This document shows, in pieces, positions 1 to 64,000 of a DNA stretch of 64,000 nt. The stretch's first letter is position 1. Every line of letters begins with the position of its first letter. The stretch is taken from positions 1,574 to 65,573 of the forward strand of contig JBAZKH010000005.1 of the NCBI GenBank assembly GCA_041650935.1, in the 5' to 3' direction. The position numbers were made by a program, and so were the translations under genes. This stretch comes from Candidatus Omnitrophota bacterium (lineage in GTDB: Bacteria > Omnitrophota > Gorgyraeia > 2-01-FULL-45-10). The notes beneath the pieces were generated by a model, which searched no databases, was not told where the DNA came from, and was given only the letters and a program-made list of their open reading frames with translations.

Positions 1-30
1 CATGTATACACCCTCTTTCAGGAACGGCCG

Positions 31-633
31 TCATATCTTCTTCCGTCCTTTCTTCTTCAAACCATTCTCGTAGAATTTATGGACTACCTTTACGCTGGCG
101 ATGATCAATACTATGCCGGTCACGATGAGAAGCGACGGTTTCGTATACTTAACTATCGCAATGCCAAAAGTCGACAGCAGGAATATCCTGGGTATCACGC
201 CGATCAGAGTGCACGTAATAAAGACCGGGAACGGTATCCTGGTAATGCCGGCCGCGATAGAAAAAACTTTGAACGGCACTATGGGCAGCATGCGGCCTAT
301 CAGCACGCTATATCCGCCGTATTTCTTGGCGAAGGCTTCGGCCTTGGCTATGTGATGTGGTTTTATAAGAATGAACCTTCCGTATTTCAATATCACCGGC
401 ATAGCCGCATAACGGCCCAGGGCATAGCCGACGATACTGCCTGCTGTCGCGCCGAGAGAGCCGAAGATCATTATCGAGACTACCGGCACGCCTATGGCGC
501 CCGCCCCTATAATTATAACTTCAGACGGTATCGGGACAACGCTGGACTCTAGTAACATTCCGATAAATACACCGAGATCGCCGAGGTTCGTTACAAGCGC
601 GGTCACCTTACCCGCCATCGCCTGTTCCATCAT
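31..633 (-). CDS. DedA/TVP38 family integral membrane protein
   Basis: 200 aa, multi-pass hydrophobic, G-rich helices typical of DedA (SNARE-associated) family. Confidence 0.6.
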   Translation of the reverse strand: MMEQAMAGKVTALVTNLGDLGVFIGMLLESSVVPIPSEVIIIGAGAIGVPVVSIMIFGSLGATAGSIVGYALGRYAAMPVILKYGRFILIKPHHIAKAEAFAKKYGGYSVLIGRMLPIVPFKVFSIAAGITRIPFPVFITCTLIGVIPRIFLLSTFGIAIVKYTKPSLLIVTGIVLIIASVKVVHKFYENGLKKKGRKKI

Positions 634-645
634 AGAACGCCGCCC

Positions 646-1314
646 CTATTTTTTTGAATCCATTTTAATGACCAGCGCAATAAAGCGCAGGGTATCCACG
701 ATCGGGTTGATCCTGCTCTTCTCGTCCTGATAGACCGTCTTTATCGGGACCGCGGCTATCCTGAAACCCTTGCGGCACGCTTTGATGATAAGCTCCGATT
801 CGATCTCGAATTTCGAAGAGTCGAGCTCGAGCGATTCCAGGACCCGCCGTTTTATAAGACGGTATCCGCACTGGGTGTCGGGGACATACTGCCCGCATCT
901 CTTCGATATAAAAAACGACATGAAACGATTCGTCTTTCGCCGCACCCACGGCATATCCGCGGTATCGCTCATCCTGTTACCGATGACGATATCAGCGCCG
1001 GTCGCTTCCATCGTTTTTATGAAATCCGGTATACTGCTCACCTCGTGCTGGTTATCCCCGTCCATAATGATAACGGCGTCGAACTTTTTCTTCAAGGCGT
1101 GTTTAAAACCTTCCCTCACCGAGGCGCCTTTGCCCATATTCTGCGCGTGCTTTACCACTATAGCGCCTTCTTTGGCCGCGATAACGGCGGTATCGTCGGC
1201 AGAGCCGTCGTCTACGACATAAGCGGGCAGGCCTAACTCCCGGACATCCCTTACGATCCGGCCTATCGTCCGCGCTTCATTGTAAGACGGTATGAGGACG
1301 CAGATATTATTCAT
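646..1314 (-). CDS. Family 2 glycosyltransferase (dolichyl-phosphate mannose/glucose synthase-like)
   Basis: N-terminal 'ICVLIPSYNEA...VVDDGS(A)DDT' GT2 signature; probable true start at internal Met (MNNICVL), 6 nt after the upstream gene stop; ORF track extends to 1368. Confidence 0.6.
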   Translation of the reverse strand: MNNICVLIPSYNEARTIGRIVRDVRELGLPAYVVDDGSADDTAVIAAKEGAIVVKHAQNMGKGASVREGFKHALKKKFDAVIIMDGDNQHEVSSIPDFIKTMEATGADIVIGNRMSDTADMPWVRRKTNRFMSFFISKRCGQYVPDTQCGYRLIKRRVLESLELDSSKFEIESELIIKACRKGFRIAAVPIKTVYQDEKSRINPIVDTLRFIALVIKMDSKK

Positions 1315-2173
1315 CTTTGCTCCACATGTCCTTGAATATATACCACTGCGTAGGATAGCGCCGCACATACGTTTCGATTATCGCGGCGCATTTACCGGCC
1401 AGTTCCATCACAGCCGCATCTTCGGGTTTACTGCGATCCGCATAAATGGGCTCCTCGAAACTAAGACAAAAAGTATCGTCCGGCCGCCTTATGATAAGCG
1501 TTGGGATAAGAGGAGCGCCCAGCCTGTATCCAAATACGGACGGCCCCTTCGGGAAGAGTGTCTTCTTGCCGAAAAAATCGAGCATCAGGCCGTTCCCGGT
1601 AAAGTCCCTGTCGCCCAATAACCCGAGAAGCCTGTTCGATTTAAGTATGTGGTAGCACGCCTTGAGCGACGCGCCGATCTCTATCGGCGTAAGCTTGCCG
1701 CGGAGGCGCTGGCGCCTGAAGAATGCGTCTATCTTCTTGTTACGGTGAGTAAGAACGACCGCGCTCATGGGATACCCCAGTAAAGAGATGGCCGAACCGC
1801 CTAATTCCCAATTACCGATATGCGCCGATACCAATACAGCCCCGCATTTTTTTGCCAGGGCGGAATCGATATTGTGCCTGCCTTCCACTTTTACGAACCT
1901 GTTCACATACTCTTCGTCTATTTTTGAAAATCTGAAAAAGTCTACGAGGTACTTCGCGAAATTCCTGTAGAGCTCCCGCGCCATACGGCGCAACTCCGGT
2001 TCGCCGGGGGCTGGCAATACGATGGTCCTCAAATTTTTTATGACCGCCGCCCTGTCGCCGCGCTGTATCATATAGCACAGACCTGCAATAAAAGACGCCA
2101 GGCCGTATGCGGCCTTAAGGGGCAAAACATTGACTAAAAAATAACCTATCCGGTATAATATATATAAGACCAT
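1307..2173 (-). CDS. Lipid A biosynthesis lauroyl/myristoyl acyltransferase family (LpxL/HtrB-like)
   Basis: 288 aa with 'HIGNWELGG' acyltransferase motif and N-terminal membrane anchor. Confidence 0.55.
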   Translation of the reverse strand: MVLYILYRIGYFLVNVLPLKAAYGLASFIAGLCYMIQRGDRAAVIKNLRTIVLPAPGEPELRRMARELYRNFAKYLVDFFRFSKIDEEYVNRFVKVEGRHNIDSALAKKCGAVLVSAHIGNWELGGSAISLLGYPMSAVVLTHRNKKIDAFFRRQRLRGKLTPIEIGASLKACYHILKSNRLLGLLGDRDFTGNGLMLDFFGKKTLFPKGPSVFGYRLGAPLIPTLIIRRPDDTFCLSFEEPIYADRSKPEDAAVMELAGKCAAIIETYVRRYPTQWYIFKDMWSKDE

Positions 2174-2175
2174 TA

Positions 2176-3285
2176 CTAATGTATCGACTCCAATATAAGC
2201 TTTGCTATGTCGACGGCGCTCTCCGGCCTGGCGAGAGAGCGGGCTTTATCGCTCATAGCGGTAAGTTTATGTCTATTCTCAAGCAATTCCAGAAGAAGGA
2301 CTCCGGCATCCTCCGGGCTTTCGCCCTTTACGGCCACGCCCTCGTTGAGCAAGAACCTGGTATTCATCGCTTCCTGGCCGGGCAGAGGATTGATTATAAG
2401 CATCGGAAGCCCCCTGGCAAGAGCCTCGGCCGTCGTTATGCCTCCGGGCTTCGTAATTATCATATCCGAGACGCACATGAGCTCGTCGATGTTTTCTACG
2501 TACGAGAGTATCGTCACCTTCTTTTGGTAGCGTCTGCGCCTAAGCCAATTATAGAGCTTTTTATTGGTCCCGCATACTATAACGGGCTCGAGATCAACCG
2601 GGAGCCTGTCGAGGAGCCGCACCAGCTCTTTTAGCGGACCGAGCCCCTGGGTACCGCCCATGATCAGTATGTGCGGTCTTTTCCCGTCCAACCCCAGTTT
2701 TTTACATAACGCCTGCCTGTCCGGGAATATGCGGAACTTCGGATCTATCGGTATCCCGTAATCCTTTATCCGCGAAGGGTCGATACCATTTGCTACAAGC
2801 TTATCGCCGGTCTCCTGCGAAGGCACTATATAATAGTCGACATTATGATATATCCAGTATGAATGCGGCGCGTAATCCGTCAGGACGCCTATTAAGGGGA
2901 TGTCCAACGCGAACGTCTTTTTATAATCGGCGATCATGCCGCACGGAAAAGCCTGAGTGCAGACTATGGCGCCCGGTTTGAAGTCATCGAGCAGTGTCTC
3001 CAGCTTACCGGTATTGAACCTGTGTATCATGGCTCTCAATTTCTGTGTCTGCTTAAGAACCTCGGGATTATCATAAAGATAGTCCCATAACTCGGGCTTG
3101 TGCTGGACAACGCTCATATAGGCCCTGTTTATGATCTTTTCTAGTATGGGATTCGTGTAATTGAAGGAATTTATATTGAGCGTCTCCACGCCTCCGTCTA
3201 GTTCGCGCAGAGCTTTCTCGATCGCGAGACTGGCGCAATGGTGGCCGGAATGTTCGGATATGAATAAAAGTAAAACCTTCTTCAT
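2176..3285 (-). CDS. GT28 glycosyltransferase, MGDG synthase / diacylglycerol glucosyltransferase (UgtP)-like
   Basis: 369 aa; N-terminal 'KKVLLLFISEHSGHH' and C-terminal 'GGTQG...TKPGG' motifs of MGDG-synthase/MurG-like fold. Confidence 0.5.
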   Translation of the reverse strand: MKKVLLLFISEHSGHHCASLAIEKALRELDGGVETLNINSFNYTNPILEKIINRAYMSVVQHKPELWDYLYDNPEVLKQTQKLRAMIHRFNTGKLETLLDDFKPGAIVCTQAFPCGMIADYKKTFALDIPLIGVLTDYAPHSYWIYHNVDYYIVPSQETGDKLVANGIDPSRIKDYGIPIDPKFRIFPDRQALCKKLGLDGKRPHILIMGGTQGLGPLKELVRLLDRLPVDLEPVIVCGTNKKLYNWLRRRRYQKKVTILSYVENIDELMCVSDMIITKPGGITTAEALARGLPMLIINPLPGQEAMNTRFLLNEGVAVKGESPEDAGVLLLELLENRHKLTAMSDKARSLARPESAVDIAKLILESIH

Positions 3286-3287
3286 CG

Positions 3288-3518
3288 CTATTCGATCCTG
3301 GCCAGCACCTGGCCCACTTTAGCTTCGAGCCCCTCGCCCACCAGTATCTCTTTAAGCGTCCCTGATGCGGGCGCGGGAAGATTGAACGTCGCTTTATCCG
3401 TAACGAGCTCGACGAGATCCTCGCCCTCTTTGATACTCTCTCCAACCGCGTGGTGCCAATAAGATATGCCCGCCTTATCTATGCCTTCCGCTATCGGCGG
3501 TAATTTCACTTCTGTCAT
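3288..3518 (-). CDS. Standalone lipoyl-attachment domain protein
   Basis: 76 aa from internal Met (MTEVKLPP...); lipoyl-lysine motif 'TDKATFNLPAP'; directly upstream of lpd; ORF track extends to 3626. Confidence 0.5.
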   Translation of the reverse strand: MTEVKLPPIAEGIDKAGISYWHHAVGESIKEGEDLVELVTDKATFNLPAPASGTLKEILVGEGLEAKVGQVLARIE

Positions 3519-3532
3519 CGCATCGTCTCCTT

Positions 3533-4903
3533 TTAAACTCCATGTATCGGTATATCGCAAAAGGCGCGCGCGGCCTCCTGCCATATTTCCGATAAAGTCG
3601 GGTGGCCATGGACCACGCGGCTCCACTCTTCTATGCCGAGATCCGCAGTCCTGGCGAGAACGCCTTCCGCTATCAGCTCGCAGGCACCCGCTCCGAATAT
3701 CTCCAGGCCCAGTATCCGGCCGCGCGGATCACCTATCACTTTGGCAAAACCCTCGCCCTGCCCCATAAGAGCGGCCTTGCCGCATCCTAAATACGGGAAT
3801 TTGGCTATCTTCACATCGGGGAATGCGGCCTTTGCATCTTCCTCGCGCATACCTACGCTCGCGATCTGCGGCTCCGTCCAGATACAGCTTGGCACATTGG
3901 AATAGTCGGGCCGCCTCATCTTTCCCAGTATATTATCTACCGCTATGACGCCGTCATACGACGCTTTATGCGCAAGGAGCGGGCCGTCGATACAGTCGCC
4001 TATCGCGTAGATATTTTTCAAATGGGTCCTGAGATACTCATCCACAACGATCCGCCCCGTAATAGTCTCTATGCCGAGAGCGGCGAGATCACCTATAGAG
4101 CCGGTAACGGGCGTTCTTCCGACGGAAACAAGTATCTTCTCCGTCTCAAGCGGCCGGGCGCCGGATAACGTGATCATAAGACTGCCAGGCCTCTTCGCTA
4201 TCGACTCGACCGCAGAAGAAGTAAATATATCGATGCCGCGGCGCCTGAAGCTTAGCTCCAGTTTCTTTGAGACTTCCCTCGATTGCGCCGGGATGAGCCT
4301 ATCCGTATATTCGATTATAGCAACCCGCGATCCAAGGCTATTATATAGACCGGCAAATTCACAGCCGATCACACCGCCGCCTATTATTACAAGGCTCTTT
4401 GGGATCGAGCGGATATCCAGGATATCGTCGCTGGAAAGGATGTCATGACCGTCAAATTTTACGTTCGCCGGCGCGGCCGGTTTTGCGCCGCTGGCAATAA
4501 TTATATTCTTTGCGGAGATTTCGCCGGCGCCGTCGACTTTAAGGGTATCGGGAGAATCGATCGCCGCGGCGCCTTTCACAAGCGCGATCGAATTAGCCCT
4601 GAAAAGCGTCTCTACCCCGGTCCTCAGGCGTTTGACGATCTCATCTTTCCTGGAGACCATCCTGGAAAAATCTACTTTACAGGCGCCGGTCTCGATACCA
4701 TGCAGGCGGGATTCCTTTATGGTCGAAAGCACCGAAGCAGAGGCAAGCAGGGATTTTGTAGGTATACATCCCCTGTTTAAGCATGTACCGCCGATGAGAT
4801 CTTTTTCGATTACACATGTCTTGAGCTTATGGCGGGAGGCATAGATCGCGGCAATGTAGCCGCCGGGACCGGAACCTATTATGGCGAGGTCATATTTCGT
4901 CAT
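3533..4903 (-). CDS. lpdA: Dihydrolipoyl dehydrogenase (E3)
   Basis: 456 aa; 'GSGPGGY' FAD motif, redox disulfide 'GGTCLNRGCIP', C-terminal HGHPT. Confidence 0.85.
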   Translation of the reverse strand: MTKYDLAIIGSGPGGYIAAIYASRHKLKTCVIEKDLIGGTCLNRGCIPTKSLLASASVLSTIKESRLHGIETGACKVDFSRMVSRKDEIVKRLRTGVETLFRANSIALVKGAAAIDSPDTLKVDGAGEISAKNIIIASGAKPAAPANVKFDGHDILSSDDILDIRSIPKSLVIIGGGVIGCEFAGLYNSLGSRVAIIEYTDRLIPAQSREVSKKLELSFRRRGIDIFTSSAVESIAKRPGSLMITLSGARPLETEKILVSVGRTPVTGSIGDLAALGIETITGRIVVDEYLRTHLKNIYAIGDCIDGPLLAHKASYDGVIAVDNILGKMRRPDYSNVPSCIWTEPQIASVGMREEDAKAAFPDVKIAKFPYLGCGKAALMGQGEGFAKVIGDPRGRILGLEIFGAGACELIAEGVLARTADLGIEEWSRVVHGHPTLSEIWQEAARAFCDIPIHGV

Positions 4904-5829
4904 AGTATAGCGATCGAACTCTTTATCGCCTTTGCCGATGCGCGAAAAGCCGCATCCTCCTCTTTGGACAATCCCAGCTCTATTATCTTCTCGATGCCGT
5001 TTTTGCCTATCTTACACGGAACGCCGATAGCGACATCTCTGAGGCCGTACTCACCGTCCAGGCAGGCCGACGCGACCGCCGTCTGGTTTGTATCGCCCAA
5101 TACCATGGTTATCATTTTAAATACCGCGGCGCTGGGCGAGTAATACGCGCTTCCCGAACCGAAAAGGCCGACTATCTCGGCGCCCCTGTCACGCGTCCTT
5201 TTAACGATCGCATCCAGCCGCTCTTTAGGCAGCATCCCGGCCAGAGGCTTACCGGAAACCGTCGTTTTGGATAGAACGGGAACCATCGTGTCACCGTGGC
5301 TGCCCAGCATGTAGGTTTGTATTGATGAACGCGGGACATTAAGCTCTTCAGCCAGCAAATATATAAATCGCGCCGTATCTAAAAGGCCCGCCATGCCGAA
5401 GACCCGCTCTTTTTTAAAACCGGTGGCCTTAAGCGCCAGGTAGGTCATTGTATCCAGGGGATTGGTAACTATGATAACTATCGAGCCCGGAGCATAACAT
5501 TTGATATTTTCCGAAACACCCTTTACTATCCGGGCGTTTTTTGCAATAAGATCCTCGCGGGTCATGCCGGGCTTTCTGGCCAGGCCGGCGGTAACGACCA
5601 CTATATCGGATCCTTCTATTTTGGTGTAATCGTCGGTTCCCGTAATGGAGCGCTCGTGAGGAATTATGGGCGAGGCGTCAAGAAGATCGAAGGCTTTACC
5701 GACAGCCAGATTCTTGACTATGTCGAGAAGGACGACATCGGCCATGCCCGATTCGAGCACCCTATGGGCAAGCGTAGCGCCCACCGCCCCTGCGCCTATT
5801 ATCGAAACTTTTGAGACCTTCGCTGTCAT
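4900..5829 (-). CDS. mdh: Malate dehydrogenase (LDH-like family)
   Basis: 309 aa; 'IIGAGAVG' Rossmann motif, 'TAGLARKPGMTREDL' substrate loop typical of LDH-like MDH. Confidence 0.75.
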   Translation of the reverse strand: MTAKVSKVSIIGAGAVGATLAHRVLESGMADVVLLDIVKNLAVGKAFDLLDASPIIPHERSITGTDDYTKIEGSDIVVVTAGLARKPGMTREDLIAKNARIVKGVSENIKCYAPGSIVIIVTNPLDTMTYLALKATGFKKERVFGMAGLLDTARFIYLLAEELNVPRSSIQTYMLGSHGDTMVPVLSKTTVSGKPLAGMLPKERLDAIVKRTRDRGAEIVGLFGSGSAYYSPSAAVFKMITMVLGDTNQTAVASACLDGEYGLRDVAIGVPCKIGKNGIEKIIELGLSKEEDAAFRASAKAIKSSIAIL

Positions 5830-6932
5830 TATTTTAATTTCTCTATGATAGCATCCGCCATCCGGCTCGTGCCTACGGCTGTCGGGTCATTCCTATCCGC
5901 TTTAAGATCGTAGGTGACGAATTTGCCTTCGGCTATTACCTGTGAGACGGCCTGTTCGAGCCTATCCGCATTCTTATATTCGCCCATATGCCTCAGCATA
6001 AGTACGCACGACAATATTATCGCTACGGGGTTGACTTTATCCATACCCTTATATTTCGGCGCGCTCCCGTGGGTCGGCTCAAATAGCGCCGCGCTTTCCC
6101 CTATGTTGGCGCCGGGCGCGACTCCCAATCCGCCGATGAGGCCGGCGCAAAGATCGGATATGATATCACCGTAAAGATTGGGAAGGACAAGGACGTCATA
6201 ATCCTCCGGCTTCTGGACAAGCTGCATGCACATATTATCGACTATCCTATCCTCAAATGCGATCCTGCCTTCGTACGATTTCGCGACTTCGCGCGCGACT
6301 TCAAGGAACAATCCGTCCGTGAATTTCATTATGTTTGCCTTGTGTACGGCCGTAACCTTCTTCCGTTTGTTTGCCACGGCGTATTCAAAAGCAAATTTGA
6401 CTATCCTTTTCGAGCCTTCGACAGAAATCGGCTTTATGCTGATCGCCGAATCCTGCCTTATTTTCTTTTTTCCCAGGGTCTCCAGCAGTTCGATAAGCGT
6501 CCTGACATCCCTGGTCCCCTTCTGGAACTCGATACCGGCATAAAGGTCCTCCGTATTCTCCCTTACGATAACGAGATCTATGCCGGAATACCTAGACCTT
6601 ACTCCTTTATAGCTCTTGCAGGGACGCAGACACGCGTAAAGATCCAGCCGCCTCCTTAGCTCGACATTGATGCTCCTGAAGCCGGTGCCCACCGGCGTGG
6701 TAATCGGCCCCTTCAAGGCAATTTTATTTCCTGCTATAGACTCAACGACACCCTCTGGCAGAGGCGTCTTGTATTTTTCGATCGCGGATTCACCGGCCTC
6801 AACCACATCCCAGGCTATATCTATCCCCAGGGCCTCGACACACCTTCTGGCGGCCTGGGCCAGTTCAGGGCCCGTACCGTCTCCGGGAATGAGTGTCACT
6901 CTATATTTTTTACTCAAAATTGAACCCCCCAT
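5829..6932 (-). CDS. icd: Isocitrate dehydrogenase family (NAD-IDH-like; homoisocitrate DH not excluded)
   Basis: 367 aa; 'LIPGDGTGPE', 'NVELRRRLDLYACLRP', 'VHKANIMKFTDGLF' (IDH-type rather than LeuB 'DKANVL'), 'PNLYGDIISD'. Confidence 0.6.
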   Translation of the reverse strand: MGGSILSKKYRVTLIPGDGTGPELAQAARRCVEALGIDIAWDVVEAGESAIEKYKTPLPEGVVESIAGNKIALKGPITTPVGTGFRSINVELRRRLDLYACLRPCKSYKGVRSRYSGIDLVIVRENTEDLYAGIEFQKGTRDVRTLIELLETLGKKKIRQDSAISIKPISVEGSKRIVKFAFEYAVANKRKKVTAVHKANIMKFTDGLFLEVAREVAKSYEGRIAFEDRIVDNMCMQLVQKPEDYDVLVLPNLYGDIISDLCAGLIGGLGVAPGANIGESAALFEPTHGSAPKYKGMDKVNPVAIILSCVLMLRHMGEYKNADRLEQAVSQVIAEGKFVTYDLKADRNDPTAVGTSRMADAIIEKLK

Positions 6933-7410
6933 ACTTCTTAAAATGCTCGACTACGCCGCCATCCCGGAGCAGTCTCTTCATAACCGACGGTATGGGCTTT
7001 ATATCGAAGACCAGTCCCTTTGCCCTGTCTTTCAGCTTCCCGCCGTCTATATCCAGATCCAGCTCATCGCCGTCATCTATGAAATCCGTATCGCACTCCA
7101 CAAGGACGAGCCCCAGATTGAAAGCGTTCCTGTAAAATATCCGCGCAAAACTCTTCGCCGCCACCGCGTAAAACCCGGCGGATTTAAGAGCCTGGGGCGC
7201 CTGTTCACGCGATGAACCGCATCCGAAATTCTCACCGGCCACCAGGACATCGCCTTTTGTAACACGCGCCGCGAACTCCGGATCGATATCCTCGAATATA
7301 TGTTTGGCCAGCTCTTTCGGGTCCTGTATCTTGAATTTGTAACGCCCCGAAATTACATAATCGGTATTTACGTTGTCCTGTACTTTTAACCTTCTGGCGC
7401 AATGCTTCAT
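6910..7410 (-). CDS. leuD: LeuD-like small subunit of aconitase-family hydro-lyase (archaeal-type, 166 aa)
   Basis: Short LeuD/HACN small-subunit architecture, 'GENFGCGSSREQAP' motif. Confidence 0.7.
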   Translation of the reverse strand: MKHCARRLKVQDNVNTDYVISGRYKFKIQDPKELAKHIFEDIDPEFAARVTKGDVLVAGENFGCGSSREQAPQALKSAGFYAVAAKSFARIFYRNAFNLGLVLVECDTDFIDDGDELDLDIDGGKLKDRAKGLVFDIKPIPSVMKRLLRDGGVVEHFKKYGGFNFE

Positions 7411-8669
7411 AGTCTATTCTTATGCTCCCTCGGATCCGTTATCCGGCCGGTAATTGCCGATGAGGCAACCGTAGCCGGGCTGGCAAGATATATGAATGAA
7501 TTCGGGTTACCCATCCTGCCCTTAAAGTTCCTGTTTGCCGTCGAGATCGCCGATTCCCCGTCGGCAAGAACACCGTTATGGGTGCCGACGCACGGCCCGC
7601 ATCCGGGGGCCACAACGATACAGCCTGACTTTATGAATATCTCTATAAACCCTTTCCTGACCGCATCGAGGTATATCTCCTTCGATGCCGGGGCGATGAC
7701 AAACCTTACATCGGGATGCACGCTTTTACCCTTCATTATCCGCGCGGCGGCCTCCAGGTCCTCGAGCCTGCCGTTAGTACAGGTGCCTACGTATGCCTGG
7801 TCTATCCGCGTACCGCTAAGCGCCGTGACATCGCTGACGTTATCTACCGCGTGAGGCTTCGCAACCTGCGGCGCAAGTTTCGAGACATCATAGGTCTTTA
7901 CGGCAGCGTACTTCGCCGCCGGATCCGCCGCAGTAGGATGAGGGGTCTTGAACGAGCGCTCTTTCACCCACTTCAGGACCTTTTCATCCGCTTCCATCAA
8001 TCCCGCCTTGGCGCCCATCTCGACCGCCATATTCGAAATGGTAAGGCGCTCATCGACGCTCATGGCCGATATCGTCTCTCCGCAAAATTCCACCGCTTTA
8101 TAGGTAGCGCCGTTCGCGCTTATATCTTTTATGATGTGAAGTATGACGTCTTTAGAGTAGACGCCCTTCGGCAGTTTGCCCTTTACGATAATCTTGATAG
8201 TTTCCGGGACCTTGAACCAGTTCTTGCCGCTCGCCAGAGTAATGGCGAGATCGGTCGAACCGACCCCTGTCGAGAAGACGTTTATAGCACCGTAAGTGCA
8301 GGTATGGGAATCCGCGCCCAGCACAAGATCGCCGCATGTGACATGCCCCTTCTGGGGAATGAGCTGATGGCATACGCCGCAGCCTATATCATACAACCCC
8401 AGATCGAAGGCCCCGGCAAAGGCCCGCATCTTCTTATGTATTTCGGAAACGCCTATGTTGGGACTCGGGGCGCTGTGGTCGATTACCATGCAGAACCGGG
8501 ATTTATCGAATACCCGATTTACGCCAAGTTTCCTGAAACTATCTATTATGATAGAGCTCGTGCCGTCCTGGCCAAAACAGAAATCGACGCCGCATATTGC
8601 TATGTCACCCGCTTTTAACTCTCTGCCGGCATGGTTTGAAAGTATCTTCTCCGCTATCGTCTTACCCAT
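7407..8669 (-). CDS. leuC: LeuC-like large subunit of aconitase-family hydro-lyase (archaeal-type, 420 aa)
   Basis: Fe-S cluster cysteines (CGPC..), 'GSCTNGR'-like motifs; overlaps leuD by 4 nt. Confidence 0.75.
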   Translation of the reverse strand: MGKTIAEKILSNHAGRELKAGDIAICGVDFCFGQDGTSSIIIDSFRKLGVNRVFDKSRFCMVIDHSAPSPNIGVSEIHKKMRAFAGAFDLGLYDIGCGVCHQLIPQKGHVTCGDLVLGADSHTCTYGAINVFSTGVGSTDLAITLASGKNWFKVPETIKIIVKGKLPKGVYSKDVILHIIKDISANGATYKAVEFCGETISAMSVDERLTISNMAVEMGAKAGLMEADEKVLKWVKERSFKTPHPTAADPAAKYAAVKTYDVSKLAPQVAKPHAVDNVSDVTALSGTRIDQAYVGTCTNGRLEDLEAAARIMKGKSVHPDVRFVIAPASKEIYLDAVRKGFIEIFIKSGCIVVAPGCGPCVGTHNGVLADGESAISTANRNFKGRMGNPNSFIYLASPATVASSAITGRITDPREHKNRL

Positions 8670-9828
8670 TTTTTGATATCCACTCCTCTATTCTGTCCAT
8701 CCCCTTCTTTATCGAGCCTGAGCCCGCGGCAAAACTCAACCGTATGACCGAATCGTCGCCGAACGGCTCTCCCGGTATGACCGCAACCCTGGCTTCGTCG
8801 AGAAGCCTGTTGGCGGCCTCCACCGAAGAGATCTTCAGCCCGGAGATATCGCATAAGACATAAAACGCCCCGTCCGGCCTGGTGCACGAAACCTTATTCA
8901 TCCCGCCTATCCTGGAGACCATAAGATCGCGCCTCTTTTCGAATTCGGCCCTCATCTCGGCGACACAATTCTGGTCACCCGTAATCGCGGCAAGAGCCGC
9001 CTTCTGGCTGATAGAGCACGGGTTGGAAGCCGCGTGGCTCTGTAGATTCGCAGCAGCCTTCATCACTTCCGCCGGACCCGCGGCATAGCCTATGCGCCAG
9101 CCGGTCATCGAGTGACTTTTCGACAGACCGTTCACCGTTATAGTACGCTCATAAATGTCTTTGCCGAGCGCGGCGATCGATATGTGCCTGACGTCACCGT
9201 AAACAAGCTTTTCGTATATCTCATCGCTTATAACATAAAAATTATGCTTTACGGCAAGCTTTGCGATAAATTTCAATTCCGCCTCCGAATATACGGAACC
9301 GGTGGGGTTCGAGGGGCTGTTCAATACCATACATCTCGTCTTCCGCGTTATGCCGGAGGCAAGCTCCTTTTCGGTAACCTTAAAATTATTTTTAGCTGTT
9401 GTCTTGAGAAAGACGGGAGTAGCGGAAGCTATGCCGGCCATCGCCGGGTAACTCAACCAGTAGGGCGCGGGTATAAGGACTTCGTCGCCGCCTTCGCATA
9501 ATACCTGGAATATGTTATTGAGCGAATGTTTCGCGCCGTTCGATACGACTATCTGCGCGATCGAATATTCGAGCGCATTATCTTTCTTAAATTTCCGCGC
9601 GATGGCTTCCCGTAATTCCTGCGTGCCGCTCGATGGAGTATACTTCGTAAAACCGCTTTTTATCGCTTCGATACCGGCTTCTTTTACATGCGCCGGCGTA
9701 TCAAAATCCGGCTCACCGGCCGCAAAGCTTACGACATCTATGCCTTCCTTAACCAGCTTCTTTGCCCTGGAGGTTATCTGAAGCGTTACCGATTCACCTA
9801 TGCCTGCCACTCTCTTAGCGAGCTTCAT
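8662..9828 (-). CDS. aspC: Aspartate/aromatic aminotransferase (class I PLP aminotransferase)
   Basis: 388 aa; 'SNGAKHS', 'NGLSKSHSMTGWRIGY' PLP-lysine region; AAGGAG SD 7 nt upstream of ATG. Confidence 0.7.
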   Translation of the reverse strand: MKLAKRVAGIGESVTLQITSRAKKLVKEGIDVVSFAAGEPDFDTPAHVKEAGIEAIKSGFTKYTPSSGTQELREAIARKFKKDNALEYSIAQIVVSNGAKHSLNNIFQVLCEGGDEVLIPAPYWLSYPAMAGIASATPVFLKTTAKNNFKVTEKELASGITRKTRCMVLNSPSNPTGSVYSEAELKFIAKLAVKHNFYVISDEIYEKLVYGDVRHISIAALGKDIYERTITVNGLSKSHSMTGWRIGYAAGPAEVMKAAANLQSHAASNPCSISQKAALAAITGDQNCVAEMRAEFEKRRDLMVSRIGGMNKVSCTRPDGAFYVLCDISGLKISSVEAANRLLDEARVAVIPGEPFGDDSVIRLSFAAGSGSIKKGMDRIEEWISKNG

Positions 9829-9858
9829 TTATACTTACTCCTTAATATTAGCATATAT

Positions 9859-9886
9859 ATTATATAGCAAAATTATGAATTCGCAA
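9859..9886 (-). promoter_or_regulatory. Sigma70-like promoter for aspC (TTGCGA-16-TATAAT)
   Basis: Read on minus strand: TTGCGA, 16 nt spacer, TATAAT, about 30 nt upstream of the AAGGAG SD. Confidence 0.45.
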
Positions 9887-9965
9887 GCGGAAAAATTGGG
9901 AAAATTGGGAATGTTATACAAGGTTAAAATATCCTGTTTATACTGTTAGTAGTAGCCCTTTAAAG

Positions 9966-9995
9966 AAGCAGGGCACCTTTAAAGGTGCCCTGCTT
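9966..9995 (-). terminator. Putative intrinsic terminator after rplQ (perfect 13-bp inverted repeat GCAGGGCACCTTT/AAAGGTGCCCTGC)
   Basis: Perfect palindrome followed by UUCUUUA on the minus-strand transcript; lies between rplQ stop and the aspC promoter. Confidence 0.5.
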
Positions 9996-10020
9996 TGTGG
10001 ATAACTTTTTACACGATTAC

Positions 10021-10668
10021 TTAGAAGTCGCCCCGTTTGCGGAATAGGCCCCGCAAATTCTTCATAAAGCCTTTCTTATCGGAGAGTTTCTTATCTTCGC
10101 TCTTGGCCTTCTCGGCGCGCCGCTCATCTTCCAGCGTAGGTTTCGACTTCGGGATAGTCTTCATCTTCGGTTCCATCTTCTTGACTTCCCTGTGTTTCTC
10201 CTCTTTCGGAGCATCTACCTTGGCCTCTTTCCCGGCGCCTTTTACTTCTGCCTCATGAGACGGCCGCGCGTCTTCTTTGGCCTTCTTCTTTTTGGGCAAT
10301 TTTTCCACGATCTTGCGTTCTGTAAGTTCTAAAAAGCACAGTTCGGCGCCGTCACCCCGCCTGAAACCCAATGGTATGATGCGGGTGTAACCGCTCGCGC
10401 GATCCTTGAATAGCGGCGCTATCTCTTTAAACAATTTTCCGACGAGATCACGGTCCGCCAGTACTACATATGCCTGCCTGCGGTTATTGACGGTATCTGT
10501 CTTGCCTAATGTAATGAGGTGCTCGGCTAACCGTCTTACGTTTTTGGCCCTTTCGAGGATTATCTTTATACGCTGATATTTAAATAAACTCTTTACGATA
10601 TTGCGCAGGGCCGCTTTCCTGTGGCTGGTCTTCATCCCCAGCTTCGAACGCCGTTTTCTGTGTCTCAT
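10021..10668 (-). CDS. rplQ: 50S ribosomal protein L17 with about 90-aa K/E-rich C-terminal extension
   Basis: N-terminal 125 aa is canonical L17; total 215 aa. Confidence 0.9.
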   Translation of the reverse strand: MRHRKRRSKLGMKTSHRKAALRNIVKSLFKYQRIKIILERAKNVRRLAEHLITLGKTDTVNNRRQAYVVLADRDLVGKLFKEIAPLFKDRASGYTRIIPLGFRRGDGAELCFLELTERKIVEKLPKKKKAKEDARPSHEAEVKGAGKEAKVDAPKEEKHREVKKMEPKMKTIPKSKPTLEDERRAEKAKSEDKKLSDKKGFMKNLRGLFRKRGDF

Positions 10669-10669
10669 A

Positions 10670-11662
10670 TTATTCCGACTCTTCCTTCTTAGCCGGCTCC
10701 TCTATCTTCATACCCAAAGAGAGCCCCATGCCGACAAGGATCTTATTGATCTCCGCCAGGGATTTCTTACCGAAATTCCTGTATTTGAGCATCTCCAGCT
10801 CGCTTCTCCTGACAAGATCGCCTATTGTCTTGATCCTCGCCTCTCTCAGGCAATTGGAGCTCCTCACCGACAGTTCCAGCTCGGATATGGGGACTTTGAG
10901 CTTCTCCCTTAACTGCTTCTGCTCCTCCGTTTCAACCGGCGCTTCTTCCTCTTCCGGCAGTTTCCCGAAACCGACAAATATATCAAGATGCCTCTGGAGA
11001 ATATTCGAAGCGTAAAGCAGCGCTTCTTTAGGCTCTATCGAGCCGTTGGTCAATACTTCCAGTATCAGTTTATCGTAATCCGTTATCTGGCCGACCCTTG
11101 TATTCTCGACCAGGAAATTCACCCTGGTAACCGGTGTAAATATCGAATCGACCGCAATAACGCCTATCGGCTGTCCTTCTTTTTTGTTCCTTTCGGCGGG
11201 GACATATCCTCTTCCGCGCGCAACCTCCATCTCCATCCTGAAAGGAACGTTCTTTGTCAGCGTACAGATATAAAGGTCGGGATTTACGATCTCAACCGTC
11301 TCGTCGGCCTTAATATTCTTAGCCGTAATCACGCCTTTCTTTTCGACATCTATCACCATCGGCTTCGGGATCTTGAAATGCGACTTAAGAATGAGCCTCT
11401 TTATGTTCAGGATTATCTGCGGGACATCCTCCACGACACCGTTTATGGCAGAAAACTCGTGATGGACACCGTCGATCTTTATGCTCGTAACAGCCGTGCC
11501 CTCGATAGAGGATATGAGAACCCTGCGCAAGGAATTGCCGACAGTTACTCCGTATCCGCGCTCGAAAGGCTCGGCAACGAACCGCCCGTAAGTCGGGGTG
11601 TACGTCGCCTCTTCGAGCATCAATTTCTTAGGCATTTCGAAATTCTTCATACTTATACCCAT
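10670..11662 (-). CDS. rpoA: DNA-directed RNA polymerase subunit alpha
   Basis: 330 aa, canonical alpha NTD/CTD. Confidence 0.92.
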   Translation of the reverse strand: MGISMKNFEMPKKLMLEEATYTPTYGRFVAEPFERGYGVTVGNSLRRVLISSIEGTAVTSIKIDGVHHEFSAINGVVEDVPQIILNIKRLILKSHFKIPKPMVIDVEKKGVITAKNIKADETVEIVNPDLYICTLTKNVPFRMEMEVARGRGYVPAERNKKEGQPIGVIAVDSIFTPVTRVNFLVENTRVGQITDYDKLILEVLTNGSIEPKEALLYASNILQRHLDIFVGFGKLPEEEEAPVETEEQKQLREKLKVPISELELSVRSSNCLREARIKTIGDLVRRSELEMLKYRNFGKKSLAEINKILVGMGLSLGMKIEEPAKKEESE

Positions 11663-11696
11663 ATCGCGTTTCCTCCAGTATATAACTGCGCCGTGC

Positions 11697-12323
11697 TTAT
11701 TTCGAATACAACTCTACTATCAACTGCTCCTGTATCGGGAATCCCACATCTTCTTTGGTGGGCATTGCCGTCACCTTGCATTTGAAATTTTTCGAATCGA
11801 CTTCGATCCACTTAGGTATAGACCTGTCCTTCAGCGCCTCGAAAGTTTCCGAAAGCCGCTTCCTGGCGGGATCTTTCATTTTAATGACTACTTCCTGTCC
11901 CGCCTTAACAACGTAAGCGGGAATATCTACGCGCCGGCCATTAACGCTGACCTGGCCATGCTGCACTATCTGGCGCGCCTCGGCCCTCGAATTGGCGAAG
12001 TTCATCCTGAAAATAACATTATCGAGCCGTCTCTCAAGAAGCTGTAATAGCGTAAGTCCCGTTACGCCCTTGGAACGTTCCGCCATCCTAAAATAGTGCC
12101 TGAACTGTCTTTCCAGGACACCGTATATCCTCTTTACCTTCTGCTTTTCCCTGAGCTGGACGCCATAGTTAGACTCTTTCTTTCTTGCCTGCCCATGCTG
12201 GCCCGGAGCGAAATCCCTCCTGGTAAGCGCGCATTTCTCGCCATTACATCTCGAGCCTTTTAAAAATAATTTAACACCCTCCCGCCTGCAGAGCCTGCAT
12301 GACGGACCGATATTCCTTGCCAT
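11697..12323 (-). CDS. rpsD: 30S ribosomal protein S4
   Basis: 208 aa, S4 with N-terminal Cys cluster. Confidence 0.92.
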   Translation of the reverse strand: MARNIGPSCRLCRREGVKLFLKGSRCNGEKCALTRRDFAPGQHGQARKKESNYGVQLREKQKVKRIYGVLERQFRHYFRMAERSKGVTGLTLLQLLERRLDNVIFRMNFANSRAEARQIVQHGQVSVNGRRVDIPAYVVKAGQEVVIKMKDPARKRLSETFEALKDRSIPKWIEVDSKNFKCKVTAMPTKEDVGFPIQEQLIVELYSK

Positions 12324-12718
12324 TACACTCTCCTTCGCTTCTGCGGACGACAGCCGTTGTGCGGGATAGGGGTTACGTCCCGGATCGACCTGATCGTAAG
12401 GCCAGCCGCCTGTATAGACCTTATCGCCGATTCCCTGCCGGCGCCCGGCCCCTTCACATAAACCTCAACCTCTTTGACTCCGCGTTCGACCGCCTTCTTA
12501 GCGGCATTCTCAGCCGCGATGCCGGCCGCAAACGGCGTCGACTTCTTCGAGCCCTTGAATCCCGAGCTCCCTGTAGATGCCCACGTTATCGTATTGCCCT
12601 CTTTATCGGTAATGGTAACGATCGTGTTATTAAATGTCGCGAGTATACGCGCTATACCGCTCGCCGCTGCGTGAAGTGTCTTCTTAACCTTCTTTACATT
12701 ACTTTTTTTCTGCTCCAC
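12323..12718 (-). CDS. rpsK: 30S ribosomal protein S11
   Basis: 131 aa. Confidence 0.92.
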
Positions 12719-13112
12719 TGTCTTTCGTTACCGTCCTTTCTGCCTTTTGTCTTACAACACCTACGGTCTTCCTGGGGCCTTTCCTCGTCCTAGCATTCGT
12801 CCGCGTCCTTTGCCCCCTCACCGGCAGACCTTTCCTGTGCCTGAAACCTCTGTAACTCCCTATATCGATCAGTCTCTTGATATTGGCAGAGATCTCGCGG
12901 CGCAGGTCGCCTTCGACCTTGTAGTCTTTCTGGATAACCGACGACAGGCGCGCGATCTCTTCTTCCGTAAGATCTTTGGCGCGCTTATCCGGATTGACGT
13001 TCGCTATCTTCAATATCTTATTGGAAAGCGCCCGTCCTATCCCGTATATGTATCCCAACGCGATCTCTATTCTCTTCTCCTTAGGTAAATCAACACCAAC
13101 TATTCTCGGCAT
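12699..13112 (-). CDS. rpsM: 30S ribosomal protein S13
   Basis: 137 aa; AGAGGAGAG SD. Confidence 0.92.
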
Positions 13113-13211
13113 CTTCTCTCCTCTTAAACGACTGTCTTGTCGTTCGTCGTTCGTATATCGTATTTCGCAACCATGCAGCGATATACTAGCTGCGAACGAC
13201 TAACGACGAAA

Positions 13212-13325
13212 TTATCCCTGCCTCTGTTTATGTTTTGGATTCGCGCATATTATTATAAGCGTACCTTTGCGGCGTACGACTTTACATTTTGGGCAAATCT
13301 TCCGTATACTCGATCTGACTTTCAT
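13212..13325 (-). CDS. rpmJ: 50S ribosomal protein L36
   Basis: 37 aa [37 protein letters not shown]; absent from the ORF track (below 60 aa); found by hand translation. Confidence 0.85.
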
Positions 13326-13389
13326 GGTTCGGTACCCCTTTTAAACGATTTCGAACTCACCATGAACCCTACAGCCTTAAGGGTTCATG
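13326..13389 (-). repeat. Structured about 65-nt leader element (copy A) between infA and rpmJ
   Basis: CATGAACCC-loop-GGGTTCATG hairpin plus GTGAGTTCGAAA...AAGGGGTACCGAACC immediately before rpmJ ATG. Confidence 0.6.
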
Positions 13390-13611
13390 TTATTTTTCTC
13401 TCCGGATTATTCTTCCCCTCGAAAGATCGTAGGGCGACAATTCCAACGTCACGCTATCACCGGGGAGGATCCTTATAAAGTTCATCCTCATCTTTCCGGA
13501 AACATGCGCCAGCACCCTGTGGCCATTCGGCAGTTCTACCCTGAACATCGCATTGGGCAGAGTCTCCAATACTTTTCCTTCAACCGTTATCGCTTCTTCT
13601 TTCGGGCTCAT
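13390..13611 (-). CDS. infA: Translation initiation factor IF-1
   Basis: 73 aa S1-like OB fold. Confidence 0.92.
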
Positions 13612-13623
13612 ATTTTTCCGGTC

Positions 13624-14367
13624 CTATTCCGTAAGTATCTCCGGCCCGTTAGCCGTAACCGCGATCGTATGCTCAAAATGGGCCGAAAGCTTCCTGTCCT
13701 TCGTAACTATCGACCAGCCGTCATCCAATGTTTCGACTTCGAATGTCCCGGCGTTAACCATGGGCTCTATGGCCAATACCATGCCCGGTTCAAGGATGGG
13801 CCCCATTCCGGCCTTACCAAAATTCGGTATCTCGGGCTCTTCGTGAATCCGCGTTCCTATCCCGTGCCCGACGAGCGCCCTTACAACACCAAACCCGTTC
13901 GATTCTACGTACTCTTGTATGGCATGCGACAGGTCCGTCAGATGCCTGCCGGAGTACGCATGTTCAATTCCTATATAAAGAGCTTTTCGCGTTACTTCTA
14001 TCAGCCTGCCGGCCGATTCGCTTATCGCGCCGATCCCGACCGTTATTGCGCCGTCCGCGTAGTAATCCCGGAACTTTACGCCGACATCTATAGAAAGTAT
14101 GTCGCCGTCCCTCAATTTTCTATCCGACGGTATTCCATGCACCACCGTCTCGTTTATAGAAGCGCAGATGTTGCCGGGAAACCCTTTGTAACCCTTAAAA
14201 GCCGGAAAGCCGCCGCGTTTTATTATTTCATCGCGCGCTATGGCATCCAGTTCTTTTGTCTGGATCCCCACCCCGGCGCTTTTCTTCAATCGTTTAAGCG
14301 TCTGCGCCAGTATCCTGCCGGCCTCTCTTACCTCAGCTATTTCGTCTTTGGACCGCAGGACGATCAT
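13624..14367 (-). CDS. map: Methionine aminopeptidase type I
   Basis: 247 aa, metal ligands D..D..H..E..E. Confidence 0.9.
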   Translation of the reverse strand: MIVLRSKDEIAEVREAGRILAQTLKRLKKSAGVGIQTKELDAIARDEIIKRGGFPAFKGYKGFPGNICASINETVVHGIPSDRKLRDGDILSIDVGVKFRDYYADGAITVGIGAISESAGRLIEVTRKALYIGIEHAYSGRHLTDLSHAIQEYVESNGFGVVRALVGHGIGTRIHEEPEIPNFGKAGMGPILEPGMVLAIEPMVNAGTFEVETLDDGWSIVTKDRKLSAHFEHTIAVTANGPEILTE

Positions 14368-15020
14368 GCAAGCTTCGCTTCAGCGAAGATCTGTGAAAGA
14401 ACCTTAAAGAGCTCGCCTACCGGCAAATCCCCCGAAACTTTTTTCAGGATGCCTTTTCGCGCATAATAATCGACGAGCGGCTTAGTCTGGTCCTCGTAAA
14501 CTTTCAACCGGTTCAGGACCGTCGCCTCATTATCGTCCGGCCTCTGATATAGCGGCCCGCCGCACTTATCACACACGCCGCCTTTCCTGGGAGGCATATT
14601 CCGCACGTGATAATTGAAGCCGCAATTTTTGCAGACCCTGCGGCCCGTAAGCCTCTCGATCGCCACCTTGGATGATGTCTGGAAAAATAGCACCATGTCG
14701 ATATCCGAATGCATGTTTTCCAGCGCCTCATCAAGGCCGGCGGCCTGATTAACGGTCCGCGGGAACCCGTCTAGGATAAAACCTTTTTTCGTGTCCGGAT
14801 TTTTCAATCTTTCGGCGACTATTCCGATAACAACTTCGTCGGGGACAAGTTCGCCTTTATCCATGTACAACTTTGCCTTAAGCCCTAAAGGAAGAGCGGC
14901 TTTGACCGACTCCCTCAATATGTCACCTGTCGAGATATGCGGCAATTTGTAGCTTTTCGACAGTTCAACACTCTGTGTCCCTTTTCCTGCGCCCGGAGGC
15001 CCTAACAAAATTAATTTCAT
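14364..15020 (-). CDS. adk: Adenylate kinase (Zn-binding lid CxxC..CxxC)
   Basis: 218 aa; 'GPPGAGKGT' P-loop. Confidence 0.92.
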   Translation of the reverse strand: MKLILLGPPGAGKGTQSVELSKSYKLPHISTGDILRESVKAALPLGLKAKLYMDKGELVPDEVVIGIVAERLKNPDTKKGFILDGFPRTVNQAAGLDEALENMHSDIDMVLFFQTSSKVAIERLTGRRVCKNCGFNYHVRNMPPRKGGVCDKCGGPLYQRPDDNEATVLNRLKVYEDQTKPLVDYYARKGILKKVSGDLPVGELFKVLSQIFAEAKLA

Positions 15021-15033
15021 TGGTATTTATTCC

Positions 15034-16383
15034 CTATGACATCCGGGCTTTCAATTTGCCCTTCTTCATGAAACCTTCATAATGCCGCATCAAAAGATGC
15101 GACTCTATCTGCTTCATCGTATCGAGCATAACGCCGACGATGATAAGCAGTCCCGTGCCGCCGAAGAAGCTCGCCACAAGATACGGTATCTTGAGAGCTC
15201 CCGAAATTATGCTGGGGAAGACCGCGATAAGCGCCAGGAATATCGCGCCCGGAAATGTGATACGCGTCATTATAAAATCGAGATATTCGGCCGTCTGCCT
15301 TCCGGGGCGTATGCCCGGAACGAATCCGCCGTACTTCTTCATATTATCCGATATATCGATCGGGTTGAACGTTATTGCCGTATAAAAGTAGGCAAAGAAT
15401 ACGATAAGAAGCGCGTATATTGAATTATATAACCATTCACCCCGCGTCAGCGCCTGCGCAAAGTTCTGAAACCCCTGGTGCGGTATAAAGCCCGCTATAG
15501 TTGCCGGAAAGAGAATTATGCTCTGCGCAAATATAATAGGTATTACGCCGGCCTGGTTGACCCGCAGCGGCAAAAATGTCGCCTGGCCGCCATAGACCTT
15601 CCTGCCTACCACCCGTTTTGCGTATTGCACAGGGATCTTCCGCTGGCCCTGCGTCACGACTATTACCGCAACGACTACGGCCACCAGCATCACGATCATC
15701 AGGATTAGCGTGAACGGATCGAGCTGTGCTTTTTCCGGCGCAAACGGCGAAAATAGCGCCCATAACTGGTAGAGCGCCGTCGGTATCCTCGAAACTATAC
15801 CTGCTGTAATTATAAGAGACATGCCGTTCCCGATCCCGTACTCCTGGATCTGTTCGCCCAGCCACATTATGAACGCGGTACCGCTGGTAAGCGTAATCAC
15901 CGTAAGTATCCTGAAAGACCACCCGGGGAACTGGACTATCTGCAGACCCTGGAACCTTGCGGGATTCTCGAGCCACATTGCTATAAAGAACGATTGGATC
16001 ACCGAGAGAACGATCGTGCCGTAACGCGTATACTGCACGATCTTCTTGTGCCCGGCCTCGCCCTCTTTTGCCAGCTTTTCGAGCGCGGGTATTACAGCTG
16101 TCAGCAATTGTATAATGATCGACGATGATATATACGGCATTATCCCGAGCGCAAATATGGTAAGGCGCGATATGGCGCCTCCGGAAAACATATTCATTAT
16201 TCCAAAGAGCGCCCCGCCCTGCGATTGCGCCAGGTTCGCGAAAAACTGCGCCAGCTTTGCGCCGTCTATGCCGGGTGTCGGGATGTACGTGCCTATCCTA
16301 TAAACCGCTATCAGGCCCAGAGTAAAAAATATCTTTTTCCTCAGGTCCGGTATCTTTACGATATTTGCGAACGCCTGCAGCAT
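15034..16383 (-). CDS. secY: Preprotein translocase subunit SecY
   Basis: 449 aa, 10 TM. Confidence 0.92.
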   Translation of the reverse strand: MLQAFANIVKIPDLRKKIFFTLGLIAVYRIGTYIPTPGIDGAKLAQFFANLAQSQGGALFGIMNMFSGGAISRLTIFALGIMPYISSSIIIQLLTAVIPALEKLAKEGEAGHKKIVQYTRYGTIVLSVIQSFFIAMWLENPARFQGLQIVQFPGWSFRILTVITLTSGTAFIMWLGEQIQEYGIGNGMSLIITAGIVSRIPTALYQLWALFSPFAPEKAQLDPFTLILMIVMLVAVVVAVIVVTQGQRKIPVQYAKRVVGRKVYGGQATFLPLRVNQAGVIPIIFAQSIILFPATIAGFIPHQGFQNFAQALTRGEWLYNSIYALLIVFFAYFYTAITFNPIDISDNMKKYGGFVPGIRPGRQTAEYLDFIMTRITFPGAIFLALIAVFPSIISGALKIPYLVASFFGGTGLLIIVGVMLDTMKQIESHLLMRHYEGFMKKGKLKARMS

Positions 16384-16390
16384 TTTTTCC

Positions 16391-16837
16391 TTATGCTTTT
16401 ATATACTCTGCTTTCGCGCCGGCCGATTCGAGAGCCCGCCGCGCGCTTTCCGAAAACCTTGCGGCCTTGACCGTCAGGGCCTTGGACAACTTCCCTTTTC
16501 CTAAAATCTTTACCGGCTCATTTACGCTTCCTATCAGGCCCGCTTTTTTGAATTCGACCGGCCCGACGGTAGAGTTGCTTTCGAAACGATTCAGGGATTC
16601 GATATTGACCACCTGATAACCGTTCTTGAATAACGCGTTAAAACCCTTTTTCGGGATGCGCCGTATAAGCGGCATCTGCCCGCCTTCGAATCCCGGCCTG
16701 GTCGTCCTGCCTGAACGTTTCAGGGCGCCCTTACGCCCGCGGCACGCATTCTTTCCATGACCGGATCCGCAGCCGCGTCCGCGCCTCTTAGTCTTTCTGT
16801 TTGCGCCTTTCGGCATCGGTATATCCGTTATCCTCAT
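16391..16837 (-). CDS. rplO: 50S ribosomal protein L15
   Basis: 148 aa; immediately follows rpsE, no rpmD in between. Confidence 0.9.
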
Positions 16838-17496
16838 ATGATCTTTCTTTCTAAGCGCAGCTTTTTAAGGCCCTCCATGGCCGCCTTCACAACGTTAAGC
16901 GCAGAATCCGATCCAAGGCTCTTGGTTAAAATATCCTTTATTCCGCCCGCCTCGCAGATTGCGCGCACAGCGCCGCCGGCTATTACACCGGTGCCTTCTA
17001 CCGCCGGCTTCAACAGAACTCTGGCCGCCTTATAATGGCCTATGATCTCGTGTGGGATACTCGTCCCTTTCAACGACAGCCTGAAGAAATTCTTCTTTGC
17101 GTCATTTAAACCTTTCCTGATAGCATCGGCAACTTCGTTTCCTTTACCGAAGCCGACACCCACACTCCCTTTTCCGTCGCCCGCGACTACCAGCGCATTG
17201 AAGGAAAACCTGCGGCCGCCTTTGACTACTTTGGCTACTCTCTTTATCGTAACAACTTTTTCAATCAGGCCGTCATCATCGGTTCCCCTGCCCTGTCCAC
17301 GCCGGCCGCCGTCTCTCTGCGACCTCCCGCCCTTAGGTCTTCTTGTGCGGGCGCGGGACTGCTGGGGAGCTCCGCCCTGCGCCGCGGCCGGGGCTTGCGC
17401 CGCTGTCGGTGCTTCAGGGGCTTTCCCTGCCGCAGCCTGGTCTTGGACTGGCGGAGTTTCCTTCTTCTCTTTATTATCGCTATCTGGATTTTGCAA
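16834..17496 (-). CDS. rpsE: 30S ribosomal protein S5 with about 75-aa A/P/Q/R/G-rich N-terminal extension (TTG start)
   Basis: Core S5 from '[23 protein letters not shown]'; first codon TTG at 17496 preceded by AAGAGGAGC SD 9 nt upstream; no internal Met before the core. Confidence 0.85.
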
Positions 17497-17522
17497 TTTA
17501 CCTGCTCCTCTTTGGTTTAGTC

Positions 17523-17891
17523 TTAAAACTTCACTCCGCCTTTACGAAGCGCATCAGCAAGCGTCTTCACCTTCCCATGATAAGTATATCCGGAGCGATC
17601 GAAGACGATAGCCGTAATACCCTTCTCCTTGCACATATCCGCAACCGCACTTCCGAGAAGCGCGGCGCCTTTGACATTTCCGGCGTCTTTCTTGATCTTA
17701 TCCTTAAGGAGCGGGGAATTGGTCGCGAGCGCTACAAGGGTACGCCCTTCCGCATCGTCAATCACCTGGACATAGGTATTCTTCAGGCTTCTGTAAACGC
17801 TCAGTCTGGGGCGCGCACTCGTTCCGGAAACCTTCTTCCGGATTATCTTATGCCTCCTTACCCTGCCTTCTATCTTTATCCACTTCTTCAT
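17523..17891 (-). CDS. rplR: 50S ribosomal protein L18
   Basis: 122 aa. Confidence 0.92.
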
Positions 17892-17990
17892 GGTTCGGTA
17901 CTCCCCTTAAATACTTTCGAACTCACCATGAACCCTACAGCCTGCCAAAGGGTCCATGGTTCGGTACCCCGCTTAAATTTTTACCTTCTA
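17892..17990 (-). repeat. Structured leader element (copy B, 1.3 units) between rplF and rplR
   Basis: About 85% identical to copy A, ends in AAGGGGAGTACCGAACC-ATG of rplR. Confidence 0.6.
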
Positions 17991-18551
17991 TTACGCGCCG
18001 CCGGGCCCGCCGGCGCCTGCCACAGCCTTACCGGCTTTGCGCCTTACGTGCTCACCGGCATACTTTATGCCTTTTCCTTTATACGGCTCCGGCCTGTAGA
18101 AATCCCTTATCTCCGCCGCAACCTCTCCGACCTTGGCCTTGTCGGTCCCTTTGATCGTGACAATATTGGGCTTGGGCGTTTCGACAGTAACTCCGTCGGG
18201 TATATTATAGTTGATCGGGTGAGAATAGCTCAACTGGAGGTTCAGGATTTTCCCCTGTACCGCGGCTTTGAATCCCACGCCGGTTATCTCCAGCTCTTTA
18301 TGATATCCGGCCGTAACCCCGATGATCATATTATTGACAAGACTGCGTATGAGCCCGTGAGTTGCCTTATCCTGCTTTGTATCGGACGGCCTGGCTATCA
18401 CAACAACGTTATCCTTGACCTCGACCTTAAAGCCGGGCTTAAAAGAATAGTTAAGCTTACCTTTCGGTCCTTCTATAGTTATTGTATTCGCGCTTACCGC
18501 GGCTTTTACGCCGCCGGGTATTGCAACCGGTTTTTTACCTATACGTGACAT
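17991..18551 (-). CDS. rplF: 50S ribosomal protein L6
   Basis: Start placed at Met24 of the track ORF (MSRIGKKPV), AGAGGAAG SD; track ORF extends to 18620 overlapping rpsH. Confidence 0.88.
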   Translation of the reverse strand: MSRIGKKPVAIPGGVKAAVSANTITIEGPKGKLNYSFKPGFKVEVKDNVVVIARPSDTKQDKATHGLIRSLVNNMIIGVTAGYHKELEITGVGFKAAVQGKILNLQLSYSHPINYNIPDGVTVETPKPNIVTIKGTDKAKVGEVAAEIRDFYRPEPYKGKGIKYAGEHVRRKAGKAVAGAGGPGGA

Positions 18552-18567
18552 TTTCTTCCTCTTCTGG

Positions 18568-18966
18568 CTACCATGCGTAACAGATAACTTCGCCGCCGAC
18601 TTTTCCTTCGCGCGCTTCATTATCCGTCATTAAACCTTTTGAAGTAGAGATAACTGCTACACCCAGCCCGCCATATACCCTGGGCAATTCATCAGCTTGT
18701 TTATAGACCCTTAAGCCCGGCCTGGAGATGCGCTTTATACCTAACATCGCGGGCGTACCGTCTTTGTCATATTTAAAATAGACTCTCAAAAGCCCCTGCT
18801 TCGTATCCTTGATGAGCTTATAATTGGCTACAAAGCCTTCACGTTTAAGGATTTTGACTATCTCTTCCGTGAGCTTGGAATTCTTCAGCTCGGCAACTTC
18901 TTTTCCGGCCCTGCTCGCATTTCTTAATATTGTCAGCGCATCCGCTATGGAATCCGTAACCGCCAT
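18568..18966 (-). CDS. rpsH: 30S ribosomal protein S8
   Basis: Start at MAVTDSIAD (UAGGAGAUG SD); track ORF extends to 19029. Confidence 0.88.
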   Translation of the reverse strand: MAVTDSIADALTILRNASRAGKEVAELKNSKLTEEIVKILKREGFVANYKLIKDTKQGLLRVYFKYDKDGTPAMLGIKRISRPGLRVYKQADELPRVYGGLGVAVISTSKGLMTDNEAREGKVGGEVICYAW

Positions 18967-19060
18967 CTTATCATCTCCTATGACTACTCGTCTCGTTATT
19001 CGCCGTTCGCATTTAGTATATCGCAGCAAAAATACGACATACGAACGACTAACGATGAAT

Positions 19061-19246
19061 TTACCAGCTTGCCTTTACAACGCCAGGGATCTCGCCCCTG
19101 GACGCAAGCTCTCTGAAGCATATTCTGCAGAGCTGAAACCTGCGGATAAAACCTCTTGGCCTGCCGCACAACTTGCAGCGGTTATACTTCCGGGCTTTAA
19201 ATTTTGGTTTCCGCGCCTGTTTTACAATAAGCGATGTCTTCGCCAT
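19061..19246 (-). CDS. rpsZ: 30S ribosomal protein S14 type Z (zinc-binding, 61 aa)
   Basis: CxxC...CxxC motif (CKLCGR...CRIC). Confidence 0.9.
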
Positions 19247-19295
19247 TTTTTCGTCTTTCGTTATTAGTCATCCGCATCCCGTCACGATATACGAT

Positions 19296-19859
19296 TTACG
19301 AACTACGAGATACTGTTTTTGCAAACGGCATACCCAGAAGACGCAGAAGTTCATATGCCTCGTCCCTCGTCTTGGCCGTTGTACATACTATTATGTCCAT
19401 ACCATGAACCTTCATTACTTTGTCGACATCTATCTCGGGGAATATCAACTGTTCGTTCAGGCCAAAAGCGTAATTGCCGCCCTTATCGAACGAATCCGGC
19501 GACAAGCCCCTGAAGTCCCTTATTCTCGGTATGGCCACGGATATCATCCTATCCAGAAACTCATACATCCTCGAGCGCCTCAGCGTTACCTTGCAGCCTA
19601 CTGCCGAGCCCCGCCTTATCTTGAAATTAGCGATTGCCTTCTTCGATTTCGTCACGACGGGTTTCTGCCCGGTAATCATAGCAAGCTCACTTGCGGCAGT
19701 ATCGAGCAATTTAATATCCTGTACCGCCTCGCCCAATCCTATATTTATCACTATCTTTGAGAGCTTCGGCACTTCCATCTTATTCTTGTAATTGAAGGCC
19801 TTCATCATCTCCGGCGCTATTTCGGTCCTGTATCTTTCCAAAAGCCTTGGAGTAGTCAT
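19296..19859 (-). CDS. rplE: 50S ribosomal protein L5
   Basis: Start at Met11 (ATG 19859) with AAGAGGUA SD, 2 nt after rplX stop; track ORF begins at a TTG at 19889. Confidence 0.88.
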
Positions 19860-19861
19860 CT

Positions 19862-20173
19862 TTACAATACCTCTTTGCATCTTTTGCAATATCTCGACTT
19901 TGTACCATCAGCCAGGACATTTATGCCCACACCTGCGGGTTTGTTACATGTTTTGCACAAAACGGCAATATTGGACAGCTGGATAGGGCTCTCCTTTTGG
20001 ACGATGCCGCCCTGCTGGTCCTGCTTGGACTTCCTCATATGCTTCTTAACGTAATTTATACCTTCCACAAAGGCTTTGCCGGACTTGTTGTTAACCCTGA
20101 AGACTTTGCCCGTCTTGCCCTTATCTTTGCCGCACAAAACATATACCATATCGTTCTTCTTTATCTTATTCAC
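19862..20173 (-). CDS. rplX: 50S ribosomal protein L24
   Basis: 103 aa KOW domain. Confidence 0.92.
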
Positions 20174-20180
20174 ATTTTCC

Positions 20181-20549
20181 TCACAATACTTCCGGCGCCA
20201 GGGATATTATCTTCATAAAATTTTTATCGCGCAACTCCCTCGCCACCGGTCCGAATATCCTCGTACCCCTAGGATTCATCTGGTCATCTATTATAACAAC
20301 CGCGTTCCTGTCGAATTTCAGGCGAGTACCGTCAGGTCTTGTTATCGGAAATGCCGCCCTCACGATAACGCCTTTAACGACTTCGTGGTTCTTGACAATG
20401 GCGTCCGGAGACGCTTCCTTGATATTACAGGTAATGATGTCGCCTATGTCGGCGTACCGCCTGTTCTGCCTCTTCAAAACGCCGATCATCGACGCGCGTT
20501 TGGCGCCGGTATTATCCGCAACATCCAAAATTGTACGCATCCTGATCAT
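20181..20549 (-). CDS. rplN: 50S ribosomal protein L14
   Basis: 122 aa. Confidence 0.93.
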
Positions 20550-20566
20550 CTCTTAACCTCTTCGCT

Positions 20567-20839
20567 TTAAGCGGCTGCGGCCGCGCGCTTTACCACTTCC
20601 ACGAGCCGCCACCTCTTCGTCTTCGACAGGGGCCTGGTCTCCTGTATCCTGACAGTATCCCCGGTCTTAGCGGTATTAGACTCATCGTGCGCTTTGAATT
20701 TCGTGGCCTTGTTGACATTTCGTTTGTATACCTGGTGGTGCGCAACCCTTTCGATACGCACCGTTATCGTTTTGTCCATCTTATCGCTTATTACAATGCC
20801 GATCCTCTCTTTGCGGTTGGCCCTCGTATTACTTTGCAT
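20567..20839 (-). CDS. rpsQ: 30S ribosomal protein S17
   Basis: 90 aa. Confidence 0.9.
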
Positions 20840-21068
20840 TGGTCTTCTCCGATTTGTCCTTCTGGCCCTTAGCAGCTTGTATATCTTTCTCTCTGATAAT
20901 CGTCTCGCACCTGGCCACGTCTTTCCTGACTTCGTTTATCCTGTGGGGCTTCTCTATCCTGCCCGCCCTTGCTTCTGTGCGCATATTATAGAGTTCCTTT
21001 TTCAACCCCTCTATCTTCAGCCGTATCTCGCCGGCCGTCATATTCCTTAACTCGTTCGCCTTAATCAT
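20829..21068 (-). CDS. rpmC: 50S ribosomal protein L29
   Basis: 79 aa. Confidence 0.88.
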
Positions 21069-21484
21069 TAGCGCATCGTCCTTGTTATGAATTTAGTCCG
21101 CATAGGTATCTTGTGTGCCGCTATCCTCATACAATCCCTGGCAATCTCCGCCGGGACTCCGTCCATTTCGAATAGCACCTTACCTTTTTTTATAACGGCC
21201 ACCCAGTGGTCCGGCAAACCTTTGCCCTTACCCATCCTCGTTTCGGCCGGTTTCTTAGTAATAGGCTTGTCCGGAAATGCCCTTATCCATACTTTGCCGC
21301 CGCCTTTCAGGTTTCTCATTAACGCGACCCTCGCCGCCTCTATCTGCCTGTCGGTGAAATAGGCATTCTCGAGCGCCTTCAGCCCGAACTCGCCGAAAGC
21401 AAGAGTTGCGCCTTTAAAAGACGTGCCCAGCCGCCTGCCTCGCTGCGCCTTCCTGAACTTTACCCTCTTTGGCATTAAACCCAT
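21068..21484 (-). CDS. rplP: 50S ribosomal protein L16
   Basis: 138 aa. Confidence 0.93.
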
Positions 21485-21499
21485 CTTATACCTCGCACC

Positions 21500-22165
21500 C
21501 TATTTCTTTTCTTCCGGCGTCTCTTCTTTGACCTTATCGAGGACCTTATCCCCTTTGTATATCCACACTTTTACGCCGATAAGACCGTAAGTCGTAAACG
21601 CCTCCGCGAAACCATAATCGACGTCTGCTCTCAGCGTCTGCGCCGGGATCGACCCGACACGGTAACTTTCACGCCGCGCTATTTCGGCGCCTCCTAGCCT
21701 GCCGGAACATATGATCTTGACTCCCTTGCCGCCGCTATCTAGCGCGGACTGAACGGCTTTCTTCATGGCCCTCTTGTGCGGTATGCGCTTCTCGATCTGG
21801 AAAGCAATGTTCTCCGCCACCAGTTGGGCATCTATATTGGCGTTCTTTATATCTTTTATATCTATGACGACCTCTTTGCCGGTTATAGAATGGAGCTCTT
21901 CTTTCAGTTTCTCGATCTCCGAACCGCGGCGCCCTATGATTATGCCGGGCCTTGCGGAGAATATAAGGACCCTGACCTTGTCGCTCGAACGCTCGATCTC
22001 TATCTTTGAAACCGCCGCCGTGGAGAGCGCCTTCTTTATAAACTTGCGTATCTTCACATCCTCCACCAGCATCCTCGGGAACTCATCTTTCTTGGCGAAC
22101 CACCGTGATTTCCAGTCGTAGATATATCCGACCCTAAAACCGTATGGATGTACTTTTTGACCCAT
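21500..22165 (-). CDS. rpsC: 30S ribosomal protein S3
   Basis: Start at MGQKVHPYGFR (Met35 of track ORF); track ORF extends to 22267 across rplV. Confidence 0.9.
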   Translation of the reverse strand: MGQKVHPYGFRVGYIYDWKSRWFAKKDEFPRMLVEDVKIRKFIKKALSTAAVSKIEIERSSDKVRVLIFSARPGIIIGRRGSEIEKLKEELHSITGKEVVIDIKDIKNANIDAQLVAENIAFQIEKRIPHKRAMKKAVQSALDSGGKGVKIICSGRLGGAEIARRESYRVGSIPAQTLRADVDYGFAEAFTTYGLIGVKVWIYKGDKVLDKVKEETPEEKK

Positions 22166-22169
22166 CTTC

Positions 22170-22634
22170 TTATTTACCCTTCTTGGTTGCGACCTTCTTC
22201 TTGCCGTCTCCCGGATGCCTATCTCTTGTCGTCTCTTTTTTAGGCGGTAATTTTGTCTTGGAAGCATCCCCGGCTTCAGGCATATCTTTGCCCGATTTTA
22301 CCTGCAGGTGATCGAGCTCAAGCGTAATATGGCTCGTCCTCTTCTTTATTAAGCTCGCCCGGCCCATCGATGCAGCCCGGAACCGTTTGAGCATCGGACC
22401 GCCATTGGCGATAAGATTAGATATGTAAAGGCTCGATGCGTCCACATTCTGCATGCGCTTCACGTTATTAAGCGCGCTCTTTATAAGGTCGATGCCGTAT
22501 CCCGACGCTTTCTTCTTCACACCGGTCAGGATAGCAATCGCCTCCTCCGGCCTCTTCCCCTTCACAAGCGGGATAATCTGCCTGAACTTTCTCGGCGTTA
22601 TCCGCACATATCTTAAAACTGCTCGCGTAACCAT
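22170..22634 (-). CDS. rplV: 50S ribosomal protein L22 (about 40-aa K-rich C-terminal extension)
   Basis: Start at MVTRAVLRYVRITPRK; track ORF extends to 22757 overlapping rpsS. Confidence 0.88.
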   Translation of the reverse strand: MVTRAVLRYVRITPRKFRQIIPLVKGKRPEEAIAILTGVKKKASGYGIDLIKSALNNVKRMQNVDASSLYISNLIANGGPMLKRFRAASMGRASLIKKRTSHITLELDHLQVKSGKDMPEAGDASKTKLPPKKETTRDRHPGDGKKKVATKKGK

Positions 22635-22683
22635 TATCTTCCTGTCTTTGCCTGACCGCTTAATCGCTCTTGCGCTTGGGCAA

Positions 22684-22968
22684 TTATGTCTTCTCCAGCG
22701 AAATCTCTGTTGCCGCGCCGTGTTTCTTAAACGTCCTTGTAGGCGCAAATTCTCCAACCTTGTGACCGACCATATTCTCGGTCACATAAACGGGCAGGAA
22801 CTTCCTGCCGTTGTATACCGACAGGGTCAGGCCCACAAATTCGGGAGTAATCGTCGATCTCCTCGCCCATGTCTTGATGGGCTTTTTGTCGCCTGCCTGA
22901 ACGGCTTTCTGCACTTTCATAAGGAGCTTTTCGTCGATAAACGGTCCCTTCTTGGTCGACCTTGACAT
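22684..22968 (-). CDS. rpsS: 30S ribosomal protein S19
   Basis: 94 aa. Confidence 0.93.
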
Positions 22969-22969
22969 T

Positions 22970-23791
22970 CTATTTTCTCCTCTTCATTATATACTTATCG
23001 GAATGTTTCTTCTTACGCGTCTTCAGGCCTTTCGCATACTGTCCCCACGGTGACCTTGGCAGACCGCCGGACGCTTTACCTTCTCCGCCGCCCATTGGAT
23101 GGTCATGCGGGTTCTTCGCAACACCTCTGGAATACGGCCTCAACCCCATCCAGCGCGACCTGCCCGCTTTTCCTATAGAAATGGTTTCGTGTTCGATATT
23201 CCCGACCTGCCCGATTGTCGCCATACATTCTACATTGATCTGCCTTATCTCGCCGCTGGGAAGTTTGACCTGGGCATAATCACCTTCTTTGGCCATTATG
23301 ATACATGAATTACCGGCCGAACGCGCTATCGTGGCGCCGCTCCCTTTCCGGAGTTCAACATTATGGATAGGTATGCCGGCCGGGATGTTCGCCAATGTCG
23401 TCGCGTTCCCCGTCTTTATTTCGGCTGTCTTGCTCGATATCACCTCATCATTTACCGCAAGCCCTACAGGCGCTATGATGTAGCGCCTCTCTCTATCGGA
23501 ATATTCGACCAGCGCCAATCTCGGCGCCCTGTTCGGATCATATTCTATCGCAATAACCTTGCCGGGGACATCCAGCTTATCGCGCTTGAAATCGATAAGC
23601 CTAAGCATCCTCTTGTGACCGCCGCCGCGATGGCGCGATGTAATGCGGCCCCTGTTATTCCGGCCGCCGGACTTACGAAGCGCAACCAGGAGATTTTTCT
23701 CCGGCCTGGATTTGGTAAGCTCTTCAAAATCCGATATCGCCGCCCATCGCAAGCCTGGTGTTGTTGGTCTGAATTTTTTTATTCCCATCAT
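22970..23791 (-). CDS. rplB: 50S ribosomal protein L2
   Basis: 273 aa. Confidence 0.93.
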
Positions 23792-23836
23792 TTCCTCTTT
23801 TGACCTAACCGCTTAATTGCAAAAGCGATTAGGCGA

Positions 23837-24115
23837 TTACGCAACGTCTATCTTACTGCCTTCTTTTAAGGTCACAACCGCTTTCTTCCAGTCGGACGTC
23901 TTCCCGACGGCGTACCTGACCCTTTTCAATTTTCCTCTCATCGTAATCGTGTTGACACTATCCACCTTTACCTTGTAGATATCCTCAATGGCCTTGCCGA
24001 TCTCGATCTTATTAGAATCCCGGCCGACCCAGAAAAGATATTTATTGAGCGGCATAAGGTTAGCGCCCTTCTCGGTCCTGATCATGCCTTTTACTACGTC
24101 GTGGGGGTTCTTCAT
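23837..24115 (-). CDS. rplW: 50S ribosomal protein L23
   Basis: 92 aa. Confidence 0.9.
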   Translation of the reverse strand: MKNPHDVVKGMIRTEKGANLMPLNKYLFWVGRDSNKIEIGKAIEDIYKVKVDSVNTITMRGKLKRVRYAVGKTSDWKKAVVTLKEGSKIDVA

Positions 24116-24121
24116 ATAATA

Positions 24122-24841
24122 TTAATCCTTGAACCTTTCCGGTAATTTTTGCAATGCCGACTTGGAGATCACTACGTTGTCGCATTTCAGTATATCGATC
24201 GTGTTAAAATCCTTATAGTTCTTTACCGAAACCTCCTGGAGGTTCCTCGAAGCGGTCTTGACTTTGTCGTCGATCGATTCCAGAACAAAGAGGCTCTTGC
24301 CTTTAAGCTTCAACGCATCTAATATAGCCTTGAATCTTTTTGTCTTCGGTTCGGCGATATCCACGCTGCTTATTCCCAGCACCTTTTCCTCGTTCAATTT
24401 CGAATTCAGACATGATAGAAACGCGGCTCTCTTCATCTTCCTGGGAATATCCCGATGGAAATCTCTCGGTTGCGGGCCGAATGTCGTACCGCCATGGCGC
24501 CAGAGAGGCGATCTTGTTGAGCCCGCCCTTGCGCGGCCGGTACCCTTCTGTCTAAACGGTTTCTTACCGCCGCCGGAGACATCACCACGCGTCTTTGTCA
24601 CGGCGTTGCCGTGTCTCTGGTTCGAATTATATATTACAACGGCCTGATAGAGCACTTCCTTATTGACCGTGCCGTCGAATAGCTCCTTGTCAAGTATCAG
24701 ATGCTCCACTTCTTTACCGCTCATGTCGTATATAGGAACGGAAAACCCTATCTCTCCCCTTGCTCCGGACTTAGCGGTCTTTGCCTTATCGATACTCGCT
24801 TTGATATTTTTTGCTCTAACTTTTCTTGGATTCTCTCTCAT
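24122..24841 (-). CDS. rplD: 50S ribosomal protein L4 (possible about 38-aa N-terminal extension; alternative start at 24724)
   Basis: ATG at 24841 lies 9 nt after rplC stop; homology core starts near Met40. Confidence 0.85.
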   Translation of the reverse strand: MRENPRKVRAKNIKASIDKAKTAKSGARGEIGFSVPIYDMSGKEVEHLILDKELFDGTVNKEVLYQAVVIYNSNQRHGNAVTKTRGDVSGGGKKPFRQKGTGRARAGSTRSPLWRHGGTTFGPQPRDFHRDIPRKMKRAAFLSCLNSKLNEEKVLGISSVDIAEPKTKRFKAILDALKLKGKSLFVLESIDDKVKTASRNLQEVSVKNYKDFNTIDILKCDNVVISKSALQKLPERFKD

Positions 24842-24850
24842 CTCTATTCT

Positions 24851-25555
24851 CTATTTCTTTTTTGCGGCCGCGGCCTTAACGCTCTTCTTTGAAACCGGCT
24901 GGACTATCTTGCGCCTCACAAAACCCTTCGGCCGTTTATTTGCTTCCTTTACGATAAGGAAACTGTTCTTATGCCCCGGCACACTGCCCTTTACAACGAT
25001 AAGATTGTTTGCCTTATCGACTTCTATAATCTCCAAATTCTGTACGGTTATCCTATCCGTCCCCATATGCCCTGGCAGATGGTGCCCTTTAGTAACGCGC
25101 CCCAGCCTTGCGCCCGACTGTATCGAGCCCACCGCCCTGTGGAACATAGAACCGTGTCCGGCATCACCGCCGGTCCAGTTCCATCTCCTGACACCGCCCT
25201 GAAACCCTCTGCCTATAGAGGTTCCGGTCACGTCGACAAAATCGCCCTTTGCGAATATATCAGCTTCTATCTTCTGCCCGACCTTATACTGCGTGGTATC
25301 GGCCACGCGTATCTCTTTTACAAATCTTGCGGCACCGACACCGGCTTTTTTAAAGTGCCCTTTAGCCGGGTTGTTGACAAGTTTATCTCTTTTCGTGCCA
25401 AAACCAACCTGAACAGCGCCGTACCCATCATTCTCTTTGGTCTTTACCTGCACGACCAGACACGGTCCGGCCTCGATGAGAGTAACCGGCACTATATGTC
25501 CAGCCTCGTTATAAATATTCGTCATCCCCAGTTTTTTACCTAGTATGCCTATCAT
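24851..25555 (-). CDS. rplC: 50S ribosomal protein L3
   Basis: 234 aa, ends AAAAKKK. Confidence 0.92.
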   Translation of the reverse strand: MIGILGKKLGMTNIYNEAGHIVPVTLIEAGPCLVVQVKTKENDGYGAVQVGFGTKRDKLVNNPAKGHFKKAGVGAARFVKEIRVADTTQYKVGQKIEADIFAKGDFVDVTGTSIGRGFQGGVRRWNWTGGDAGHGSMFHRAVGSIQSGARLGRVTKGHHLPGHMGTDRITVQNLEIIEVDKANNLIVVKGSVPGHKNSFLIVKEANKRPKGFVRRKIVQPVSKKSVKAAAAKKK

Positions 25556-25556
25556 T

Positions 25557-25871
25557 CTACTTTATCTCCACATAAACACCGGCGGGGAGATCCAGCTTTT
25601 TAAGCGCATCGATCGTCTTGGAAGTCGGATTGATAATATCGAGTATGCGCTTATGTGTCTTTATCTGGAACTGATCCCGTGATTTCTTATCGACGTGCGG
25701 CGATCTTAATACCGTAAATATCTCGCGTTTCGTCGGAAGAGGCACGGGACCCGCTATGTCAGCGCCGGTCTTCTTTGCCGTCTCAACTATTTCCTGGGCC
25801 GAAAGGTCCAATAGCCTATGATCGTAAGCTATCAATTTGATCCGTATCTTTTGAGGGGCTTGCTGTGCCAT
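25557..25871 (-). CDS. rpsJ: 30S ribosomal protein S10
   Basis: Start at [13 protein letters not shown]; track ORF extends to 25931. Confidence 0.9.
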
Positions 25872-27148
25872 TTTTTCGTCTTTCGTCGTTTTCTTTCGTT
25901 GTGCGTTGTTAGCTGCGCGTTGATCGAACAACGCGCACCGGGCAACTATTCTATAACTTCGGTCACTACCCCTGCGCCAACGGTATGTCCGCCTTCACGT
26001 ATCGCGAACCTTAACTCTTTCTCCATGGCTATGGGGGTAATCAAGACTACTTCGAACTGGACGTTATCGCCGGGCATTACCATCTCCACGTCTTTAGGGA
26101 GGGTAACGACTCCGGTAACGTCTGTGGTCCTGAAGTAGAACTGGGGTCTATATCCGTTGAAGAAGGGCGTATGACGGCCGCCTTCTTCTTTGCTCAGGAT
26201 GTATACTTCCGCTTTGAACTTGGTATGGGGCGTGATCGATCCGGGCTTTGCCAGGACCTGGCCGCGCTCTAAGTCTGTCTTTTCAATACCTCTTAACAGG
26301 ACGCCGATATTGTCTCCGGCCTGTCCTGAGTCGAGGAGCTTCCTGAACATCTCAACACCTGTAACAACGCTCTTTTTAGTGGGTTTTATACCGACTATCT
26401 CTATCTCCTCGCCTACTTTTATCTGACCGCGCTCGACCCTGCCTGTTCCTACCGTGCCGCGTCCTGTTATGGAGAATACGTCTTCTATAGGCATAAGGAA
26501 AGGCTTATCGAGGGCTCTCTGGGGCTCGGGGATGAAGGTATCGCATGCATCCATGAGGTCGAATATGGGCTTTACGGCATCGGCCGCATCCGGCTGTGTC
26601 ATCGCCTTCAACGCGCTTCCTCTTATTACAGGGGTCTTATCTCCTGCGAATTTATACTTTGTGAGGAGCTCTCTTACTTCGAGCTCAACTAAGTCTACAA
26701 GCTCTTTATCTTCTACCAGATCTACCTTGTTTAAGAATACCACGATCGATGGGACGTTAACCTGGCGGGCCAGGAGGATATGCTCACGGGTCTGGGGCAT
26801 CGGGCCGTCTACGGCGCTTACTACGAGTATTGCCCCGTCCATCTGGGCGGCTCCGGTTATCATATTCTTGATGTAGTCGGCGTGTCCCGGGCAGTCTATA
26901 TGGGCGTAATGGCGCTTGTCCGTCTCGTACTCTACGTGGGCTACCGCTATCGTGACGGTCTTGGTTTCATCTCTTACGGTACCGCCCTTGGCGATATCGG
27001 CGTAGGACTTTACCTGCGCTTTGCCTTTCTTGGCAAGAGTAGCGAGTATCGCTGCTGTAAGAGTAGTCTTACCGTGGTCGATGTGGCCTATGGTGCCTAT
27101 ATTGACATGCGGCTTACTTCTTACAAACGTTTCCTTTGCCATAAATTT
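25866..27148 (-). repeat. Duplicated segment: tuf copy 1 plus about 65 nt 3' flank with hairpin GCGCGTTG-ATCGAA-CAACGCGC
   Basis: Identical to 41468-42728 apart from one synonymous substitution seen near the 5' end and an indel at the 3' border. Confidence 0.85.
25946..27142 (-). CDS. tuf: Elongation factor Tu (copy 1)
   Basis: 398 aa GHVDHGKT...; AGGAGA SD. Confidence 0.95.
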
Positions 27149-27157
27149 TCTCCTGTT

Positions 27158-29290
27158 TTATTTTTCTTTTCTCGTATTCTGTCTTCCGCTTAATTCAACT
27201 ATCTTCTCCGCTATATTCTTGGGCACTTCCTGATAAAAGGAAGGCTCCATCGTATACGACGCCCGGCCCTGTGTAAGACTTCGCAGATTAGTCGCATAAC
27301 CAAACATCTCGCTTAATGGGGCTAGTCCCTTAATAGCCTTTATCCCGGGCCTGTCCTCGATAGCTTCGATCTTGACCCTGCGCGAGCTTAAATCACCGAT
27401 AACCTCACCCATGTAATTTTCAGGAGTCGTCACTTCCAGGTTCATGATCGGCTCGAGCAATACCGAACCACCGCTCCTCAATGCATCGTTGAGCGCAATC
27501 GAAGCCGCCATCTGGAAAGCGATATCCGATGAATCTACTTCGTGGAACGATCCATCGACAAGTTTAACATCGATGTCGGTAACGGGATAGCCTGCAAGAC
27601 AACCGTTCTGGGCGGCATCTTTGACACCGTCTTCCACCGACGGAATGTATTCCCTCGGAATGGAACCGCCTATTATCTTCGATTCAAAGAGTATGCCTGC
27701 CCCTTTTTGCGCCGGCGCAACATCCATAACGACATGGCCGTACTGCCCCCTTCCGCCGGACTGCTGTATAAACTTTCCTACGGAACGCGTCTGGCGGGTA
27801 ATAGTCTCTTTGTACGCAACCTGCGGTTTATCGACATTCGCGGCAACGTTAAATTCCCTCAGCATCCTGTCCACTATTATCTCCAGGTGAAGCTCGCCCA
27901 TTCCGCTTATGATCGTCTGCCCCGTCTCCTTATTATAATTAACTTTGAACGTGGGATCTTCCTCTGCAAGTTTATGCATAGCCATGCCCAGCTTTTCCTG
28001 GTCCGCCTTAGTTTTTGGCTCGATGGCCATAGAGATAACAGGCTCCGGGAAGTGCATTGATTCGAGGATTATCTGGTTATCGAGGTCGCATATAGTATGA
28101 CCTGTCGTCGTCTCTTTTAATCCGACGACTGCTATAATATCGCCTGCCTGCGCCTTTTCTATAATCTCCTGCTTATTGGCATGCATCCTCAGTATCTTGC
28201 CTATGCGCTCTTCTTTTCCTTTGGTAGAATTTAAAATGGTGTCTCCCGCTTTCAGTTCGCCGGAATAGACTCTCACATACGCCAGTTTCCCAACGAACGG
28301 ATCCGATTTTATCTTAAAAACCAAACCACAGAATTTATCCGCTTCCGAATGCGTCCTTATAATTTCCGCATCGGTCTCCGGGTCTATGCCTTTGACCGGC
28401 GCTATATCGAGAGGAGACGGCAGATAATCGGTTATCGCATCGAGAAGCGGCTGTATACCCTTGTTCTTTGCCGACGCCCCGCATAGAACCGGGATTATTT
28501 TGCCGGCAATAGCAGCCCTTCTTATCACTTCCCGCACCTCGCGCGGATAGAGCCCTTTTTCATGGACATATTTATCCATTACGGTCTCGTCGACCTCGCC
28601 CAACTTTTCTATCAAGTCATGCCGGTACTGGCTGGCAAGCTTCTTCATATCGGCCGGTATGTCGGTAATTTCAAACGCGCCCTTCTCGAGCTCTTCTTTA
28701 TAAATTATGGCCTTCATATCTATAAGATCGATTGCGCCTTGATAGTTGCCTTCTGAGCCTATCGGTATCTGTACAGGGAGGGGATTCGCCCCAAGACGCG
28801 TATGCATATCTTCGACAACTTTAAAGAAGTTGGCTCCCGTCCTATCCATCTTATTTATAAACGCTATGCGCGGGACTTTATATTTATCGGCCTGACGCCA
28901 CACGGTCTCCGACTGCGGCTGTACACCTCCAACCGCGCACAATACTATCACCGCGCCGTCAAGAACCTTGAGCGATCTTTCGACTTCAACGGTAAAATCG
29001 ACGTGGCCGGGCGTATCGATAATATTTATATCCCTGTCCTTCCAGTGACATGCGGTGGCGGCGCTCGTGATCGTAATGCCGCGCTCCTGCTCCTGGACCA
29101 TCCAGTCCATTACAGCCGTACCCTCGTCTACGGTACCGATCTTATAAAGCTTCCCCGTAAAGAAGAGTATGCGCTCCGTCGTGGTAGTTTTACCGGCGTC
29201 GATATGCGCGATTATACCTATATTCCGTATCTTTTCCATTCTTGAATTCGTAGTCATCTGAATATTATCTAAGACTCTCGTCTCTTCCAT
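27158..29290 (-). CDS. fusA: Elongation factor G
   Basis: '[14 protein letters not shown]'; start ambiguous (ATG 29290 MEETR.. or ATG 29257 MTTNSR..; track ORF starts at a TTG at 29311). Confidence 0.9.
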
Positions 29291-29335
29291 TTTATTTCTT
29301 TTTTCGAACAACGAAAAACGAACAACGGTTTTTAC

Positions 29336-29803
29336 CTACCATCTGTAATGAGCGAATGCTTTGTTCGCTTCCGCCATCTTATGGGTATCTTCTTTCTTTT
29401 TTATCGCCGAACCTTCTCCTTTAAATGCGTCGAAGAGTTCGTCTGCAAGTTTTATCTCCATCGGCTTCCCTTTTTTGGCCCTGGCAAAATTTCTTATCCA
29501 TCTCATAGCGATAGAAATCCCGCGCTCCTGCCTTACCTCGATGGGAACCTGATAAGTCGCGCCGCCTATCCTCCTCGGCTTGATTTCAAGGAGCGGCCTC
29601 GCATTATCCAGCGCCTTCTGGAAGGCCTCTAATGCGGGTTTACCGGTCTTCTCGGCTAATATCTCAAAACTCTTATAGACTATCCTTTCAGCCACCGCCT
29701 TCTTTCCTTCTTTCATTACAACATTTATAAACCTCGAAACGGTAGCGCTCTTATATTTCGGATCCTGTACTACGCTTCTCTTATCCGCTCTTCGTCTTCT
29801 CAT
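29336..29803 (-). CDS. rpsG: 30S ribosomal protein S7
   Basis: 155 aa. Confidence 0.93.
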
Positions 29804-30189
29804 TTTGCAGCTGCTTTCTCCTTAGGTTTCTTCGCACCGTATTTCGATCTGGATATCTTTCTGTCCACAACTCCGGCCGTATCAAGAACTCCCCTTACGA
29901 TATGATAGCGTACGCCCGGCAGATCCTTTACCCTGCCGCCCCTGACCAGGACTATGGAGTGCTCCTGCAAATTATGCCCGACACCCGGTATATAGGAGGT
30001 AACCTCAACGGCGTTTGTGAGCCTGACCCTTGCCACTTTCCTTAGAGCCGAATTCGGCTTCTTTGGCGTCTGGGTCTTTACCTGCAAGCAGACACCTCTC
30101 CTCTGGGGGCAGCCCTTTAACGCAGGCGACTTACTTCTGTTCTTGAATTTTTCCCTGCCTAATCTTATCAATTGGTTGATTGTCGGCAT
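29800..30189 (-). CDS. rpsL: 30S ribosomal protein S12
   Basis: 129 aa. Confidence 0.95.
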
Positions 30190-30192
30190 ATT

Positions 30193-33100
30193 TTATACGA
30201 CTTCCTTTTTTTCGGTCTCCGCTTTCTTCTCGACCGTCTCTTTTTTGACCTCGTCTAGGACATGTTTCACGATGGAGATGTTCCTGTGAGCATTGAACCC
30301 TGTGCCCGCCGGTATGAGATGTCCCATAATAATATTTTCTTTAAGTCCGCGCAGGAAATCCGTCTTGCCGCTTGCGGCAGCCTCGGTCAGCACCCTTGTC
30401 GTCTCCTGGAAACTGGCGGCGGATATGAAACTCTCCGTATTAAGGGATGCCTTAGTAATACCCAGAAGTATCGGCGTAGCGCTCGCTGCTTTATCTTTTT
30501 TCTTTACTACGCGCTTATTTTCTTCGATAAATACCATCTTATCGACCTGCTGGCCAAGGAGGAATGACGTATCGCCCGGATCTTCGATCCTCATCTTGCG
30601 CAGCATCTGCCTTACGATAGTCTCGATATGCTTATCGTTTATATTGACACCCTGGAGCCTGTAGACTTCCTGCACTTCATTTACCAGATATTCCTGCAGC
30701 TTCTTGTCGCCGGAAATCCTCAGGATATCCTGGAGGACGACCGGCCCGTCGACCAGCTGCTGGCCGGCCAGGACTTTATCGCCTTTGTAGAAGTTGAGGT
30801 GCTTGCCGTGCGGTATAACGTACTCTTTCTTCATCCCTGTAGACGATTTGACTATGACCCTCTTCTGCCCTTTTTTGGACTCGCCGAATTCTACTATACC
30901 ATCGATCTCGCTTATAATAGCCGGATCCTTCGGCCGCCTGGCCTCGAACAGTTCCGCGACCCTAGGCAAGCCTCCGGTTATATCCTTGGTCTTAGAGAAT
31001 ACCCTCGGCGTCTTGGCCAGGACATCGCCGGCAGAAACGGTCTTGCCGTCCATAACTACTATATGCGCGCCTGCCGGAATTGGATAGATGGCCGCAACCT
31101 CGTCTTCTTTTCCCAGCATGATTATCTGCGGATGGTAATCGCCTTTATGCTCGACTATGACCCTATTCTTCAATTTGGTCGCCGGGTCGAGCTCTTCCTT
31201 CATAGTAATGCCTTCTTTTATATCCTCGAATTTTATTTTTCCGGAGACATCGGTAAGTATGGGAACGGTGTACGGATCCCATTTCACGAATATCGTACCG
31301 GCCTCGACCGTCTTTCCGTCTTCACCGCGTATCATCGCGCCCTGCGGGACGGTATGGCGCTCAAGTTCCCGGCCCTGCGGATCATTGATACTTATCTGGC
31401 CGTTCCTGTTCAGGACGACAAACTCGCCCTCTTTTTTAGTCGCAACCACTTTAAGGCTGTGATACTTAACGGCTCCTTTATTTTTCGACTCTAAATACGA
31501 TTGTTCGACGATCCTCGACGCCGTTCCTCCGATATGGAACGTTCTCATTGTAAGCTGTGTTCCCGGCTCGCCTATCGACTGCGCCGCTATGATTCCGACG
31601 GCCTCGCCCAATTCCACCATCCTGTTCGTCGCGAGATTGCGGCCGTAGCATGCCGCGCAGCAGCCGTGCCTGGCCTCGCAGGTCAGCACACTGCGGATCC
31701 TGATCTTCTCGATACCGGCTTCCTCTATCTGCTTAGCCTTCTCTTCCGTGATCTCCGAACCGGCTTCAACGAGAACAGTGTCCGTAATAACGTCGACTAT
31801 ATTGTCGAGAGCAACCCTGCCTATAATACGCTCGGAAAGCTTTACCACAACTTCGTCACCCTCTATGATGGCGCTGATGAGGATACCGTTAAGCGTACCG
31901 CAATCTTCGGTGCTTACTATGACATCCTGCGCGACGTCCACAAGCCTTCTTGTAAGGTACCCGGAATCGGCTGTCTTCAGCGCCGTATCGGCCAGGCCCT
32001 TTCGCGCGCCATGAGTAGATATGAAGTATTCGAGGACCGTCAGCCCTTCGCGGAAATTTGCCGTAATGGGCGTCTCGATGATCTCCCCGGACGGCTTGGC
32101 CATAAGACCGCGCATACCGGCCAACTGGCGGATCTGCAATTTCGAACCGCGGGCGCCGGAATCGGCCATCATGAATATGGGATTAAAAGAATCGAGTTCT
32201 TTGAATATAAGGTCGGATACGTCGTCGGTGGTATGCGTCCAGAGGTCTATTATTTTATTATAACGTTCTCTGTCGGTTATGAGACCTCTCTTATACTGTT
32301 CATCGACATGTTTTACGTCTGCTATAGTTCTCTGCAGGTATTCGTTTTTCGCTGCGGGTATCTTAAGATCATCGACCGAAATGGAAAGCCCCGCCTTTGT
32401 CGCTTCTTCGAAACCGGCGCGTTTCAATTCATCGAGCAATTTTACAACGCTCAAGTGGCCTTTTAATTTGTAACACCTGTATATGGTCTTGCCGAGCTTC
32501 GACTTGCTCATCGTCTCGTTGACATAGCCTACGTCTTTAGGAAGCAGCTGGTTAAAGAAGACCCTTCCAACCGTAGTCTCTATCAACTTCTCATCGATAA
32601 CAACTTTGATCTTCGCGTGAAGCTCGATCTCCTGGTCTTCGTATGCTATACGCACCTCTTCGGGTGAGCTGAAACTCTTGCCTTCGCCCTTGGCGCCGGG
32701 ACGTTCTTTGGTCAGGTAGTAACAACCGAGGACTATGTCCTGCGTCGGGCTTGTTATAGGCCTGCCATCGGCGGGCGAGAATATGTTGTTGGCCGACATC
32801 ATAAGTATCTTGCATTCGGTCTGTGCTTCAACCGAAAGCGGCACGTGGACAGCCATCTGGTCGCCATCGAAATCCGCGTTGAAGGCCGTGCAGACCAGAG
32901 GGTGTATGCGGATAGCGTTCCCCTCGATCAATATGGGCTGGAAGGCCTGGATGCCGAGCCTATGCAAAGTCGGCGCCCTATTCAGCATAACCGGATGGTC
33001 CTTGATTACGTCGTCGAGTATATCCCACACCTCGAGTTTGGCTTTTTCAACCATCTTCTTGGCGCTCTTTATTGTATGTACAAAGCCTTTCTCTTTAAGC

Positions 33101-34224
33101 TTCTTTATAATAAATGGTTCGAAGAGCTCGAGCGCCATCTTCTTCGGGAGCCCGCATTCATTCAATTTGAGCTCGGGACCCACCACTATAACGGACCTGC
33201 CCGAATAGTCGACACGCTTCCCGAGAAGGTTCTGCCTGAACCGGCCCTGTTTTCCTTTAAGCATATCGGAAAGCGACTTTAACGGCCTGTTGCCGGGACC
33301 GAGAACGGCTTTACCGTGCCTGCCGTTATCGAACAACGCATCGACGGCCTCCTGCAGCATCCTCTTCTCGTTTCGTATGATGATTTCCGGCGCCTTCAGT
33401 TCTATCAGCTTCTTCAAACGGTTGTTCCGGTTGATAACGCGCCTGTAAAGGTCGTTCAGATCGCTGGTCGCGAACCTTCCGCCGTCGAGCGGGACGAGCG
33501 GCCTTAAGTCAGGAGGTATAACCGGCAGTATGTCGAGTATCATCCATTCGGGCCTGTTGCCCGAATTTTTGAAACCCTCGATGAGCCGCATTATTTTCAC
33601 GGACTTCTTCTGGCTATTATCGGTCTTGCTATCCTTAACTTCGCGTTTCAGCTTTGAAGCGAGCTTATCGAGATCGATCTCTTTCAGCAATTCTCTTATC
33701 GCTTCACCGCCCATTCGTGCGGTAAACTTCTGGCCGTACTTATCTCTATATTCTTTATAACGTTCTTCCGAGAGCAGTTCCAGCTTCTTAAGCGGAGTCT
33801 CGCCCGGATCGACTACTATATACTCTTCATAGTACAGTATCTTTTCGAGCTCGCGGGAAGTCAGCCCAAGCAGCATACCTATCCTCGACGGCATGACTTT
33901 AAAGAACCAGACGTGCGAAACCGGGCAGGCAAGTTCAATATGCCCCATCCTTTCGCGTCTGACGCTTGAGCGCGTAACCTCTACGCCGCACCTGTCGCAA
34001 ACGATTCCCTTGTGTTTTATCCTCTTATATTTACCGCAGTTACACTCGTAGTCCTTCGTGGGGCCGAATATACGTTCGCAGAAAAGGCCGTCTTTCTCGG
34101 GCTTAAGCGTCCTGTAATTGATAGTCTCCGGCTTCTTCACTTCGCCCTTCGACCATGACCTTATAATCTGCGGCGACGCTACTTTTATTGTTATCGCATT
34201 AAATAAACCGGTCTCTTCTACCAT
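30193..34224 (-). CDS. rpoC: DNA-directed RNA polymerase subunit beta'
   Basis: 1343 aa; 'NADFDGDQM' catalytic motif. Confidence 0.95.
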
Positions 34225-34226
34225 AT

Positions 34227-37200
34227 CTATTTTTCCTTATCCTCGGGAACCCGCTTCTCCATCTTTATCTCAAGGCCGAGGGATTGAAGTTCTTTCACCA
34301 AAACATTGAACGACTCCGGGGTACCTGTCTGCAGTTTATTGTCGCCTTTGACTACGGCTTCGTATATCTTGGTCCTTCCTACGACATCATCCGATTTTAC
34401 GGTCAGGAGTTCCTGTAATGTAAACGCTGCGCCGTACGCCTCAAGGGCCCAGACTTCCATTTCGCCGAACCTCTGGCCGCCGAACTGCGCCTTACCGCCG
34501 AGCGGCTGCTGCGTAACCAGGGAATACGGGCCGATGGACCTGGCATGTATCTTATCGTCGACCAAATGCGCCAGCTTGAGTATGTATATGTAACCGACGG
34601 TTACTTTCTGGTCGAACGGCTTACCGGTAAAACCATCGTAGACCGCAACTTTACCTTCTTTTGGTATACCGGCCTTCTTCATCTCTTCCTTTATCTCGGA
34701 TTCGGCTGCGCCGTCGAAGACGGGGCTTGATACCTTAAAACCAAGAACCTTAGCCGCCCATCCCAGATGCGTTTCGAGTATCTGCCCTACGTTCATACGA
34801 CTGGGCACGCCGAGCGGATTCAGCACTATCTCAACCGGCGTACCATCTTCCAGGAACGGCATATCCTCTACGGGCAGTATTTTGGCAACCACGCCCTTAT
34901 TTCCGTGACGTCCCGCCATCTTATCGCCGACGGATATCTTCTTTTTGCTTGCTACGTAGACTTTAACCTTCTTCAATACGCCGGGCGGTAATTCATCCCC
35001 GCGCTTCACCCTGTCTATCTCTCTTTCAAGCTCGAAGGTCAGTTCCTCTATCTGGCTATCCAAAAGCCTGGTAACCCTGGCCACTTCCTGCTCAACTTCC
35101 GGATTATTAAGTTTTATATTTTCGAGGTCGCCTTTTTCGGCAATGCGCTTCAGGTCTTTCACCCTGACGGTCCTGCCCTGCGACATCAGCGCCCTGCCGG
35201 ACTCCTGGTCGAGAATGCCTGCCGCGAGTTTCTGCCCGACGAGAAGATTGTGGAGCTTCTTATACTTCTCTTCTTTTACCTTCGATATCTGCGTCTGGAA
35301 AGTCTCTTCCAGCGTCTTGATCTCCTTGTTCTCGGCGGTCCTCTCTTCTTTCGTCTTACTCCTTGCGTCCCTCCTGGAGAATATCCGCACATCGACGACT
35401 ATACCCTCGACACCCGGGGAAGCCACAAGCGATGAGTCTCTCACATCTCCGGCCTTCTCTCCGAAGATCGCTCTCAGAAGTTTTTCTTCCGGCGAAAGCT
35501 CGGTCTCCGACTTCGGCGTCACTTTACCCACTAATATATCTCCGGGGCCGACTTCCGCGCCGGTCCTTACGATGCCGTTCTCATCAAGATTGCGCAGGGC
35601 CTCTTCACCAACATTCGGGATATCCCTGGTGATCTCTTCATTGCCAAGGCGCGTATCCCTTGCCTCTATTTCGAATTCTTCTATGTGGACCGATGTATAT
35701 TTATCCTCCGCTACCAGCCGCTCGCTCAAAAGTATGGCATCTTCGAAGTTGTAACCTCTCCACGGCATGAATGCCACAAGGACGTTCTTACCAAGGGCCA
35801 ATTCGCCGTTTTCGGTCGCCGGACCGTCGGCTATAACATCGCCTTCCTTCACTTTATCGCCTAATTTCACAATCGGCCTGTGATTGATGCACGTGTTGGC
35901 GTTCGACCTTTCGAATTTGCTAAGCTTATACGACTTTCCGCTTATTGTGATCTCGCTCGAATCTACCGCAGTGACGGTACCCGCGTTCTTAGTGACAACA
36001 ACTGCGCCCGAATCCTTGGCGGCCCTGTACTCGATGCCTGTTCCGATCAGCGGAGCTTCTGTATAAAGAAGCGGAACTGCCTGGCGCTGCATGTTCGAAC
36101 CCATCAGCGCGCGGTTTGCGTCATCGTGTTCGAGGAATGGTATAAGGCAGGCGGCAACACTCACAAGCTGTCTCGGAGAGACGTCCATATACTGGACATC
36201 CTTAGGATCGGCCTGTATGAAGTCGTCTTTGGACCTGCAAAATACTTTGTCCTCGACGAAATGGTTGGATGAGTCCAGCTTGGCATTCGCCTGGGCTATA
36301 ACATAAAGGTCCTCGATATCCGCGGAAAGATAGTCGATCTTGTCGGTAACCCTTCCGTTCTCGACTTTCCTGTATGGCGTCTCGATAAAACCATATTTAT
36401 TGATCTTGGCGTACGTGCTCAACGACGCGATAAGTCCGATATTCGGGCCTTCCGGCGTCTCTATCGGACATACGCGGCCATAATGCGAGTAGTGTACGTC
36501 TCGCACCTCAAAACCGGCTCTTTCCCTGTTAAGACCGCCCGGGCCAAGCGCGCTCATGCGGCGCTTATGAGTAAGTTCCGCCAGCGGGTTTGTCTGGTCC
36601 ATGAACTGCGAAAGCTGGCTCCTGCCGAAGAAGTCGCGTATAACGCCTGAAATCAGCTTCGCGTTTACAAGGTTATGAGGCATCACATTCGAAAGATCGT
36701 ATATATTCATCCTCTCCCTGCAAGACCTGTCAACTCTTGCCAGCCCTATCCTTATCTGGTTCAAGAGCAGCTCTCCGACGCACCTTACGCGCCTGTTGCC
36801 GAGGTGGTCGATATCATCCGTAGCGCCCTGGCCGGCCTTCACCGCCAGCAATTTCAAGACAACCCTGACGAGCGTTTGCGGAGTAATCAGCCGCTCCTCC
36901 AGCGAGACGTTCATATCAAGCTTCCTGTTCAGCATGTAGCGTCCGACATCGCCGAGATCGTATCTCTTATTATCGAAAAATAACCTTGCGACAAGATTAG
37001 CAGCCGATTCGGGAGTCGGAGGATCGCCGGGCCTCAATTTCCTGTAAATATCGAGGAGCGCTTCCTCTTTAGTATGAGTATGATCCTTTTTAAGAGTATT
37101 CAGTATCTCCGGAATGACGGTCTTTATAACAGAGACCTTCCGCACGGACGACGCCCATATCTTCTCCCCCAGCTCTTTCGTGATCTTTTCAAATTTCGGC

Positions 37201-37934
37201 GCGAGGATTATATTCGTCTCTTTCTCTATCAAATCGCTTGCAAGCGTTTCGCCGATAAGTTTTTCGAGCTGTGCCGATCTCGTAATCTCATGGACCTCGA
37301 TACCGCCAAAGGCTTTTAGTATATCCTCATCGCTTGAATAACCAAAGACACGCAGGAAGACCGTCGCAAGAAACTTTCGTTTCCTATCGACGTAGACATA
37401 CAGGATATCATTCATATCAAACTCGAACTCGACCCATGCGCCCCTATAAGGTATGATCCGCGCAGAATAGACGGTTTTCCCGGAAGGGTGCGGCTCGGAC
37501 TCGAACGATATACCCGGAGAGCGATGAAGCTGACTGACGACAACACGTTCGTCGCCGTTAACTATAAAGGTACCTGTCTCGGTCATGAGAGGGATATCGC
37601 CGAGATAGACTTCCTGTTCCTTCGTCTCTTTTTTGGATTTAAGCCGCATCATTATCCGCAACGCGCCGGCGTAGCTCATACCCCTCTTCTTACACTCGGG
37701 GATGATATACTTCGGCTTGCCGATCGTATAATTCAGGTAGTCCAGCTTATACTCCCCATCCGGAGTTTCGATAGGAAATACTTCCCTGAACGCGGCCTCC
37801 AACCCTTCTTTTTTACGCTTGCCCTTTGGAACTTCAAGCTGCAGAAAATCACGGTACGAATCCAGCTGTATATCCAGCATATTCGGCAGTTTATAACATT
37901 CTTCCAGCTTGGCGTAACTTTTCCGTTTTTGCAT
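34227..37934 (-). CDS. rpoB: DNA-directed RNA polymerase subunit beta
   Basis: 1235 aa. Confidence 0.95.
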
Positions 37935-37980
37935 ATCGTTAGTTCTCTTTACTGGTAACTAGCAACCGGTTACTGGTAAC

Positions 37981-38400
37981 TTACTTTAGCTCAATCTTTG
38001 CGCCTGCGGTTTCAAGCTGTTTCTTTATCTTGTCCGCCTCTTCCTTTGTCGCGCCCTCTTTGATCGTCTTTGGCGCACCGTCAACGAGATCCTTTGCCTC
38101 TTTTAACCCAAGGCTTGTAATAGCTCTGAGCTCTTTGATAACCTGGATCTTGCTTGCTCCGGCGCTTGCGAGGACAACGGTAAATACCGATTTTTCCTCA
38201 GCCGCCGCAGGCGCCGCTCCTGCCGCCGCGCCGGCAACTCCTACAGCAACCGGTGCCGCAGCCACAACGCCGAACTTATCCTCAAGAGCCTTCACGAGAT
38301 CTGCAAGCTCCATGACGGTCATCTTTTCGATGGTCTCCATCACGTTCTTCATCTTTTCCGTAAGTTCTACTTTTACTTCTTTTGTTTCCTTTGCTTCCAT
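37981..38400 (-). CDS. rplL: 50S ribosomal protein L7/L12
   Basis: Ala-rich hinge plus conserved CTD; strong GGGAGGAGAGGGAG SD before ATG 38400 (alternative Met17 start). Confidence 0.88.
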
Positions 38401-38420
38401 TGGTCTCCCTCTCCTCCCTA

Positions 38421-38987
38421 TTATTTAGCTTCTTGCGCAACCGCGCCTTGTGTTTTTTCTTTATTTACCTTGATCGCATCTACAACATAAACAAACTTCC
38501 TGATGATACCGCCCAGAGTACCGACAAACCCGGTTATCGGCGACTTGATACCGCCGACCACTTTAGCTATAAGTACGTTTCTAGGCGGCAGGCTTGCCAG
38601 CTCTTTTACCCGGTTCGCCGAGAGGCGCTTTCCGTCTATAACCGCGCCTTTTATCTTGAATTTATCATTAGTCTTCGCGAATCCGACAAGCAGATTACAA
38701 ACACCGGCCGGGTCCTCGCCGCAGAGCGATATGCCCATCCCGCCTTCAACCTGCGCAGCCTCCTCCTCAAGCTTCATCTTGTTAAATATCAGCTTAAGTA
38801 TCGAATTCTTGACCACAAAGTAGTTCGCCTGCGATTTTTTGAGTTTTCGACGTAAGTTTTCCAGATCCCCGGTGCTCGTCCCCATAAAACTGGTTATGAC
38901 AAAATTCGGATGCTTGGTAAACCGCAGGAGCAGTTCCGCCATCATTTTTTCTTTACAAAGTTTTCCGAATTTATCCATCGTGACCAT
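38421..38987 (-). CDS. rplJ: 50S ribosomal protein L10
   Basis: 188 aa. Confidence 0.88.
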
Positions 38988-38995
38988 CTTAAGCC

Positions 38996-39703
38996 TTAAC
39001 CCTTCCTGAACTGCGCTATGTCGAGCTTTATACCGGGCCCCATAGTCGTGGAGATAAATAGTGTCTTTACGTGCTGGCTTGTCGGGCTCCCGCCTTGAGG
39101 CGTTGTAGTCATTATCGCATCTATAAGCGCCGCGGCATTTCCATACAAAGCATCTTCGGTAAAAGAGAGTTTTCCCAGCGGCGCATGTATACCGGCCTGC
39201 TTATCCATCTTGAATTCTATCTTTCCGGCCTTAACTTCCTTAATTGTCTTCGCCGTGTCCATGGTAACGGTTCCGGATTTCGGATTCGGCATGAGTCCCC
39301 GTGGACCGAGTATCTTGCCGAGCTTTGCCATATCCCTCATCATCTCGGGCGTTGCAACCGCCACATCGAAATCGGCCCATCCGCCCTGAACCTTCGCGAT
39401 AAGGTCCTCCGCTCCGACGAAATCTGCGCCTGCGGCTTTCGCTTTCTTCTCTTCTTCGCCCTTGCAGAATACGGCAACCCTTACCTTTTTACCGGTCCCG
39501 TGCGGCAAACTCACCGTCCCGCGGATCGAAGCGCTCTGGCTCTGTTTTGGATCTATATTCAGTTTTACCGCTATCTCGACAGTCTCGTCAAATTTCAGCT
39601 TCGGCATATTCTTCAAAATAGCAATCGCTTCTTTAAGGCTATAGGTTTTGGCCTTATCGACCAGCGGTTTTATGCTCTTTATCCTCTTCGTCTCTACCTT
39701 CAT
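38996..39703 (-). CDS. rplA: 50S ribosomal protein L1
   Basis: 235 aa. Confidence 0.93.
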   Translation of the reverse strand: MKVETKRIKSIKPLVDKAKTYSLKEAIAILKNMPKLKFDETVEIAVKLNIDPKQSQSASIRGTVSLPHGTGKKVRVAVFCKGEEEKKAKAAGADFVGAEDLIAKVQGGWADFDVAVATPEMMRDMAKLGKILGPRGLMPNPKSGTVTMDTAKTIKEVKAGKIEFKMDKQAGIHAPLGKLSFTEDALYGNAAALIDAIMTTTPQGGSPTSQHVKTLFISTTMGPGIKLDIAQFRKG

Positions 39704-40128
39704 TAGTCCACCACCTCGATACCCATACTACGCGCAGTACCTTTTACGATATTGATCGCTTTATCTATGTCCGTAGTATTCAAATCTTTGAGTTTCATAT
39801 TGGCAATCTCCTTAACCTGCTGGAGAGTTACTTTTCCGACCTTCTCTTTATTCGGAACACCGCTCGCTTTGGCCACGCCGCAGGCCCTCTTAAGAAGAAT
39901 AGAAGACGGAGGTGTCTTGATGACAAAGGTAAAGGTCCTATCCTCGTATGCCGTAATAACGACCGGCAATGTCAGGCCGTCCTGCCCCTGGCTCTTGGCA
40001 TTGAACTGCTTGCAGAACTCCATAATGTTAAGACCGTGCTGGCCAAGCGCCGGGCCTACCGGGGGCGCGGGATTCGCCGCGCCTGCCGGACAATAGAGCT
40101 TTATCACTGCCTTTATCTTTTTAGCCAT
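39703..40128 (-). CDS. rplK: 50S ribosomal protein L11
   Basis: 141 aa. Confidence 0.93.
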
Positions 40129-40180
40129 TTTTTCGTATCTCGCATCTCGTATTTCGTAAACGAAATACGAACGACGGTTT

Positions 40181-40711
40181 TTAGACTTTCTCTACCTGCC
40201 ACGTCTCGAGTTCAACAGGAGTCGCTCTGCCGAATATCGATATCATGACCTTTATCTTGCCTTTCGCCACGTTGGTATCCTCGATAGTACCGTTAAAATT
40301 CGTAAACGGCCCGTCGGTGACCCTTACCGCTTCGCCTTTTTCAAATATAACCTTGGGAGTCGGCTTCTCTTTAGCCTCCTTGGCCTGTTTCAATATCATG
40401 TCTATCTCGTCCTCTTTTAGAGGAAGCGGACGCGCGCCGGCACCCACAAAACCGGTAACTCCTGGAATACTCTTTATCAGATACCACGTCTCGTCGCTCA
40501 AGTCCATCTCCACCAAAATATAGCCGGGGAAAAACTTACGCTGAGAGATCCTCTTCTTACCGCCTTTTATTTCGGAAACCTGTTCGATAGGAACGAGTAT
40601 TTGGCTTATACCGTCCTTGGCAAGACCGGCCTTGATTTTGGCCTCCAGAACGGTCCTTACTCTGTCTTCGTATCCTGTCTGCGTATGTATTACGTACCAG
40701 CGTTTAGCCAT
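40181..40711 (-). CDS. nusG: Transcription termination/antitermination factor NusG
   Basis: 176 aa NGN plus KOW. Confidence 0.92.
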
Positions 40712-40770
40712 TTTTACTTATCTCGTATTTCGTATCTCGTAAACGATATACGAAATACAAACTACGATTT

Positions 40771-40962
40771 TTAGATCCGCGTCATTATAACGTTCACTAT
40801 CTTGGATAAAAACAGATCACATATACCGATAAAAAGTGAAAGTACCGCTAATGAAACAATAACCACTATCGTTGAACCTATAAGCTCGTCCTTAGTAGGC
40901 CAGGAGACCTTCGACATCTCGAGCTTAATGTCTTTGAAGAAACCGGTGACTTTATTGGCCAT
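40771..40962 (-). CDS. secE: Preprotein translocase subunit SecE
   Basis: 63 aa from MANKVTGFF, single TM; track ORF extends to 40992. Confidence 0.8.
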   Translation of the reverse strand: MANKVTGFFKDIKLEMSKVSWPTKDELIGSTIVVIVSLAVLSLFIGICDLFLSKIVNVIMTRI

Positions 40963-41187
40963 AAATTTATCTGTTCCTGTTAAACCCGACACTATTTAGG
41001 ATTTTAACCGGGGACCAGTTTTTTGCTCTGCTTCGCAGAAGCAAACTGGCAGGCCAGGAGGGACTCGGTTACTTCGCCGCCGGAGGCGGCTGCGTAACCT
41101 CACCTCGCTCGCTGTCGGGCAGAGCCCTTTTCCTCACTTCGTTCGGCGCTCGCTCGTTTCGAGTCCCATGCCTTGCCAGGAGTAAAC

Positions 41188-41264
41188 TGGCAGGCCAGGA
41201 GGGACTCGAACCCCCAACACGCGGTTTTGGAGACCGCCGCTCTACCAATTAGAGCTACTGGCCT
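41188..41264 (-). tRNA. trpT: tRNA-Trp (anticodon CCA)
   Basis: Cloverleaf AGGCCAGTAGCTCTAATTGGTAGAGCGGCGGTCTCCAAAACCGCGTGTTGGGGGTTCGAGTCCCTCCTGGCCTGCCA; 3' CCA encoded. Confidence 0.85.
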
Positions 41265-41314
41265 CCCAAAAAAACTCCTGACGCTTACCTTGCGGGATTA
41301 AGGGAGGTAAACTC

Positions 41315-41467
41315 TTACTTAATCTCCTTATGTAATGTATGCTTCTTACAGGTCCTGCAAAACTTGCTTAATTCCAGTTTATCCGGATTCTTCTTTTTGT
41401 TCTTCGTAGATGAATAATCCCTGTTCTTACACACCGAACACTCGAACAGGATAATCTCTTGTGCCAT
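41315..41467 (-). CDS. rpmG: 50S ribosomal protein L33
   Basis: 50 aa from [18 protein letters not shown]...CRTCKKH (Zn-ribbon); track ORF extends to 41527. Confidence 0.85.
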
Positions 41468-42728
41468 TTCTCGTCTTTCGTTGTGCGTTGTTAGCTGCGC
41501 GTTGATCGAACAACGCGCACCGGGCAACTATTCTATAACTTCGGTCACTACCCCTGCGCCAACGGTATGTCCGCCTTCACGTATCGCGAACCTTAACTCT
41601 TTCTCCATGGCTATGGGGGTAATCAAGACTACTTCGAACTGGACGTTATCGCCGGGCATTACCATCTCCACGTCTTTAGGGAGGGTAACGACTCCGGTAA
41701 CGTCTGTGGTCCTGAAGTAGAACTGGGGTCTATATCCGTTGAAGAAGGGCGTATGACGGCCGCCTTCTTCTTTGCTCAGGATGTATACTTCCGCTTTGAA
41801 CTTGGTATGGGGCGTGATCGATCCGGGCTTTGCCAGGACCTGGCCGCGCTCTAAGTCTGTCTTTTCAATACCTCTTAACAGGACGCCGATATTGTCTCCG
41901 GCCTGTCCTGAGTCGAGGAGCTTCCTGAACATCTCAACACCTGTAACAACGCTCTTTTTAGTGGGTTTTATACCGACTATCTCTATCTCCTCGCCTACTT
42001 TTATCTGACCGCGCTCGACCCTGCCTGTTCCTACCGTGCCGCGTCCTGTTATGGAGAATACGTCTTCTATAGGCATAAGGAAAGGCTTATCGAGGGCTCT
42101 CTGGGGCTCGGGGATGAAGGTATCGCATGCATCCATGAGGTCGAATATGGGCTTTACGGCATCGGCCGCATCCGGCTGTGTCATCGCCTTCAACGCGCTT
42201 CCTCTTATTACAGGGGTCTTATCTCCTGCGAATTTATACTTTGTGAGGAGCTCTCTTACTTCGAGCTCAACTAAGTCTACAAGCTCTTTATCTTCTACCA
42301 GATCTACCTTGTTTAAGAATACCACGATCGATGGGACGTTAACCTGGCGGGCCAGGAGGATATGCTCACGGGTCTGGGGCATCGGGCCGTCTACGGCGCT
42401 TACTACGAGTATTGCCCCGTCCATCTGGGCGGCTCCGGTTATCATATTCTTGATGTAGTCGGCGTGTCCCGGGCAGTCTATATGGGCGTAATGGCGCTTG
42501 TCCGTCTCGTACTCTACGTGGGCTACCGCTATCGTGACGGTCTTGGTTTCATCTCTTACGGTACCGCCCTTGGCGATATCGGCGTAGGACTTTACCTGCG
42601 CTTTGCCTTTCTTGGCAAGAGTAGCGAGTATCGCTGCTGTAAGAGTAGTCTTACCGTGGTCGATGTGGCCTATGGTGCCGATATTGACATGCGGCTTACT
42701 TCTTACAAACGTTTCCTTTGCCATAAAT
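41468..42728 (-). repeat. Duplicated segment: tuf copy 2 plus 3' flank hairpin
   Basis: See copy 1. Confidence 0.85.
41528..42724 (-). CDS. tuf: Elongation factor Tu (copy 2; protein identical to copy 1)
   Basis: 398 aa identical protein; one synonymous difference seen near the 5' end (ATA/ATC Ile codon 15); GGAGGGA SD. Confidence 0.95.
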
Positions 42729-42856
42729 CCCTCCGTTCGTTTGCTCTACTTCGCTCTTCTGCTGCGGAACATTGGTAGAGCTTCGTAGAAGCATTCTGCT
42801 TAGCGCAATTCCTGCAAAGCCCCCCACAAGTACTACTGCTGACGGGCGTAGCAGAA

Positions 42857-42932
42857 TGGAGCTGCAGATCGGGATTGAACCGATGACCTCATCCTTACCA
42901 AGGATGTGCTCTACCGACTGAGCTACTGCAGC
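42857..42932 (-). tRNA. tRNA-Thr (anticodon GGU)
   Basis: GCTGCAGTAGCTCAGTCGGTAGAGCACATCCTTGGTAAGGATGAGGTCATCGGTTCAATCCCGATCTGCAGCTCCA. Confidence 0.85.
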
Positions 42933-43116
42933 CTACTCGACGTAACTTAGCGCGAGCGGCTGTTGTCAATCCTTCGACAAAGCTCAGGATCAACACTGAG
43001 CCTGTCAATTTGTTAAACACGAAAAAGACAAAGAACTCTCCGTATCGGAGTTGTCTTAAATATAAAACTCGTCGTTATATACAATATTAGTTAGAATAGC
43101 TAATTGAGTTGTGAAG

Positions 43117-43144
43117 ATTATAGCAGAAAGTAAAAATCTGTCAA
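43117..43144 (-). promoter_or_regulatory. Strong sigma70-type promoter (TTGACA-16-TATAAT) for the tRNA-Thr/tuf/ribosomal superoperon
   Basis: Minus strand reads ccTTGACAgatttttactttctgcTATAATcttc, about 185 nt upstream of tRNA-Thr. Confidence 0.55.
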
Positions 43145-43227
43145 GGTTTTTTTTAACTTTTTTACATGAACCCCTCGTGCGCAAACACGTGGTTCATTAA
43201 CCATGGTGGATGCAATTACATGTATTA

Positions 43228-44004
43228 CTAGATCTCTTCGACAGCTTCCTGCCTTACCCACCCTGCCTTGCCGTCGATCCTCTTTATCCGTCTCCAACCG
43301 TCCCTCGTCTTCAGGATAGAGACCTCATCGCCTTCCTGGAGCTTGTAGAATGTGGTCGACTTGTCGATCGGCTCATACTTACATTCGGTATTTTTACCGA
43401 CTACAACGCCGCGGCGCAGCAGTTCTTCATCGTAATAGCGTATAGCGAAAGCGCCGACGTTCATTATAAAAATTATGACAACAGCGGCATAGATGAGACG
43501 CGCTTTTCTAAATAGGCCCGGCTTCAGAATCCCGGCTATCAGAAGGCCCGTCAGAACAAGGTAAATGATGATCGCAGAGACCGATATAGCGTTAAGGCTA
43601 AGGCTCACGAACGGGGTCTTTACCAGGGTTACGATGGGATTTTTTCTAGGCACATCGACGCCGGAGCCCGCCACAAGAGATTTGGCATAGTCAAGATTAG
43701 CCTTAAGATCGCTATCCTGCGGCATCAGCTGTTTTGCTTTTTCATAGAATAGGATCGCATAACCAAGTTTGCCCAATTTGAAATAAGAATTCGCCATGTT
43801 GTAGTAAAGGTTGCCGCTCTCTATCCCCATACTTATTACTCTGTTATATTCTTGCAGCGCCTTCTCATAATCCCGTTTTTCGTATAAACTGTTTGCCAGA
43901 TAGAACGGCTTGTTAGGGTCGCTATCTTTATCGGTATTGCCCTGCGCAAATAGTGCGCCGCCCAGTAAAATTAAGCAGATGGCCGTCAGGATAATCTTCT
44001 TCAT
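43228..44004 (-). CDS. batE: BatE-like protein (signal peptide, TPR repeats, TM helix, C-terminal SH3b)
   Basis: 258 aa; last gene of bat locus. Confidence 0.65.
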   Translation of the reverse strand: MKKIILTAICLILLGGALFAQGNTDKDSDPNKPFYLANSLYEKRDYEKALQEYNRVISMGIESGNLYYNMANSYFKLGKLGYAILFYEKAKQLMPQDSDLKANLDYAKSLVAGSGVDVPRKNPIVTLVKTPFVSLSLNAISVSAIIIYLVLTGLLIAGILKPGLFRKARLIYAAVVIIFIMNVGAFAIRYYDEELLRRGVVVGKNTECKYEPIDKSTTFYKLQEGDEVSILKTRDGWRRIKRIDGKAGWVRQEAVEEI

Positions 44005-45839
44005 GATCTTTTATGCTCCATGTACTTCATCACGCTTTCCAGCTCCTTATAATCATTCGTCATCCGCTCGAGCTTGAAACTCGAAAAACCGAACCTGGCC
44101 TCATCGCATACGGTAAATAAGCCCCGGATCCCGGTAATAACGGATATGTCGATACCCGTTGAAACGAGCTTCTGGCTCACCATATCAAATGTAAGCCCGG
44201 CCGGCGGAAGATGCAGGCGGTATCCCAGGTATTCCTGCATCGTCTTAAATAGAGTTTCATAAAATACCCTGGAGTCGCCCGCCTTTAACTTATGCCGCAG
44301 GGTTTTCATGCCATATCGCGCTACCTTGAAAGCGGCGCGCCTGGAGGCATAGGTTACGTCATATTTTATCCTGTTCATCCTGCCTACTACTATATATATA
44401 GCCGTAAGCAGCGCGAATGGAATAAAAATAGCCATCCAGAACACGCTTTTTGTGTAAATGCGGCTTTCGCGCGGCAACCACCTGCCCGGGACTTCCTTGA
44501 TAAAGATTATATCGCTTGCCAGCTCCTTCGCTTCCGGCAATGCCGCGGCAGGCGCGGGACCGACTACCTTAGAAGGAAGCTCCTCTTTTGCCTTTTCGAC
44601 CCCGAGAGGTATCGGCCCCTGGGTTATGGTCTTATATGTCTTCGCGACCGGGTCAAAATAACTGAATGTGGCCCTAGGTACCTGCGTAATCTTTTCCGTT
44701 TCCGGTATCAAGACCTGGGTAAAGGCCTTTGAATTCTCCTGGGTCTTTACTTCGGGCTCATACGCCTTGAAACCCTCTGCATTATCCAGCTTCGGGGAAA
44801 GTACCGTATTGAAGTTTCCCGTTCCGTTGATGGTCATGCGGACAGTGACCGGATCGCCCGTCTTCACCTTGGTGGGGCTGGCGGCAAATATAAACTGATA
44901 ATCTCCGACGGCGCCCGAAAAATCTTTCGGCCTGCCTTCGACCGGAAGCGGCGATACTATCAGATGAATCTCGTCCGATTTAAGTTCGGTCGGCTGTTTT
45001 TCGTAACGGGCAAGGAAATCGTCGAAGAACGAGTCTCTCAACGCGGGATCGTTTCCGAAGTAATCGTCCTGCGCTCCGCCGCGCGCCGCCTTCCGCCTCA
45101 CCACGATATTGCATTTGACCCTTGCCGGGCCTACTTTGTAGTCGCCTGGACGCGTAGCGTACAGGTTGGTTCTGAACTCCAGGACATCATAAGTCAGCCC
45201 GCCCATCCTCTCCCTGTATTGTTTCGGTTCCTTAAACTCAACCTTGGAGAAACCCTCCTGCGAAAAAGCGGGTAATTGTATATCGCTCACGTTCATCTGA
45301 TTGACATATAACTTCACGGTAACAGGAATGAGCTCGTTAACATAGGCCGTCGGTTTGTCGAGATTGAGAGTAACAAATATCCTGTCCTCCAGATTCATCT
45401 TTTCAGCAGGCTCTTCCTGCATCTGCCGCGGTTGTCTCTGCGCAAGAGGTTTCTCCTCTGTTACGGTAAGGACAACCGTGTTGGAAGCATAGTTATCGTT
45501 CTTATACCTGAACGCGAAAGGACCTATTTGAAACTTACCGACACGCAAAGGCTGGACTATATACATGTGTGTCACAGAACTGGAGACCTGGCCGTTTATG
45601 ACGGTCATCATGGTAGACGGGCCGATATAACGCACCTCTAGGCCGTCGATATTCCCGATGTCCGGCGCCGGCATAGATTGCGTCCCGCGAAACGAGAGGC
45701 CGAGCTGTGCGGTTTCACCGAGCGCAAGCCGCTCGCGGTCAAGAGAAACCTCGAACTTCATGTCGGCGGTCCACCCAACGCCTGTCAGGGCCGTGACAAC
45801 AATACCGGCGATGATTAATTTTAAAAAAAATTGTTTCAT
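44001..45839 (-). CDS. batD: BatD-like oxygen-tolerance protein
   Basis: Start at MKQFFLKL (signal peptide), C-terminal TM; track ORF extends to 45896. Confidence 0.7.
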   Translation of the reverse strand: MKQFFLKLIIAGIVVTALTGVGWTADMKFEVSLDRERLALGETAQLGLSFRGTQSMPAPDIGNIDGLEVRYIGPSTMMTVINGQVSSSVTHMYIVQPLRVGKFQIGPFAFRYKNDNYASNTVVLTVTEEKPLAQRQPRQMQEEPAEKMNLEDRIFVTLNLDKPTAYVNELIPVTVKLYVNQMNVSDIQLPAFSQEGFSKVEFKEPKQYRERMGGLTYDVLEFRTNLYATRPGDYKVGPARVKCNIVVRRKAARGGAQDDYFGNDPALRDSFFDDFLARYEKQPTELKSDEIHLIVSPLPVEGRPKDFSGAVGDYQFIFAASPTKVKTGDPVTVRMTINGTGNFNTVLSPKLDNAEGFKAYEPEVKTQENSKAFTQVLIPETEKITQVPRATFSYFDPVAKTYKTITQGPIPLGVEKAKEELPSKVVGPAPAAALPEAKELASDIIFIKEVPGRWLPRESRIYTKSVFWMAIFIPFALLTAIYIVVGRMNRIKYDVTYASRRAAFKVARYGMKTLRHKLKAGDSRVFYETLFKTMQEYLGYRLHLPPAGLTFDMVSQKLVSTGIDISVITGIRGLFTVCDEARFGFSSFKLERMTNDYKELESVMKYMEHKRS

Positions 45840-45840
45840 A

Positions 45841-47145
45841 TCACCAATCTTTGGACGGCTCGGGCAGGTCGATCTTCTTCCTCCGCATCCGCACAACCCT
45901 GCCGGTTGCCTCTTCTCCTTTATATCCCTCGAGCAGCATTTTAGCTTCCTGTTCGCTCATCTCTACGCCAGATTCCTCGGGCCGGGCAGCCTGGTAGGCC
46001 TGCAGCCCATCCTGTTCGGGCTTCTCTTTCTGCTCCGCTCCGGCGCCGGCGGGCTGAGCCTCTTTTGTCTCCTCCTGGCCGGCATCTTCGGGCTTTTCCT
46101 TCTCTTCCTTACCAGCCTCTTCACCGCCCTGAGGTTTCTCTTCGCCGGGTCCGGGTTTCTCCTCCTGCTCCCCGTCTTCCTTTCCCTGCTTTTCTTTCTC
46201 TTCTCCCTTAGCCTGATCTTCTTTTTGCCGCTCTTCTTCCTTCCGTTTTTCACCTTCGCTCTTCTCTTCTCCCTGACCACCCTGACCCTGGCCCTCTTTC
46301 CCCTCACCCTTATCTTTAGGCTGATCTTCTTTCTGTTCGTCCTCTTTCTTCTGCCGATCTTCTTTCTGCTGCTGCCCGCCCTGTTCTTCTTTCTTGTCTT
46401 CCTGTTTTTCTTTATCCTGTCCCTGCTTTTGCTGGTCCTGATTTTTCTGCTGTTGATTCTGGTCTTTCTGCTCCTGGTTTTGCTGATCTTTCCGGTCCTG
46501 GTTTTGTTGATCCTGCTGATCTTTTTGATCTTGCTTATTCTGATCTTTATTCTTCTGCTGGTCCTTATTCTTATCCTGTTTATTCTCGTCCTTCTTCTGG
46601 TCCTTCTTATCGTCTTTCTTGAATTGATATTTCTCACACAGTTCGTTCAATTGTTTTTCTACGAACTCGTAATTAAATTTGGCGTCCCTATCGGCCGGAT
46701 CGAGATCGATGGCACGTTTATAAAATTTGAGGGCCGTTTCGTAATAGTCTTTTGCCTTCTTTATGTCGGACTTCTCCTGCGCCTGGCCCAACCTGTATTG
46801 GGCATTGCCTATATTGTAATCGGCGGGAGAGACCACATAGCTCTTCCCGGACGCTATCGCTTTATTGAATTTTTCTATCGCCGCGGCATATCCGCCCAAC
46901 CTGTACTTGGTAATGCCCAGATTGAACGGCGCTATTTCAGAACCGGGATCTTCGCCGGCCGCTTTCTCGTAAATTTTAGACGCATCCGCGTAGCGGTTAT
47001 TATTATATAACAAATTGCCTTTTTTGACATCATCCTTGACTGTTGCGGCGGCAGACGACACAAATGCCAGCGACAAGAATAAGGCAATTGCCGCTCCGCC
47101 TATTCTTCCCAATCTTTTTTCATTAATAGAATGGGCAGGGCTCAT
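45841..47145 (-). CDS. batC: BatC-like TPR protein with about 200-aa K/D/Q/E/G-rich low-complexity segment
   Basis: N-terminal signal peptide plus TPR; low-complexity repeats 46000-46640. Confidence 0.65.
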   Translation of the reverse strand: MSPAHSINEKRLGRIGGAAIALFLSLAFVSSAAATVKDDVKKGNLLYNNNRYADASKIYEKAAGEDPGSEIAPFNLGITKYRLGGYAAAIEKFNKAIASGKSYVVSPADYNIGNAQYRLGQAQEKSDIKKAKDYYETALKFYKRAIDLDPADRDAKFNYEFVEKQLNELCEKYQFKKDDKKDQKKDENKQDKNKDQQKNKDQNKQDQKDQQDQQNQDRKDQQNQEQKDQNQQQKNQDQQKQGQDKEKQEDKKEEQGGQQQKEDRQKKEDEQKEDQPKDKGEGKEGQGQGGQGEEKSEGEKRKEEERQKEDQAKGEEKEKQGKEDGEQEEKPGPGEEKPQGGEEAGKEEKEKPEDAGQEETKEAQPAGAGAEQKEKPEQDGLQAYQAARPEESGVEMSEQEAKMLLEGYKGEEATGRVVRMRRKKIDLPEPSKDW

Positions 47146-48140
47146 TTTACCAGCCGCTTTCTCTCCGAAATAAAAGGTTCTACGATAAGAAGCAGTATGG
47201 CCAGTCCCAGAAAATACCGGAATCTCTCCTGATATTGTTTATTCATCTTCCCTTCGATGTCCCTCTTCTCGAGCCTGGAAATACTCTTATCGTACAATAG
47301 AGTAAGCCCGAAATCCGATTGAGTCGCGCGCACATAGCTGCCGCCGGTCGAAATGGCTATGTTCTTAAGGAGCTCTTCGTTAAGCATCGTCTTGACGACG
47401 TTGCCGCTCTTATCGGCCACCCAGCCTTCTCCTGCGGCCGGGATAAGAGAGCCCTCGAAGGTCCCTACCCCGACGCAATATATCTTTATGCCGGCGTCAG
47501 CCGCTTCTTTCGCCGAGCGCATCGGGTCCCCTTCGAGGTCGTCTCCGTCCGTGACCAATATCAGGACCTTATATTTTTTATCCTGTCCCTTAAAAATGCG
47601 CACCGCTTCCCGTATGGCGGCGGAGATTGCGGTCCCGCCGCGCGGTATAGTATTGATGTTCAGATCATCCAGGGTCAGGAGAAAACCGTTATAATCGATT
47701 GTCGGCGGGCATTGCAGGAAAGCGGTGCCCGCGAACGCTATCAGGCCTATCCGGTCCCCGTTAAGTTTTTTTACAAGATCTTTTACCGCAAACTTCGTAC
47801 GTTCGAGCCGGTTAGGTTTGACGTCCGTGGCAAGCATGCTCTTGGAGACATCCATTGCGATGAGTATATCTATACCCTTGAATTTCATCTCCTGCCACTC
47901 GAACCCCCACTGCGGACGCGCAAGCGAAAAAGCCAATAGCGAGACCGCCGCTATTATCATAACCATCTTCGTAATCTTCCTGCCCATACTGACGGCCGGC
48001 GCTATAGATTCGGCGAGCGACTTACCGGCAAACCTGTCCATAAGACGCTTTCTCCGCCGCATGGCCCAGAGATAGAAAAACCCTACACATACCACCAGGA
48101 CCAGGAGTATCTGCAGATATTTAGGATTTGCGTAGTGCAT
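47142..48140 (-). CDS. batB: BatB-like von Willebrand factor A membrane protein
   Basis: 332 aa, two N-terminal TM, VWA 'DVSKSM' MIDAS. Confidence 0.75.
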   Translation of the reverse strand: MHYANPKYLQILLVLVVCVGFFYLWAMRRRKRLMDRFAGKSLAESIAPAVSMGRKITKMVMIIAAVSLLAFSLARPQWGFEWQEMKFKGIDILIAMDVSKSMLATDVKPNRLERTKFAVKDLVKKLNGDRIGLIAFAGTAFLQCPPTIDYNGFLLTLDDLNINTIPRGGTAISAAIREAVRIFKGQDKKYKVLILVTDGDDLEGDPMRSAKEAADAGIKIYCVGVGTFEGSLIPAAGEGWVADKSGNVVKTMLNEELLKNIAISTGGSYVRATQSDFGLTLLYDKSISRLEKRDIEGKMNKQYQERFRYFLGLAILLLIVEPFISERKRLVK

Positions 48141-48143
48141 ACC

Positions 48144-49145
48144 TTACGGCACCCTCATCAATACGGTATTCGTCAGCAATATTTCCAACAGTAAAAAGAC
48201 AAGGCCCGGCATTAAAAAATAGAAAAAGAGCTCGCTATATTCCTTATAGCCAAAATGTTCTATCCTGGATCTCTCAAGCCTGTTTATATCTTCATATATC
48301 CTGCGCAGCGTCTCCGAGTCGCTTGCCAGGTAATACTTGCCGCCCGTAATCGCGGCGATCCTCTTCAAGACCTCCTCGTCGATCTCGATGGGAATATTCT
48401 GATAGACCTTCCTTCCGTAAACATCCCGGAAAGGATACGGCGAGAGCCCTTTCCTGCCGACGCAGATCGTGTAAATTTTTATGCCTAGCGATTTGGCGGC
48501 CTCTGCGGCCATAACCGGCGAGATGGTGCCGGCATTACTTACGCCGTCGGTCAGGAGAATAATGATCCGGGATTTAGTCTTCGAGGTCCTGAGCCTGTTG
48601 CATGAACTTGCTATGGCGCTCCCGATAGCCGTCCCGTCTTCGATCATGCCGATGTTGACCCTGTCCAGGTTCTCGTTCAGCCATGCATAGTCGGTAGTGA
48701 GCGGGCATACGGTATATGCCCTGGCGGCAAACGCTACCATCCCAATACGGTCGTCTTTTCTCTTCTGTATGAACTCTTTTACGACGTCACGCACAAGGTC
48801 GAACCTGTTCACGCGCGCGCCGCGGAGAGTAAAATCTTCCGCAAGCATACTGGTCGAAGTATCCAGGGCGAGAACTATATCGACGCCCTCCGAAACGGTC
48901 TTAGTCCCTTCGAGAACTGATTGCGGCCTCGCAAACGCCAGGATGAGCAGTACGAGACCGAAGGCGCGGAGAAAGAGCGGAAGTATCTTAAGCCTTGACC
49001 GCATAGTAGGCTTTAGTCCTTCGACCAGCCTGCGGGCAGGAAACGAGAATGCGGGATCGGACCGTCTCCCGCGCAGGATCAGGACCATAATGGGCACAAC
49101 CAGGATAAGCAATAACACAGCCGGGTTTTTGAATACGAACATCAC
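48144..49145 (-). CDS. batA: BatA-like von Willebrand factor A membrane protein
   Basis: 333 aa VWA 'DTSTSM' MIDAS. Confidence 0.75.
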   Translation of the reverse strand: MMFVFKNPAVLLLILVVPIMVLILRGRRSDPAFSFPARRLVEGLKPTMRSRLKILPLFLRAFGLVLLILAFARPQSVLEGTKTVSEGVDIVLALDTSTSMLAEDFTLRGARVNRFDLVRDVVKEFIQKRKDDRIGMVAFAARAYTVCPLTTDYAWLNENLDRVNIGMIEDGTAIGSAIASSCNRLRTSKTKSRIIILLTDGVSNAGTISPVMAAEAAKSLGIKIYTICVGRKGLSPYPFRDVYGRKVYQNIPIEIDEEVLKRIAAITGGKYYLASDSETLRRIYEDINRLERSRIEHFGYKEYSELFFYFLMPGLVFLLLEILLTNTVLMRVP

Positions 49146-49146
49146 T

Positions 49147-50097
49147 TTATTTTCCTTTGGTCTTTTCGACCCTTCGGCTTAGTTCAGGGTTGATACCGGG
49201 TTGGGCCGAAGTATCAATAAATTTCCTCGCCGCAAGGAATACCGATTCCATCTCTCCCGCAGCGGGTAAATACTTGGCAAATTTCACAAGGTCGCAGGCG
49301 CTCAGGAAATCTTTTAAAATATTTTTTTGATCGAACGACAGGATCGTAGCCGTCTTGAGAGAGTCGAGGAACTCTTCGGTAGTCATCTCGGGCGCTTTGA
49401 ATTTAAAAGCGCGCTCGATGTAACGCCTGACGCAATCGGAGACTCCGGCATAATATTCCTTTACGTCCGGGTTCTTCAGAAAATTCGCCCTGACGGTTTC
49501 GAGTTCCTGCGCTGCGATCTCGTAAGGCGTCTTAACGGGGGCTGGTTTCTTCCTGAGCTTATACAGGACAGCCAGGGCTATCGCCGCTAATACGACTATA
49601 AGGACAGCTATAAGAAAGAGATTGGGCTCGAAATAACGCAGAGGCCCTTTTATGTCTTTAATGTCTGCGGGCATCTTTCCATTAGGCAGGACACTTTCGA
49701 CGGTTATGCTTAAAGGTTTCGTCTTAACATCGCGCCAATCTTTAGCGCCCTTATTCCTGTATTTTATCTCGAGTTGCGGTATATGGTGTTTCCCGGCGGA
49801 ATAAGCGGCGATGTAATACCACTGCCGTCTTAGCGCGCCGCCCAGAAGGCCGCGCCTGTCCTCCCTGCCGGTATCCTTTATCTCGAAATCGCCTATACGC
49901 CCTTCCTTGAAGACAGGGAACGCTATTTCGGTTCCCGCTCCGCACTTAACACCCACCGTAAGTTTTATCCTGTCTCCGATAAGGACGGTGGCGCGATCGA
50001 CGGAGGTATACGCCGTTATTTCATTGCCGGCGGCCGACGCTATACCGCAAAGGAGGATGAGAAGGAGTGCGGAAGACGGGAGTATCCAGCGTCTCAT
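49147..50097 (-). CDS. Hypothetical membrane protein of the bat/MoxR locus (signal peptide plus one TM)
   Basis: 316 aa, position between DUF58 and batA as in Bacteroides/Leptospira bat loci. Confidence 0.5.
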   Translation of the reverse strand: MRRWILPSSALLLILLCGIASAAGNEITAYTSVDRATVLIGDRIKLTVGVKCGAGTEIAFPVFKEGRIGDFEIKDTGREDRRGLLGGALRRQWYYIAAYSAGKHHIPQLEIKYRNKGAKDWRDVKTKPLSITVESVLPNGKMPADIKDIKGPLRYFEPNLFLIAVLIVVLAAIALAVLYKLRKKPAPVKTPYEIAAQELETVRANFLKNPDVKEYYAGVSDCVRRYIERAFKFKAPEMTTEEFLDSLKTATILSFDQKNILKDFLSACDLVKFAKYLPAAGEMESVFLAARKFIDTSAQPGINPELSRRVEKTKGK

Positions 50098-50101
50098 AAC
50101 G

Positions 50102-50980
50102 TCATATCCTCTTTTTCCGTTTCTTAAAAAATTTGATAAACTCTTCGATATACGGCTTATCCGTCCGGATATCGATATGGTCCATGCTTACAGAACTGAA
50201 TATTTTGACACGCTCCTCGCCCAAGGCGCGGGCGCCGGCCGAATATTTATTCCTGACGGATTCATTCGAGGTATCGACCAGAAATACGGCGGCGGGGTCT
50301 TCGGCATCCTGCAGTTCCAGCAGCCCTACGTTGGGCAGATCAAGTTCGCGGGGATCCGTTATCGTTATAGCGACAACATCGTGCCTTTTATTGGCAATCG
50401 AAAGCGCCTTCTTATAATCCCTGGCAAAGAAATCCGATATGACGAACGCGACGACCCGCCGGGCGGTAACATTATCCAGATAACGCAGCGCACCTGCTAT
50501 GTCGGTACCCCGCCCTTTCGGCTTAAAGTACAGGGCCTCCCTTATAACCCGGAGGACGTGCGAAGTGCCCTTCCTGGGCGGGATGAATTTTTCGATCCTA
50601 TCGGTAAAGATTATAAGGCCAACCCGGTCCTTGTTCTGGATGGCGGCAAATGCGAGGACCGCGGATATCTCCGCGGCGAGCTCGCTCTTTAGGCGTTTTG
50701 CAGTGCCAAAATAGGAGGATCCCGACATGTCGAGCAGGACCATGACGGTCATCTGGCGTTCCTCGACGAATTTCTTTATGAAGGGATGGCCCATCCTCGC
50801 CGTGACGTTCCAGTCTATCGACCGTATCTCGTCTCCGGGCTGGTATTCACGCACCTCGTCGAATTCTATGCCGCGGCCCTTAAAGACGCTCTCATACTGG
50901 CCGGAAAGCATGTCAGTGACGAGCTTCGAGGTCGTTATTTCGATGCGTCGGACTTTACGTAGTATGTCTTTGGGAAGCAT
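50102..50980 (-). CDS. DUF58 domain protein (MoxR-associated, VWA-like)
   Basis: 292 aa. Confidence 0.7.
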   Translation of the reverse strand: MLPKDILRKVRRIEITTSKLVTDMLSGQYESVFKGRGIEFDEVREYQPGDEIRSIDWNVTARMGHPFIKKFVEERQMTVMVLLDMSGSSYFGTAKRLKSELAAEISAVLAFAAIQNKDRVGLIIFTDRIEKFIPPRKGTSHVLRVIREALYFKPKGRGTDIAGALRYLDNVTARRVVAFVISDFFARDYKKALSIANKRHDVVAITITDPRELDLPNVGLLELQDAEDPAAVFLVDTSNESVRNKYSAGARALGEERVKIFSSVSMDHIDIRTDKPYIEEFIKFFKKRKKRI

Positions 50981-51092
50981 ATTACCCGGAAAGACCCTCT
51001 TTGCTTTTGAAATTCTAAATCCGAAGTACTAAACAAATTATGATTTCCAAATTCGATTTTCGATATTCGTATTCCGGATTTTCGGCTGTTCT

Positions 51093-52088
51093 TTACGGCA
51101 CCTTGACTTCTTCGAAGATCCTTTTGATCACATCTTCCGACGTCTTGTCCTCCGCTTCGGCTTCGTAGCTTACTATGACACGGTGCCTTAATACATCGAT
51201 ACCGATCGTCTTGACGTCCTGAGGAACTACATAGCCGCGGCCCTGCAGGAATGCGTACGCCTTCGCGGCAACGGAGAGAAATATGCTGGCCCTCGGGGAG
51301 GCGCCGTATTGGATAAGAGCGGTCAACTCATCGAGCTTGTAAGCGTTCGGTTCCCTGGTCGCGAAGACTATGTCAACGATATATTTCTCTATCCTTTCAT
51401 CGAGATAGACCTCGTCAACGACCTTTCTCGCTCTTACTATATCTTCCGGTCCTATAACGCTGGCGACACGTATCTTTTTATCGGTCATCGCCATCCTCTT
51501 CATGATCTTAAGCTCTTCTTCCTTCGAGGGATACCCTACCTTAAGCTTCAGCATGAACCTGTCGACCTGCGCTTCGGGAAGCGGGTACGTACCTTCGTGC
51601 TCGATCGGATTCTGCGTAGCCAGGACAAGGAACGGCTCGTCCAGTTTATACGTCTCTTCGCCAATAGTGACCTGCCGTTCCTGCATCGCTTCAAGCAGTG
51701 CGCTCTGGACCTTTGCGGGCGACCGGTTGATTTCATCCGCCAAAATGATATTGGCGAATATCGGTCCCTTCTTCGTGGTAAAATTGCCGTCCTTCGGGTT
51801 ATAGATGAGCGTACCGACGAGATCCGCAGGCAAAAGGTCGGGGGTAAACTGCAGGCGCTGGAACTTAGTCTTTATGCACTGCGCAAGGACTCTCACTGAA
51901 AGGGTTTTGGCAAGTCCCGGCACGCCTTCGATCAGTATATGGCCGTTGGCCAGAAGCCCCACAAGGAGCCTGTCGATAAGATATCTCTGGCCCACTATAA
52001 CTTTTTCCATCTCATCAACTAGCGATTTTACGAAAGCGCTCTCTTTTTTAACTTTTTCGTTGATCGATTCGATCCCGGTATTCATCAT
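51093..52088 (-). CDS. moxR: MoxR-family AAA+ ATPase
   Basis: 331 aa; Walker A 'GVPGLAKT', Walker B 'ILADEINR'. Confidence 0.85.
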   Translation of the reverse strand: MMNTGIESINEKVKKESAFVKSLVDEMEKVIVGQRYLIDRLLVGLLANGHILIEGVPGLAKTLSVRVLAQCIKTKFQRLQFTPDLLPADLVGTLIYNPKDGNFTTKKGPIFANIILADEINRSPAKVQSALLEAMQERQVTIGEETYKLDEPFLVLATQNPIEHEGTYPLPEAQVDRFMLKLKVGYPSKEEELKIMKRMAMTDKKIRVASVIGPEDIVRARKVVDEVYLDERIEKYIVDIVFATREPNAYKLDELTALIQYGASPRASIFLSVAAKAYAFLQGRGYVVPQDVKTIGIDVLRHRVIVSYEAEAEDKTSEDVIKRIFEEVKVP

Positions 52089-52504
52089 GATATTTCCTCC
52101 TGCGTTTTTCCGATATCCTTTATCTGTAAATTTATAAACTTTAAAAGGACGACCTTATCCAGGTATTCGAGGCTCAACGGCTTGGTTACGTAATCGTCCG
52201 CACCCGCATCGAGCGCCCTCTTCATGACATCTTCGTCTTTCTCACCCGTAACCATGATCACGACGATATCTTTATCTATCTCCTTGATCTTCTTCAGCGT
52301 CTCGATGCCGTCCATGCCCCGCATCTTTATATCGAGCAGCACGATTTTGGGCCGTTCCTTCTTGACAACAGATATGGCCTCGTTACCGCTCAAAGCGTTG
52401 AAGACTTCGTAATTCCTGGCGGTAAAGAATTCGTAGAAGAAGGAGTCGATACCCATCTGGTCATCGACGGTCAGGATCTTGCAGATAGGTGCCTGTTTGG
52501 ACAT
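52085..52504 (-). CDS. Single-domain response regulator (CheY-like receiver)
   Basis: Start at MSKQAPICKILTVDD; longer track ORF would overlap tRNA-Gly. Confidence 0.7.
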   Translation of the reverse strand: MSKQAPICKILTVDDQMGIDSFFYEFFTARNYEVFNALSGNEAISVVKKERPKIVLLDIKMRGMDGIETLKKIKEIDKDIVVIMVTGEKDEDVMKRALDAGADDYVTKPLSLEYLDKVVLLKFINLQIKDIGKTQEEIS

Positions 52505-52532
52505 TATCACTCCACATTTTGCGATGGTACGG

Positions 52533-52605
52533 TGGAGCGGGAGATGGGAATCGAACCCACGCAACGAGCTTGGAAGGCTCGTGTTCTACCATTGAACTAC
52601 TCCCG
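52533..52605 (-). tRNA. tRNA-Gly (anticodon UCC)
   Basis: GCGGGAGTAGTTCAATGGTAGAACACGAGCCTTCCAAGCTCGTTGCGTGGGTTCGATTCCCATCTCCCGCTCCA. Confidence 0.85.
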
Positions 52606-52611
52606 CATATA

Positions 52612-52711
52612 AATAGCTTGCCCCGCCATTAGTCTAACCTGGGGCGGGGTCCCGCCTCTAGTTTAACTCCGGGCGGGAGAAGGCTAGTGCTCTACCATTG
52701 AGCTACGCCCG
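52612..52711 (-). pseudogene. tRNA-Gly-like 5'-half fragment fused to GC-rich stem-loops (no T-arm)
   Basis: First about 35 nt (GCGGGCGTAGCTCAATGGTAGAGCACTAGCCTTC) align to acceptor/D-arm/anticodon stem of adjacent tRNA-Gly; remainder lacks GTTCGAxxC T-loop. Confidence 0.35.
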
Positions 52712-52778
52712 CATTTTATATCATGTAATTATATCATATAAGACACTACAGACAAGCGGAAAAGTTTAACTGCAGGCA

Positions 52779-52815
52779 TAAAAACGGGGCGGCTCTTCGA
52801 TCGAGAACCACCCCG
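52779..52815 (-). terminator. Weak putative terminator downstream of small secreted protein gene (GC stem plus UUUUU)
   Basis: CGGGG...CCCCG stem enclosing TCGATCGA palindrome, followed by U5 on minus transcript. Confidence 0.3.
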
Positions 52816-52846
52816 CCGATTCTATCCCATGCTAAACAACTCTAAC

Positions 52847-53215
52847 CTACTTTAGTTCTTGCACCTTGGTCGCTTTTCCGCCCTCTTTAGAAACCTCCAC
52901 TGACACCTTCTTACCCTTAAGCTGATTCAGGGTAATAGCATGGAAACCGGCGTCGAGGACCTTTACCGTATTGTCGAGAGGTATCACCTTGGTCTTGCCG
53001 CTATCTTCGGCCATTACCAGGGATCCTTCCGTCTTACCTCCGCCAAGGCTCTTCTCGATGACATTCGTCAACTTACCCACCATAACCCCTGTCGTCTCCA
53101 CTACGGCGCCTACGGGCTCGGTAGCTTTTGGCTTGGCTTCCTGTGCAGCATACGATAATGATGCCGCTAATACCAGCACCGCAACCACTATTAGGACCTT
53201 CTTCACTTGAATCAC
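52847..53215 (-). CDS. Small secreted protein of unknown function (signal peptide)
   Basis: 122 aa; GGAGGUGA SD; no recognisable domain. Confidence 0.55.
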   Translation of the reverse strand: MIQVKKVLIVVAVLVLAASLSYAAQEAKPKATEPVGAVVETTGVMVGKLTNVIEKSLGGGKTEGSLVMAEDSGKTKVIPLDNTVKVLDAGFHAITLNQLKGKKVSVEVSKEGGKATKVQELK

Positions 53216-53348
53216 CTCCCCGTTAGTTTGTTAAAATTATATTAGTACAAATATAGCACCGAATTACTGTGTCGTCAAGATATGCATCAGCGCCTTATCC
53301 TTCAATAATTCAGCTGTTTTTCCATCGTCAGTTATCAAAAATATCATC

Positions 53349-53726
53349 TTACTTTGGTTTCCCTATAAATCTCTTTACCTTTCCCAGCAATTCTTCCGGC
53401 ACAAATGGTTTCAATATACAATCATCCGCGCCCATCGCCTTGATATTTTCGGGAAGACTAGGGCGGATGGCACTTGCAGTAAATAAAATAATAGGGATAC
53501 CTTTATATTTATCATCGGATTTCAGTTTTTTACAAAGCTCGTCTCCCTGCATTTTGGGCAATAGCAAATCGAGTAGTATTAAATCAGGAGGGGTCTTCTG
53601 TATTATATCCATAGCCTCCTCGGCATCAACCGCCTCAATAACCTCATAACCTAACTTCTTTAACCTGACCGTTGCTAAATCAAGTATGTCCGGCTCGTCA
53701 TCAACAAAAAGAATCTTTTTTGCCAT
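53349..53726 (-). CDS. Single-domain response regulator (receiver)
   Basis: Start MAKKILFVDDEPDIL; abuts kinase stop. Confidence 0.75.
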   Translation of the reverse strand: MAKKILFVDDEPDILDLATVRLKKLGYEVIEAVDAEEAMDIIQKTPPDLILLDLLLPKMQGDELCKKLKSDDKYKGIPIILFTASAIRPSLPENIKAMGADDCILKPFVPEELLGKVKRFIGKPK

Positions 53727-53727
53727 A

Positions 53728-56577
53728 TCATGCCCTCCGTTCTTTAATCGGTAAAATGAAGTGGAAAACCGCGCCCTTGCCAAATTCCGATTCTGCCCAT
53801 ATCTTCCCCTTGTGCGCTTCTATTATTTGTTTACAAATCGATAGCCCCAAGCCTGCCCCGCCCACCTTTCTCTGTAATTGCGTAAATTGCTGAAATAGTT
53901 TGGGTATATCTTCTTTTTTAATGCCCGGACCGGTATCGTTAACCGTAACCTGAATACAATTATCCCGCCTGTCCGTGGTAATGGTAATACTGCCTTTGTC
54001 TGTAAACTTAAGGGCATTGTTCACCAGATTAGTCAAGACCTGGATAATTTTATCTCGATCGAATGTTACCCGTGGAAGATCCTTATCGAGCTTACACATA
54101 AAATCCAGATTCTTTTTCTCTACTACCGGAAGCATCGTTTGCCGTATTTCCTTAACCACTTCGTTTATATCATTCTCCCCCATCTTAAATTTCATTTTCC
54201 CGGACTCGAGCGTCTGAAAATCCAAAACTCCGTTAATCAGCCTATCCAGCCTATCTACATTTTTTTTGGTAATACCTAAATATTTTTGCTGCTCCGCGTT
54301 AATGTCTCCAAGTATTTTATCTAAAATCAAGGAAACCCCTTCTTTTATAGCGGCAAGCGGTGTTCTCAATTCATGAGAAACCATGCCGGCAAAATTTGAT
54401 TTTATCTCTGATGAGGTTTTAACAGCCTGCGCCTGGATTACCTCCTCGGCCGCGGCGGCCTGTTGAATGACAAAGGCGGTGGTAACGCTAAGATTGTCCA
54501 ATACCGCATCTTCATCTGACATTATTGCGTGTCTGGCAAAGAGAGCCAGAACGCCTATCGTCTCTCCGCCGGGAACTTTAAGCTGGTAGCCGGCGAACGA
54601 CTTTAGCCCCAACTCACGAGCCCATTCATGATTATGCACCCCGGGGTCATTTAACACATCATTAGTCAGAAACTTGTGATGTTCGCCGGAAGCGATGCGT
54701 CCGATCTTATAGCATCCAAACGGGACCCGGGCATGGCTTTTACCGTCTATGTGCGTATACCTGCCGGAGCTTGCCATTAAATGCAGGCATTTATCGCGAA
54801 AACGGCAGACATGAGGGCCTTCTTTGGCTTCGGCATGAATGCACCCTTTATCACACAAGTCTCCCGGCCGGATCAGCCATATCCGGCAAAAATCGGCGTC
54901 GAAAATACGCACAATATTGCCTGTTATGCTCTTAAGCTTATCCTCAAGCGTAGCAGGCGCAAGAAGCGATTGCTGGATCGCATTAACATCCTCTTGCCAC
55001 TTTAACGCGATTTCACGCTCAGCCTCTACCTTCTTACGCTCGGTTATATCACGCCCTTCGGGAATAAGAAATACCGTCTTCCCATCCTGGTCCTTAATCG
55101 GTTTAAGCGAAAAATCTATACAGTGGATGCTTCCATCGGCAGCAGGATGAGTTGCTTCAAAGAACACGGTTTCGCCGCTCGCGGCTTTCGTTACGGCCGC
55201 ACGCAGCTTATCCTGCATTGTTTTTGAATGAGCCCACCATGGTGTATCCCAGAAAGGTTTACCTAAACAATCCGATTCATTAATTCCCGCAAACTGCATA
55301 GCCGTCCTGTTTGCCTCGATAAGCGTACCATCCACCGTCATCATGCCGATAAACTGAAAAGCCTGGTCAAAAAGAGCGCGAATTTTTCTCTCATTTAAAC
55401 GCGACTGCTCTTCGGCCCTCTTACGCTCGGTGATGTCCCAGAAAAGTCCAAAGACCCCTGTAACATCACCGGTTTTGTTCCGGACAGGAACCTTAACCGT
55501 ATTGATAAAAACCGTTTTAGAATTTCCAAGATAATCTCCTATTACCACGTACTCTTCTTCTATATTCTCGGTCTTTCCCGATTCCATGACTCTTTTATCA
55601 TCGGCCCTGTATTTCTCAGCCAGATATGTTGGGAAAAAATCATAGTCTGTCTTTCCTGCGATCTCTTCGGGCCTGATCTTCAAATCTTTTGCATAATTTT
55701 CATTACAGGATATAAAGACCGAATTACTATCTTTTAAAAATACCTTTCCTGGAAGATTTTCAATAAGTGTCCTGTATTGCTGTTCCTTAGCCTGCATCAA
55801 TTCATTCTCTATGCGCTTGCGTTCGGTGATATTGCGAATATTGCATTGCATAACTTTCGCCCTGTTAACTAAAAAAGCCTCTGTGTTTATGCTCAGGTTT
55901 TTTTTGGTTTTTACCGGCGTGTCTTCGTAATGAATCACGCCGTCTTTCTCTAATCTTGACAGGGTCTCCTGAAAATCCTTGTCATTTTTAACCACGCCGA
56001 TTTCCCATAGTTTCTTTTTCAGAAGCTCCTCGTGAGAATAACCCAGCAATCCCTGGATAGATTCGTTAGAGTTAAGGATATCGCCTTTGGTTTTATGAAC
56101 GAGCAGTAACCCATCCCTCGATGTTTCAAAGGCCCTGCGATAACGCTCCTCAGACTCTTTTAACTCTATTTCCAAACGCCTACGCTCAGTAATGTCTTCG
56201 ATGGCCAGCAGGATCAGCTCTTCCTCTATTACCCCTGCTATTTTCTTAGAGACACGCACCTGACAGGCATTCAGGCACATGATTCGTTCGCCGATTTGCT
56301 CAAATTTGTGCTCGACTTCATAATCTTTCACAACTTTTTTCTCCGGCAGGATATCTTTAAGCAGAAGAAGTAGTTTTGGAATATCCCATTGCTTATCGCC
56401 TAAATCAGGAAGCGGTCGGCCGATTGTTTCTTTTTCTACGGTCTTAAAGTTGATATAGAAAGCCTGGTTGGCAGAAATAATTTTTAAGTTTTTATCCAAA
56501 ACCAAAAACGGCTCCCTTAGCGTAGCAATGATACTATTGGCATACTTTAATAGCGCTTCAACCCCTGGCTTGTCCAT
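53728..56577 (-). CDS. Multi-sensor hybrid-type histidine kinase (multiple PAS/PAC plus GAF plus HisKA plus HATPase_c)
   Basis: 949 aa; 'HELRTPL' H-box, 'DTGPGI' G-box. Confidence 0.85.
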   Translation of the reverse strand: MDKPGVEALLKYANSIIATLREPFLVLDKNLKIISANQAFYINFKTVEKETIGRPLPDLGDKQWDIPKLLLLLKDILPEKKVVKDYEVEHKFEQIGERIMCLNACQVRVSKKIAGVIEEELILLAIEDITERRRLEIELKESEERYRRAFETSRDGLLLVHKTKGDILNSNESIQGLLGYSHEELLKKKLWEIGVVKNDKDFQETLSRLEKDGVIHYEDTPVKTKKNLSINTEAFLVNRAKVMQCNIRNITERKRIENELMQAKEQQYRTLIENLPGKVFLKDSNSVFISCNENYAKDLKIRPEEIAGKTDYDFFPTYLAEKYRADDKRVMESGKTENIEEEYVVIGDYLGNSKTVFINTVKVPVRNKTGDVTGVFGLFWDITERKRAEEQSRLNERKIRALFDQAFQFIGMMTVDGTLIEANRTAMQFAGINESDCLGKPFWDTPWWAHSKTMQDKLRAAVTKAASGETVFFEATHPAADGSIHCIDFSLKPIKDQDGKTVFLIPEGRDITERKKVEAEREIALKWQEDVNAIQQSLLAPATLEDKLKSITGNIVRIFDADFCRIWLIRPGDLCDKGCIHAEAKEGPHVCRFRDKCLHLMASSGRYTHIDGKSHARVPFGCYKIGRIASGEHHKFLTNDVLNDPGVHNHEWARELGLKSFAGYQLKVPGGETIGVLALFARHAIMSDEDAVLDNLSVTTAFVIQQAAAAEEVIQAQAVKTSSEIKSNFAGMVSHELRTPLAAIKEGVSLILDKILGDINAEQQKYLGITKKNVDRLDRLINGVLDFQTLESGKMKFKMGENDINEVVKEIRQTMLPVVEKKNLDFMCKLDKDLPRVTFDRDKIIQVLTNLVNNALKFTDKGSITITTDRRDNCIQVTVNDTGPGIKKEDIPKLFQQFTQLQRKVGGAGLGLSICKQIIEAHKGKIWAESEFGKGAVFHFILPIKERRA

Positions 56578-56595
56578 TTAATTTTTATCTTTCAT
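56578..56595 (-). other. 5-codon uORF (MKDKN) whose UAA stop abuts the kinase AUG; SD positioned for the uORF
   Basis: AAGGAGG 9 nt upstream of uORF AUG; UAAAUG junction with kinase start. Confidence 0.3.
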
Positions 56596-56611
56596 CTTTT
56601 AAGACCTCCTT

Positions 56612-56666
56612 AAAAACAAAAAACCCAAGGTCTTGTGCTGTTTTAAGCACAAAAATACTTGGGTTG
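56612..56666 (-). terminator. Intrinsic terminator after the NTase cassette (nested hairpin plus U6GU5)
   Basis: AACCCAAG..(UUGUGCU..AGCACAA)..CUUGGGUU followed by UUUUUUGUUUUU on minus strand. Confidence 0.65.
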
Positions 56667-56832
56667 GCTTTAGAAAAACTTACCAGAGCGCTTGCCCTTG
56701 CTTGCCCGCATGCATGTATAGCTTAACATCTTACCCTGCCTCATCAAAGATTTTTTTATATCCTCATCGGTTATACGATACAATCCTTTTTAAGTTGATG
56801 GTAAGGGTTGGTAATGAACCGAACTTACGAAA

Positions 56833-57009
56833 TCACTTTAGCGAAAAAGGAACATTGACATGCATAGTAACCTCTTCCCTCACAGAAACCTTGTCTTTCG
56901 GAAAATTATTCGCGCAAAAATTTACAAACTCGATGTATTCATCCATCGATAGCCATCTATCCTGCTCTGGGAATTTGCCAACAGGCAGTTTTAACTCGCC
57001 TTTCCTCAT
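56833..57009 (-). CDS. Hypothetical 58-aa protein translationally coupled (ATGA overlap) to upstream nucleotidyltransferase gene
   Basis: MRKGELKLPVGKFPEQDRWLSMDEYIEFVNFCANNFPKDKVSVREEVTMHVNVPFSLK; not in ORF track (below 60 aa); start ATG overlaps NTase TGA. Confidence 0.4.
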   Translation of the reverse strand: MRKGELKLPVGKFPEQDRWLSMDEYIEFVNFCANNFPKDKVSVREEVTMHVNVPFSLK

Positions 57010-57545
57010 CTCTTGAGCACTCCTAAGATATCTTTATATATTTCTGCCGTTCCAAATTTCAAACAGATGCCTTTAAATTCCGCACCATTAAAATCTACTT
57101 TGTTTATCTTTATCAAGTCTATTATGTCAGGCATATCCTTCCATAATCTATTCTTTGACCCATGTTTTATGGCATGAAGTTTAAGCGCAATTAAATGATT
57201 AAGGGACGGGATAACCAATTCTGATCCCGCAATCTTAGCTTTTTGGCCTTCCTCCAGTATCTTATCCCGCGTCGCTTCATCGACAATCATAAAGTCAACA
57301 TCCGCCGATTCTTTAACGTTCGACATGCGCACCGCTACATTGGTCGCAAAATCTTCGGCGTAACCAGCTTCAATTAACGCCTTCTCAATCTTTTTAAAAT
57401 CATCTTTTGTCATCAGAAAATCAACATCGCGGGTCCCTCGCGTAACCTTATAAAAATTCACCGCGAAACCGCCTATAAGTATGCAAGGTACGGCTGATTT
57501 TTTTGACGCTTCAGCAACAAGGCGAAAAACCTTTGAATAATCCAT
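57006..57545 (-). CDS. Nucleotidyltransferase-fold protein (G[GS]x13DxD; AbiEii/MNT-like)
   Basis: 'LIGGFAVNFYKVTRGTRDVDF' plus second acidic 'DVDFMIVDE'; start at MDYSK (track ORF extends to 57611). Confidence 0.5.
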   Translation of the reverse strand: MDYSKVFRLVAEASKKSAVPCILIGGFAVNFYKVTRGTRDVDFLMTKDDFKKIEKALIEAGYAEDFATNVAVRMSNVKESADVDFMIVDEATRDKILEEGQKAKIAGSELVIPSLNHLIALKLHAIKHGSKNRLWKDMPDIIDLIKINKVDFNGAEFKGICLKFGTAEIYKDILGVLKR

Positions 57546-57700
57546 TGGAATATTATAGCGAAAAAATGGCCAAAACGGAAGGAGAATAATTACGCGGAAA
57601 TCTAACGGCATCTTTTGCGTTTCTTAAGAGAATCGGATAGCAATATTCCTCGCGCACCATTGCGGATAGCACGCCGGCCTTGCGCGATGGTCTTAGGTGG

Positions 57701-57844
57701 TCACGAATACCTCTCGGCGTACTTATCCACCAAAAATCTAAGCATCTTCTGATACTTGGTATTATACTTTTTGGCTTGTCCTTTAAAGAATTCGACACTT
57801 TTTTCGCTTAGCCTCAAGGTAACCATAACAGTATGCTCCGGCAT
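57701..57844 (-). CDS. Ribbon-helix-helix (CopG-like) small DNA-binding protein, putative antitoxin/autoregulator
   Basis: MPEHTVMVTLRLSEKSVEFFKGQAKKYNTKYQKMLRFLVDKYAERYS; beta-strand 'VTLRLSEK' plus two helices; hand-translated (alternative start 57826). Confidence 0.4.
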   Translation of the reverse strand: MPEHTVMVTLRLSEKSVEFFKGQAKKYNTKYQKMLRFLVDKYAERYS

Positions 57845-57883
57845 AACCAAGTCCTTAGGCGGAGGCAAAATGAGTTATCCACA

Positions 57884-57913
57884 AAGTAGCCGACGTTTAA
57901 ACGTCGGCTACTT
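57884..57913 (-). promoter_or_regulatory. 30-bp perfect palindrome AAGTAGCCGACGTTT|AAACGTCGGCTACTT (operator and/or terminator hairpin)
   Basis: 40 nt upstream of RHH ATG, about 100 nt downstream of giant ORF stop. Confidence 0.45.
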
Positions 57914-58011
57914 GCTTAATTCGATTTATCAAATAACTGATATAAGCATACCGGATCATATTGCGATCGTCAAGCTGTGAGAAACAAGATTTTAATATTT
58001 ATTACTACATA

Positions 58012-61000
58012 TTACAACGACTTGAGAACGGCTGCGTCACGTTCGTGGAACTCGACTATCTCCTTCGTATCTATCGGTCTTATTCTGATCAGTATTAGAC
58101 CCGTCGCTAATAGCTGCCGAATTCCGCTGGCGTCCATTTTGGCAAGTTCATCTAAAAGCACTTCGTAACTAGCTGACCCAGCGATAGCCGCAATACCTCG
58201 AATAAAACGTTCTGTGGATTCATTGATCTTGCTAATATCTATTGTCGACCTGGCCATTAGATCTGAACGATTCAGAAACTCTAACCCCGTCATGCCGCAG
58301 GTTCCAACAGGAGTAGCGGTTTTGCCTATCTCGCCTGTCATGTAGACAACATATGAGGCAGATTCCAATTTACCATCTCGTTTATCGCCTTCTTTTTGAT
58401 AAGCGAAAGTAATGACCCTCTTCTGCTGCGTATCTTTATCTGGTATTTCCTTTTGCACTGATACAATCAACGCTTGCCGCCCTTCAGGAGTATCTCTAAA
58501 AAGATTGACCGTGATATTATTACTCAGGTTACATCTAATTATTAGCCTGCTCACCTCATTCTTTGGTTGCGCAGCATAGCGTTGGTATGCTTCAAAAACT
58601 TGGTCGGCGAATTCTTCGCTGATAGGTATATTTATCATACCTGGTGCGCCATCAAAAATCTGTTTTTCGCATCGATTTTTAATCTCTTGGTCTATAGCTC
58701 TCATAATGTCTATCCAACCTGACCAGCTATCGCTTGCATTAGCAATTTCAAGACCTTGAATCTGTACTGCTTTTTGACCTAGCGCGTTAGAAACAACAGA
58801 AACAGGTATAACCGGCATCTCGCCTGTGGCAGAATCGCCACGTTCTATCTTCTTAAATTTAATTCTTGGTCTTTGCGTATCGGATACTCTGCTACTATCC
58901 TGTTGTCCTCTTTGTTCTTTAAGCGATTCTAAACGATTCATAATTGTCCGGACCATGCTATATGGAAACATTTGTGTCCCAACAGTTGAAGTCCCGGATA
59001 AACTTTGCTGTCCGCTTCCTTTTACTCTATCTGCTATCGTGCGAAAACTTATCAAAGCTTCTTCCATTGCCCTAGCGTCGATTCTTTCACTTACATAGCT
59101 ATCGATAATATTTCTAGCTTCTATTTCATTTCGTTCACGCCACTGTTTTTCATGAAAAGTTTCATACAATATTCTTAATCCATGCTGTTGATTACTTACG
59201 TAACGTATAGCACCTATTAACAGTGCAATCTCTGTATTTTCCCAGCCGCTTAAGATATCTTCCGGCATTTCACCAGTAGCTGAGTCGCCGCGAGCTGGTG
59301 ATGCATTTGTGATATCACTTATATAAATACCAAATTGCTCCCCTGTTAACCAAATGAGAGAAGCAGGGCCGGGAGTTATTAATCTAATCGTACCTGTTGC
59401 TTGCTTCGGTTGCCCAGTATAGTGATCGTTCCACTGAATTGTAATTGGCGCTTTGCTAGCCATCCACGTATTATATTGTTCAAGTCCATCCTTGCTAGCA
59501 ACGACAGGCTTTCTTTCCGGTAACTCGCTTGACTTATGGGGCATAAGGATTTCATGCTGAACTAACCATCTTACGATGGCCTCACCACTTATATTTGAAA
59601 GATCCGTATCCGGAGGCAGTCTATTTGTTAATTCGTGCACAGAGAGCATTTGTTCACGAAGTCCGTTCAACGAGCATTCTGCTATTATCCACGAATCCCT
59701 TGGATGCGCTTGAGCATTTATATCCGTATTCTTAATTCTCTCCGCAAGTTGTGATGGGGTCTTGGCATCTTGAGAGCTAGGTAATTTATTATCAGACTTC
59801 ATAGTAGTTAAAGTACTAGTGAATTTTATTGGCGAAACAAGTCTCATATTTAAACCTTCGCCTTCGATAGCCGATAACAAAATGTTGCGCGTAAGGTCAT
59901 GAAGCTGTCCGTTCGACTGAAGCATGTTTAGTATTTTTAGATGATTTTCATTCTCAGCCCCACCCCATATCTTATGATCTGGATTACGGGCTTTTCTTAC
60001 TAGTTCGACAAAAAGCTCCGGTCTGCTTTCTAGCAGATGCTGGAGGGCCACCATTACAGCATTAATGCCGTCTCGATACGCAAAAGCACCATTCTTGAGA
60101 ATCACTGTATCTGGCATTTCACCCGTTGCAGAGTCACCACGAGTCGCTCTTCTCTCATCATCCTCTCGTATGAGTCTATTTGCTTTTGCAACCCATGCGC
60201 TTAGTTCCTGAGCGCTCTGATTTGAAAAATTGGTGTTCCAAAATGATTCATGAAAATTCCTTGCCCTCAACGTATCTGCAAGCCGATTCGCATAATCTAT
60301 CAGCTCTCTTCTGTCCGTTGGACTGGTAGCAAGAGGCATACTACCTGCTATCTCAACCGGCGGGTTTAATGCTCCCTGCGATATGAATCTAGCGCTTTTT
60401 AATTGTTCTGCCAATTCGGGCGATATGTTTTTAGGCATTTCTCCTGTAGCAGAATCGCCGCGGATCTTGGTATCACTAGTTGGTGTTCCTGCTATAATCA
60501 ATGCACCTTCTGGAACTAATTTTAAATCGCTAGTCCAAAATGTATTGTCGTTACGCGCCAATAGAGAGAAATCTTGCGTGGTTGGACCAGCGCTTACTTC
60601 CCATTGATTTGATGTATTGACCCGACTAAAAATAAGTTCTTTAACAATTGTTCCTCTATCGCTATCAAGTGTAAAGAAAACTGAAATCTTAACAACATTC
60701 CCAGCCGCATCTTTAGTTACTCTGCTATTCTGCGGTCTTACTGATCCAGATCGCCACGCTATGGCTTCTAATACGTTTCTTAACGAAATACTGTTACGAT
60801 CCGATACGCCCTTATTCAATAAGTCACTCATTGTTAATATCGGCTCAACTTCTGTAACCTCCGACAATGTTTGAACTAAATGGCTATTTTGCACATCAAG
60901 CAACCTTTGGTAAATAACCTTTTCGGGCGGATTAACCAACGTACTCTCCGCGATGCTCTCTGTCTGTGGACTTATAAGAGTAAGGCCGGAAATACGCTCT

Positions 61001-63996
61001 GTGTCGGTTTCAGAAATTAATCGAATTGGTAATGGCCATCTCAACGCTCCGACATGCGGAGATCCCTTTTCTTTTTTATTATAATCTTGATAAAAATCGT
61101 CTTTTACCACAGCACAAATTTCGTTATCTTTGTCGAAACCGAGACAAATGAGAGGATTTGGACCTTTGTAAACATAGTTAACAACCCACCGAAGTAATTC
61201 TCCTGACATTGGAGTACGAAATACTTGTGTTTGTTCTGGGCCAAATGAGATAACGTGTTTCTCATGGTCTGCTACGCGTGCCCCTTCTTCAAACGCAATT
61301 GTTTCGCCATTTGTCAGCGTAATATCTAATTGGTGAGCAAAACGGCTATGTTGTCTCTCAAACGTATAGTCATCTATAGGGTGCGCATCGCCTGGCGATG
61401 TCGTTATAGCAGAAATCATCCTATCATTGCCTCTGCTCCATAATATCGCTCGCTCATCGTCTGGCAATATCTTATATTTTCTTCTTCCTAATATTTCGGG
61501 TGCTTTTATACGCAGAATTTCAAAGATTTTAGTAAGGATTGTAGGGTTCTCAGCTATAGTGGCATTTTTAGGCATTTCACCTGTGGCAGAGTCGCCGCGA
61601 GGACGTGCATCATATCCATGTATCATCCCATACGCGATGTCTTGAACATCGGAAGCGGCTGGTAAGTACCCTAAAGGATGCGCTGACCAAAAGCTTTCCG
61701 TTCTATGTGTAAATAAGCTAAGCCATGCCCTAAAGGCATCCCTGTCAGGTTCTGGGACATCTAACATATCCGCAATTTTATCAGAGTTAAGTACAATGGG
61801 GCTTAACGCTGGGTTCATCAAATAGTAATTGTAGAATTGAATAAACGGCACTAACCCATTTCGCGGAAGTGAAGTAACCTCAGTGTCAGGTTTATTGGGC
61901 ATCTTGCCTGTGGCAGAGTCACCACGGACAGGCTTCCCGGTAATCATCTTCTCTGTCTCTGCGGAAACCTTGTCAAATATATCCAACAGTCTTGCTCGTA
62001 ATTTGTTTCTCTCACCATATTCGTAAGTTGAAGTCGAGCTTAAATTTCTTCGAGATAACATTGTTATATCGGAATCCCGTTTTTCTTTGTCCGACGCCAA
62101 AGTCTCTTTTATTCTATTCCAATCTTCTTGCGTAGTCGCTGATTGTACCGCATGATTTAAATTTTCCAACATGTTCCATAGAGTGCTATATACATTACCA
62201 GCTCTCGTTTCAAAATAAGTAGGCGGCTCGAATTGTCTGATAATGTCATATCCTATTGAGACTAAGTTCCTGATTCTTCCCTTTGTTACGGCAGTGGTAT
62301 CTTTTACAGATTCTGAACTCTGGCCTGCATCTGGTGGCATTCTTCCCGTGGTAGAATCGCCACGAGTTGTCGCAATAGTTTCGATTCTATTACGAATTTC
62401 ATTTTTCATTCCTTCTGAAAATCCGTCAAAATTTTTATTGAATCCAGTGTTATATATGCGATTAAATATATCTTCTCTTATCTCTAGCTGGTTGGGATTC
62501 GACATGTTAATACTTCCTGTTGAGCCGGGAACATGTGCACGTAGCCATTTTTTGCCTTGTTTCATTTTTTGAACTAAAACTGATTCTCCGTCTTGCATGG
62601 TTTGGTTAACAATGTCTATGGCTTCTAGATGCATAAAAACATCCAACCTAAATGATATATCAGGATGTGCCGCCATAGATTCAGCATTCGTTGCATGGAT
62701 ATTATTTAAATCTCGAGTGGTGGGTAGTTGCCCGATTTCTAATACATAGGCAACAACTTTATTTACATAGTCGCTCAATCTGTATCCTGCTTCTTCAATT
62801 ACGGGCATAAGAGAATCCTTGCCTGACAGTCGGGAATCTAAATAATTGGCAATAAGATCATCGGCGATAGCCTGAACCAGCCGTTGCCGATTTGCTAAAC
62901 GCGATGCTTCTTCTGGTAATCCTGGTTGCGTTTGCTCTGTAGGCATTTCACCTGTAGCGGAGTCGCCGCGAGTCAAACCCTTTTCAATCTTTGCCAGTAT
63001 TTCTCCGACTTTAACCTGTGATACTTCCGGATCATTATTGGCATGCTGTATTTCCGTGCCGGTCTCTAAATAATATGTTGCGGCATTTAATTCGTGGAGT
63101 AGATAGTCAATGAACTCATTATTGTCTCCGGTATAAGTAACATTTACCCCGTAGCCGCGACTGAAAGATGCGATGCGCCACGGTATGACGGACTTATCTT
63201 TGCCTGTTACAACATGAATTAAGCCCTTGGATGCGCCAAATGGCTTGTTACCTATCTCGATAAGCTTTGCTACGTTCTCTTTGCCAATTTTGGCCTCTAA
63301 GGCTTTGGAAAGATCTGGAGCAAGGAAATCTGCTAACAAATGCGCCTCTAACCCATCGTATGTTTCATTAGGAGTATGCGCCATCTTGAGCAATAAGTCC
63401 CACATCGCTTGATGCCCTGGACAATCTTCTCTCGGCCAAAGTTTGTGATCAAATATGATTATATTTTCAAAACTCGGATCATAAGTTTCGTTCCCTTCCC
63501 TGACCGCATATAATGACTTACCCGCAATCTCGCCTACTTTTTCATTGAAACTTCCCGTTTGCGGTTCATGCGTTAATCTTAGGTACCCTCCGGGAACCAT
63601 TAAAAGAATCCCTTTCTTGGGATTTGCCTCCAAAGCACTTATAATATCGGCTGACAACGCAAATATATTTCTGTCGCGAGCACCTACTATCCCCATTTCA
63701 GAAAGTACTTGTGGAACAGCTATATTAGAAATACGTGATTCTACTATGGTCTCAATATGGCTTTTACCGCCTGAAAGTATTTTGAAATACGGGTTTTCGA
63801 TATCCGTTTTCTCAAATTTCGGCATTACCTCTATATATGAGTATCCCTTATTCTTTAATAGCTTTGAGAGGTTGCCGGTATGAAAACCGCCGGTTACAAG
63901 AATTGTTACATCCTTCTTTTCAGCTTTAAACTTATTCGCTATATTTTTTATGAAAGCATCGTCTCTTTTCTGGGAATATACATAGAACTTCTCCAT
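58012..63996 (-). CDS. Giant protein of unknown function (at least 1994 aa; possibly 5'-truncated by window edge) with 8 copies of RGDSATGEMP
   Basis: Long uninterrupted minus-strand ORF; motif copies at about 62943, 62335, 61899, 61571, 60434, 60113, 59264, 58813; no recognisable domains. Confidence 0.7.
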   Translation of the reverse strand: MEKFYVYSQKRDDAFIKNIANKFKAEKKDVTILVTGGFHTGNLSKLLKNKGYSYIEVMPKFEKTDIENPYFKILSGGKSHIETIVESRISNIAVPQVLSEMGIVGARDRNIFALSADIISALEANPKKGILLMVPGGYLRLTHEPQTGSFNEKVGEIAGKSLYAVREGNETYDPSFENIIIFDHKLWPREDCPGHQAMWDLLLKMAHTPNETYDGLEAHLLADFLAPDLSKALEAKIGKENVAKLIEIGNKPFGASKGLIHVVTGKDKSVIPWRIASFSRGYGVNVTYTGDNNEFIDYLLHELNAATYYLETGTEIQHANNDPEVSQVKVGEILAKIEKGLTRGDSATGEMPTEQTQPGLPEEASRLANRQRLVQAIADDLIANYLDSRLSGKDSLMPVIEEAGYRLSDYVNKVVAYVLEIGQLPTTRDLNNIHATNAESMAAHPDISFRLDVFMHLEAIDIVNQTMQDGESVLVQKMKQGKKWLRAHVPGSTGSINMSNPNQLEIREDIFNRIYNTGFNKNFDGFSEGMKNEIRNRIETIATTRGDSTTGRMPPDAGQSSESVKDTTAVTKGRIRNLVSIGYDIIRQFEPPTYFETRAGNVYSTLWNMLENLNHAVQSATTQEDWNRIKETLASDKEKRDSDITMLSRRNLSSTSTYEYGERNKLRARLLDIFDKVSAETEKMITGKPVRGDSATGKMPNKPDTEVTSLPRNGLVPFIQFYNYYLMNPALSPIVLNSDKIADMLDVPEPDRDAFRAWLSLFTHRTESFWSAHPLGYLPAASDVQDIAYGMIHGYDARPRGDSATGEMPKNATIAENPTILTKIFEILRIKAPEILGRRKYKILPDDERAILWSRGNDRMISAITTSPGDAHPIDDYTFERQHSRFAHQLDITLTNGETIAFEEGARVADHEKHVISFGPEQTQVFRTPMSGELLRWVVNYVYKGPNPLICLGFDKDNEICAVVKDDFYQDYNKKEKGSPHVGALRWPLPIRLISETDTERISGLTLISPQTESIAESTLVNPPEKVIYQRLLDVQNSHLVQTLSEVTEVEPILTMSDLLNKGVSDRNSISLRNVLEAIAWRSGSVRPQNSRVTKDAAGNVVKISVFFTLDSDRGTIVKELIFSRVNTSNQWEVSAGPTTQDFSLLARNDNTFWTSDLKLVPEGALIIAGTPTSDTKIRGDSATGEMPKNISPELAEQLKSARFISQGALNPPVEIAGSMPLATSPTDRRELIDYANRLADTLRARNFHESFWNTNFSNQSAQELSAWVAKANRLIREDDERRATRGDSATGEMPDTVILKNGAFAYRDGINAVMVALQHLLESRPELFVELVRKARNPDHKIWGGAENENHLKILNMLQSNGQLHDLTRNILLSAIEGEGLNMRLVSPIKFTSTLTTMKSDNKLPSSQDAKTPSQLAERIKNTDINAQAHPRDSWIIAECSLNGLREQMLSVHELTNRLPPDTDLSNISGEAIVRWLVQHEILMPHKSSELPERKPVVASKDGLEQYNTWMASKAPITIQWNDHYTGQPKQATGTIRLITPGPASLIWLTGEQFGIYISDITNASPARGDSATGEMPEDILSGWENTEIALLIGAIRYVSNQQHGLRILYETFHEKQWRERNEIEARNIIDSYVSERIDARAMEEALISFRTIADRVKGSGQQSLSGTSTVGTQMFPYSMVRTIMNRLESLKEQRGQQDSSRVSDTQRPRIKFKKIERGDSATGEMPVIPVSVVSNALGQKAVQIQGLEIANASDSWSGWIDIMRAIDQEIKNRCEKQIFDGAPGMINIPISEEFADQVFEAYQRYAAQPKNEVSRLIIRCNLSNNITVNLFRDTPEGRQALIVSVQKEIPDKDTQQKRVITFAYQKEGDKRDGKLESASYVVYMTGEIGKTATPVGTCGMTGLEFLNRSDLMARSTIDISKINESTERFIRGIAAIAGSASYEVLLDELAKMDASGIRQLLATGLILIRIRPIDTKEIVEFHERDAAVLKSL

Positions 63997-64000
63997 GCTA

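Follow-up and report, generated by a model that had tools for sequence, protein, structure and literature searches.

A small hairpin repeat at the start codons of rpmJ and rplR in an Omnitrophota ribosomal-protein operon: a probable lineage-specific insertion cassette

Few bacterial gene arrays are as compact and conserved as the ribosomal-protein operons, in which a stop codon usually overlaps the next start and the translation of neighbouring genes is coupled. Structured RNAs of such operons include the autoregulatory leaders of ribosomal-protein genes, for which the S8 site at rplE and the rpsM pseudoknot bound by S4 are examples in E. coli; these leaders mimic a site in the rRNA and are retained from one related genome to the next. 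Another type of short structured sequence, the REP/BIME palindrome, is recognized by a 20-40-bp palindrome, a GTAG or CGTC tag at one end and a high copy number. These palindromes are mobilized by RAYT transposases, as described for GTAG-tagged REPs (PMC3733652). MITEs such as Correia, ERIC and RUP are defined by terminal inverted repeats. A further layout is found in the Neisseria REP2 repeats and the IR repeats of Borrelia plasmids, which lack inverted termini, contain two internal stem-loops and end in a 3' RBS and ATG fused to the downstream ORF (Delihas 2011, PMC3184786). REP2 also bears a promoter and is located upstream of some 14-26 dispersed, co-regulated genes (PMC3184786).

The repeat described herein lies in a ribosomal-protein operon on the minus strand of a 64-kb window, that is, the whole stretch of Candidatus Omnitrophota DNA that was analysed. 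Gene identities were taken from NCBIfam, which also named the neighbours S13, Map, S5, S8, S14 and L5. Copy A (CATGAACCC...GGGGTACCGAACC; 64 nt, 13326-13389, minus strand), delimited by sequence and repeat alignment, is exactly the spacer between the stop codon of infA (13390-13392) and the ATG of rpmJ (13325-13323). The upstream gene encodes IF-1 (73 aa; 13390-13611, minus strand; TIGR00008, E = 7e-35) and the downstream gene the ribosomal protein L36 (37 aa; 13212-13325, minus strand; TIGR01022, E = 4e-19). Read from the infA stop, the order is TAA, C-ATGAA-CCC, the loop TTAAGGCTGTA, GGG-TTCAT-G, GTGAGTTCG, AAATCGTTTAA-AAGGGG-TAC-CGAACC and the ATGAA of rpmJ. A CATGAA direct repeat, read from the sequence, thus stands at both ends: the 5' occurrence at 13384-13389 and the 3' occurrence, which holds the rpmJ start codon, at 13321-13326 (both minus strand). 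The ATG of the 5' occurrence (13388-13386) opens a three-codon ORF, AUG AAC CCU UAA (13388-13377), one base past the infA stop, and its position appears to correspond to the ancestral rpmJ start of the relatives. Hairpin 1 (13361-13389, minus strand; predicted at -14.0 kcal/mol) is made of the 5' arm CATGAACCC (13389-13381), the loop (13380-13370) and the 3' arm GGGTTCATG (13369-13361). Hairpin 2 (13324-13360, minus strand; predicted at -8.8 kcal/mol) pairs GTGAGTTCG (13360-13352) with CGAACCAT (13331-13324) and carries the Shine-Dalgarno (SD) sequence AAGGGG (13340-13335) in its apical part.

Copy B (99 nt, 17892-17990, minus strand; sequence and repeat alignment) holds 1.3 units and is likewise exactly the spacer between the rplF stop codon (17991-17993) and the ATG of rplR (17891-17889). 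The gene rplF encodes L6 (17991-18551, minus strand; NCBIfam), with the homologous start MSRIGKK at 18551 in an ORF that is open to 18620, and rplR encodes L18 (122 aa; 17523-17891, minus strand; TIGR00060, E = 4e-32). The 5' side of the copy begins with TAGAAGGTAAAAA (17978-17990, minus strand), which, by its similarity to CAAGGTGGACAT in the relative L011, is the probable remnant of an ancestral short spacer with its old SD. It is followed by the extra 0.3 unit TTTAAGCGGGGTACCGAACC (17958-17977, minus strand), a second SD-bearing tail before ATGGA, and by the full unit ATGGACCC...GGGGAGTACCGAACC (17892-17957, minus strand). The predicted arms of hairpin 1 lie at 17958-17950 and 17935-17927 and those of hairpin 2 at 17926-17918 and 17897-17890, with predicted energies of -20.8 and -9.6 kcal/mol, respectively, and the SD AAGGGGAG is at 17908-17901. 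A putative 16-codon mini-ORF can be read in the sequence of this copy (17907-17957, minus strand); it is opened by the 5' occurrence of the direct repeat, the extra SD precedes it, and it ends at a UAA overlapping the rplR SD.

The two copies share a 57-nt ungapped match at 89% in the repeat search and are about 86% identical in a gapped alignment, with a loop indel of 3 nt. Their 21-mer GGGTTCATGGTGAGTTCGAAA occurs exactly twice in the 64-kb window versus zero times in 100 shuffles, while the SD-bearing tail GGGGTACCGAACCATG occurs three times, the third being the 0.3 unit of copy B. Neither exact-word counts nor blastn-short revealed copies other than A and B in the window, and no transposase or donor copy was seen there. 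The identity continues through the ATGAA of both rpmJ and rplR and then stops sharply, as it does on the 5' side at the upstream stop codon or the old spacer, and the flanks are otherwise unrelated. A direct repeat, (C)ATGAA, in which the start codon is contained, bounds both copies, and each SD stands 7-9 nt upstream of the AUG. The preliminary description of this DNA, which had reported two copies about 85% identical upstream of L36 and L18, a downstream AUG belonging to the element and a 9-bp hairpin with an 11-nt loop, agrees with these results; the hairpin is CAUGAACCC-N11-GGGUUCAUG in copy A, and copy B has a 14-nt loop and one G.U pair. The repeat is not an assembly artefact, since contigs of other assemblies carry the copies identically: copy A is found base for base in L033 (ENA, 100% over 8.2 kb) and L034 (Logan), and copy B in L001 (Logan). 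Extension of the window's contig yielded about 1.3 kb more, from short Logan contigs.

Compared by layout, the closest described kind is the REP2 and Borrelia IR repeats. Like these, the window element comprises two hairpins, an SD and an ATG, lacks inverted termini and is fused to the ORF that follows. REP2, however, carries a promoter, whereas a scan of the coding strand for the sigma-70 type gave no such site in either copy; in addition, the element is known from two sites in the 64 kb, both of them stop-start junctions within a polycistronic ribosomal-protein operon, and has the (C)ATGAA direct repeat at its flanks. With MITEs the element shares its small size, non-coding and hairpin-forming character, presence or absence between relatives, short flanking direct repeat and co-transcription with its neighbours. 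However, the terminal inverted repeat that defines MITEs is missing from it: the ends CCCTTAAGG... and ...GGTACCGAACC are not complementary and have only the palindromic CATG in common. A short G+C-containing palindrome in an operon spacer, together with a GTAG (CTGTAGGG), recalls REP/BIME sequences, but this GTAG is placed in the loop and 3' arm of hairpin 1 rather than at the outer end of the palindrome, the SD tail is long and non-palindromic, there are two copies in 64 kb, and no RAYT gene was seen in the window. As in ribosomal-protein leaders, the RNA overlaps the SD and start codon of a ribosomal-protein gene in the spc/alpha cluster; in contrast to them, it is absent from the orthologous junctions of relatives and matches no Rfam family. 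An integron attC site, a tRNA-like T-arm (GAGTTCGAAA) and a GTAG-type REP were also considered and dropped, as their defining motifs are absent. Literature searches returned no description of Omnitrophota repeats or of start-codon-targeting MITEs or cassettes.

Homologous Omnitrophota operons were collected through the relatives of L18. In most of those compared, both junctions are 2-12 nt long or overlapping (TAATG). The L6-L18 spacer measures 12 nt (CAAGGTGGACAT) in L011, L012 and L013, the closest relative, whose L18 is 84% identical to that of the window, and 5 nt in the P0011 contigs (81%). It is 2 nt in L015, L016 and L019 (75-76%), 3 nt in L017 and L018 (72%) as well as in L028 (74%), and 4 nt in L029 (76%). 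The infA-rpmJ comparison covers more distant relatives, the contig of the nearest one ending in map; here the genes overlap (AAAAATAATGAAAGT or AAAAATGAAAGT; TAATG/ATGA) in L015, L016, L017 and L029 and are separated by 2 nt in L028. In searches for exact matches, from which diverged copies with an altered core would escape, the core GGTTCATGGTGAGTTCGAA had nine hits in 185,579 GTDB species genomes, all due to chance or coding and some of them in conserved genes. In the same way, GTAGGGTTCATGGTGAGTT gave seven chance matches in JGI metagenomes, none with the remaining element, and the 21-mer was absent from IMG/VR viral contigs. A blastn-short search of both copies against ten related or same-sample loci and the window returned the known copies alone. 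At gathering thresholds, Rfam identified only three tRNAs in the window, and permissive scans yielded noise with E > 3. Since the junctions of relatives are short or overlapping and the core has no true match in the collections searched, a lineage-specific insertion is indicated, and A and B appear to be insertions later than the split from the relative with 84% identity. The earlier proposal of a conserved operator, riboswitch or processing site shared by the two genes does not fit these data: the element is missing from the short junctions of most relatives, so that its pairing is not conserved across homologous operons, and it matches no Rfam family. Its other suggestion, a small mobile or structured repeat that has colonized the operon, is the one favoured by the comparative evidence.

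Other hairpin cassettes were found in the same operons of related bacteria. In the locus of GCA_030648405.1 (L014) there are four elements, each some 90-110 nt long and bounded at its termini by a perfect inverted repeat of 13 bp (CCCMGCACCTTCT...AGAAGGTGCKGGG). They occupy the L4-L23, L14-L24, S5-L15 and infA-L36 junctions (1675-1774, 5626-5729, 9067-9183 and 12727-12826), at the starts of L23, L24, L15 and L36. A comparison of filled sites with the empty sites of relatives gave a 4-bp TGAA duplication at RTGAA start codons in all four cases, for example TAA C ATGAA GGACCC as against TAA C A-TGAA-(element)-TGAA-GGATCC. This family is a true MITE, with a proven TGAA target duplication. The locus has 98 TGAA sites, eight of them at gene starts, a ratio that is confounded by selection against insertions into coding sequences. 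The SD of these elements (AGAAGGTG) lies inside the 3' repeat and is paired with the 5' repeat (CACCUUCU) in the predicted fold, and owing to the G at their end the downstream gene starts with GTG. An open frame of 32 codons, which overlaps the genes on either side by ATGA and GTGA, is preserved in copies 1 and 4, themselves 95% identical. The RTGAA start-codon target and the donation of an SD are shared with the window element. Inverted repeats of this type are absent from the window, and a scan of IMG/VR gave three chance matches.

A second family consists of a hairpin and a TGCAATRGTATRAGG..GGC tail followed by ATG. It is located at L6-L18 in the same L014 locus (7934-8000) and at L16-L29 in L015 (4931-4988), L016 and L019, and its arms covary between L014 and L015 (ATGAAACC/GGTTCCAT against ATAAAACC/GGTTTTAT). 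The L014 copy also contains a 16-codon ORF that ends at the TAA of the SD (TAAGGG), equal in length to the ORF of copy B. Furthermore, unrelated hairpin inserts of about 70 nt are present at infA-rpmJ in L035 (279-350) and L036 (1431-1500). The former has two perfect 8-bp hairpins, the first directly after the TAA, and the latter reads ATGA-(CCC...GTCGAAGG)-ATGA. The infA-rpmJ junction looks like an insertion hotspot. In L036 the map-infA spacer (944-1208) is 265 nt long versus 12 nt in the window. From the inserts in L014, family 2, L035 and L036, together with those of the window, hairpin cassettes appear recurrently to colonize ribosomal-protein junctions in this clade, with the (A/G)TGA(A) of a start codon as their usual landing point. 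The more general idea is only tentative: Omnitrophota might harbour a set of small mobile cassettes that target (A/G)TGA(A) starts at tight junctions, regenerate the start and bring their own SD, sometimes paired to an anti-SD-like arm. The window element would then be a member without terminal inverted repeats, in which the TTCAT complement might serve target recognition or a ribosome-sensitive switch.

For the window itself, the explanation we regard as fairly probable is that both A and B derive from one small, non-autonomous repeat cassette, some 60-65 nt long, which was inserted in this lineage only and whose transposition-like arrival we infer. The cassette would consist of a hairpin followed by the SD-bearing tail. 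It would have landed on (A)TGAA within the ATGAA that starts rpmJ and rplR, at junctions which in relatives are tight, translationally coupled stop-starts. Of the (C)ATGAA direct repeat left by the insertion, the 5' copy would lie next to the upstream stop and make up the 5' arm of hairpin 1, and the 3' copy would serve as the working start codon; the AUG would appear to be part of the element for this reason. A fresh SD (AAGGGG or AAGGGGAG), placed 7-9 nt before the regenerated AUG, would come with the cassette, and therefore the essential downstream gene would still be translatable. Its tolerance in an essential, compact operon could thus be due to the regeneration of both SD and start codon. 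Copy B would have arisen by two insertions into the regenerated target, in succession or in tandem, with the first insert now cut down to its 20-nt tail. Some findings weigh against such a cassette. Just 2.3 copies are known, in one operon and one orientation within the 64-kb window, and the lack of a terminal inverted repeat beyond the palindromic CATG means that it is not a canonical MITE. Moreover, a TAATG ancestor needs only one duplicated nucleotide, so that ATGAA could be cassette-borne rather than a target duplication. Finally, the stems of A and B are identical except for one A-U to G.U change in hairpin 1, a comparison that spans 2.3 copies, and identical stems with an A-to-G change that keeps the pair are also expected under selection for RNA structure.

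This last point leads to the best of the alternatives, a lineage-specific translational switch, perhaps co-opted from an insertion, with a control logic common to rpmJ and rplR. The 3' arm of hairpin 1 (GGGUUCAUGG) would pair either with the start-like copy by the upstream stop, in which case hairpin 2 is weak, or with the real start (CCAUGAA), and access to the rpmJ and rplR starts would change as ribosomes finish infA or rplF or translate the mini-ORFs. The predicted folds contain the required three-way complementarity. In copy B, hairpin 1 is CAUGGACCC-N14-GGGUUCAUG, extendable to 12 bp, and in both copies hairpin 2 pairs GUGAGUUCG with CGAACCAU in a stem that includes the A and U of the start codon. 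Pairing of the hairpin 1 3' arm with the true start (UUCAUGGU/ACCAUGAA) is predicted at -12.3 kcal/mol for A and -13.1 kcal/mol for B and is mutually exclusive with hairpin 1. As a prediction, then, the earlier proposal that the SD and start codon can be sequestered through an alternative pairing stands, and both are enclosed in hairpin 2 as well. Copy A alone has z = -4.3, with 0 of 200 shuffles as stable, and copy B has z = -2.1 to -2.7. In copy A, the SD has a mean unpaired probability of 0.38 and the start codon one of 0.33-0.38. Over positions -14 to +10, it is 0.38-0.42 at the filled junctions of the window versus 0.72-0.75 at the empty ones, and filled junctions in relatives are predicted to be close to the window values or slightly above. 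With the SD and AUG enclosed in a structure of moderate stability, translation of rpmJ and rplR probably starts less readily or depends on unfolding, and a lineage-specific regulatory side effect of the cassette is possible.

A terminating ribosome was mimicked by masking 16 nt from the upstream stop and refolding the prediction. In copy A, the start-codon accessibility fell from 0.38 to 0.05, since the 3' arm, once released, pairs with the real start. This drop favours the switch, as do the identical stems with their sole, G.U-compatible arm change and the covariation of the family 2 arms. Yet the same masking left copy B unchanged, and in the L014 elements the accessibility of the SD or start codon rose in some (for the SD of the infA-L36 element, from 0.15 to 0.56) and changed little in others. 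A uniform coupling in which the ribosome unmasks the RBS was accordingly rejected. Against a shared control logic also stand the absence of the element from homologous operons, the lack of covariation within the window family (2.3 copies) and the fact that the three-way complementarity is an automatic outcome of a direct repeat combined with a hairpin. A switch common to both genes is therefore unlikely; a three-way switch for copy A, without a logic common to the other elements, is possible on the basis of the predicted folds.

The insertion cassette must also be weighed against an origin that does not involve mobility, in which one spacer evolved locally and gave rise to the other in a single event, be it tandem duplication or else recombination or gene conversion at the ATGAA microhomology. 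The restriction to two sites 4.5 kb apart with the same orientation, the partial tandem array of copy B and the lack of inverted termini would all be in line with such an event, and gene conversion is active in this genome, as judged from the two tuf (EF-Tu) genes. Over 1255 nt, of which 58 nt belong to a hairpin-bearing spacer downstream (GCGCGTTGTTCGATCAACGCGC), these genes (25892-27146 and 41474-42728) have 99.92% identity, which points to ongoing gene conversion. However, A and B are only 86-89% identical and hence are not being homogenized. In addition, the start codons of relatives carry unrelated cassette families, including one that has an inverted repeat and whose target duplication is proven, and several unrelated families at start codons speak for a general insertion process. 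Local copying is consequently considered a decidedly unlikely origin.

Many further junctions of the window bear lineage-specific hairpin spacers, namely L5-S14, S14-S8, L36-S13, secE-nusG, nusG-L11, L23-L2 and S19-L22. Short-repeat hairpins rich in CGTA/ACGA (e.g., TCGTATTTCGT...ACGAAATACGA) fill the L36-S13, S14-S8, L5-S14, S7-fusA, nusG-L11 and secE-nusG spacers on the minus strand (13113-13211, 18967-19060, 19247-19295, 29291-29335, 40129-40180 and 40712-40770), and several of them end in ACGAAAGACGAAAAA-ATGGC. At the three comparable junctions (L36-S13, S14-S8 and L5-S14), the spacers are much shorter in the loci of relatives. A hairpin motif (...GATTAAGCGGTYAGG...) is common to the spacers S19-L22 (22635-22683) and L23-L2 (23792-23836), both on the minus strand, and may represent a third family of small repeats in this operon. 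Apart from the spacers, S5 (16834-17496, minus strand) starts at a TTG and has a low-complexity N-terminal extension of about 70 residues, its length being matched in several relatives (220 aa in L011 and L016). There is no L30 gene between S5 and L15, which overlap by 4 nt. At the far end of the window, a 35-nt motif (CCGGCATTTCACCTGTAGCAGAGTCGCCGCG-like) recurs at least eight times in an ORF of 1994 residues (58012-63996, minus strand), suggesting a giant protein of repeat domains.

The abundance of such hairpins in the operon could be invoked for another role, that of an mRNA processing or stability element acting as an RNase site or as a 3'-protective stem that segments the transcript and sets the amounts of the flanking mRNAs. 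Effects on mRNA stability have been reported for REP, ERIC and Correia repeats (PMC3184786), and the stems of the window element are predicted to be stable and directly follow stop codons. They are, however, only 9-12 bp long, which is short for RNase III. No U tract of the terminator type follows the stems, neither copy has an intrinsic terminator consensus, and the fused SD and AUG are left unexplained, making this role very improbable. That the repeat encodes a micropeptide (MDPLAGCRVHGEFESI of copy B, with its own SD) is scarcely credible: a frame is common to A and B across the 3-nt loop indel, with both ending at a TAA in the SD region, and the L6-L18 spacer of L014 also has a 16-codon ORF ending at TAAGGG, but copy A has an in-frame stop at codon 4, the B and L014 peptides are unrelated except for M-x-P, and a frame is kept by chance one time in three, with no evidence of homology.

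In the window and in several related Omnitrophota, the junctions of ribosomal-protein operons have thus repeatedly taken up hairpin cassettes of 60-130 nt on the start codon, with replacement of the ribosome-binding site. For annotation, this calls for caution, as repeats of this sort should not be taken for conserved riboswitches or leaders. The wider Omnitrophota pattern is the more interesting lead, comprising several families of start-codon cassettes, one of which combines a TGAA duplication with an SD in its inverted repeat. If the cassettes are mobile and target start codons, they would be natural insertions that spare an essential gene by means of portable translation-initiation signals, and a source of lineage-specific shifts in the control of ribosomal-protein stoichiometry. 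Should such a start-codon-targeting set prove true, its members could colonize even essential, coupled ribosomal-protein operons and rewire the coupling between neighbouring genes.

Follow-up and report, generated by a model that had tools for sequence, protein, structure and literature searches.

Do the small genes and the palindrome on the minus strand of this Omnitrophota contig belong to one operon? In the initial annotation of the window, as the whole 64,000-nucleotide stretch of DNA analyzed here is called, a perfect 30-bp palindrome, a ribbon-helix-helix (RHH)-like ORF, a protein with a nucleotidyltransferase (NTase)-fold signature, a 58-aa ORF, and an intrinsic terminator were described, and the three genes were joined into an operon with the palindrome as the operator of an RHH repressor. 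It was suggested that this operon could serve in defense or addiction, or could regulate the neighboring giant gene.

A mosaic of three independent elements

All five features are present (Table 1), and the RHH ORF, the NTase gene, and the 58-aa ORF are adjacent and in the same orientation, in agreement with a single operon. However, the initial annotation had named conservation of the RHH frame in relatives as one of the points on which its proposal depended, and this frame is missing from all 85 related NTase loci, even from the closest one (L007), in which the NTase is 85% identical. The three-gene operon is rejected because of this absence and, as a conserved unit, is already refuted. A function as regulator of the giant gene is likewise at odds with the comparison, in which the giant ORF of the window has no relative in any of the other loci compared, including the 85 other NTase loci; in L004-L006, an unrelated giant ORF is found upstream of the NTase. 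The region is a mosaic of a REP element, a truncated brnA gene, and a pair formed by the NTase and the small ORF, three independent elements of which the pair is the only conserved unit.

Table 1 Features of the region and the second REP copy of the window
Feature	Position	Strand	Details
REP element	57873..57913	-	perfect 30-bp palindrome at 57884-57913, then TGTGGATAAC(T) at 57883-57873
REP core GTAGCCGACGTTTAAACGTCGGCTAC	57886-57911		within the 30-bp palindrome
5′-truncated brnA antitoxin gene	57701..57872	-	corresponds to residues 22-76 of 76-aa BrnA
Promoter-like block of the NTase operon	57552..57580	-	TTCCGT at 57575-57580, 17-nt spacer, TATAAT at 57552-57557
179-aa MenT1/AbiEii-like minimal nucleotidyltransferase, putative toxin	57006..57545	-	Pfam matches, conserved residues, AF2 model, MenT1 matches
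58-aa partner protein, putative antitoxin	56833..57009	-	ATGA overlap with the NTase gene; AGGAG at 57020-57024
Intrinsic terminator after the pair	56612..56665	-	hairpin 56622-56665, U-tract UUUUGUUUUU at 56612-56621
Second REP copy	9966..10005	+	AAGCAGGGCACCTTTAAAGGTGCCCTGCTT, then TGTGGATAAC

The palindrome belongs to a dispersed REP family

The palindrome is indeed perfect, with 15 + 15 nt that are 100% complementary. Its sequence gives a single match in the window at up to three mismatches, and none of 100 shuffled sequences was matched. At least 119 stretches of metagenome contigs match the 26-nt core exactly, with two or three copies on several of the contigs. The window itself holds a second copy, which differs from the first in its stem sequence and shares its center and flank. 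A TGTGGATAAC-type motif is present on at least one side of 67 of 123 non-redundant copies and, where it is one-sided (66 copies), begins 2-3 nt away from the foot of the hairpin; for the copy next to the RHH ORF, a motif scan of the window placed it at 57874-57883 on the minus strand. The copies occupy very short intergenic gaps in both orientations: 59 of the 66 oriented copies are intergenic, often with 30 nt or less to both adjoining genes. Stem variants are altered on both arms, with GTAG...CTAC present in almost all of them and the TTTAAA center kept. At the RNA level, the whole 86-nt stretch folds with -26.1 kcal/mol (z -5.0).

In five loci (L118, L122, L150, L178, L181), the hairpin and motif are found in inverted orientation on both sides of a gene for a 163-167-aa protein, with the motif towards the gene. 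This protein matches the NCBIfam model for REP-associated tyrosine transposases (RAYTs; NF047646, 124.5 bits, cut-off 80), Pfam Y1_Tnp (PF01797, 42.8 bits), and E. coli TnpA-REP (4er8). No RAYT gene was found in the 64-kb window. Flanking of RAYT genes by GTAG-tagged REPs is a pattern outlined in PMC3733652, and the association of GTAG-type REPs with RAYT/TnpA-REP transposases, of which E. coli 4ER8 is an example, is likewise outlined in that source and in PMC2817692. The element shares with such REPs a short palindrome (26-30 bp here, within the 20-40 bp of REPs) that is GC-rich and GTAG-tagged, numerous dispersed extragenic copies, and inverted copies around a Y1 (HUH) transposase that satisfies the NCBIfam RAYT model. 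Unlike in known REPs, where the GTAG is unpaired, it is paired here with CTAC inside the stem, and an extra conserved flank of 10-11 nt, TGTGGATAACT, contains TTATCCACA, the DnaA-box consensus. The family may thereby scatter perfect DnaA-box sequences around these genomes. The abstract of the 2013 survey (PMC3733652) does not mention Omnitrophota as a host phylum. Taken as a whole, the palindrome is a GTAG...CTAC hairpin with a TTTAAA center and a TGTGGATAAC flank that belongs to a lineage-restricted REP family, presumably mobilized by the RAYT transposases whose genes the elements bracket.

An autoregulated operator would be an inverted repeat that is specific to the RHH promoter and conserved with it, whereas this repeat is dispersed and independent of brnA, the gene from which the RHH ORF derives (see below). 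No GTAGCCGACG-type palindrome was seen when the regions upstream of brnT were scanned for inverted repeats in three intact loci and the brnT promoter of L087 was read. Promoter-like hexamers do lie upstream of the palindrome, as the single operon would have it, although shuffled sequence contains at least as many of them. These hexamers (TTGACG-17-TATGCT) were also considered as a relic of a brnT promoter (TTGACA-17-TATGCT in L087), a candidate that was dropped when the alignment revealed no homology beyond the hexamers themselves.

The element is located 98 nt after the stop codon of the giant gene, and it may stabilize or end the transcript of that gene. As a canonical terminator of the giant gene it was rejected: despite the stable hairpin, no terminator was called by the scan, and UUUGUGGAUAAC, which forms the tail, makes a poor U-tract. 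In Rfam, no family was found for either hairpin, with sub-threshold STnc240 matches only.

The RHH ORF is a remnant of brnA

The RHH-like ORF exists as described, and its RHH part matches Pfam, but it represents a 5′-truncated brnA from whose locus the toxin gene is gone. Read on the minus strand from 57844 or 57868 to 57701, it matches BrnA_antitoxin (PF14384) with an E value of 4.4e-5 and 24.2 bits, below the cut-off of 26.1, and CopG_antitoxin with an E value of 0.0075; both matches cover the RHH part. Full-length relatives have 67-89 aa, mostly 76 aa, and those that carry PF14384 are 85-95% identical to the ORF; identity to the C-terminal 55 residues of 76-aa BrnA proteins from Omnitrophota reaches 95%. 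At the DNA level, homology to intact brnA runs from approximately 57872, beside the REP element, to the stop codon at 57701, and the break in the gene abuts the REP. Among the intact loci examined, brnT is upstream of brnA in nearly all, while this locus lacks brnT as well as codons 1-21 of brnA; the best tblastn match for BrnT in the window has an E value of 4.0, and thus no brnT gene was found. Based on this sequence comparison, the ORF, which covers the 3′ two-thirds of brnA, is what remains of a brnT-brnA locus, a type II toxin-antitoxin (TA) family distinct from that proposed for the NTase pair. In contrast to intact BrnT-BrnA systems, it is a relic or orphan RHH domain and not a TA locus.

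The frame of the fragment is open from TTG 57868 or from ATG 57844 (47 aa), the RHH domain is preserved, and dN/dS relative to intact copies is approximately 0.02. Since the frame is intact and the dN/dS is this low, residual function is possible, and the 47-aa RHH domain could still be made. The same properties would suit a working repressor in a single operon. Nothing ties the domain to the adjoining genes, however: its native partner is brnT, the supposed operator is a REP found on at least 119 contigs and beside RAYT genes, and in the other loci compared the pair has no relative of the giant gene next to it. A single operon in which this RHH protein represses the NTase and the small ORF through the palindrome is for these reasons barely credible.

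The nucleotidyltransferase resembles the toxin MenT1

The signature GG-x13-DxD reported in the initial annotation is borne out by the protein, in which G25-G26 is followed by 13 residues and D40-x-D42, and it is invariant in relatives. Of the two starts that had been proposed, the one at 57545 (179 aa) holds. The alternative at 57611 (201 aa) is not supported because relatives have mostly 177-184 aa (among the 120 matches listed) and because the extension runs across a promoter-like block that is also conserved in L007 and L008; the start codon is, as judged from these sequences, ATG 57545.

As anticipated, Pfam AbiEii (PF08843) is matched above its gathering score (27.1 bits, cut-off 22.5), and the sister models NTP_transf_5 (37.6 bits, cut-off 31.2) and DUF2204 (29.6 bits, cut-off 20.3) score higher. 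The AF2 model has a pLDDT of 92.3. Both by sequence profile (8an4, E 1.7e-5) and by fold, the best match is MenT1, nearly over the whole length and including the C-terminal helical domain: the top five Foldseek matches in the PDB are all MenT1 (E 1.4e-8, TM 0.66, 178 columns), and MenT3 is matched as well. Identity to MenT1 is approximately 21%. Across 82 relatives, no variation is seen at G25, G26, D40, D42, K122, or D137, and conservation of T38 is at least 90%. Of these residues, T38, D40, K122, and D137 align with MenT1 T39, D41, K137, and D152, the positions of the active-site substitutions T39A, D41A, K137A, and D152A constructed in the MenT1 study, and T39 is the auto-phosphorylation site of MenT1 (PMC10435456, PMC11375011). 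The model score, the catalytic and regulatory residues, and the bilobed MenT fold are thus those of the MenT/AbiEii family, and the profile and model matches place the NTase in the AbiEii/MenT type.

This placement bears on whether the pair is a TA system at all. It could instead be a two-subunit cellular enzyme, for RNA 3′-end repair or tagging or for nucleotidylation of a small molecule or antibiotic, with the small protein as adaptor or regulator. Such an enzyme would fit the strong conservation of the NTase (50-55% identity across the phylum), the match to Aminoglyc_resit above its gathering score (24.3 bits, over the N-terminal core), and the next structural neighbors, ANT(2'')-Ia and LnuA. 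The best full-length match, C-terminal helical domain included, is nevertheless a toxin, and the equivalent of its regulatory phospho-acceptor Thr is conserved.

A small downstream gene accompanies the nucleotidyltransferase

The 58-aa ORF begins, as first described, in an ATGA that overlaps the NTase stop codon (57006-57009), an overlap that implies translational coupling of the two genes. In 83 of 86 loci, a small ORF lies directly downstream of the NTase, overlapping it or within approximately 20 nt. Upstream, the promoter-like block is conserved with L007 and L008 and the sequence further upstream is not, and a non-conserved gap of 155 nt separates the NTase gene from the RHH stop codon, in conflict with a single operon. 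The TATAAT of the window stands 6 nt before the NTase ATG, and a perfect TATAAT is found 6-8 nt before the ATG in each of the eight different upstream sequences from the subclade that includes the window (L001-L011). This arrangement suggests that the pair uses a promoter of its own and, because the TATAAT is immediately before the ATG, that the NTase mRNA is probably leaderless. Downstream, the terminator of the initial annotation is confirmed as a hairpin followed by UUUUGUUUUU, within a segment of approximately 225 nt that is absent from L007.

The surroundings of the pair vary, with no neighboring gene family in more than 14 of the 86 loci. Many of the neighbors are housekeeping genes in the same orientation, and no match to the NTase family was found in plasmid, phage, or IMG/VR collections, so that variable neighborhoods are the one sign of its mobility. 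The co-oriented housekeeping neighbors and the lack of copies on known plasmids or phages would again suit a cellular enzyme. On the other hand, the neighborhood differs from locus to locus; furthermore, two divergent NTase copies occur in single assemblies (L016 with L063, and L022 with L064), and the pair is patchy across phyla. A cellular enzyme outside TA biology is on this evidence considered unlikely.

The partner family comprises 187 representatives. When the best 150 of these were inspected for domain fusions, every protein apart from two spurious long matches stood alone, with a length of 43-142 aa and mostly of 54-70 aa. No relatives were found in Pfam, NCBIfam, PADLOC, or the PDB. 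The AF2 prediction gives one confident helix (residues 22-35) within a model that is of low confidence overall (pLDDT 64.7). With a mean distance of 0.52 vs 0.42, evolution is faster in the partner than in the NTase, and the two co-diverge (Mantel r 0.64, p 0.001).

The polarity of the pair could also be reversed, as in type VII (MntA-HepT) systems, with the NTase as antidote or modifier that nucleotidylates the 58-aa protein as toxin or target, for example at Tyr25. In mntA-hepT loci, the antitoxin gene usually comes first, and the NTase-first order here fits this arrangement of an NTase gene with a small partner gene behind it. All of 57 diverse partners have Tyr25, and the partner is rich in lysine and arginine in most clades, both of which would be compatible with such a role. 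The partner is, however, far too small for a HEPN domain, no RX4-6H motif is found in the partners, and their faster evolution is usual for antitoxins. The NTase, for its part, is similar to the toxin MenT1 along its entire length and falls among the MenT/AbiEii toxins, not among the minimal MNT antitoxins, none of which appears among the 50 listed Foldseek matches. Reversed polarity is regarded as a rather improbable arrangement.

Comparison with MenT1-MenA1 and AbiE

MenT1-MenA1 (Rv0078A-Rv0078B; PDB 8AN4/8AN5) is a TA system of M. tuberculosis in which the antitoxin MenA1, a 68-aa protein that is predicted to be disordered and has no DNA-binding domain, is encoded upstream of menT1 (PMC10435456, PMC11375011). 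The NTase is, like MenT1, minimal (179 aa vs 196 aa); in both, GGFAV, 8 residues, and R-x-T-x-D-x-D follow one another at identical spacing, and lysine and aspartate are conserved in the C-terminal motif. The partner is, like MenA1, small (58 vs 68 aa) and, by prediction, mostly disordered with one main helix and no DNA-binding domain. Unlike menA1, its gene is downstream and overlaps the NTase stop, and no sequence similarity to MenA1 or AbiEi was detected; the host, moreover, belongs to Omnitrophota rather than Actinomycetota, and the pair is known from sequence and models. With AbiE (AbiEi-AbiEii, type IV TA/abortive infection), the pair shares the AbiEii match, the NTase clan, and the catalytic motifs. 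It differs in that no AbiEi (COG5340) gene is present, the NTase is approximately 100 residues shorter than a typical AbiEii, and PADLOC AbiEii matches are weak (best E 5e-4). The partner accordingly falls into neither of the known classes of adjacent antitoxin, AbiEi/COG5340 or MenA1.

Proposed role of the pair

The TA-like module of the initial annotation is therefore plausible for the NTase and its conserved, tightly linked 58-aa ORF, and not for the RHH gene and palindrome. In light of the profile matches and structural models, the two proteins probably act as a TA system in Omnitrophota, made up of a candidate MenT-type toxin and a new small antitoxin. By analogy, we infer the toxicity, the tRNA target, and the antitoxin role. 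The NTase would add nucleotides to tRNA 3′ ends and thereby block translation. Its small, mostly disordered one-helix partner would bind and neutralize it in one or both of two ways: the partner would block the active site, or it would induce auto-phosphorylation of T38, which corresponds to T39 in MenT1. The complete explanation of the region, a REP element beside a brnA relic beside a MenT-type toxin with a new small antitoxin, is favored with modest confidence. A broader proposal is tentative and falls a little short of being probable: that the NTase and the 57-58-aa protein represent an undescribed branch of MenT-type TA systems that is widespread in Omnitrophota, in which a new, unrelated micro-antitoxin, encoded downstream and translationally coupled on a leaderless mRNA, would control the toxin, perhaps by inducing T38 auto-phosphorylation or through its own nucleotidylation at Tyr25, in genomes where REPs may scatter TTATCCACA.

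Implications

For the annotation of such regions, the lesson is that a perfect palindrome by an RHH gene can count as evidence of an operator only after dispersed repeats have been ruled out. The palindrome is a clear-cut case of a REP/RAYT system in Omnitrophota, and this REP lies precisely where a decayed TA locus is broken. Omnitrophota is a phylum of ultra-small, host-dependent bacteria in which, to our knowledge, almost nothing has been tested experimentally. If the pair is a true TA system, it would make it possible to test directly if MenT-type enzymes generally undergo antitoxin-induced auto-phosphorylation, and the 58-aa protein would be a third kind of antitoxin for MenT-type tRNA-modifying toxins, unrelated to MenA1 and to the AbiEi-like MenA3.

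Composition of the region

Three elements make up the region: a repetitive extragenic palindrome (REP), a decayed BrnTA toxin-antitoxin locus, and a pair of genes that form a so far uncharacterised MenT-like module. The initial annotation had described a three-gene operon composed of a ribbon-helix-helix (RHH) gene, a nucleotidyltransferase (NTase) gene and a small ORF, with a 30-bp palindrome as the RHH operator. All of the features that it listed are present: the palindrome, the three ORFs, the ATGA in which the NTase ends and the small ORF begins, and the terminator. Their grouping into a three-gene operon with an operator, however, is not supported. In Pfam, the RHH part of the 55-aa RHH ORF matches BrnA_antitoxin/CopG_antitoxin, with a BrnA_antitoxin score below the cut-off, and the 58-aa ORF has no match. 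The NTase matches NTP_transf_5, DUF2204, AbiEii and Aminoglyc_resit, all above the gathering score, in agreement with its proposed AbiEii type. The neighboring giant ORF contains eight irregularly spaced copies of RGDS(A/T)TG(E/K/R)MP and has no recorded Pfam match; none of the other loci compared contains a relative.

Features of the region and of the wider window
Feature	Position	Strand	Remarks
Palindrome, 30 bp, perfect	57884-57913
Flank motif of this REP copy	57874-57883
Second REP copy	9966-10005	+	AAGCAGGGCACCTTTAAAGGTGCCCTGCTT plus TGTGGATAAC; between two minus-strand genes
RHH ORF	57701-57868	minus
NTase ORF, longest frame	57006-57611	minus
Small ORF	56833-57009	minus
Intrinsic terminator	56622-56665 (hairpin)		then UUUUGUUUUU
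Giant ORF	58012-63996	minus	2434 aa on the source contig, of which at least 1994 aa lie in the window
tRNA gene	41191-41264	minus	Rfam scan
tRNA gene	42860-42932	minus	Rfam scan
tRNA gene	52536-52606	minus	Rfam scan

The palindrome is a REP element

Within the window, the palindrome sequence is matched only once at up to three mismatches (0 of 100 shuffles gave a match), and no Rfam family matches it. At least 119 metagenome contig stretches contain an exact copy of its 26-nt core, GTAGCCGACGTTTAAACGTCGGCTAC, with two to three copies on several contigs. These copies fill very short gaps between genes and may point along or against the direction of transcription. The motif TGTGGATAAC is found on at least one side of 67 of 123 non-redundant copies and, in the 66 one-sided copies, begins 2-3 nt from the hairpin foot. 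Stem variants changed on both arms (GGGACG, GGGAGG, CTGACG, CCCAGG, CGCACC and others) retain GTAG...CTAC, the TTTAAA center and the flank; the second window copy likewise shares its center and flank with the copy at 57884, and both of its stem arms are different. In five retrieved loci, the hairpin and motif are present on both sides of a gene for a 163-167-aa protein, with the motif facing the gene. This protein scores 124.5 bits (cut-off 80) against the NCBIfam equivalog 'REP-associated tyrosine transposase' (RAYT), and also matches Pfam Y1_Tnp and the E. coli TnpA-REP structure 4er8. In PMC3733652, GTAG-tagged REPs form the RAYT-associated class, and the REP/RAYT layout described is the bracketed-transposase layout seen here.

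Across ~696 kb of loci chosen regardless of the repeat, it occurs only in the window and in L008, a fairly close relative, and the REP family is therefore lineage-restricted. Such restriction is usual for REPs. The proposed operator role is not supported, as no such palindrome was seen upstream of brnT, either in inverted-repeat scans of three intact loci or in a direct reading of the L087 brnT promoter.

The extended flank AGTTATCCACA (window 57873-57883 and 9996-10006; loci L094-L212) contains TTATCCACA, a perfect match to the classical DnaA-box consensus. In the RAYT loci, the AGTTATCCACA side is always towards the transposase gene. The flank may be a RAYT recognition/cleavage flank only, or additionally a candidate DnaA site. 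About 45% of the exact-core copies are without the TGTGGATAAC flank (L097, L144, L159, L164, L167, L210 and others), and many of these are embedded in a longer repeat of another kind (...AGATAGGTAGATAACAATGCAAA-core-TTTGTTTCAATCCCTCGACGAGGAA...), so at least one further repeat family makes use of this hairpin core.

The RHH ORF is a truncated brnA gene

Relatives of the RHH ORF are 76-aa BrnA antitoxins, up to 95% identical, of which the window frame covers residues 22-76 only. In nearly all intact loci, a gene for a 93-aa BrnT toxin overlaps the brnA start; brnT is absent anywhere in the window. DNA homology to the intact loci extends from ~57872 (TTTTGCCTCCGCC) to the stop codon at 57701, and the REP adjoins this breakpoint (57873 versus 57872). 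The remaining frame is open, with a possible start at ATG 57844 that would give 47 aa and a complete RHH domain, and its dN/dS relative to intact copies is ~0.02. Based on these observations, either the truncation is recent or the RHH domain is still in use.

In comparison locus L109, an intact brnT-brnA-like pair (1954-2479) lies beside a restriction-modification gene pair and has a REP copy (2585-2610) ~105 nt upstream of brnT; REPs and BrnTA loci thus co-occur in these genomes. In L087 (about 1810-1885 and about 2360-2640), the intact brnTA closely follows a tRNA gene and an extended, structured tRNA-like/tmRNA-like stretch ending in a terminator.

Only two of the genes form a conserved unit

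The conserved unit is the NTase gene and the small ORF, not three genes: the RHH ORF is found in no NTase locus apart from the window's own contig. A relative of the 58-aa ORF is directly downstream of the NTase in 83 of 86 loci, where it overlaps the NTase stop or begins at most ~20 nt past it. Direct ORF calling located the small ORF in two of the three exceptions (L016 and L075); the third, L062, stops at a contig edge. Most of the 120 listed NTase relatives (of 472) are 177-184 aa long, which places the start at ATG 57545 instead of at 57611. With one genome scanned per species, 296 NTase loci were found, overwhelmingly in Omnitrophota, with a few from Saganbacteria, Ratteibacteria, Elusimicrobia and others. 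Single assemblies with two divergent copies occur, and no member of the family is present in the plasmid, phage and viral collections. Flanking genes vary, the most frequent neighboring family being present in at most 14 of 86 loci. Literature searches on toxin-antitoxin systems in Omnitrophota turned up no account of the pair, nor of any REP from this phylum.

The closest relative, L007 (NTase 85% identical), likewise has the small ORF after the NTase and the PAS kinase after the small ORF, and has no giant gene, RHH ORF or palindrome upstream. The only upstream sequence common to the window, L007 and L008 is a ~45-nt block that holds two promoter-like elements. Throughout the window's subclade (L001-L011), a perfect TATAAT is positioned 6-8 nt upstream of the NTase ATG, with a conserved TTCCnTTT ~17 nt further upstream. 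This arrangement points to an independent promoter for the pair and, probably, a leaderless mRNA.

The start of the PAS/GAF histidine kinase (56575-56595, minus strand) is unlike that of the closest relative. Here the ancestral ATG (56595) begins a five-codon mini-ORF, MKDKN, with its stop at 56578-56580, and the neighboring ATG at 56577 reopens the kinase frame. A ~225-nt segment between the small ORF and the kinase (about 56605-56832) holds the strong terminator and is missing in L007, where the kinase starts 28 nt past the small ORF; operon structure therefore differs between these close relatives.

The NTase resembles MenT1 and its partner is a new family

AF2 gives a confident NTase model (pLDDT 92.3). 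By profile search (E 1.7e-5) and by fold (Foldseek E 1.4e-8, TM 0.66, 178 aligned columns) alike, the solved structures closest to the NTase are chains of MenT1, a toxin of M. tuberculosis; ANT(2'')-Ia, LnuA, TM1012 and MenT3 come next. The NTase and MenT1 both contain GGFAV, eight residues and R-x-T-x-D-x-D at the same spacing. NTase residues T38, D40, K122 and D137 align to MenT1 T39, D41, K137 and D152; T38 is conserved in at least 90% of relatives, and the other three are invariant. The MenT1 study made its active-site substitutions at these four positions (T39A, D41A, K137A and D152A). MenT1 adds CMP to tRNA 3' ends, and its antitoxin MenA1 acts in two ways, by occluding the active site and by inducing T39 auto-phosphorylation (PMC10435456, PMC11375011).

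The partner belongs to a family with 187 representatives at 50% identity. It is stand-alone: among the 150 listed, barring two spurious long matches, lengths are 43-142 aa, mostly 54-70 aa. Conservation is seen in an N-terminal L-x-L-P, in a helix LSMD(D/E)YLxFV and in a C-terminal VNVPF, with M22, Y25 and F55 invariant; the AF2 model has one confident helix only. Neither Pfam nor the solved structures contain a relative of the partner, which thus has no detectable similarity to MenA1. The two proteins co-diverge (Mantel r 0.64, p 0.001), and the partner evolves faster than the NTase. A two-subunit enzyme outside toxin-antitoxin biology is a doubtful reading of this pairing, and an exchange of roles, with the small protein as the target that the NTase modifies, is more improbable still. 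The best-supported mechanism, proposed with middling confidence, is that the first gene of the pair encodes a MenT-type toxin and the second a new micro-antitoxin.

Follow-up and report, generated by a model that had tools for sequence, protein, structure and literature searches.

Sequence-specific processing of large multi-module precursors at multiple sites is routine in viruses, and only a few cases are known to us from cellular bacteria, among them MARTX toxins and the precursors of gingipains. MARTX toxins are giant secreted proteins with glycine-rich regions of RTX repeats at either end, and an internal cysteine protease domain (Peptidase C80) cuts the linkers between their effectors. 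Other polyproteins with reiterated sites, i.e., those of viruses, the gingipains RgpA and Kgp, and RiPP precursors with several cores, e.g., cyanobactin PatE, have a short, strictly conserved site flanking hypervariable units and a protease encoded in or beside the precursor. A further point of comparison is the superfamily of TIKI, TraB/PrgY, erythromycin esterase (EreA), and ChaN proteins, in which TIKI1/2 and RRSP are site-specific endopeptidases. RRSP is itself found in MARTX toxins, where it is a cargo effector and not the processing enzyme, and we know of no superfamily member that stands first in a precursor with multiple modules. Finally, giant multi-enzyme proteins have been described in Omnitrophota and are treated as single chains; two studies catalogue such proteins of at least 10,000 amino acids (Nielsen & Lui 2026, bioRxiv 10.64898/2026.06.07.730766; West-Roberts et al. 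2023, bioRxiv 10.1101/2023.11.21.568195), and the passages searched in both preprints mention neither conserved N- and C-terminal domains nor a junction motif or processing.

The window, by which we mean the whole stretch of 64,000 nucleotides that was analyzed, comes from a metagenome-assembled genome (MAG) of Candidatus Omnitrophota and contains a giant open reading frame that the initial annotation had described as an orphan of at least 1,994 amino acids without signal peptide or recognizable domain (Table 1). Its length is as described, with 1,994 codons and no in-frame stop up to the window edge, and retrieving the upstream sequence (as had been suggested) gave a full-length product of 2,434 amino acids, P0001 (WC522_06740 in the NCBI MAG), the first 440 codons of which lie beyond that edge. 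Gene calls on three independent assemblies, i.e., the NCBI MAG, ENA ERZ27247363, and Logan SRR8542065, yield the identical product, which argues against assembly collapse. The supposed lack of a signal peptide and of domains holds just for the part inside the window: Full-length P0001 has conserved N- and C-terminal domains and begins with a basic segment followed by a hydrophobic one and by "..DLAWG/A", which we read as a Sec-type signal peptide.

Table 1. Features of the P0001 gene in the window, ordered from the N-terminal to the C-terminal end of the protein.
Feature	Position	Strand	P0001 residues	Remark
Giant open reading frame	58012..63996	-	441-2434	stop codon 58012-58014
C-terminal end of TIKI/TraB/erythromycin-esterase-like domain	63667..63996	-	~441-550	
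GGFHT motif	63877-63891	-		invariant; contains His430 (A1 numbering)
"HE" domain	62971..63708	-	~537-782	invariant His-Glu at 63091-63096
Motif copy 1, RGDSATGEMP	62941-62970	-	783-792	42 aa past HE histidine
Motif copy 2, RGDSTTGRMP	62335-62364	-	985-994	
Motif copy 3, RGDSATGKMP	61897-61926	-	1131-1140	begins cargo module seg3
Motif copy 4, RGDSATGEMP	61570-61599	-	1240-1249	
Motif copy 5, RGDSATGEMP	60433-60462	-	1619-1628	
Motif copy 6, RGDSATGEMP	60112-60141	-	1726-1735	begins module seg6
Motif copy 7, RGDSATGEMP	59263-59292	-	2009-2018	
Motif copy 8, RGDSATGEMP	58813-58842	-	2159-2168	276 aa from C-terminus, right before C-terminal domain
Conserved C-terminal domain, alpha/beta	58015..58812	-		about 265 aa

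Far from being an orphan, P0001 is a member of a multi-copy family that is specific to Omnitrophota and has 47 homologs in a protein search and 545 loci among GTDB species genomes, with several paralogs per genome. The homologs share just the N- and C-terminal domains with P0001; common features of the family are a signal peptide, an N-terminal domain of ~500 amino acids, and a C-terminal domain of ~270 amino acids that ends in the signature ...IRPID..I.EFH...A.VL[KR][SA]L-COOH, with hypervariable cargo in between that is shuffled among paralogs. The longest complete member has 5,326 amino acids, and 11 of 77 family loci exceed 3,880 amino acids and continue past the 10-kb flank. Paralogs of P0001 bear PGM, enolase, GDH, radical SAM, HATPase, and HEAT domains. 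The family comes from the same phylum as the giant multi-enzyme proteins of Omnitrophota, and both combine numerous unrelated enzyme domains in one chain with a signal peptide or membrane anchor. P0001 differs from these in falling short of the 10,000 amino acids used for cataloguing and in having cargo without any Pfam match. Searches of Pfam and NCBIfam with the window protein and P0001 to P0004 gave no usable match, and phmmer of P0001 against PDB sequences gave none. The C-terminal domain has no Pfam, NCBIfam, or PDB sequence match either, Pfam searches with 29 C-terminal domains pointed to no consistent family, and profiles of the N- and C-terminal domains found only spurious matches among PDB sequences.

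From its N- to its C-terminus, P0001 comprises the signal peptide, a predicted hydrolase domain of the TIKI/TraB/erythromycin-esterase fold with a large helical insertion, a so-called HE domain, a cargo region that appears to consist of seven unrelated modules of 107-379 amino acids, and the C-terminal domain. We infer that P0001 is a Sec-exported, modular "multi-cargo" protein. Module shuffling is directly visible for seg3, which is homologous to residues 641-736 of P0002 (there followed by SRGDFNAARMP), and for seg6, part of which is homologous to residues 847-947 of P0004. The two modules turn up again in P0002, P0004, and P0005, elsewhere along the chain and in different order. In addition, P0004 contains an exact duplicate of a unit of 212 amino acids whose start is the motif.

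The N-terminal domain is of the TIKI/TraB/EreA/ChaN type by its fold, an alpha/beta structure with the parallel beta-sheet core seen in EreA/B/C, ChaN, TraB, TIKI, and RRSP, and hydrolase activity is predicted for it. In a family alignment of 26 sequences (A1), D33 is nearly invariant and H35, E63, and H430 (in GGFHT) are invariant, with a distance of 28 residues from H35 to E63 that equals the His-to-Glu spacing of RRSP (H3902/E3930) and Bcr135 (H85/E113; PMC6254334). The catalytic 2His/2Glu set of the superfamily consists of E-x-H, a Glu 28 residues further on, and a second His within G-x-x-H. The domain differs from the known superfamily in the ~300-amino acid helical insertion that separates the two halves of the fold, in having Asp (D33) in place of the first Glu of the 2His/2Glu set when compared by sequence spacing, and in the lack of any profile match: No model of Pfam (TraB, Erythro_esterase, and Cofac_haem_bdg included) or NCBIfam matched the TIKI-like region of P0001 to P0004 at E<=1, and the A1 profile retrieved only spurious calmodulin matches from PDB sequences. 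Since the TIKI superfamily also holds esterases and non-enzymes, the fold is no proof of peptidase activity. In the representative library, the HE domain occurs only in the P0001 family and nearly always directly behind the TIKI-like domain; weak matches and a low-confidence model suggest that its fold is possibly zincin-like.

P0001 contains a decapeptide for which the initial annotation had listed eight copies, all of which we recovered. The RGDS core and the E/K/R variation of its consensus are correct, but the second copy additionally has an A-to-T exchange that had not been listed, so that the forms are RGDSATGEMP (6/8), RGDSATGKMP (1/8), and RGDSTTGRMP (1/8). Copies follow each other at distances of 202, 146, 109, 379, 107, 283, and 150 amino acids. 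P0001 contains 8 copies of the motif's 8-mer at a minimum identity of 6/8, compared to 1-2 in 30 shuffles, which excludes chance, and this copy number ranks first among the family's 89 proteins with 1,000 or more amino acids. At the DNA level, the 30-nucleotide motif cores have a pairwise identity of 79% (67-93%), and their differences lie mostly at wobble positions (CGC/CGT, GGC/GGT, TCT/TCC/TCA, CCT/CCA/CCG/CCC, and others). As had been proposed, conservation is thus at the level of the protein, and eight copies with variable wobble positions point to selection on the peptide and not to a DNA repeat. The claim that the flanks are dissimilar stood up as well: BLASTP alignments among the nine inter-motif segments were all anchored by the motif at the very start of both segments and mostly spanned 10-21 residues, and the few that extend to ~90 residues (25-45% identity) are weak (<=31 bits, E 2e-5 to 0.9).

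The closest relatives of P0001 have their own versions of the motif, such as [V/A]RDTAMQMP in five copies in P0004 (a paralog from the same MAG), GD.ATA[E/V]MP in three copies in P0003, DF.[M/T]A[E/V]MP plus GDFSTSQMP in L003, and RDMAM.LP in L008, with D-x-A-[T/M]-x-x-[M/L]-P as a common core. Six other family proteins contain the pattern [GR]D.A[TM]x(1-2)[ML]P a total of 16 times, where 0.1 occurrences were expected. The motif sites are found behind the HE domain, at the borders between cargo modules, and just ahead of the C-terminal domain; the first copy is found 42-51 amino acids past the HE histidine in 5/6 relatives and the last copy 273-314 amino acids from the C-terminus in 5/5. In P0035, a member with recognizable enzymes, a motif of its own lies between Pfam domains and never within them. 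The occurrence of protein-specific variants at the same architectural positions means that the motif behaves like a recognition site, as the initial annotation had anticipated, and to judge from these comparisons it is a selected, protein-specific junction signal. An RGD-dependent, integrin-type ligand, which had also been considered, is not supported, since the equivalent place in relatives reads VRD, ARD, RRD, DDF, SDF, or GGD. A search of metagenomes for proteins with the motif, another earlier suggestion, gave 0 matches to the exact back-translated decapeptide and 17 single matches to the relaxed RGDxATxEMP; the latter are all unrelated, mostly short open reading frames without the family's N-terminal domain, and one long open reading frame (L096) proved to be a high-GC, unrelated protein. 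In its exact form, the motif thus seems to be restricted to P0001. Across the family, 83/89 proteins of at least 1,000 amino acids have no strongly reiterated motif, which implies that processing at a strict decapeptide would not be general to the family, and the proteins with the clearest motifs outside the P0001 clade (P0015, P0033, and P0035) have no HE domain.

What would such a junction signal be used for? By analogy with MARTX toxins, we give an even chance to the reading that the motifs are endoproteolytic processing sites in a self-contained polyprotein. The precursor would be cut at the decapeptides after its export, yielding ~9 products, and the most economical protease would be one within the same polypeptide. 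The TIKI-like domain, with the endopeptidases TIKI1/2 and RRSP among its relatives, is the first candidate, followed by the adjacent HE domain. Every paralog retains its own variant of the site, which would tie processing to the protein concerned. Polyprotein cleavage, one of the options raised in the initial annotation, fits best with the reiterated motif at module junctions and with an in-cis TIKI-fold domain that has conserved catalytic-type residues, whereas cleavage itself and the identity of the protease remain putative. Speaking against this reading, two paralogs from the same genome have related motifs, for which a single trans-acting factor might do just as well.

Like MARTX toxins, P0001 is giant, predicted to be secreted, and composed of conserved N- and C-terminal regions around reshuffled, unrelated central modules, and the cutting of exposed inter-module linkers by an internal protease is the mechanism proposed here for P0001. 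The likeness is nevertheless one of analogy and not of membership: P0001 lacks RTX repeats and a C80 cysteine protease domain (no Pfam match), starts with a Sec-type signal peptide where MARTX toxins rely on type 1 secretion, and has TIKI-like and HE domains, of a different fold, in place of C80 as candidate proteases, while MARTX linkers are not known to have a reiterated ten-residue motif. With viral, gingipain, and RiPP precursors, P0001 shares the short conserved site that flanks hypervariable units and a candidate protease in cis. It has no homology to them and differs in its units (modules of 107-379 amino acids), its origin from a cellular bacterium, a decapeptide that varies between paralogs, and the putative nature of its cleavage. 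Sortase/LPXTG and CTERM sorting signals, the aspartic protease D[ST]G signature, and 2A-like skipping peptides were considered and rejected, as to our knowledge none of them agrees with the residues conserved here or with this organism.

If the sites are cleaved, P0001 would be the clearest bacterial polyprotein so far, with eight near-identical sites that vary between paralogs and a candidate protease on the same chain. Cleavage would also assign a role to a so far uncharacterized TIKI-fold family that has hundreds of copies across Omnitrophota, and the role of the phylum's giant multi-enzyme open reading frames could be put directly to the test, since the motif predicts where exactly each product starts and ends. 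A bolder proposal, which we regard as doubtful but worth stating, is that Omnitrophota have true cellular polyproteins in which an N-terminal TIKI-fold endopeptidase reads a private, co-evolving ten-residue "cleavage code" within its own chain so that paralogs of one cell are processed orthogonally. Such a code would provide ultra-small, host-dependent bacteria with a one-gene route to export and release sets of proteins and offer a mechanism by which giant multi-enzyme open reading frames give rise to working proteins, and orthogonal pairs of protease and site would be useful tools. The initial annotation's view of a previously undescribed system is accurate insofar as the motif and the idea of processing are absent from the literature searched, but giant multi-domain Omnitrophota proteins as such had already been described.

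The strongest competitor of proteolytic processing, though still rather unlikely in our view, is that the decapeptide is an uncleaved linker and short linear docking motif that organizes the modules on one chain, with each copy binding the same partner, which might be the protein's own N-terminal helical insertion or C-terminal domain, an adaptor for secretion, a chaperone, or a scaffold. It would draw on the same positional evidence as cleavage, i.e., junctions, protein-specific variants, and an exposed coil: the motif flanks in P0001 are polar, and the one copy that was modelled lies in a coil between helices (pLDDT 28-50 in the structure prediction). The treatment of giant Omnitrophota proteins as single chains, with processing unmentioned in the passages searched of the above studies, also agrees with docking. 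However, sites right behind a hydrolase-like domain and right before the terminal domain are typical of processing, ten invariant residues are long for a docking motif, and a candidate partner is lacking. Even as a docking linker, the motif would show where modules begin and end in a protein that otherwise defies annotation.

Exposed, polar flanks would equally suit a reiterated site of post-translational modification, e.g., O-glycosylation or phosphorylation of Ser/Thr in D-S-A-T by an enzyme encoded elsewhere, and Ser/Thr residues are kept at motif positions 4 and 6 in P0001 and at position 4 in both P0001 and P0004. We consider this improbable because P0004 and L008 have Met in place of Thr6, relatives have K, T, F, M, or D at position 4, the best-conserved residues (A, M/L, and P) have side chains that cannot be modified, and no modifying enzyme is encoded by the genes adjoining the P0001 gene.

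Very improbable is a signal at the level of nucleic acids, either an internal translation start at an ATG after purine-rich GGNGAR or a recombination scar from the insertion of cassettes that is kept uniform by gene conversion, even though ATG is present in 8/8 copies after GG[T/A/C][G/A]A[A/G], modules are shuffled among paralogs, and the 212-amino acid unit duplicated in tandem in P0004 begins at the motif. The purine run stops 1-3 nucleotides from the ATG, a distance too short for a usual ribosome-binding site, and the motif's Met is replaced by Leu or Ile in relatives (..MLP/..TLP in L008 and ..KIP in P0002). Recent gene conversion would have resulted in identical DNA, but the copies differ, and their wobble positions vary while the peptide is kept.

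An assembly or sequencing artefact, or an open reading frame that is no real gene, can practically be discounted: the sequence is MAG-derived and the tandem duplicate of P0004 is suspiciously perfect, but three independent assemblies agree on the product, the copies differ in DNA and have unique flanks, and the 7.3-kb frame is unbroken with conserved family domains at both ends.

Regarding the surroundings of the gene, a neighboring 1,641-amino acid secreted protein resembled a family member by eye but was rejected as such, with a probability of 1.3% in hhalign against the C-terminal domain profile and no BLASTP match. The GC content across 52-64 kb is 0.41-0.45 compared to ~0.50 elsewhere, in line with the earlier placement of the gene in lower-GC accessory DNA, and the NTase noted next to it was confirmed as PF14907/AbiEii.

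With the upstream sequence obtained, the ORF that the initial annotation had called an orphan without signal peptide or domain became part of a full-length, 2,434-residue protein of a Candidatus Omnitrophota MAG (P0001) with a leader and a conserved N-terminal domain (N-domain). It is no orphan: A protein search with P0001 recovered 47 large homologs (1,100 to 3,300 aa), nearly all named ones from Omnitrophota, and scanning a single genome for each GTDB species yielded 545 N-domain loci, of which several can occur together in one genome. The best 80 of these 545 loci all belong to Omnitrophota, some under records labelled "uncultured Planctomycetia". Eleven of 77 recovered ORFs exceeded the 10-kb flank (>3,880 aa), and the longest family representatives reach 5,326 aa. 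Likeness of the 47 homologs to P0001 is restricted to both protein ends, where a basic and hydrophobic leader closing with "..D[LF]AWA/G" is followed by about 500 conserved residues (including IHIQDAHCNY, LEGG, and VTGGFHT), and where a C-terminal stretch of about 270 residues closes with "...IRPVD..I..F.K.EAEVLRAL". The middle region is hypervariable and contains, in various members, radical SAM, phosphoglucomutase, enolase, glutamate dehydrogenase, HATPase, patatin, HEAT, or CheR domains; P0001's own cargo modules show no recognisable function. In the homolog P0035, two enzymes, an enolase and a dehydrogenase, appear circularly permuted (see the table).

The N-domain was modelled by AlphaFold2 from a 26-sequence alignment with high confidence (pLDDT 88.7), and listed with the model are the erythromycin esterase EreC, HopBA1, ChaN, a TraB-family protein, and two Bacillus "succinoglycan biosynthesis" EreA-like proteins. 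Across the alignment, D33 is nearly invariant, while H35, E63, R402, and GGFHT (H430) are invariant (alignment numbering). H35 and E63 are spaced by 28 residues, and the same spacing is known from the catalytic His-Glu pairs of RRSP (H3902/E3930) and Bcr135 (H85/E113) in a superfamily that includes the site-specific endopeptidases TIKI and RRSP but also esterases and inactive proteins (PMC6254334). Because no Pfam or NCBIfam model recognizes the N-domain, it constitutes a new sequence family of known fold; by structure it belongs to the TIKI/TraB/EreA/ChaN superfamily, but it matches none of the sequence families there. Roughly 14 of the 47 homologs contain a second conserved block, the HE domain (...H.GG.G.IYL...(10-30)...hhHEh.a). 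Its profile matched just 58 of 1.84 billion representative proteins, nearly all at residues ~530-860 of giant proteins and thus directly behind the TIKI-like domain. The C-terminal domain has no relative detectable by sequence.

All eight decapeptide copies in P0001 lie exactly where they had been placed, at intervals of 107 to 379 residues; six of them are identical (RGDSATGEMP), the others being RGDSATGKMP and RGDSTTGRMP. Residues directly flanking the ten are unconserved among the copies, and BLASTP among the nine inter-motif segments found only motif-anchored alignments; these are mostly short, but a few weakly scoring ones extend to ~90 residues at 25-45% identity. P0001 contains eight similar 8-mers compared to at most two in 30 shuffles of the protein. 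It is the extreme of its family (eight copies versus five in P0004, its paralog from the same MAG), and since 83 of 89 large family proteins contain at most three similar 8-mers, the strict decapeptide is a clade-specific refinement and not a family-wide trait. The proposed metagenome search found the exact decapeptide nowhere else in the collection searched. In the single instance modelled, the motif lies within a coil of low confidence between helices.

Homologous motifs occur in the proteins whose N-domains share most identity with that of P0001: five copies of [V/A]RDTAMQMP, besides a degenerate first one, LGDTAMSTSAVP, in P0004; GGDKATAVMP, RGDTATAEMP, and RGDFATAEMP in P0003; DDFRMAVMP, DDFHMAEMP, SDFVTAEMP, and RGDFSTSQMP at locus L003; RRDMAMMLP and ARDMAMTLP at locus L008; and SRGDFNAARMP and DNSATAKIP in P0002. 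Their common core is D-x-A-[T/M]-x-x-[M/L]-P, and the RGD tripeptide, previously suggested as functional, is unconserved. Among 171 other family proteins, six contain the pattern [GR]D.A[TM]x(1-2)[ML]P, with 16 occurrences in total versus 0.1 expected. Motif position follows the architecture: In 5 of 6 proteins, the first copy comes 42-51 residues past the HE histidine, and the last lies 273-314 residues from the C-terminus, directly ahead of the C-terminal domain, in all five tested. Judging by sequence, the cargo behaves as motif-bounded cassettes, and modules are shuffled among paralogs. Along its entire length, segment 3 of P0001 has a homologous counterpart in P0002, where SRGDFNAARMP comes next, and part of segment 6 reappears directly past the first site of P0004. 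A 212-residue unit of P0004, starting exactly at the junction motif VRDTAMQMP, stands twice in tandem with 100% amino acid identity, which reflects a very recent duplication or else a fault of assembly. More distant members reiterate other junction peptides (RTSP[A/L] seven times in P0015, [A/G]RT[A/S]T eight times in P0033, LASN.GL six times in P0035, and PAAP-rich stretches in P0025), and those of P0035 fall between Pfam domains, never within one. Private short motifs may have arisen repeatedly as punctuation in this Omnitrophota family.

P0001 is modular and probably a secreted, self-processing precursor, with export suggested by its leader. The motif fits a sequence-specific recognition site lying in an exposed linker wherever two modules of such a protein meet, and we see about an even chance that it is an endoproteolytic processing site. 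The precursor would be cut at the motif by sequence-specific endoproteolysis, with the N-terminal domain as candidate protease acting in cis and co-evolving with its own sites. We infer both cleavage and protease identity computationally, and three features favor processing: One site lies directly behind hydrolase-like domains and one directly before the terminal domain, which is the layout of a self-processing precursor; the chain starts with a domain matching site-specific endopeptidases in fold and invariant residues; and the sites are uniform within a protein and different between paralogs, as cis enzyme-substrate co-evolution would produce. We consider it unlikely that the motif is instead a docking linker that stays uncleaved, and more doubtful still that it is a modification site, because the conserved residues do not include those with hydroxyl groups. 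A signal in RNA or DNA is very improbable: The eight 30-nt motif cores share a mean identity of 79% with mismatches mainly at third codon positions, all ten residues being kept, so that conservation acts on the peptide, as originally proposed, and the motif methionine is replaced by leucine or isoleucine in relatives. That the copies are an artefact is scarcely credible, since three independent assemblies encode the identical 2,434-aa product, which makes the assembly collapse once considered unlikely.

The closest functional analogues are MARTX toxins with their conserved ends, shuffled effector modules, and linker autoprocessing, but the sequence features that define MARTX are all absent from P0001. 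Two recent preprints described giant multi-enzyme Omnitrophota proteins (bioRxiv 10.64898/2026.06.07.730766; bioRxiv 10.1101/2023.11.21.568195); the former text does not mention polyprotein, TraB, cleavage, or linker, and the latter does not mention polyprotein, TraB, cleavage site, autoproteolytic, processed, or self-cleav. A full-text literature search for Omnitrophota and polyprotein found nothing, and the conserved family domains and junction code are undescribed in the literature searched.

The window is chromosomal (rpoB, rpoC, fusA, and two tuf genes), and the giant gene lies within a low-GC stretch of at least 22 kb carrying toxin-antitoxin-like pairs, in agreement with the lower-GC setting beside a nucleotidyltransferase cassette noted initially.

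Coordinates of features in the window, in the adjoining DNA beyond its edge (L081), and in family proteins
Sequence	Position	Feature	Remarks
Window	25946-27142	EF-Tu ORF
Window	27158-37934	fusA-rpoC-rpoB region
Window	41528-42724	EF-Tu ORF
Window and L081	52000-64000 and 1-10000	Low-GC stretch	GC 0.37-0.46 vs ~0.50
Low-GC stretch		Gp49/HTH pair	Toxin-antitoxin-like
Window	53349-56577	PAS/GAF histidine kinase with response regulator
Window	57006-57611	NTP_transf_5/AbiEii nucleotidyltransferase	Within toxin-antitoxin-like pair
Window	58012-63996 (-)	Giant gene (P0001)	1,994 open codons, zero in-frame stops up to window edge
L081	2076-7001	Large secreted protein	1,641 aa
L081	8866-9207, 9204-9500	Two small adjacent overlapping ORFs	No Pfam match; toxin-antitoxin-like by eye
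P0002	641-736	Homologous to P0001 segment 3
P0004	1640-2063	Tandem 212-residue units
P0035	618-2173	Two apparently permuted enzymes
P0035	618-774, 909-1008	ELFV_dehydrog, ELFV_dehydrog_N	In this order
P0035	1639-1936, 2065-2173	Enolase_C, Enolase_N	In this order

DNA outside the window, ~3 kb upstream of the giant gene, encodes another large secreted protein whose signal peptide end ("..DLAWA") and C-terminus ("...PPIRQVDYAHV...") recall the giant family. It has no Pfam match and no TIKI-like domain, and we rejected it as a family member because the similarity is insignificant (hhalign probability 1.3%, no BLASTP match). Within the window, two EF-Tu ORFs of equal length and equal Pfam scores bracket the fusA-rpoC-rpoB region; a recent preprint reported EF-Tu, EF-G, and ribosomal-protein genes within hypervariable regions of Omnitrophota chromosomes.
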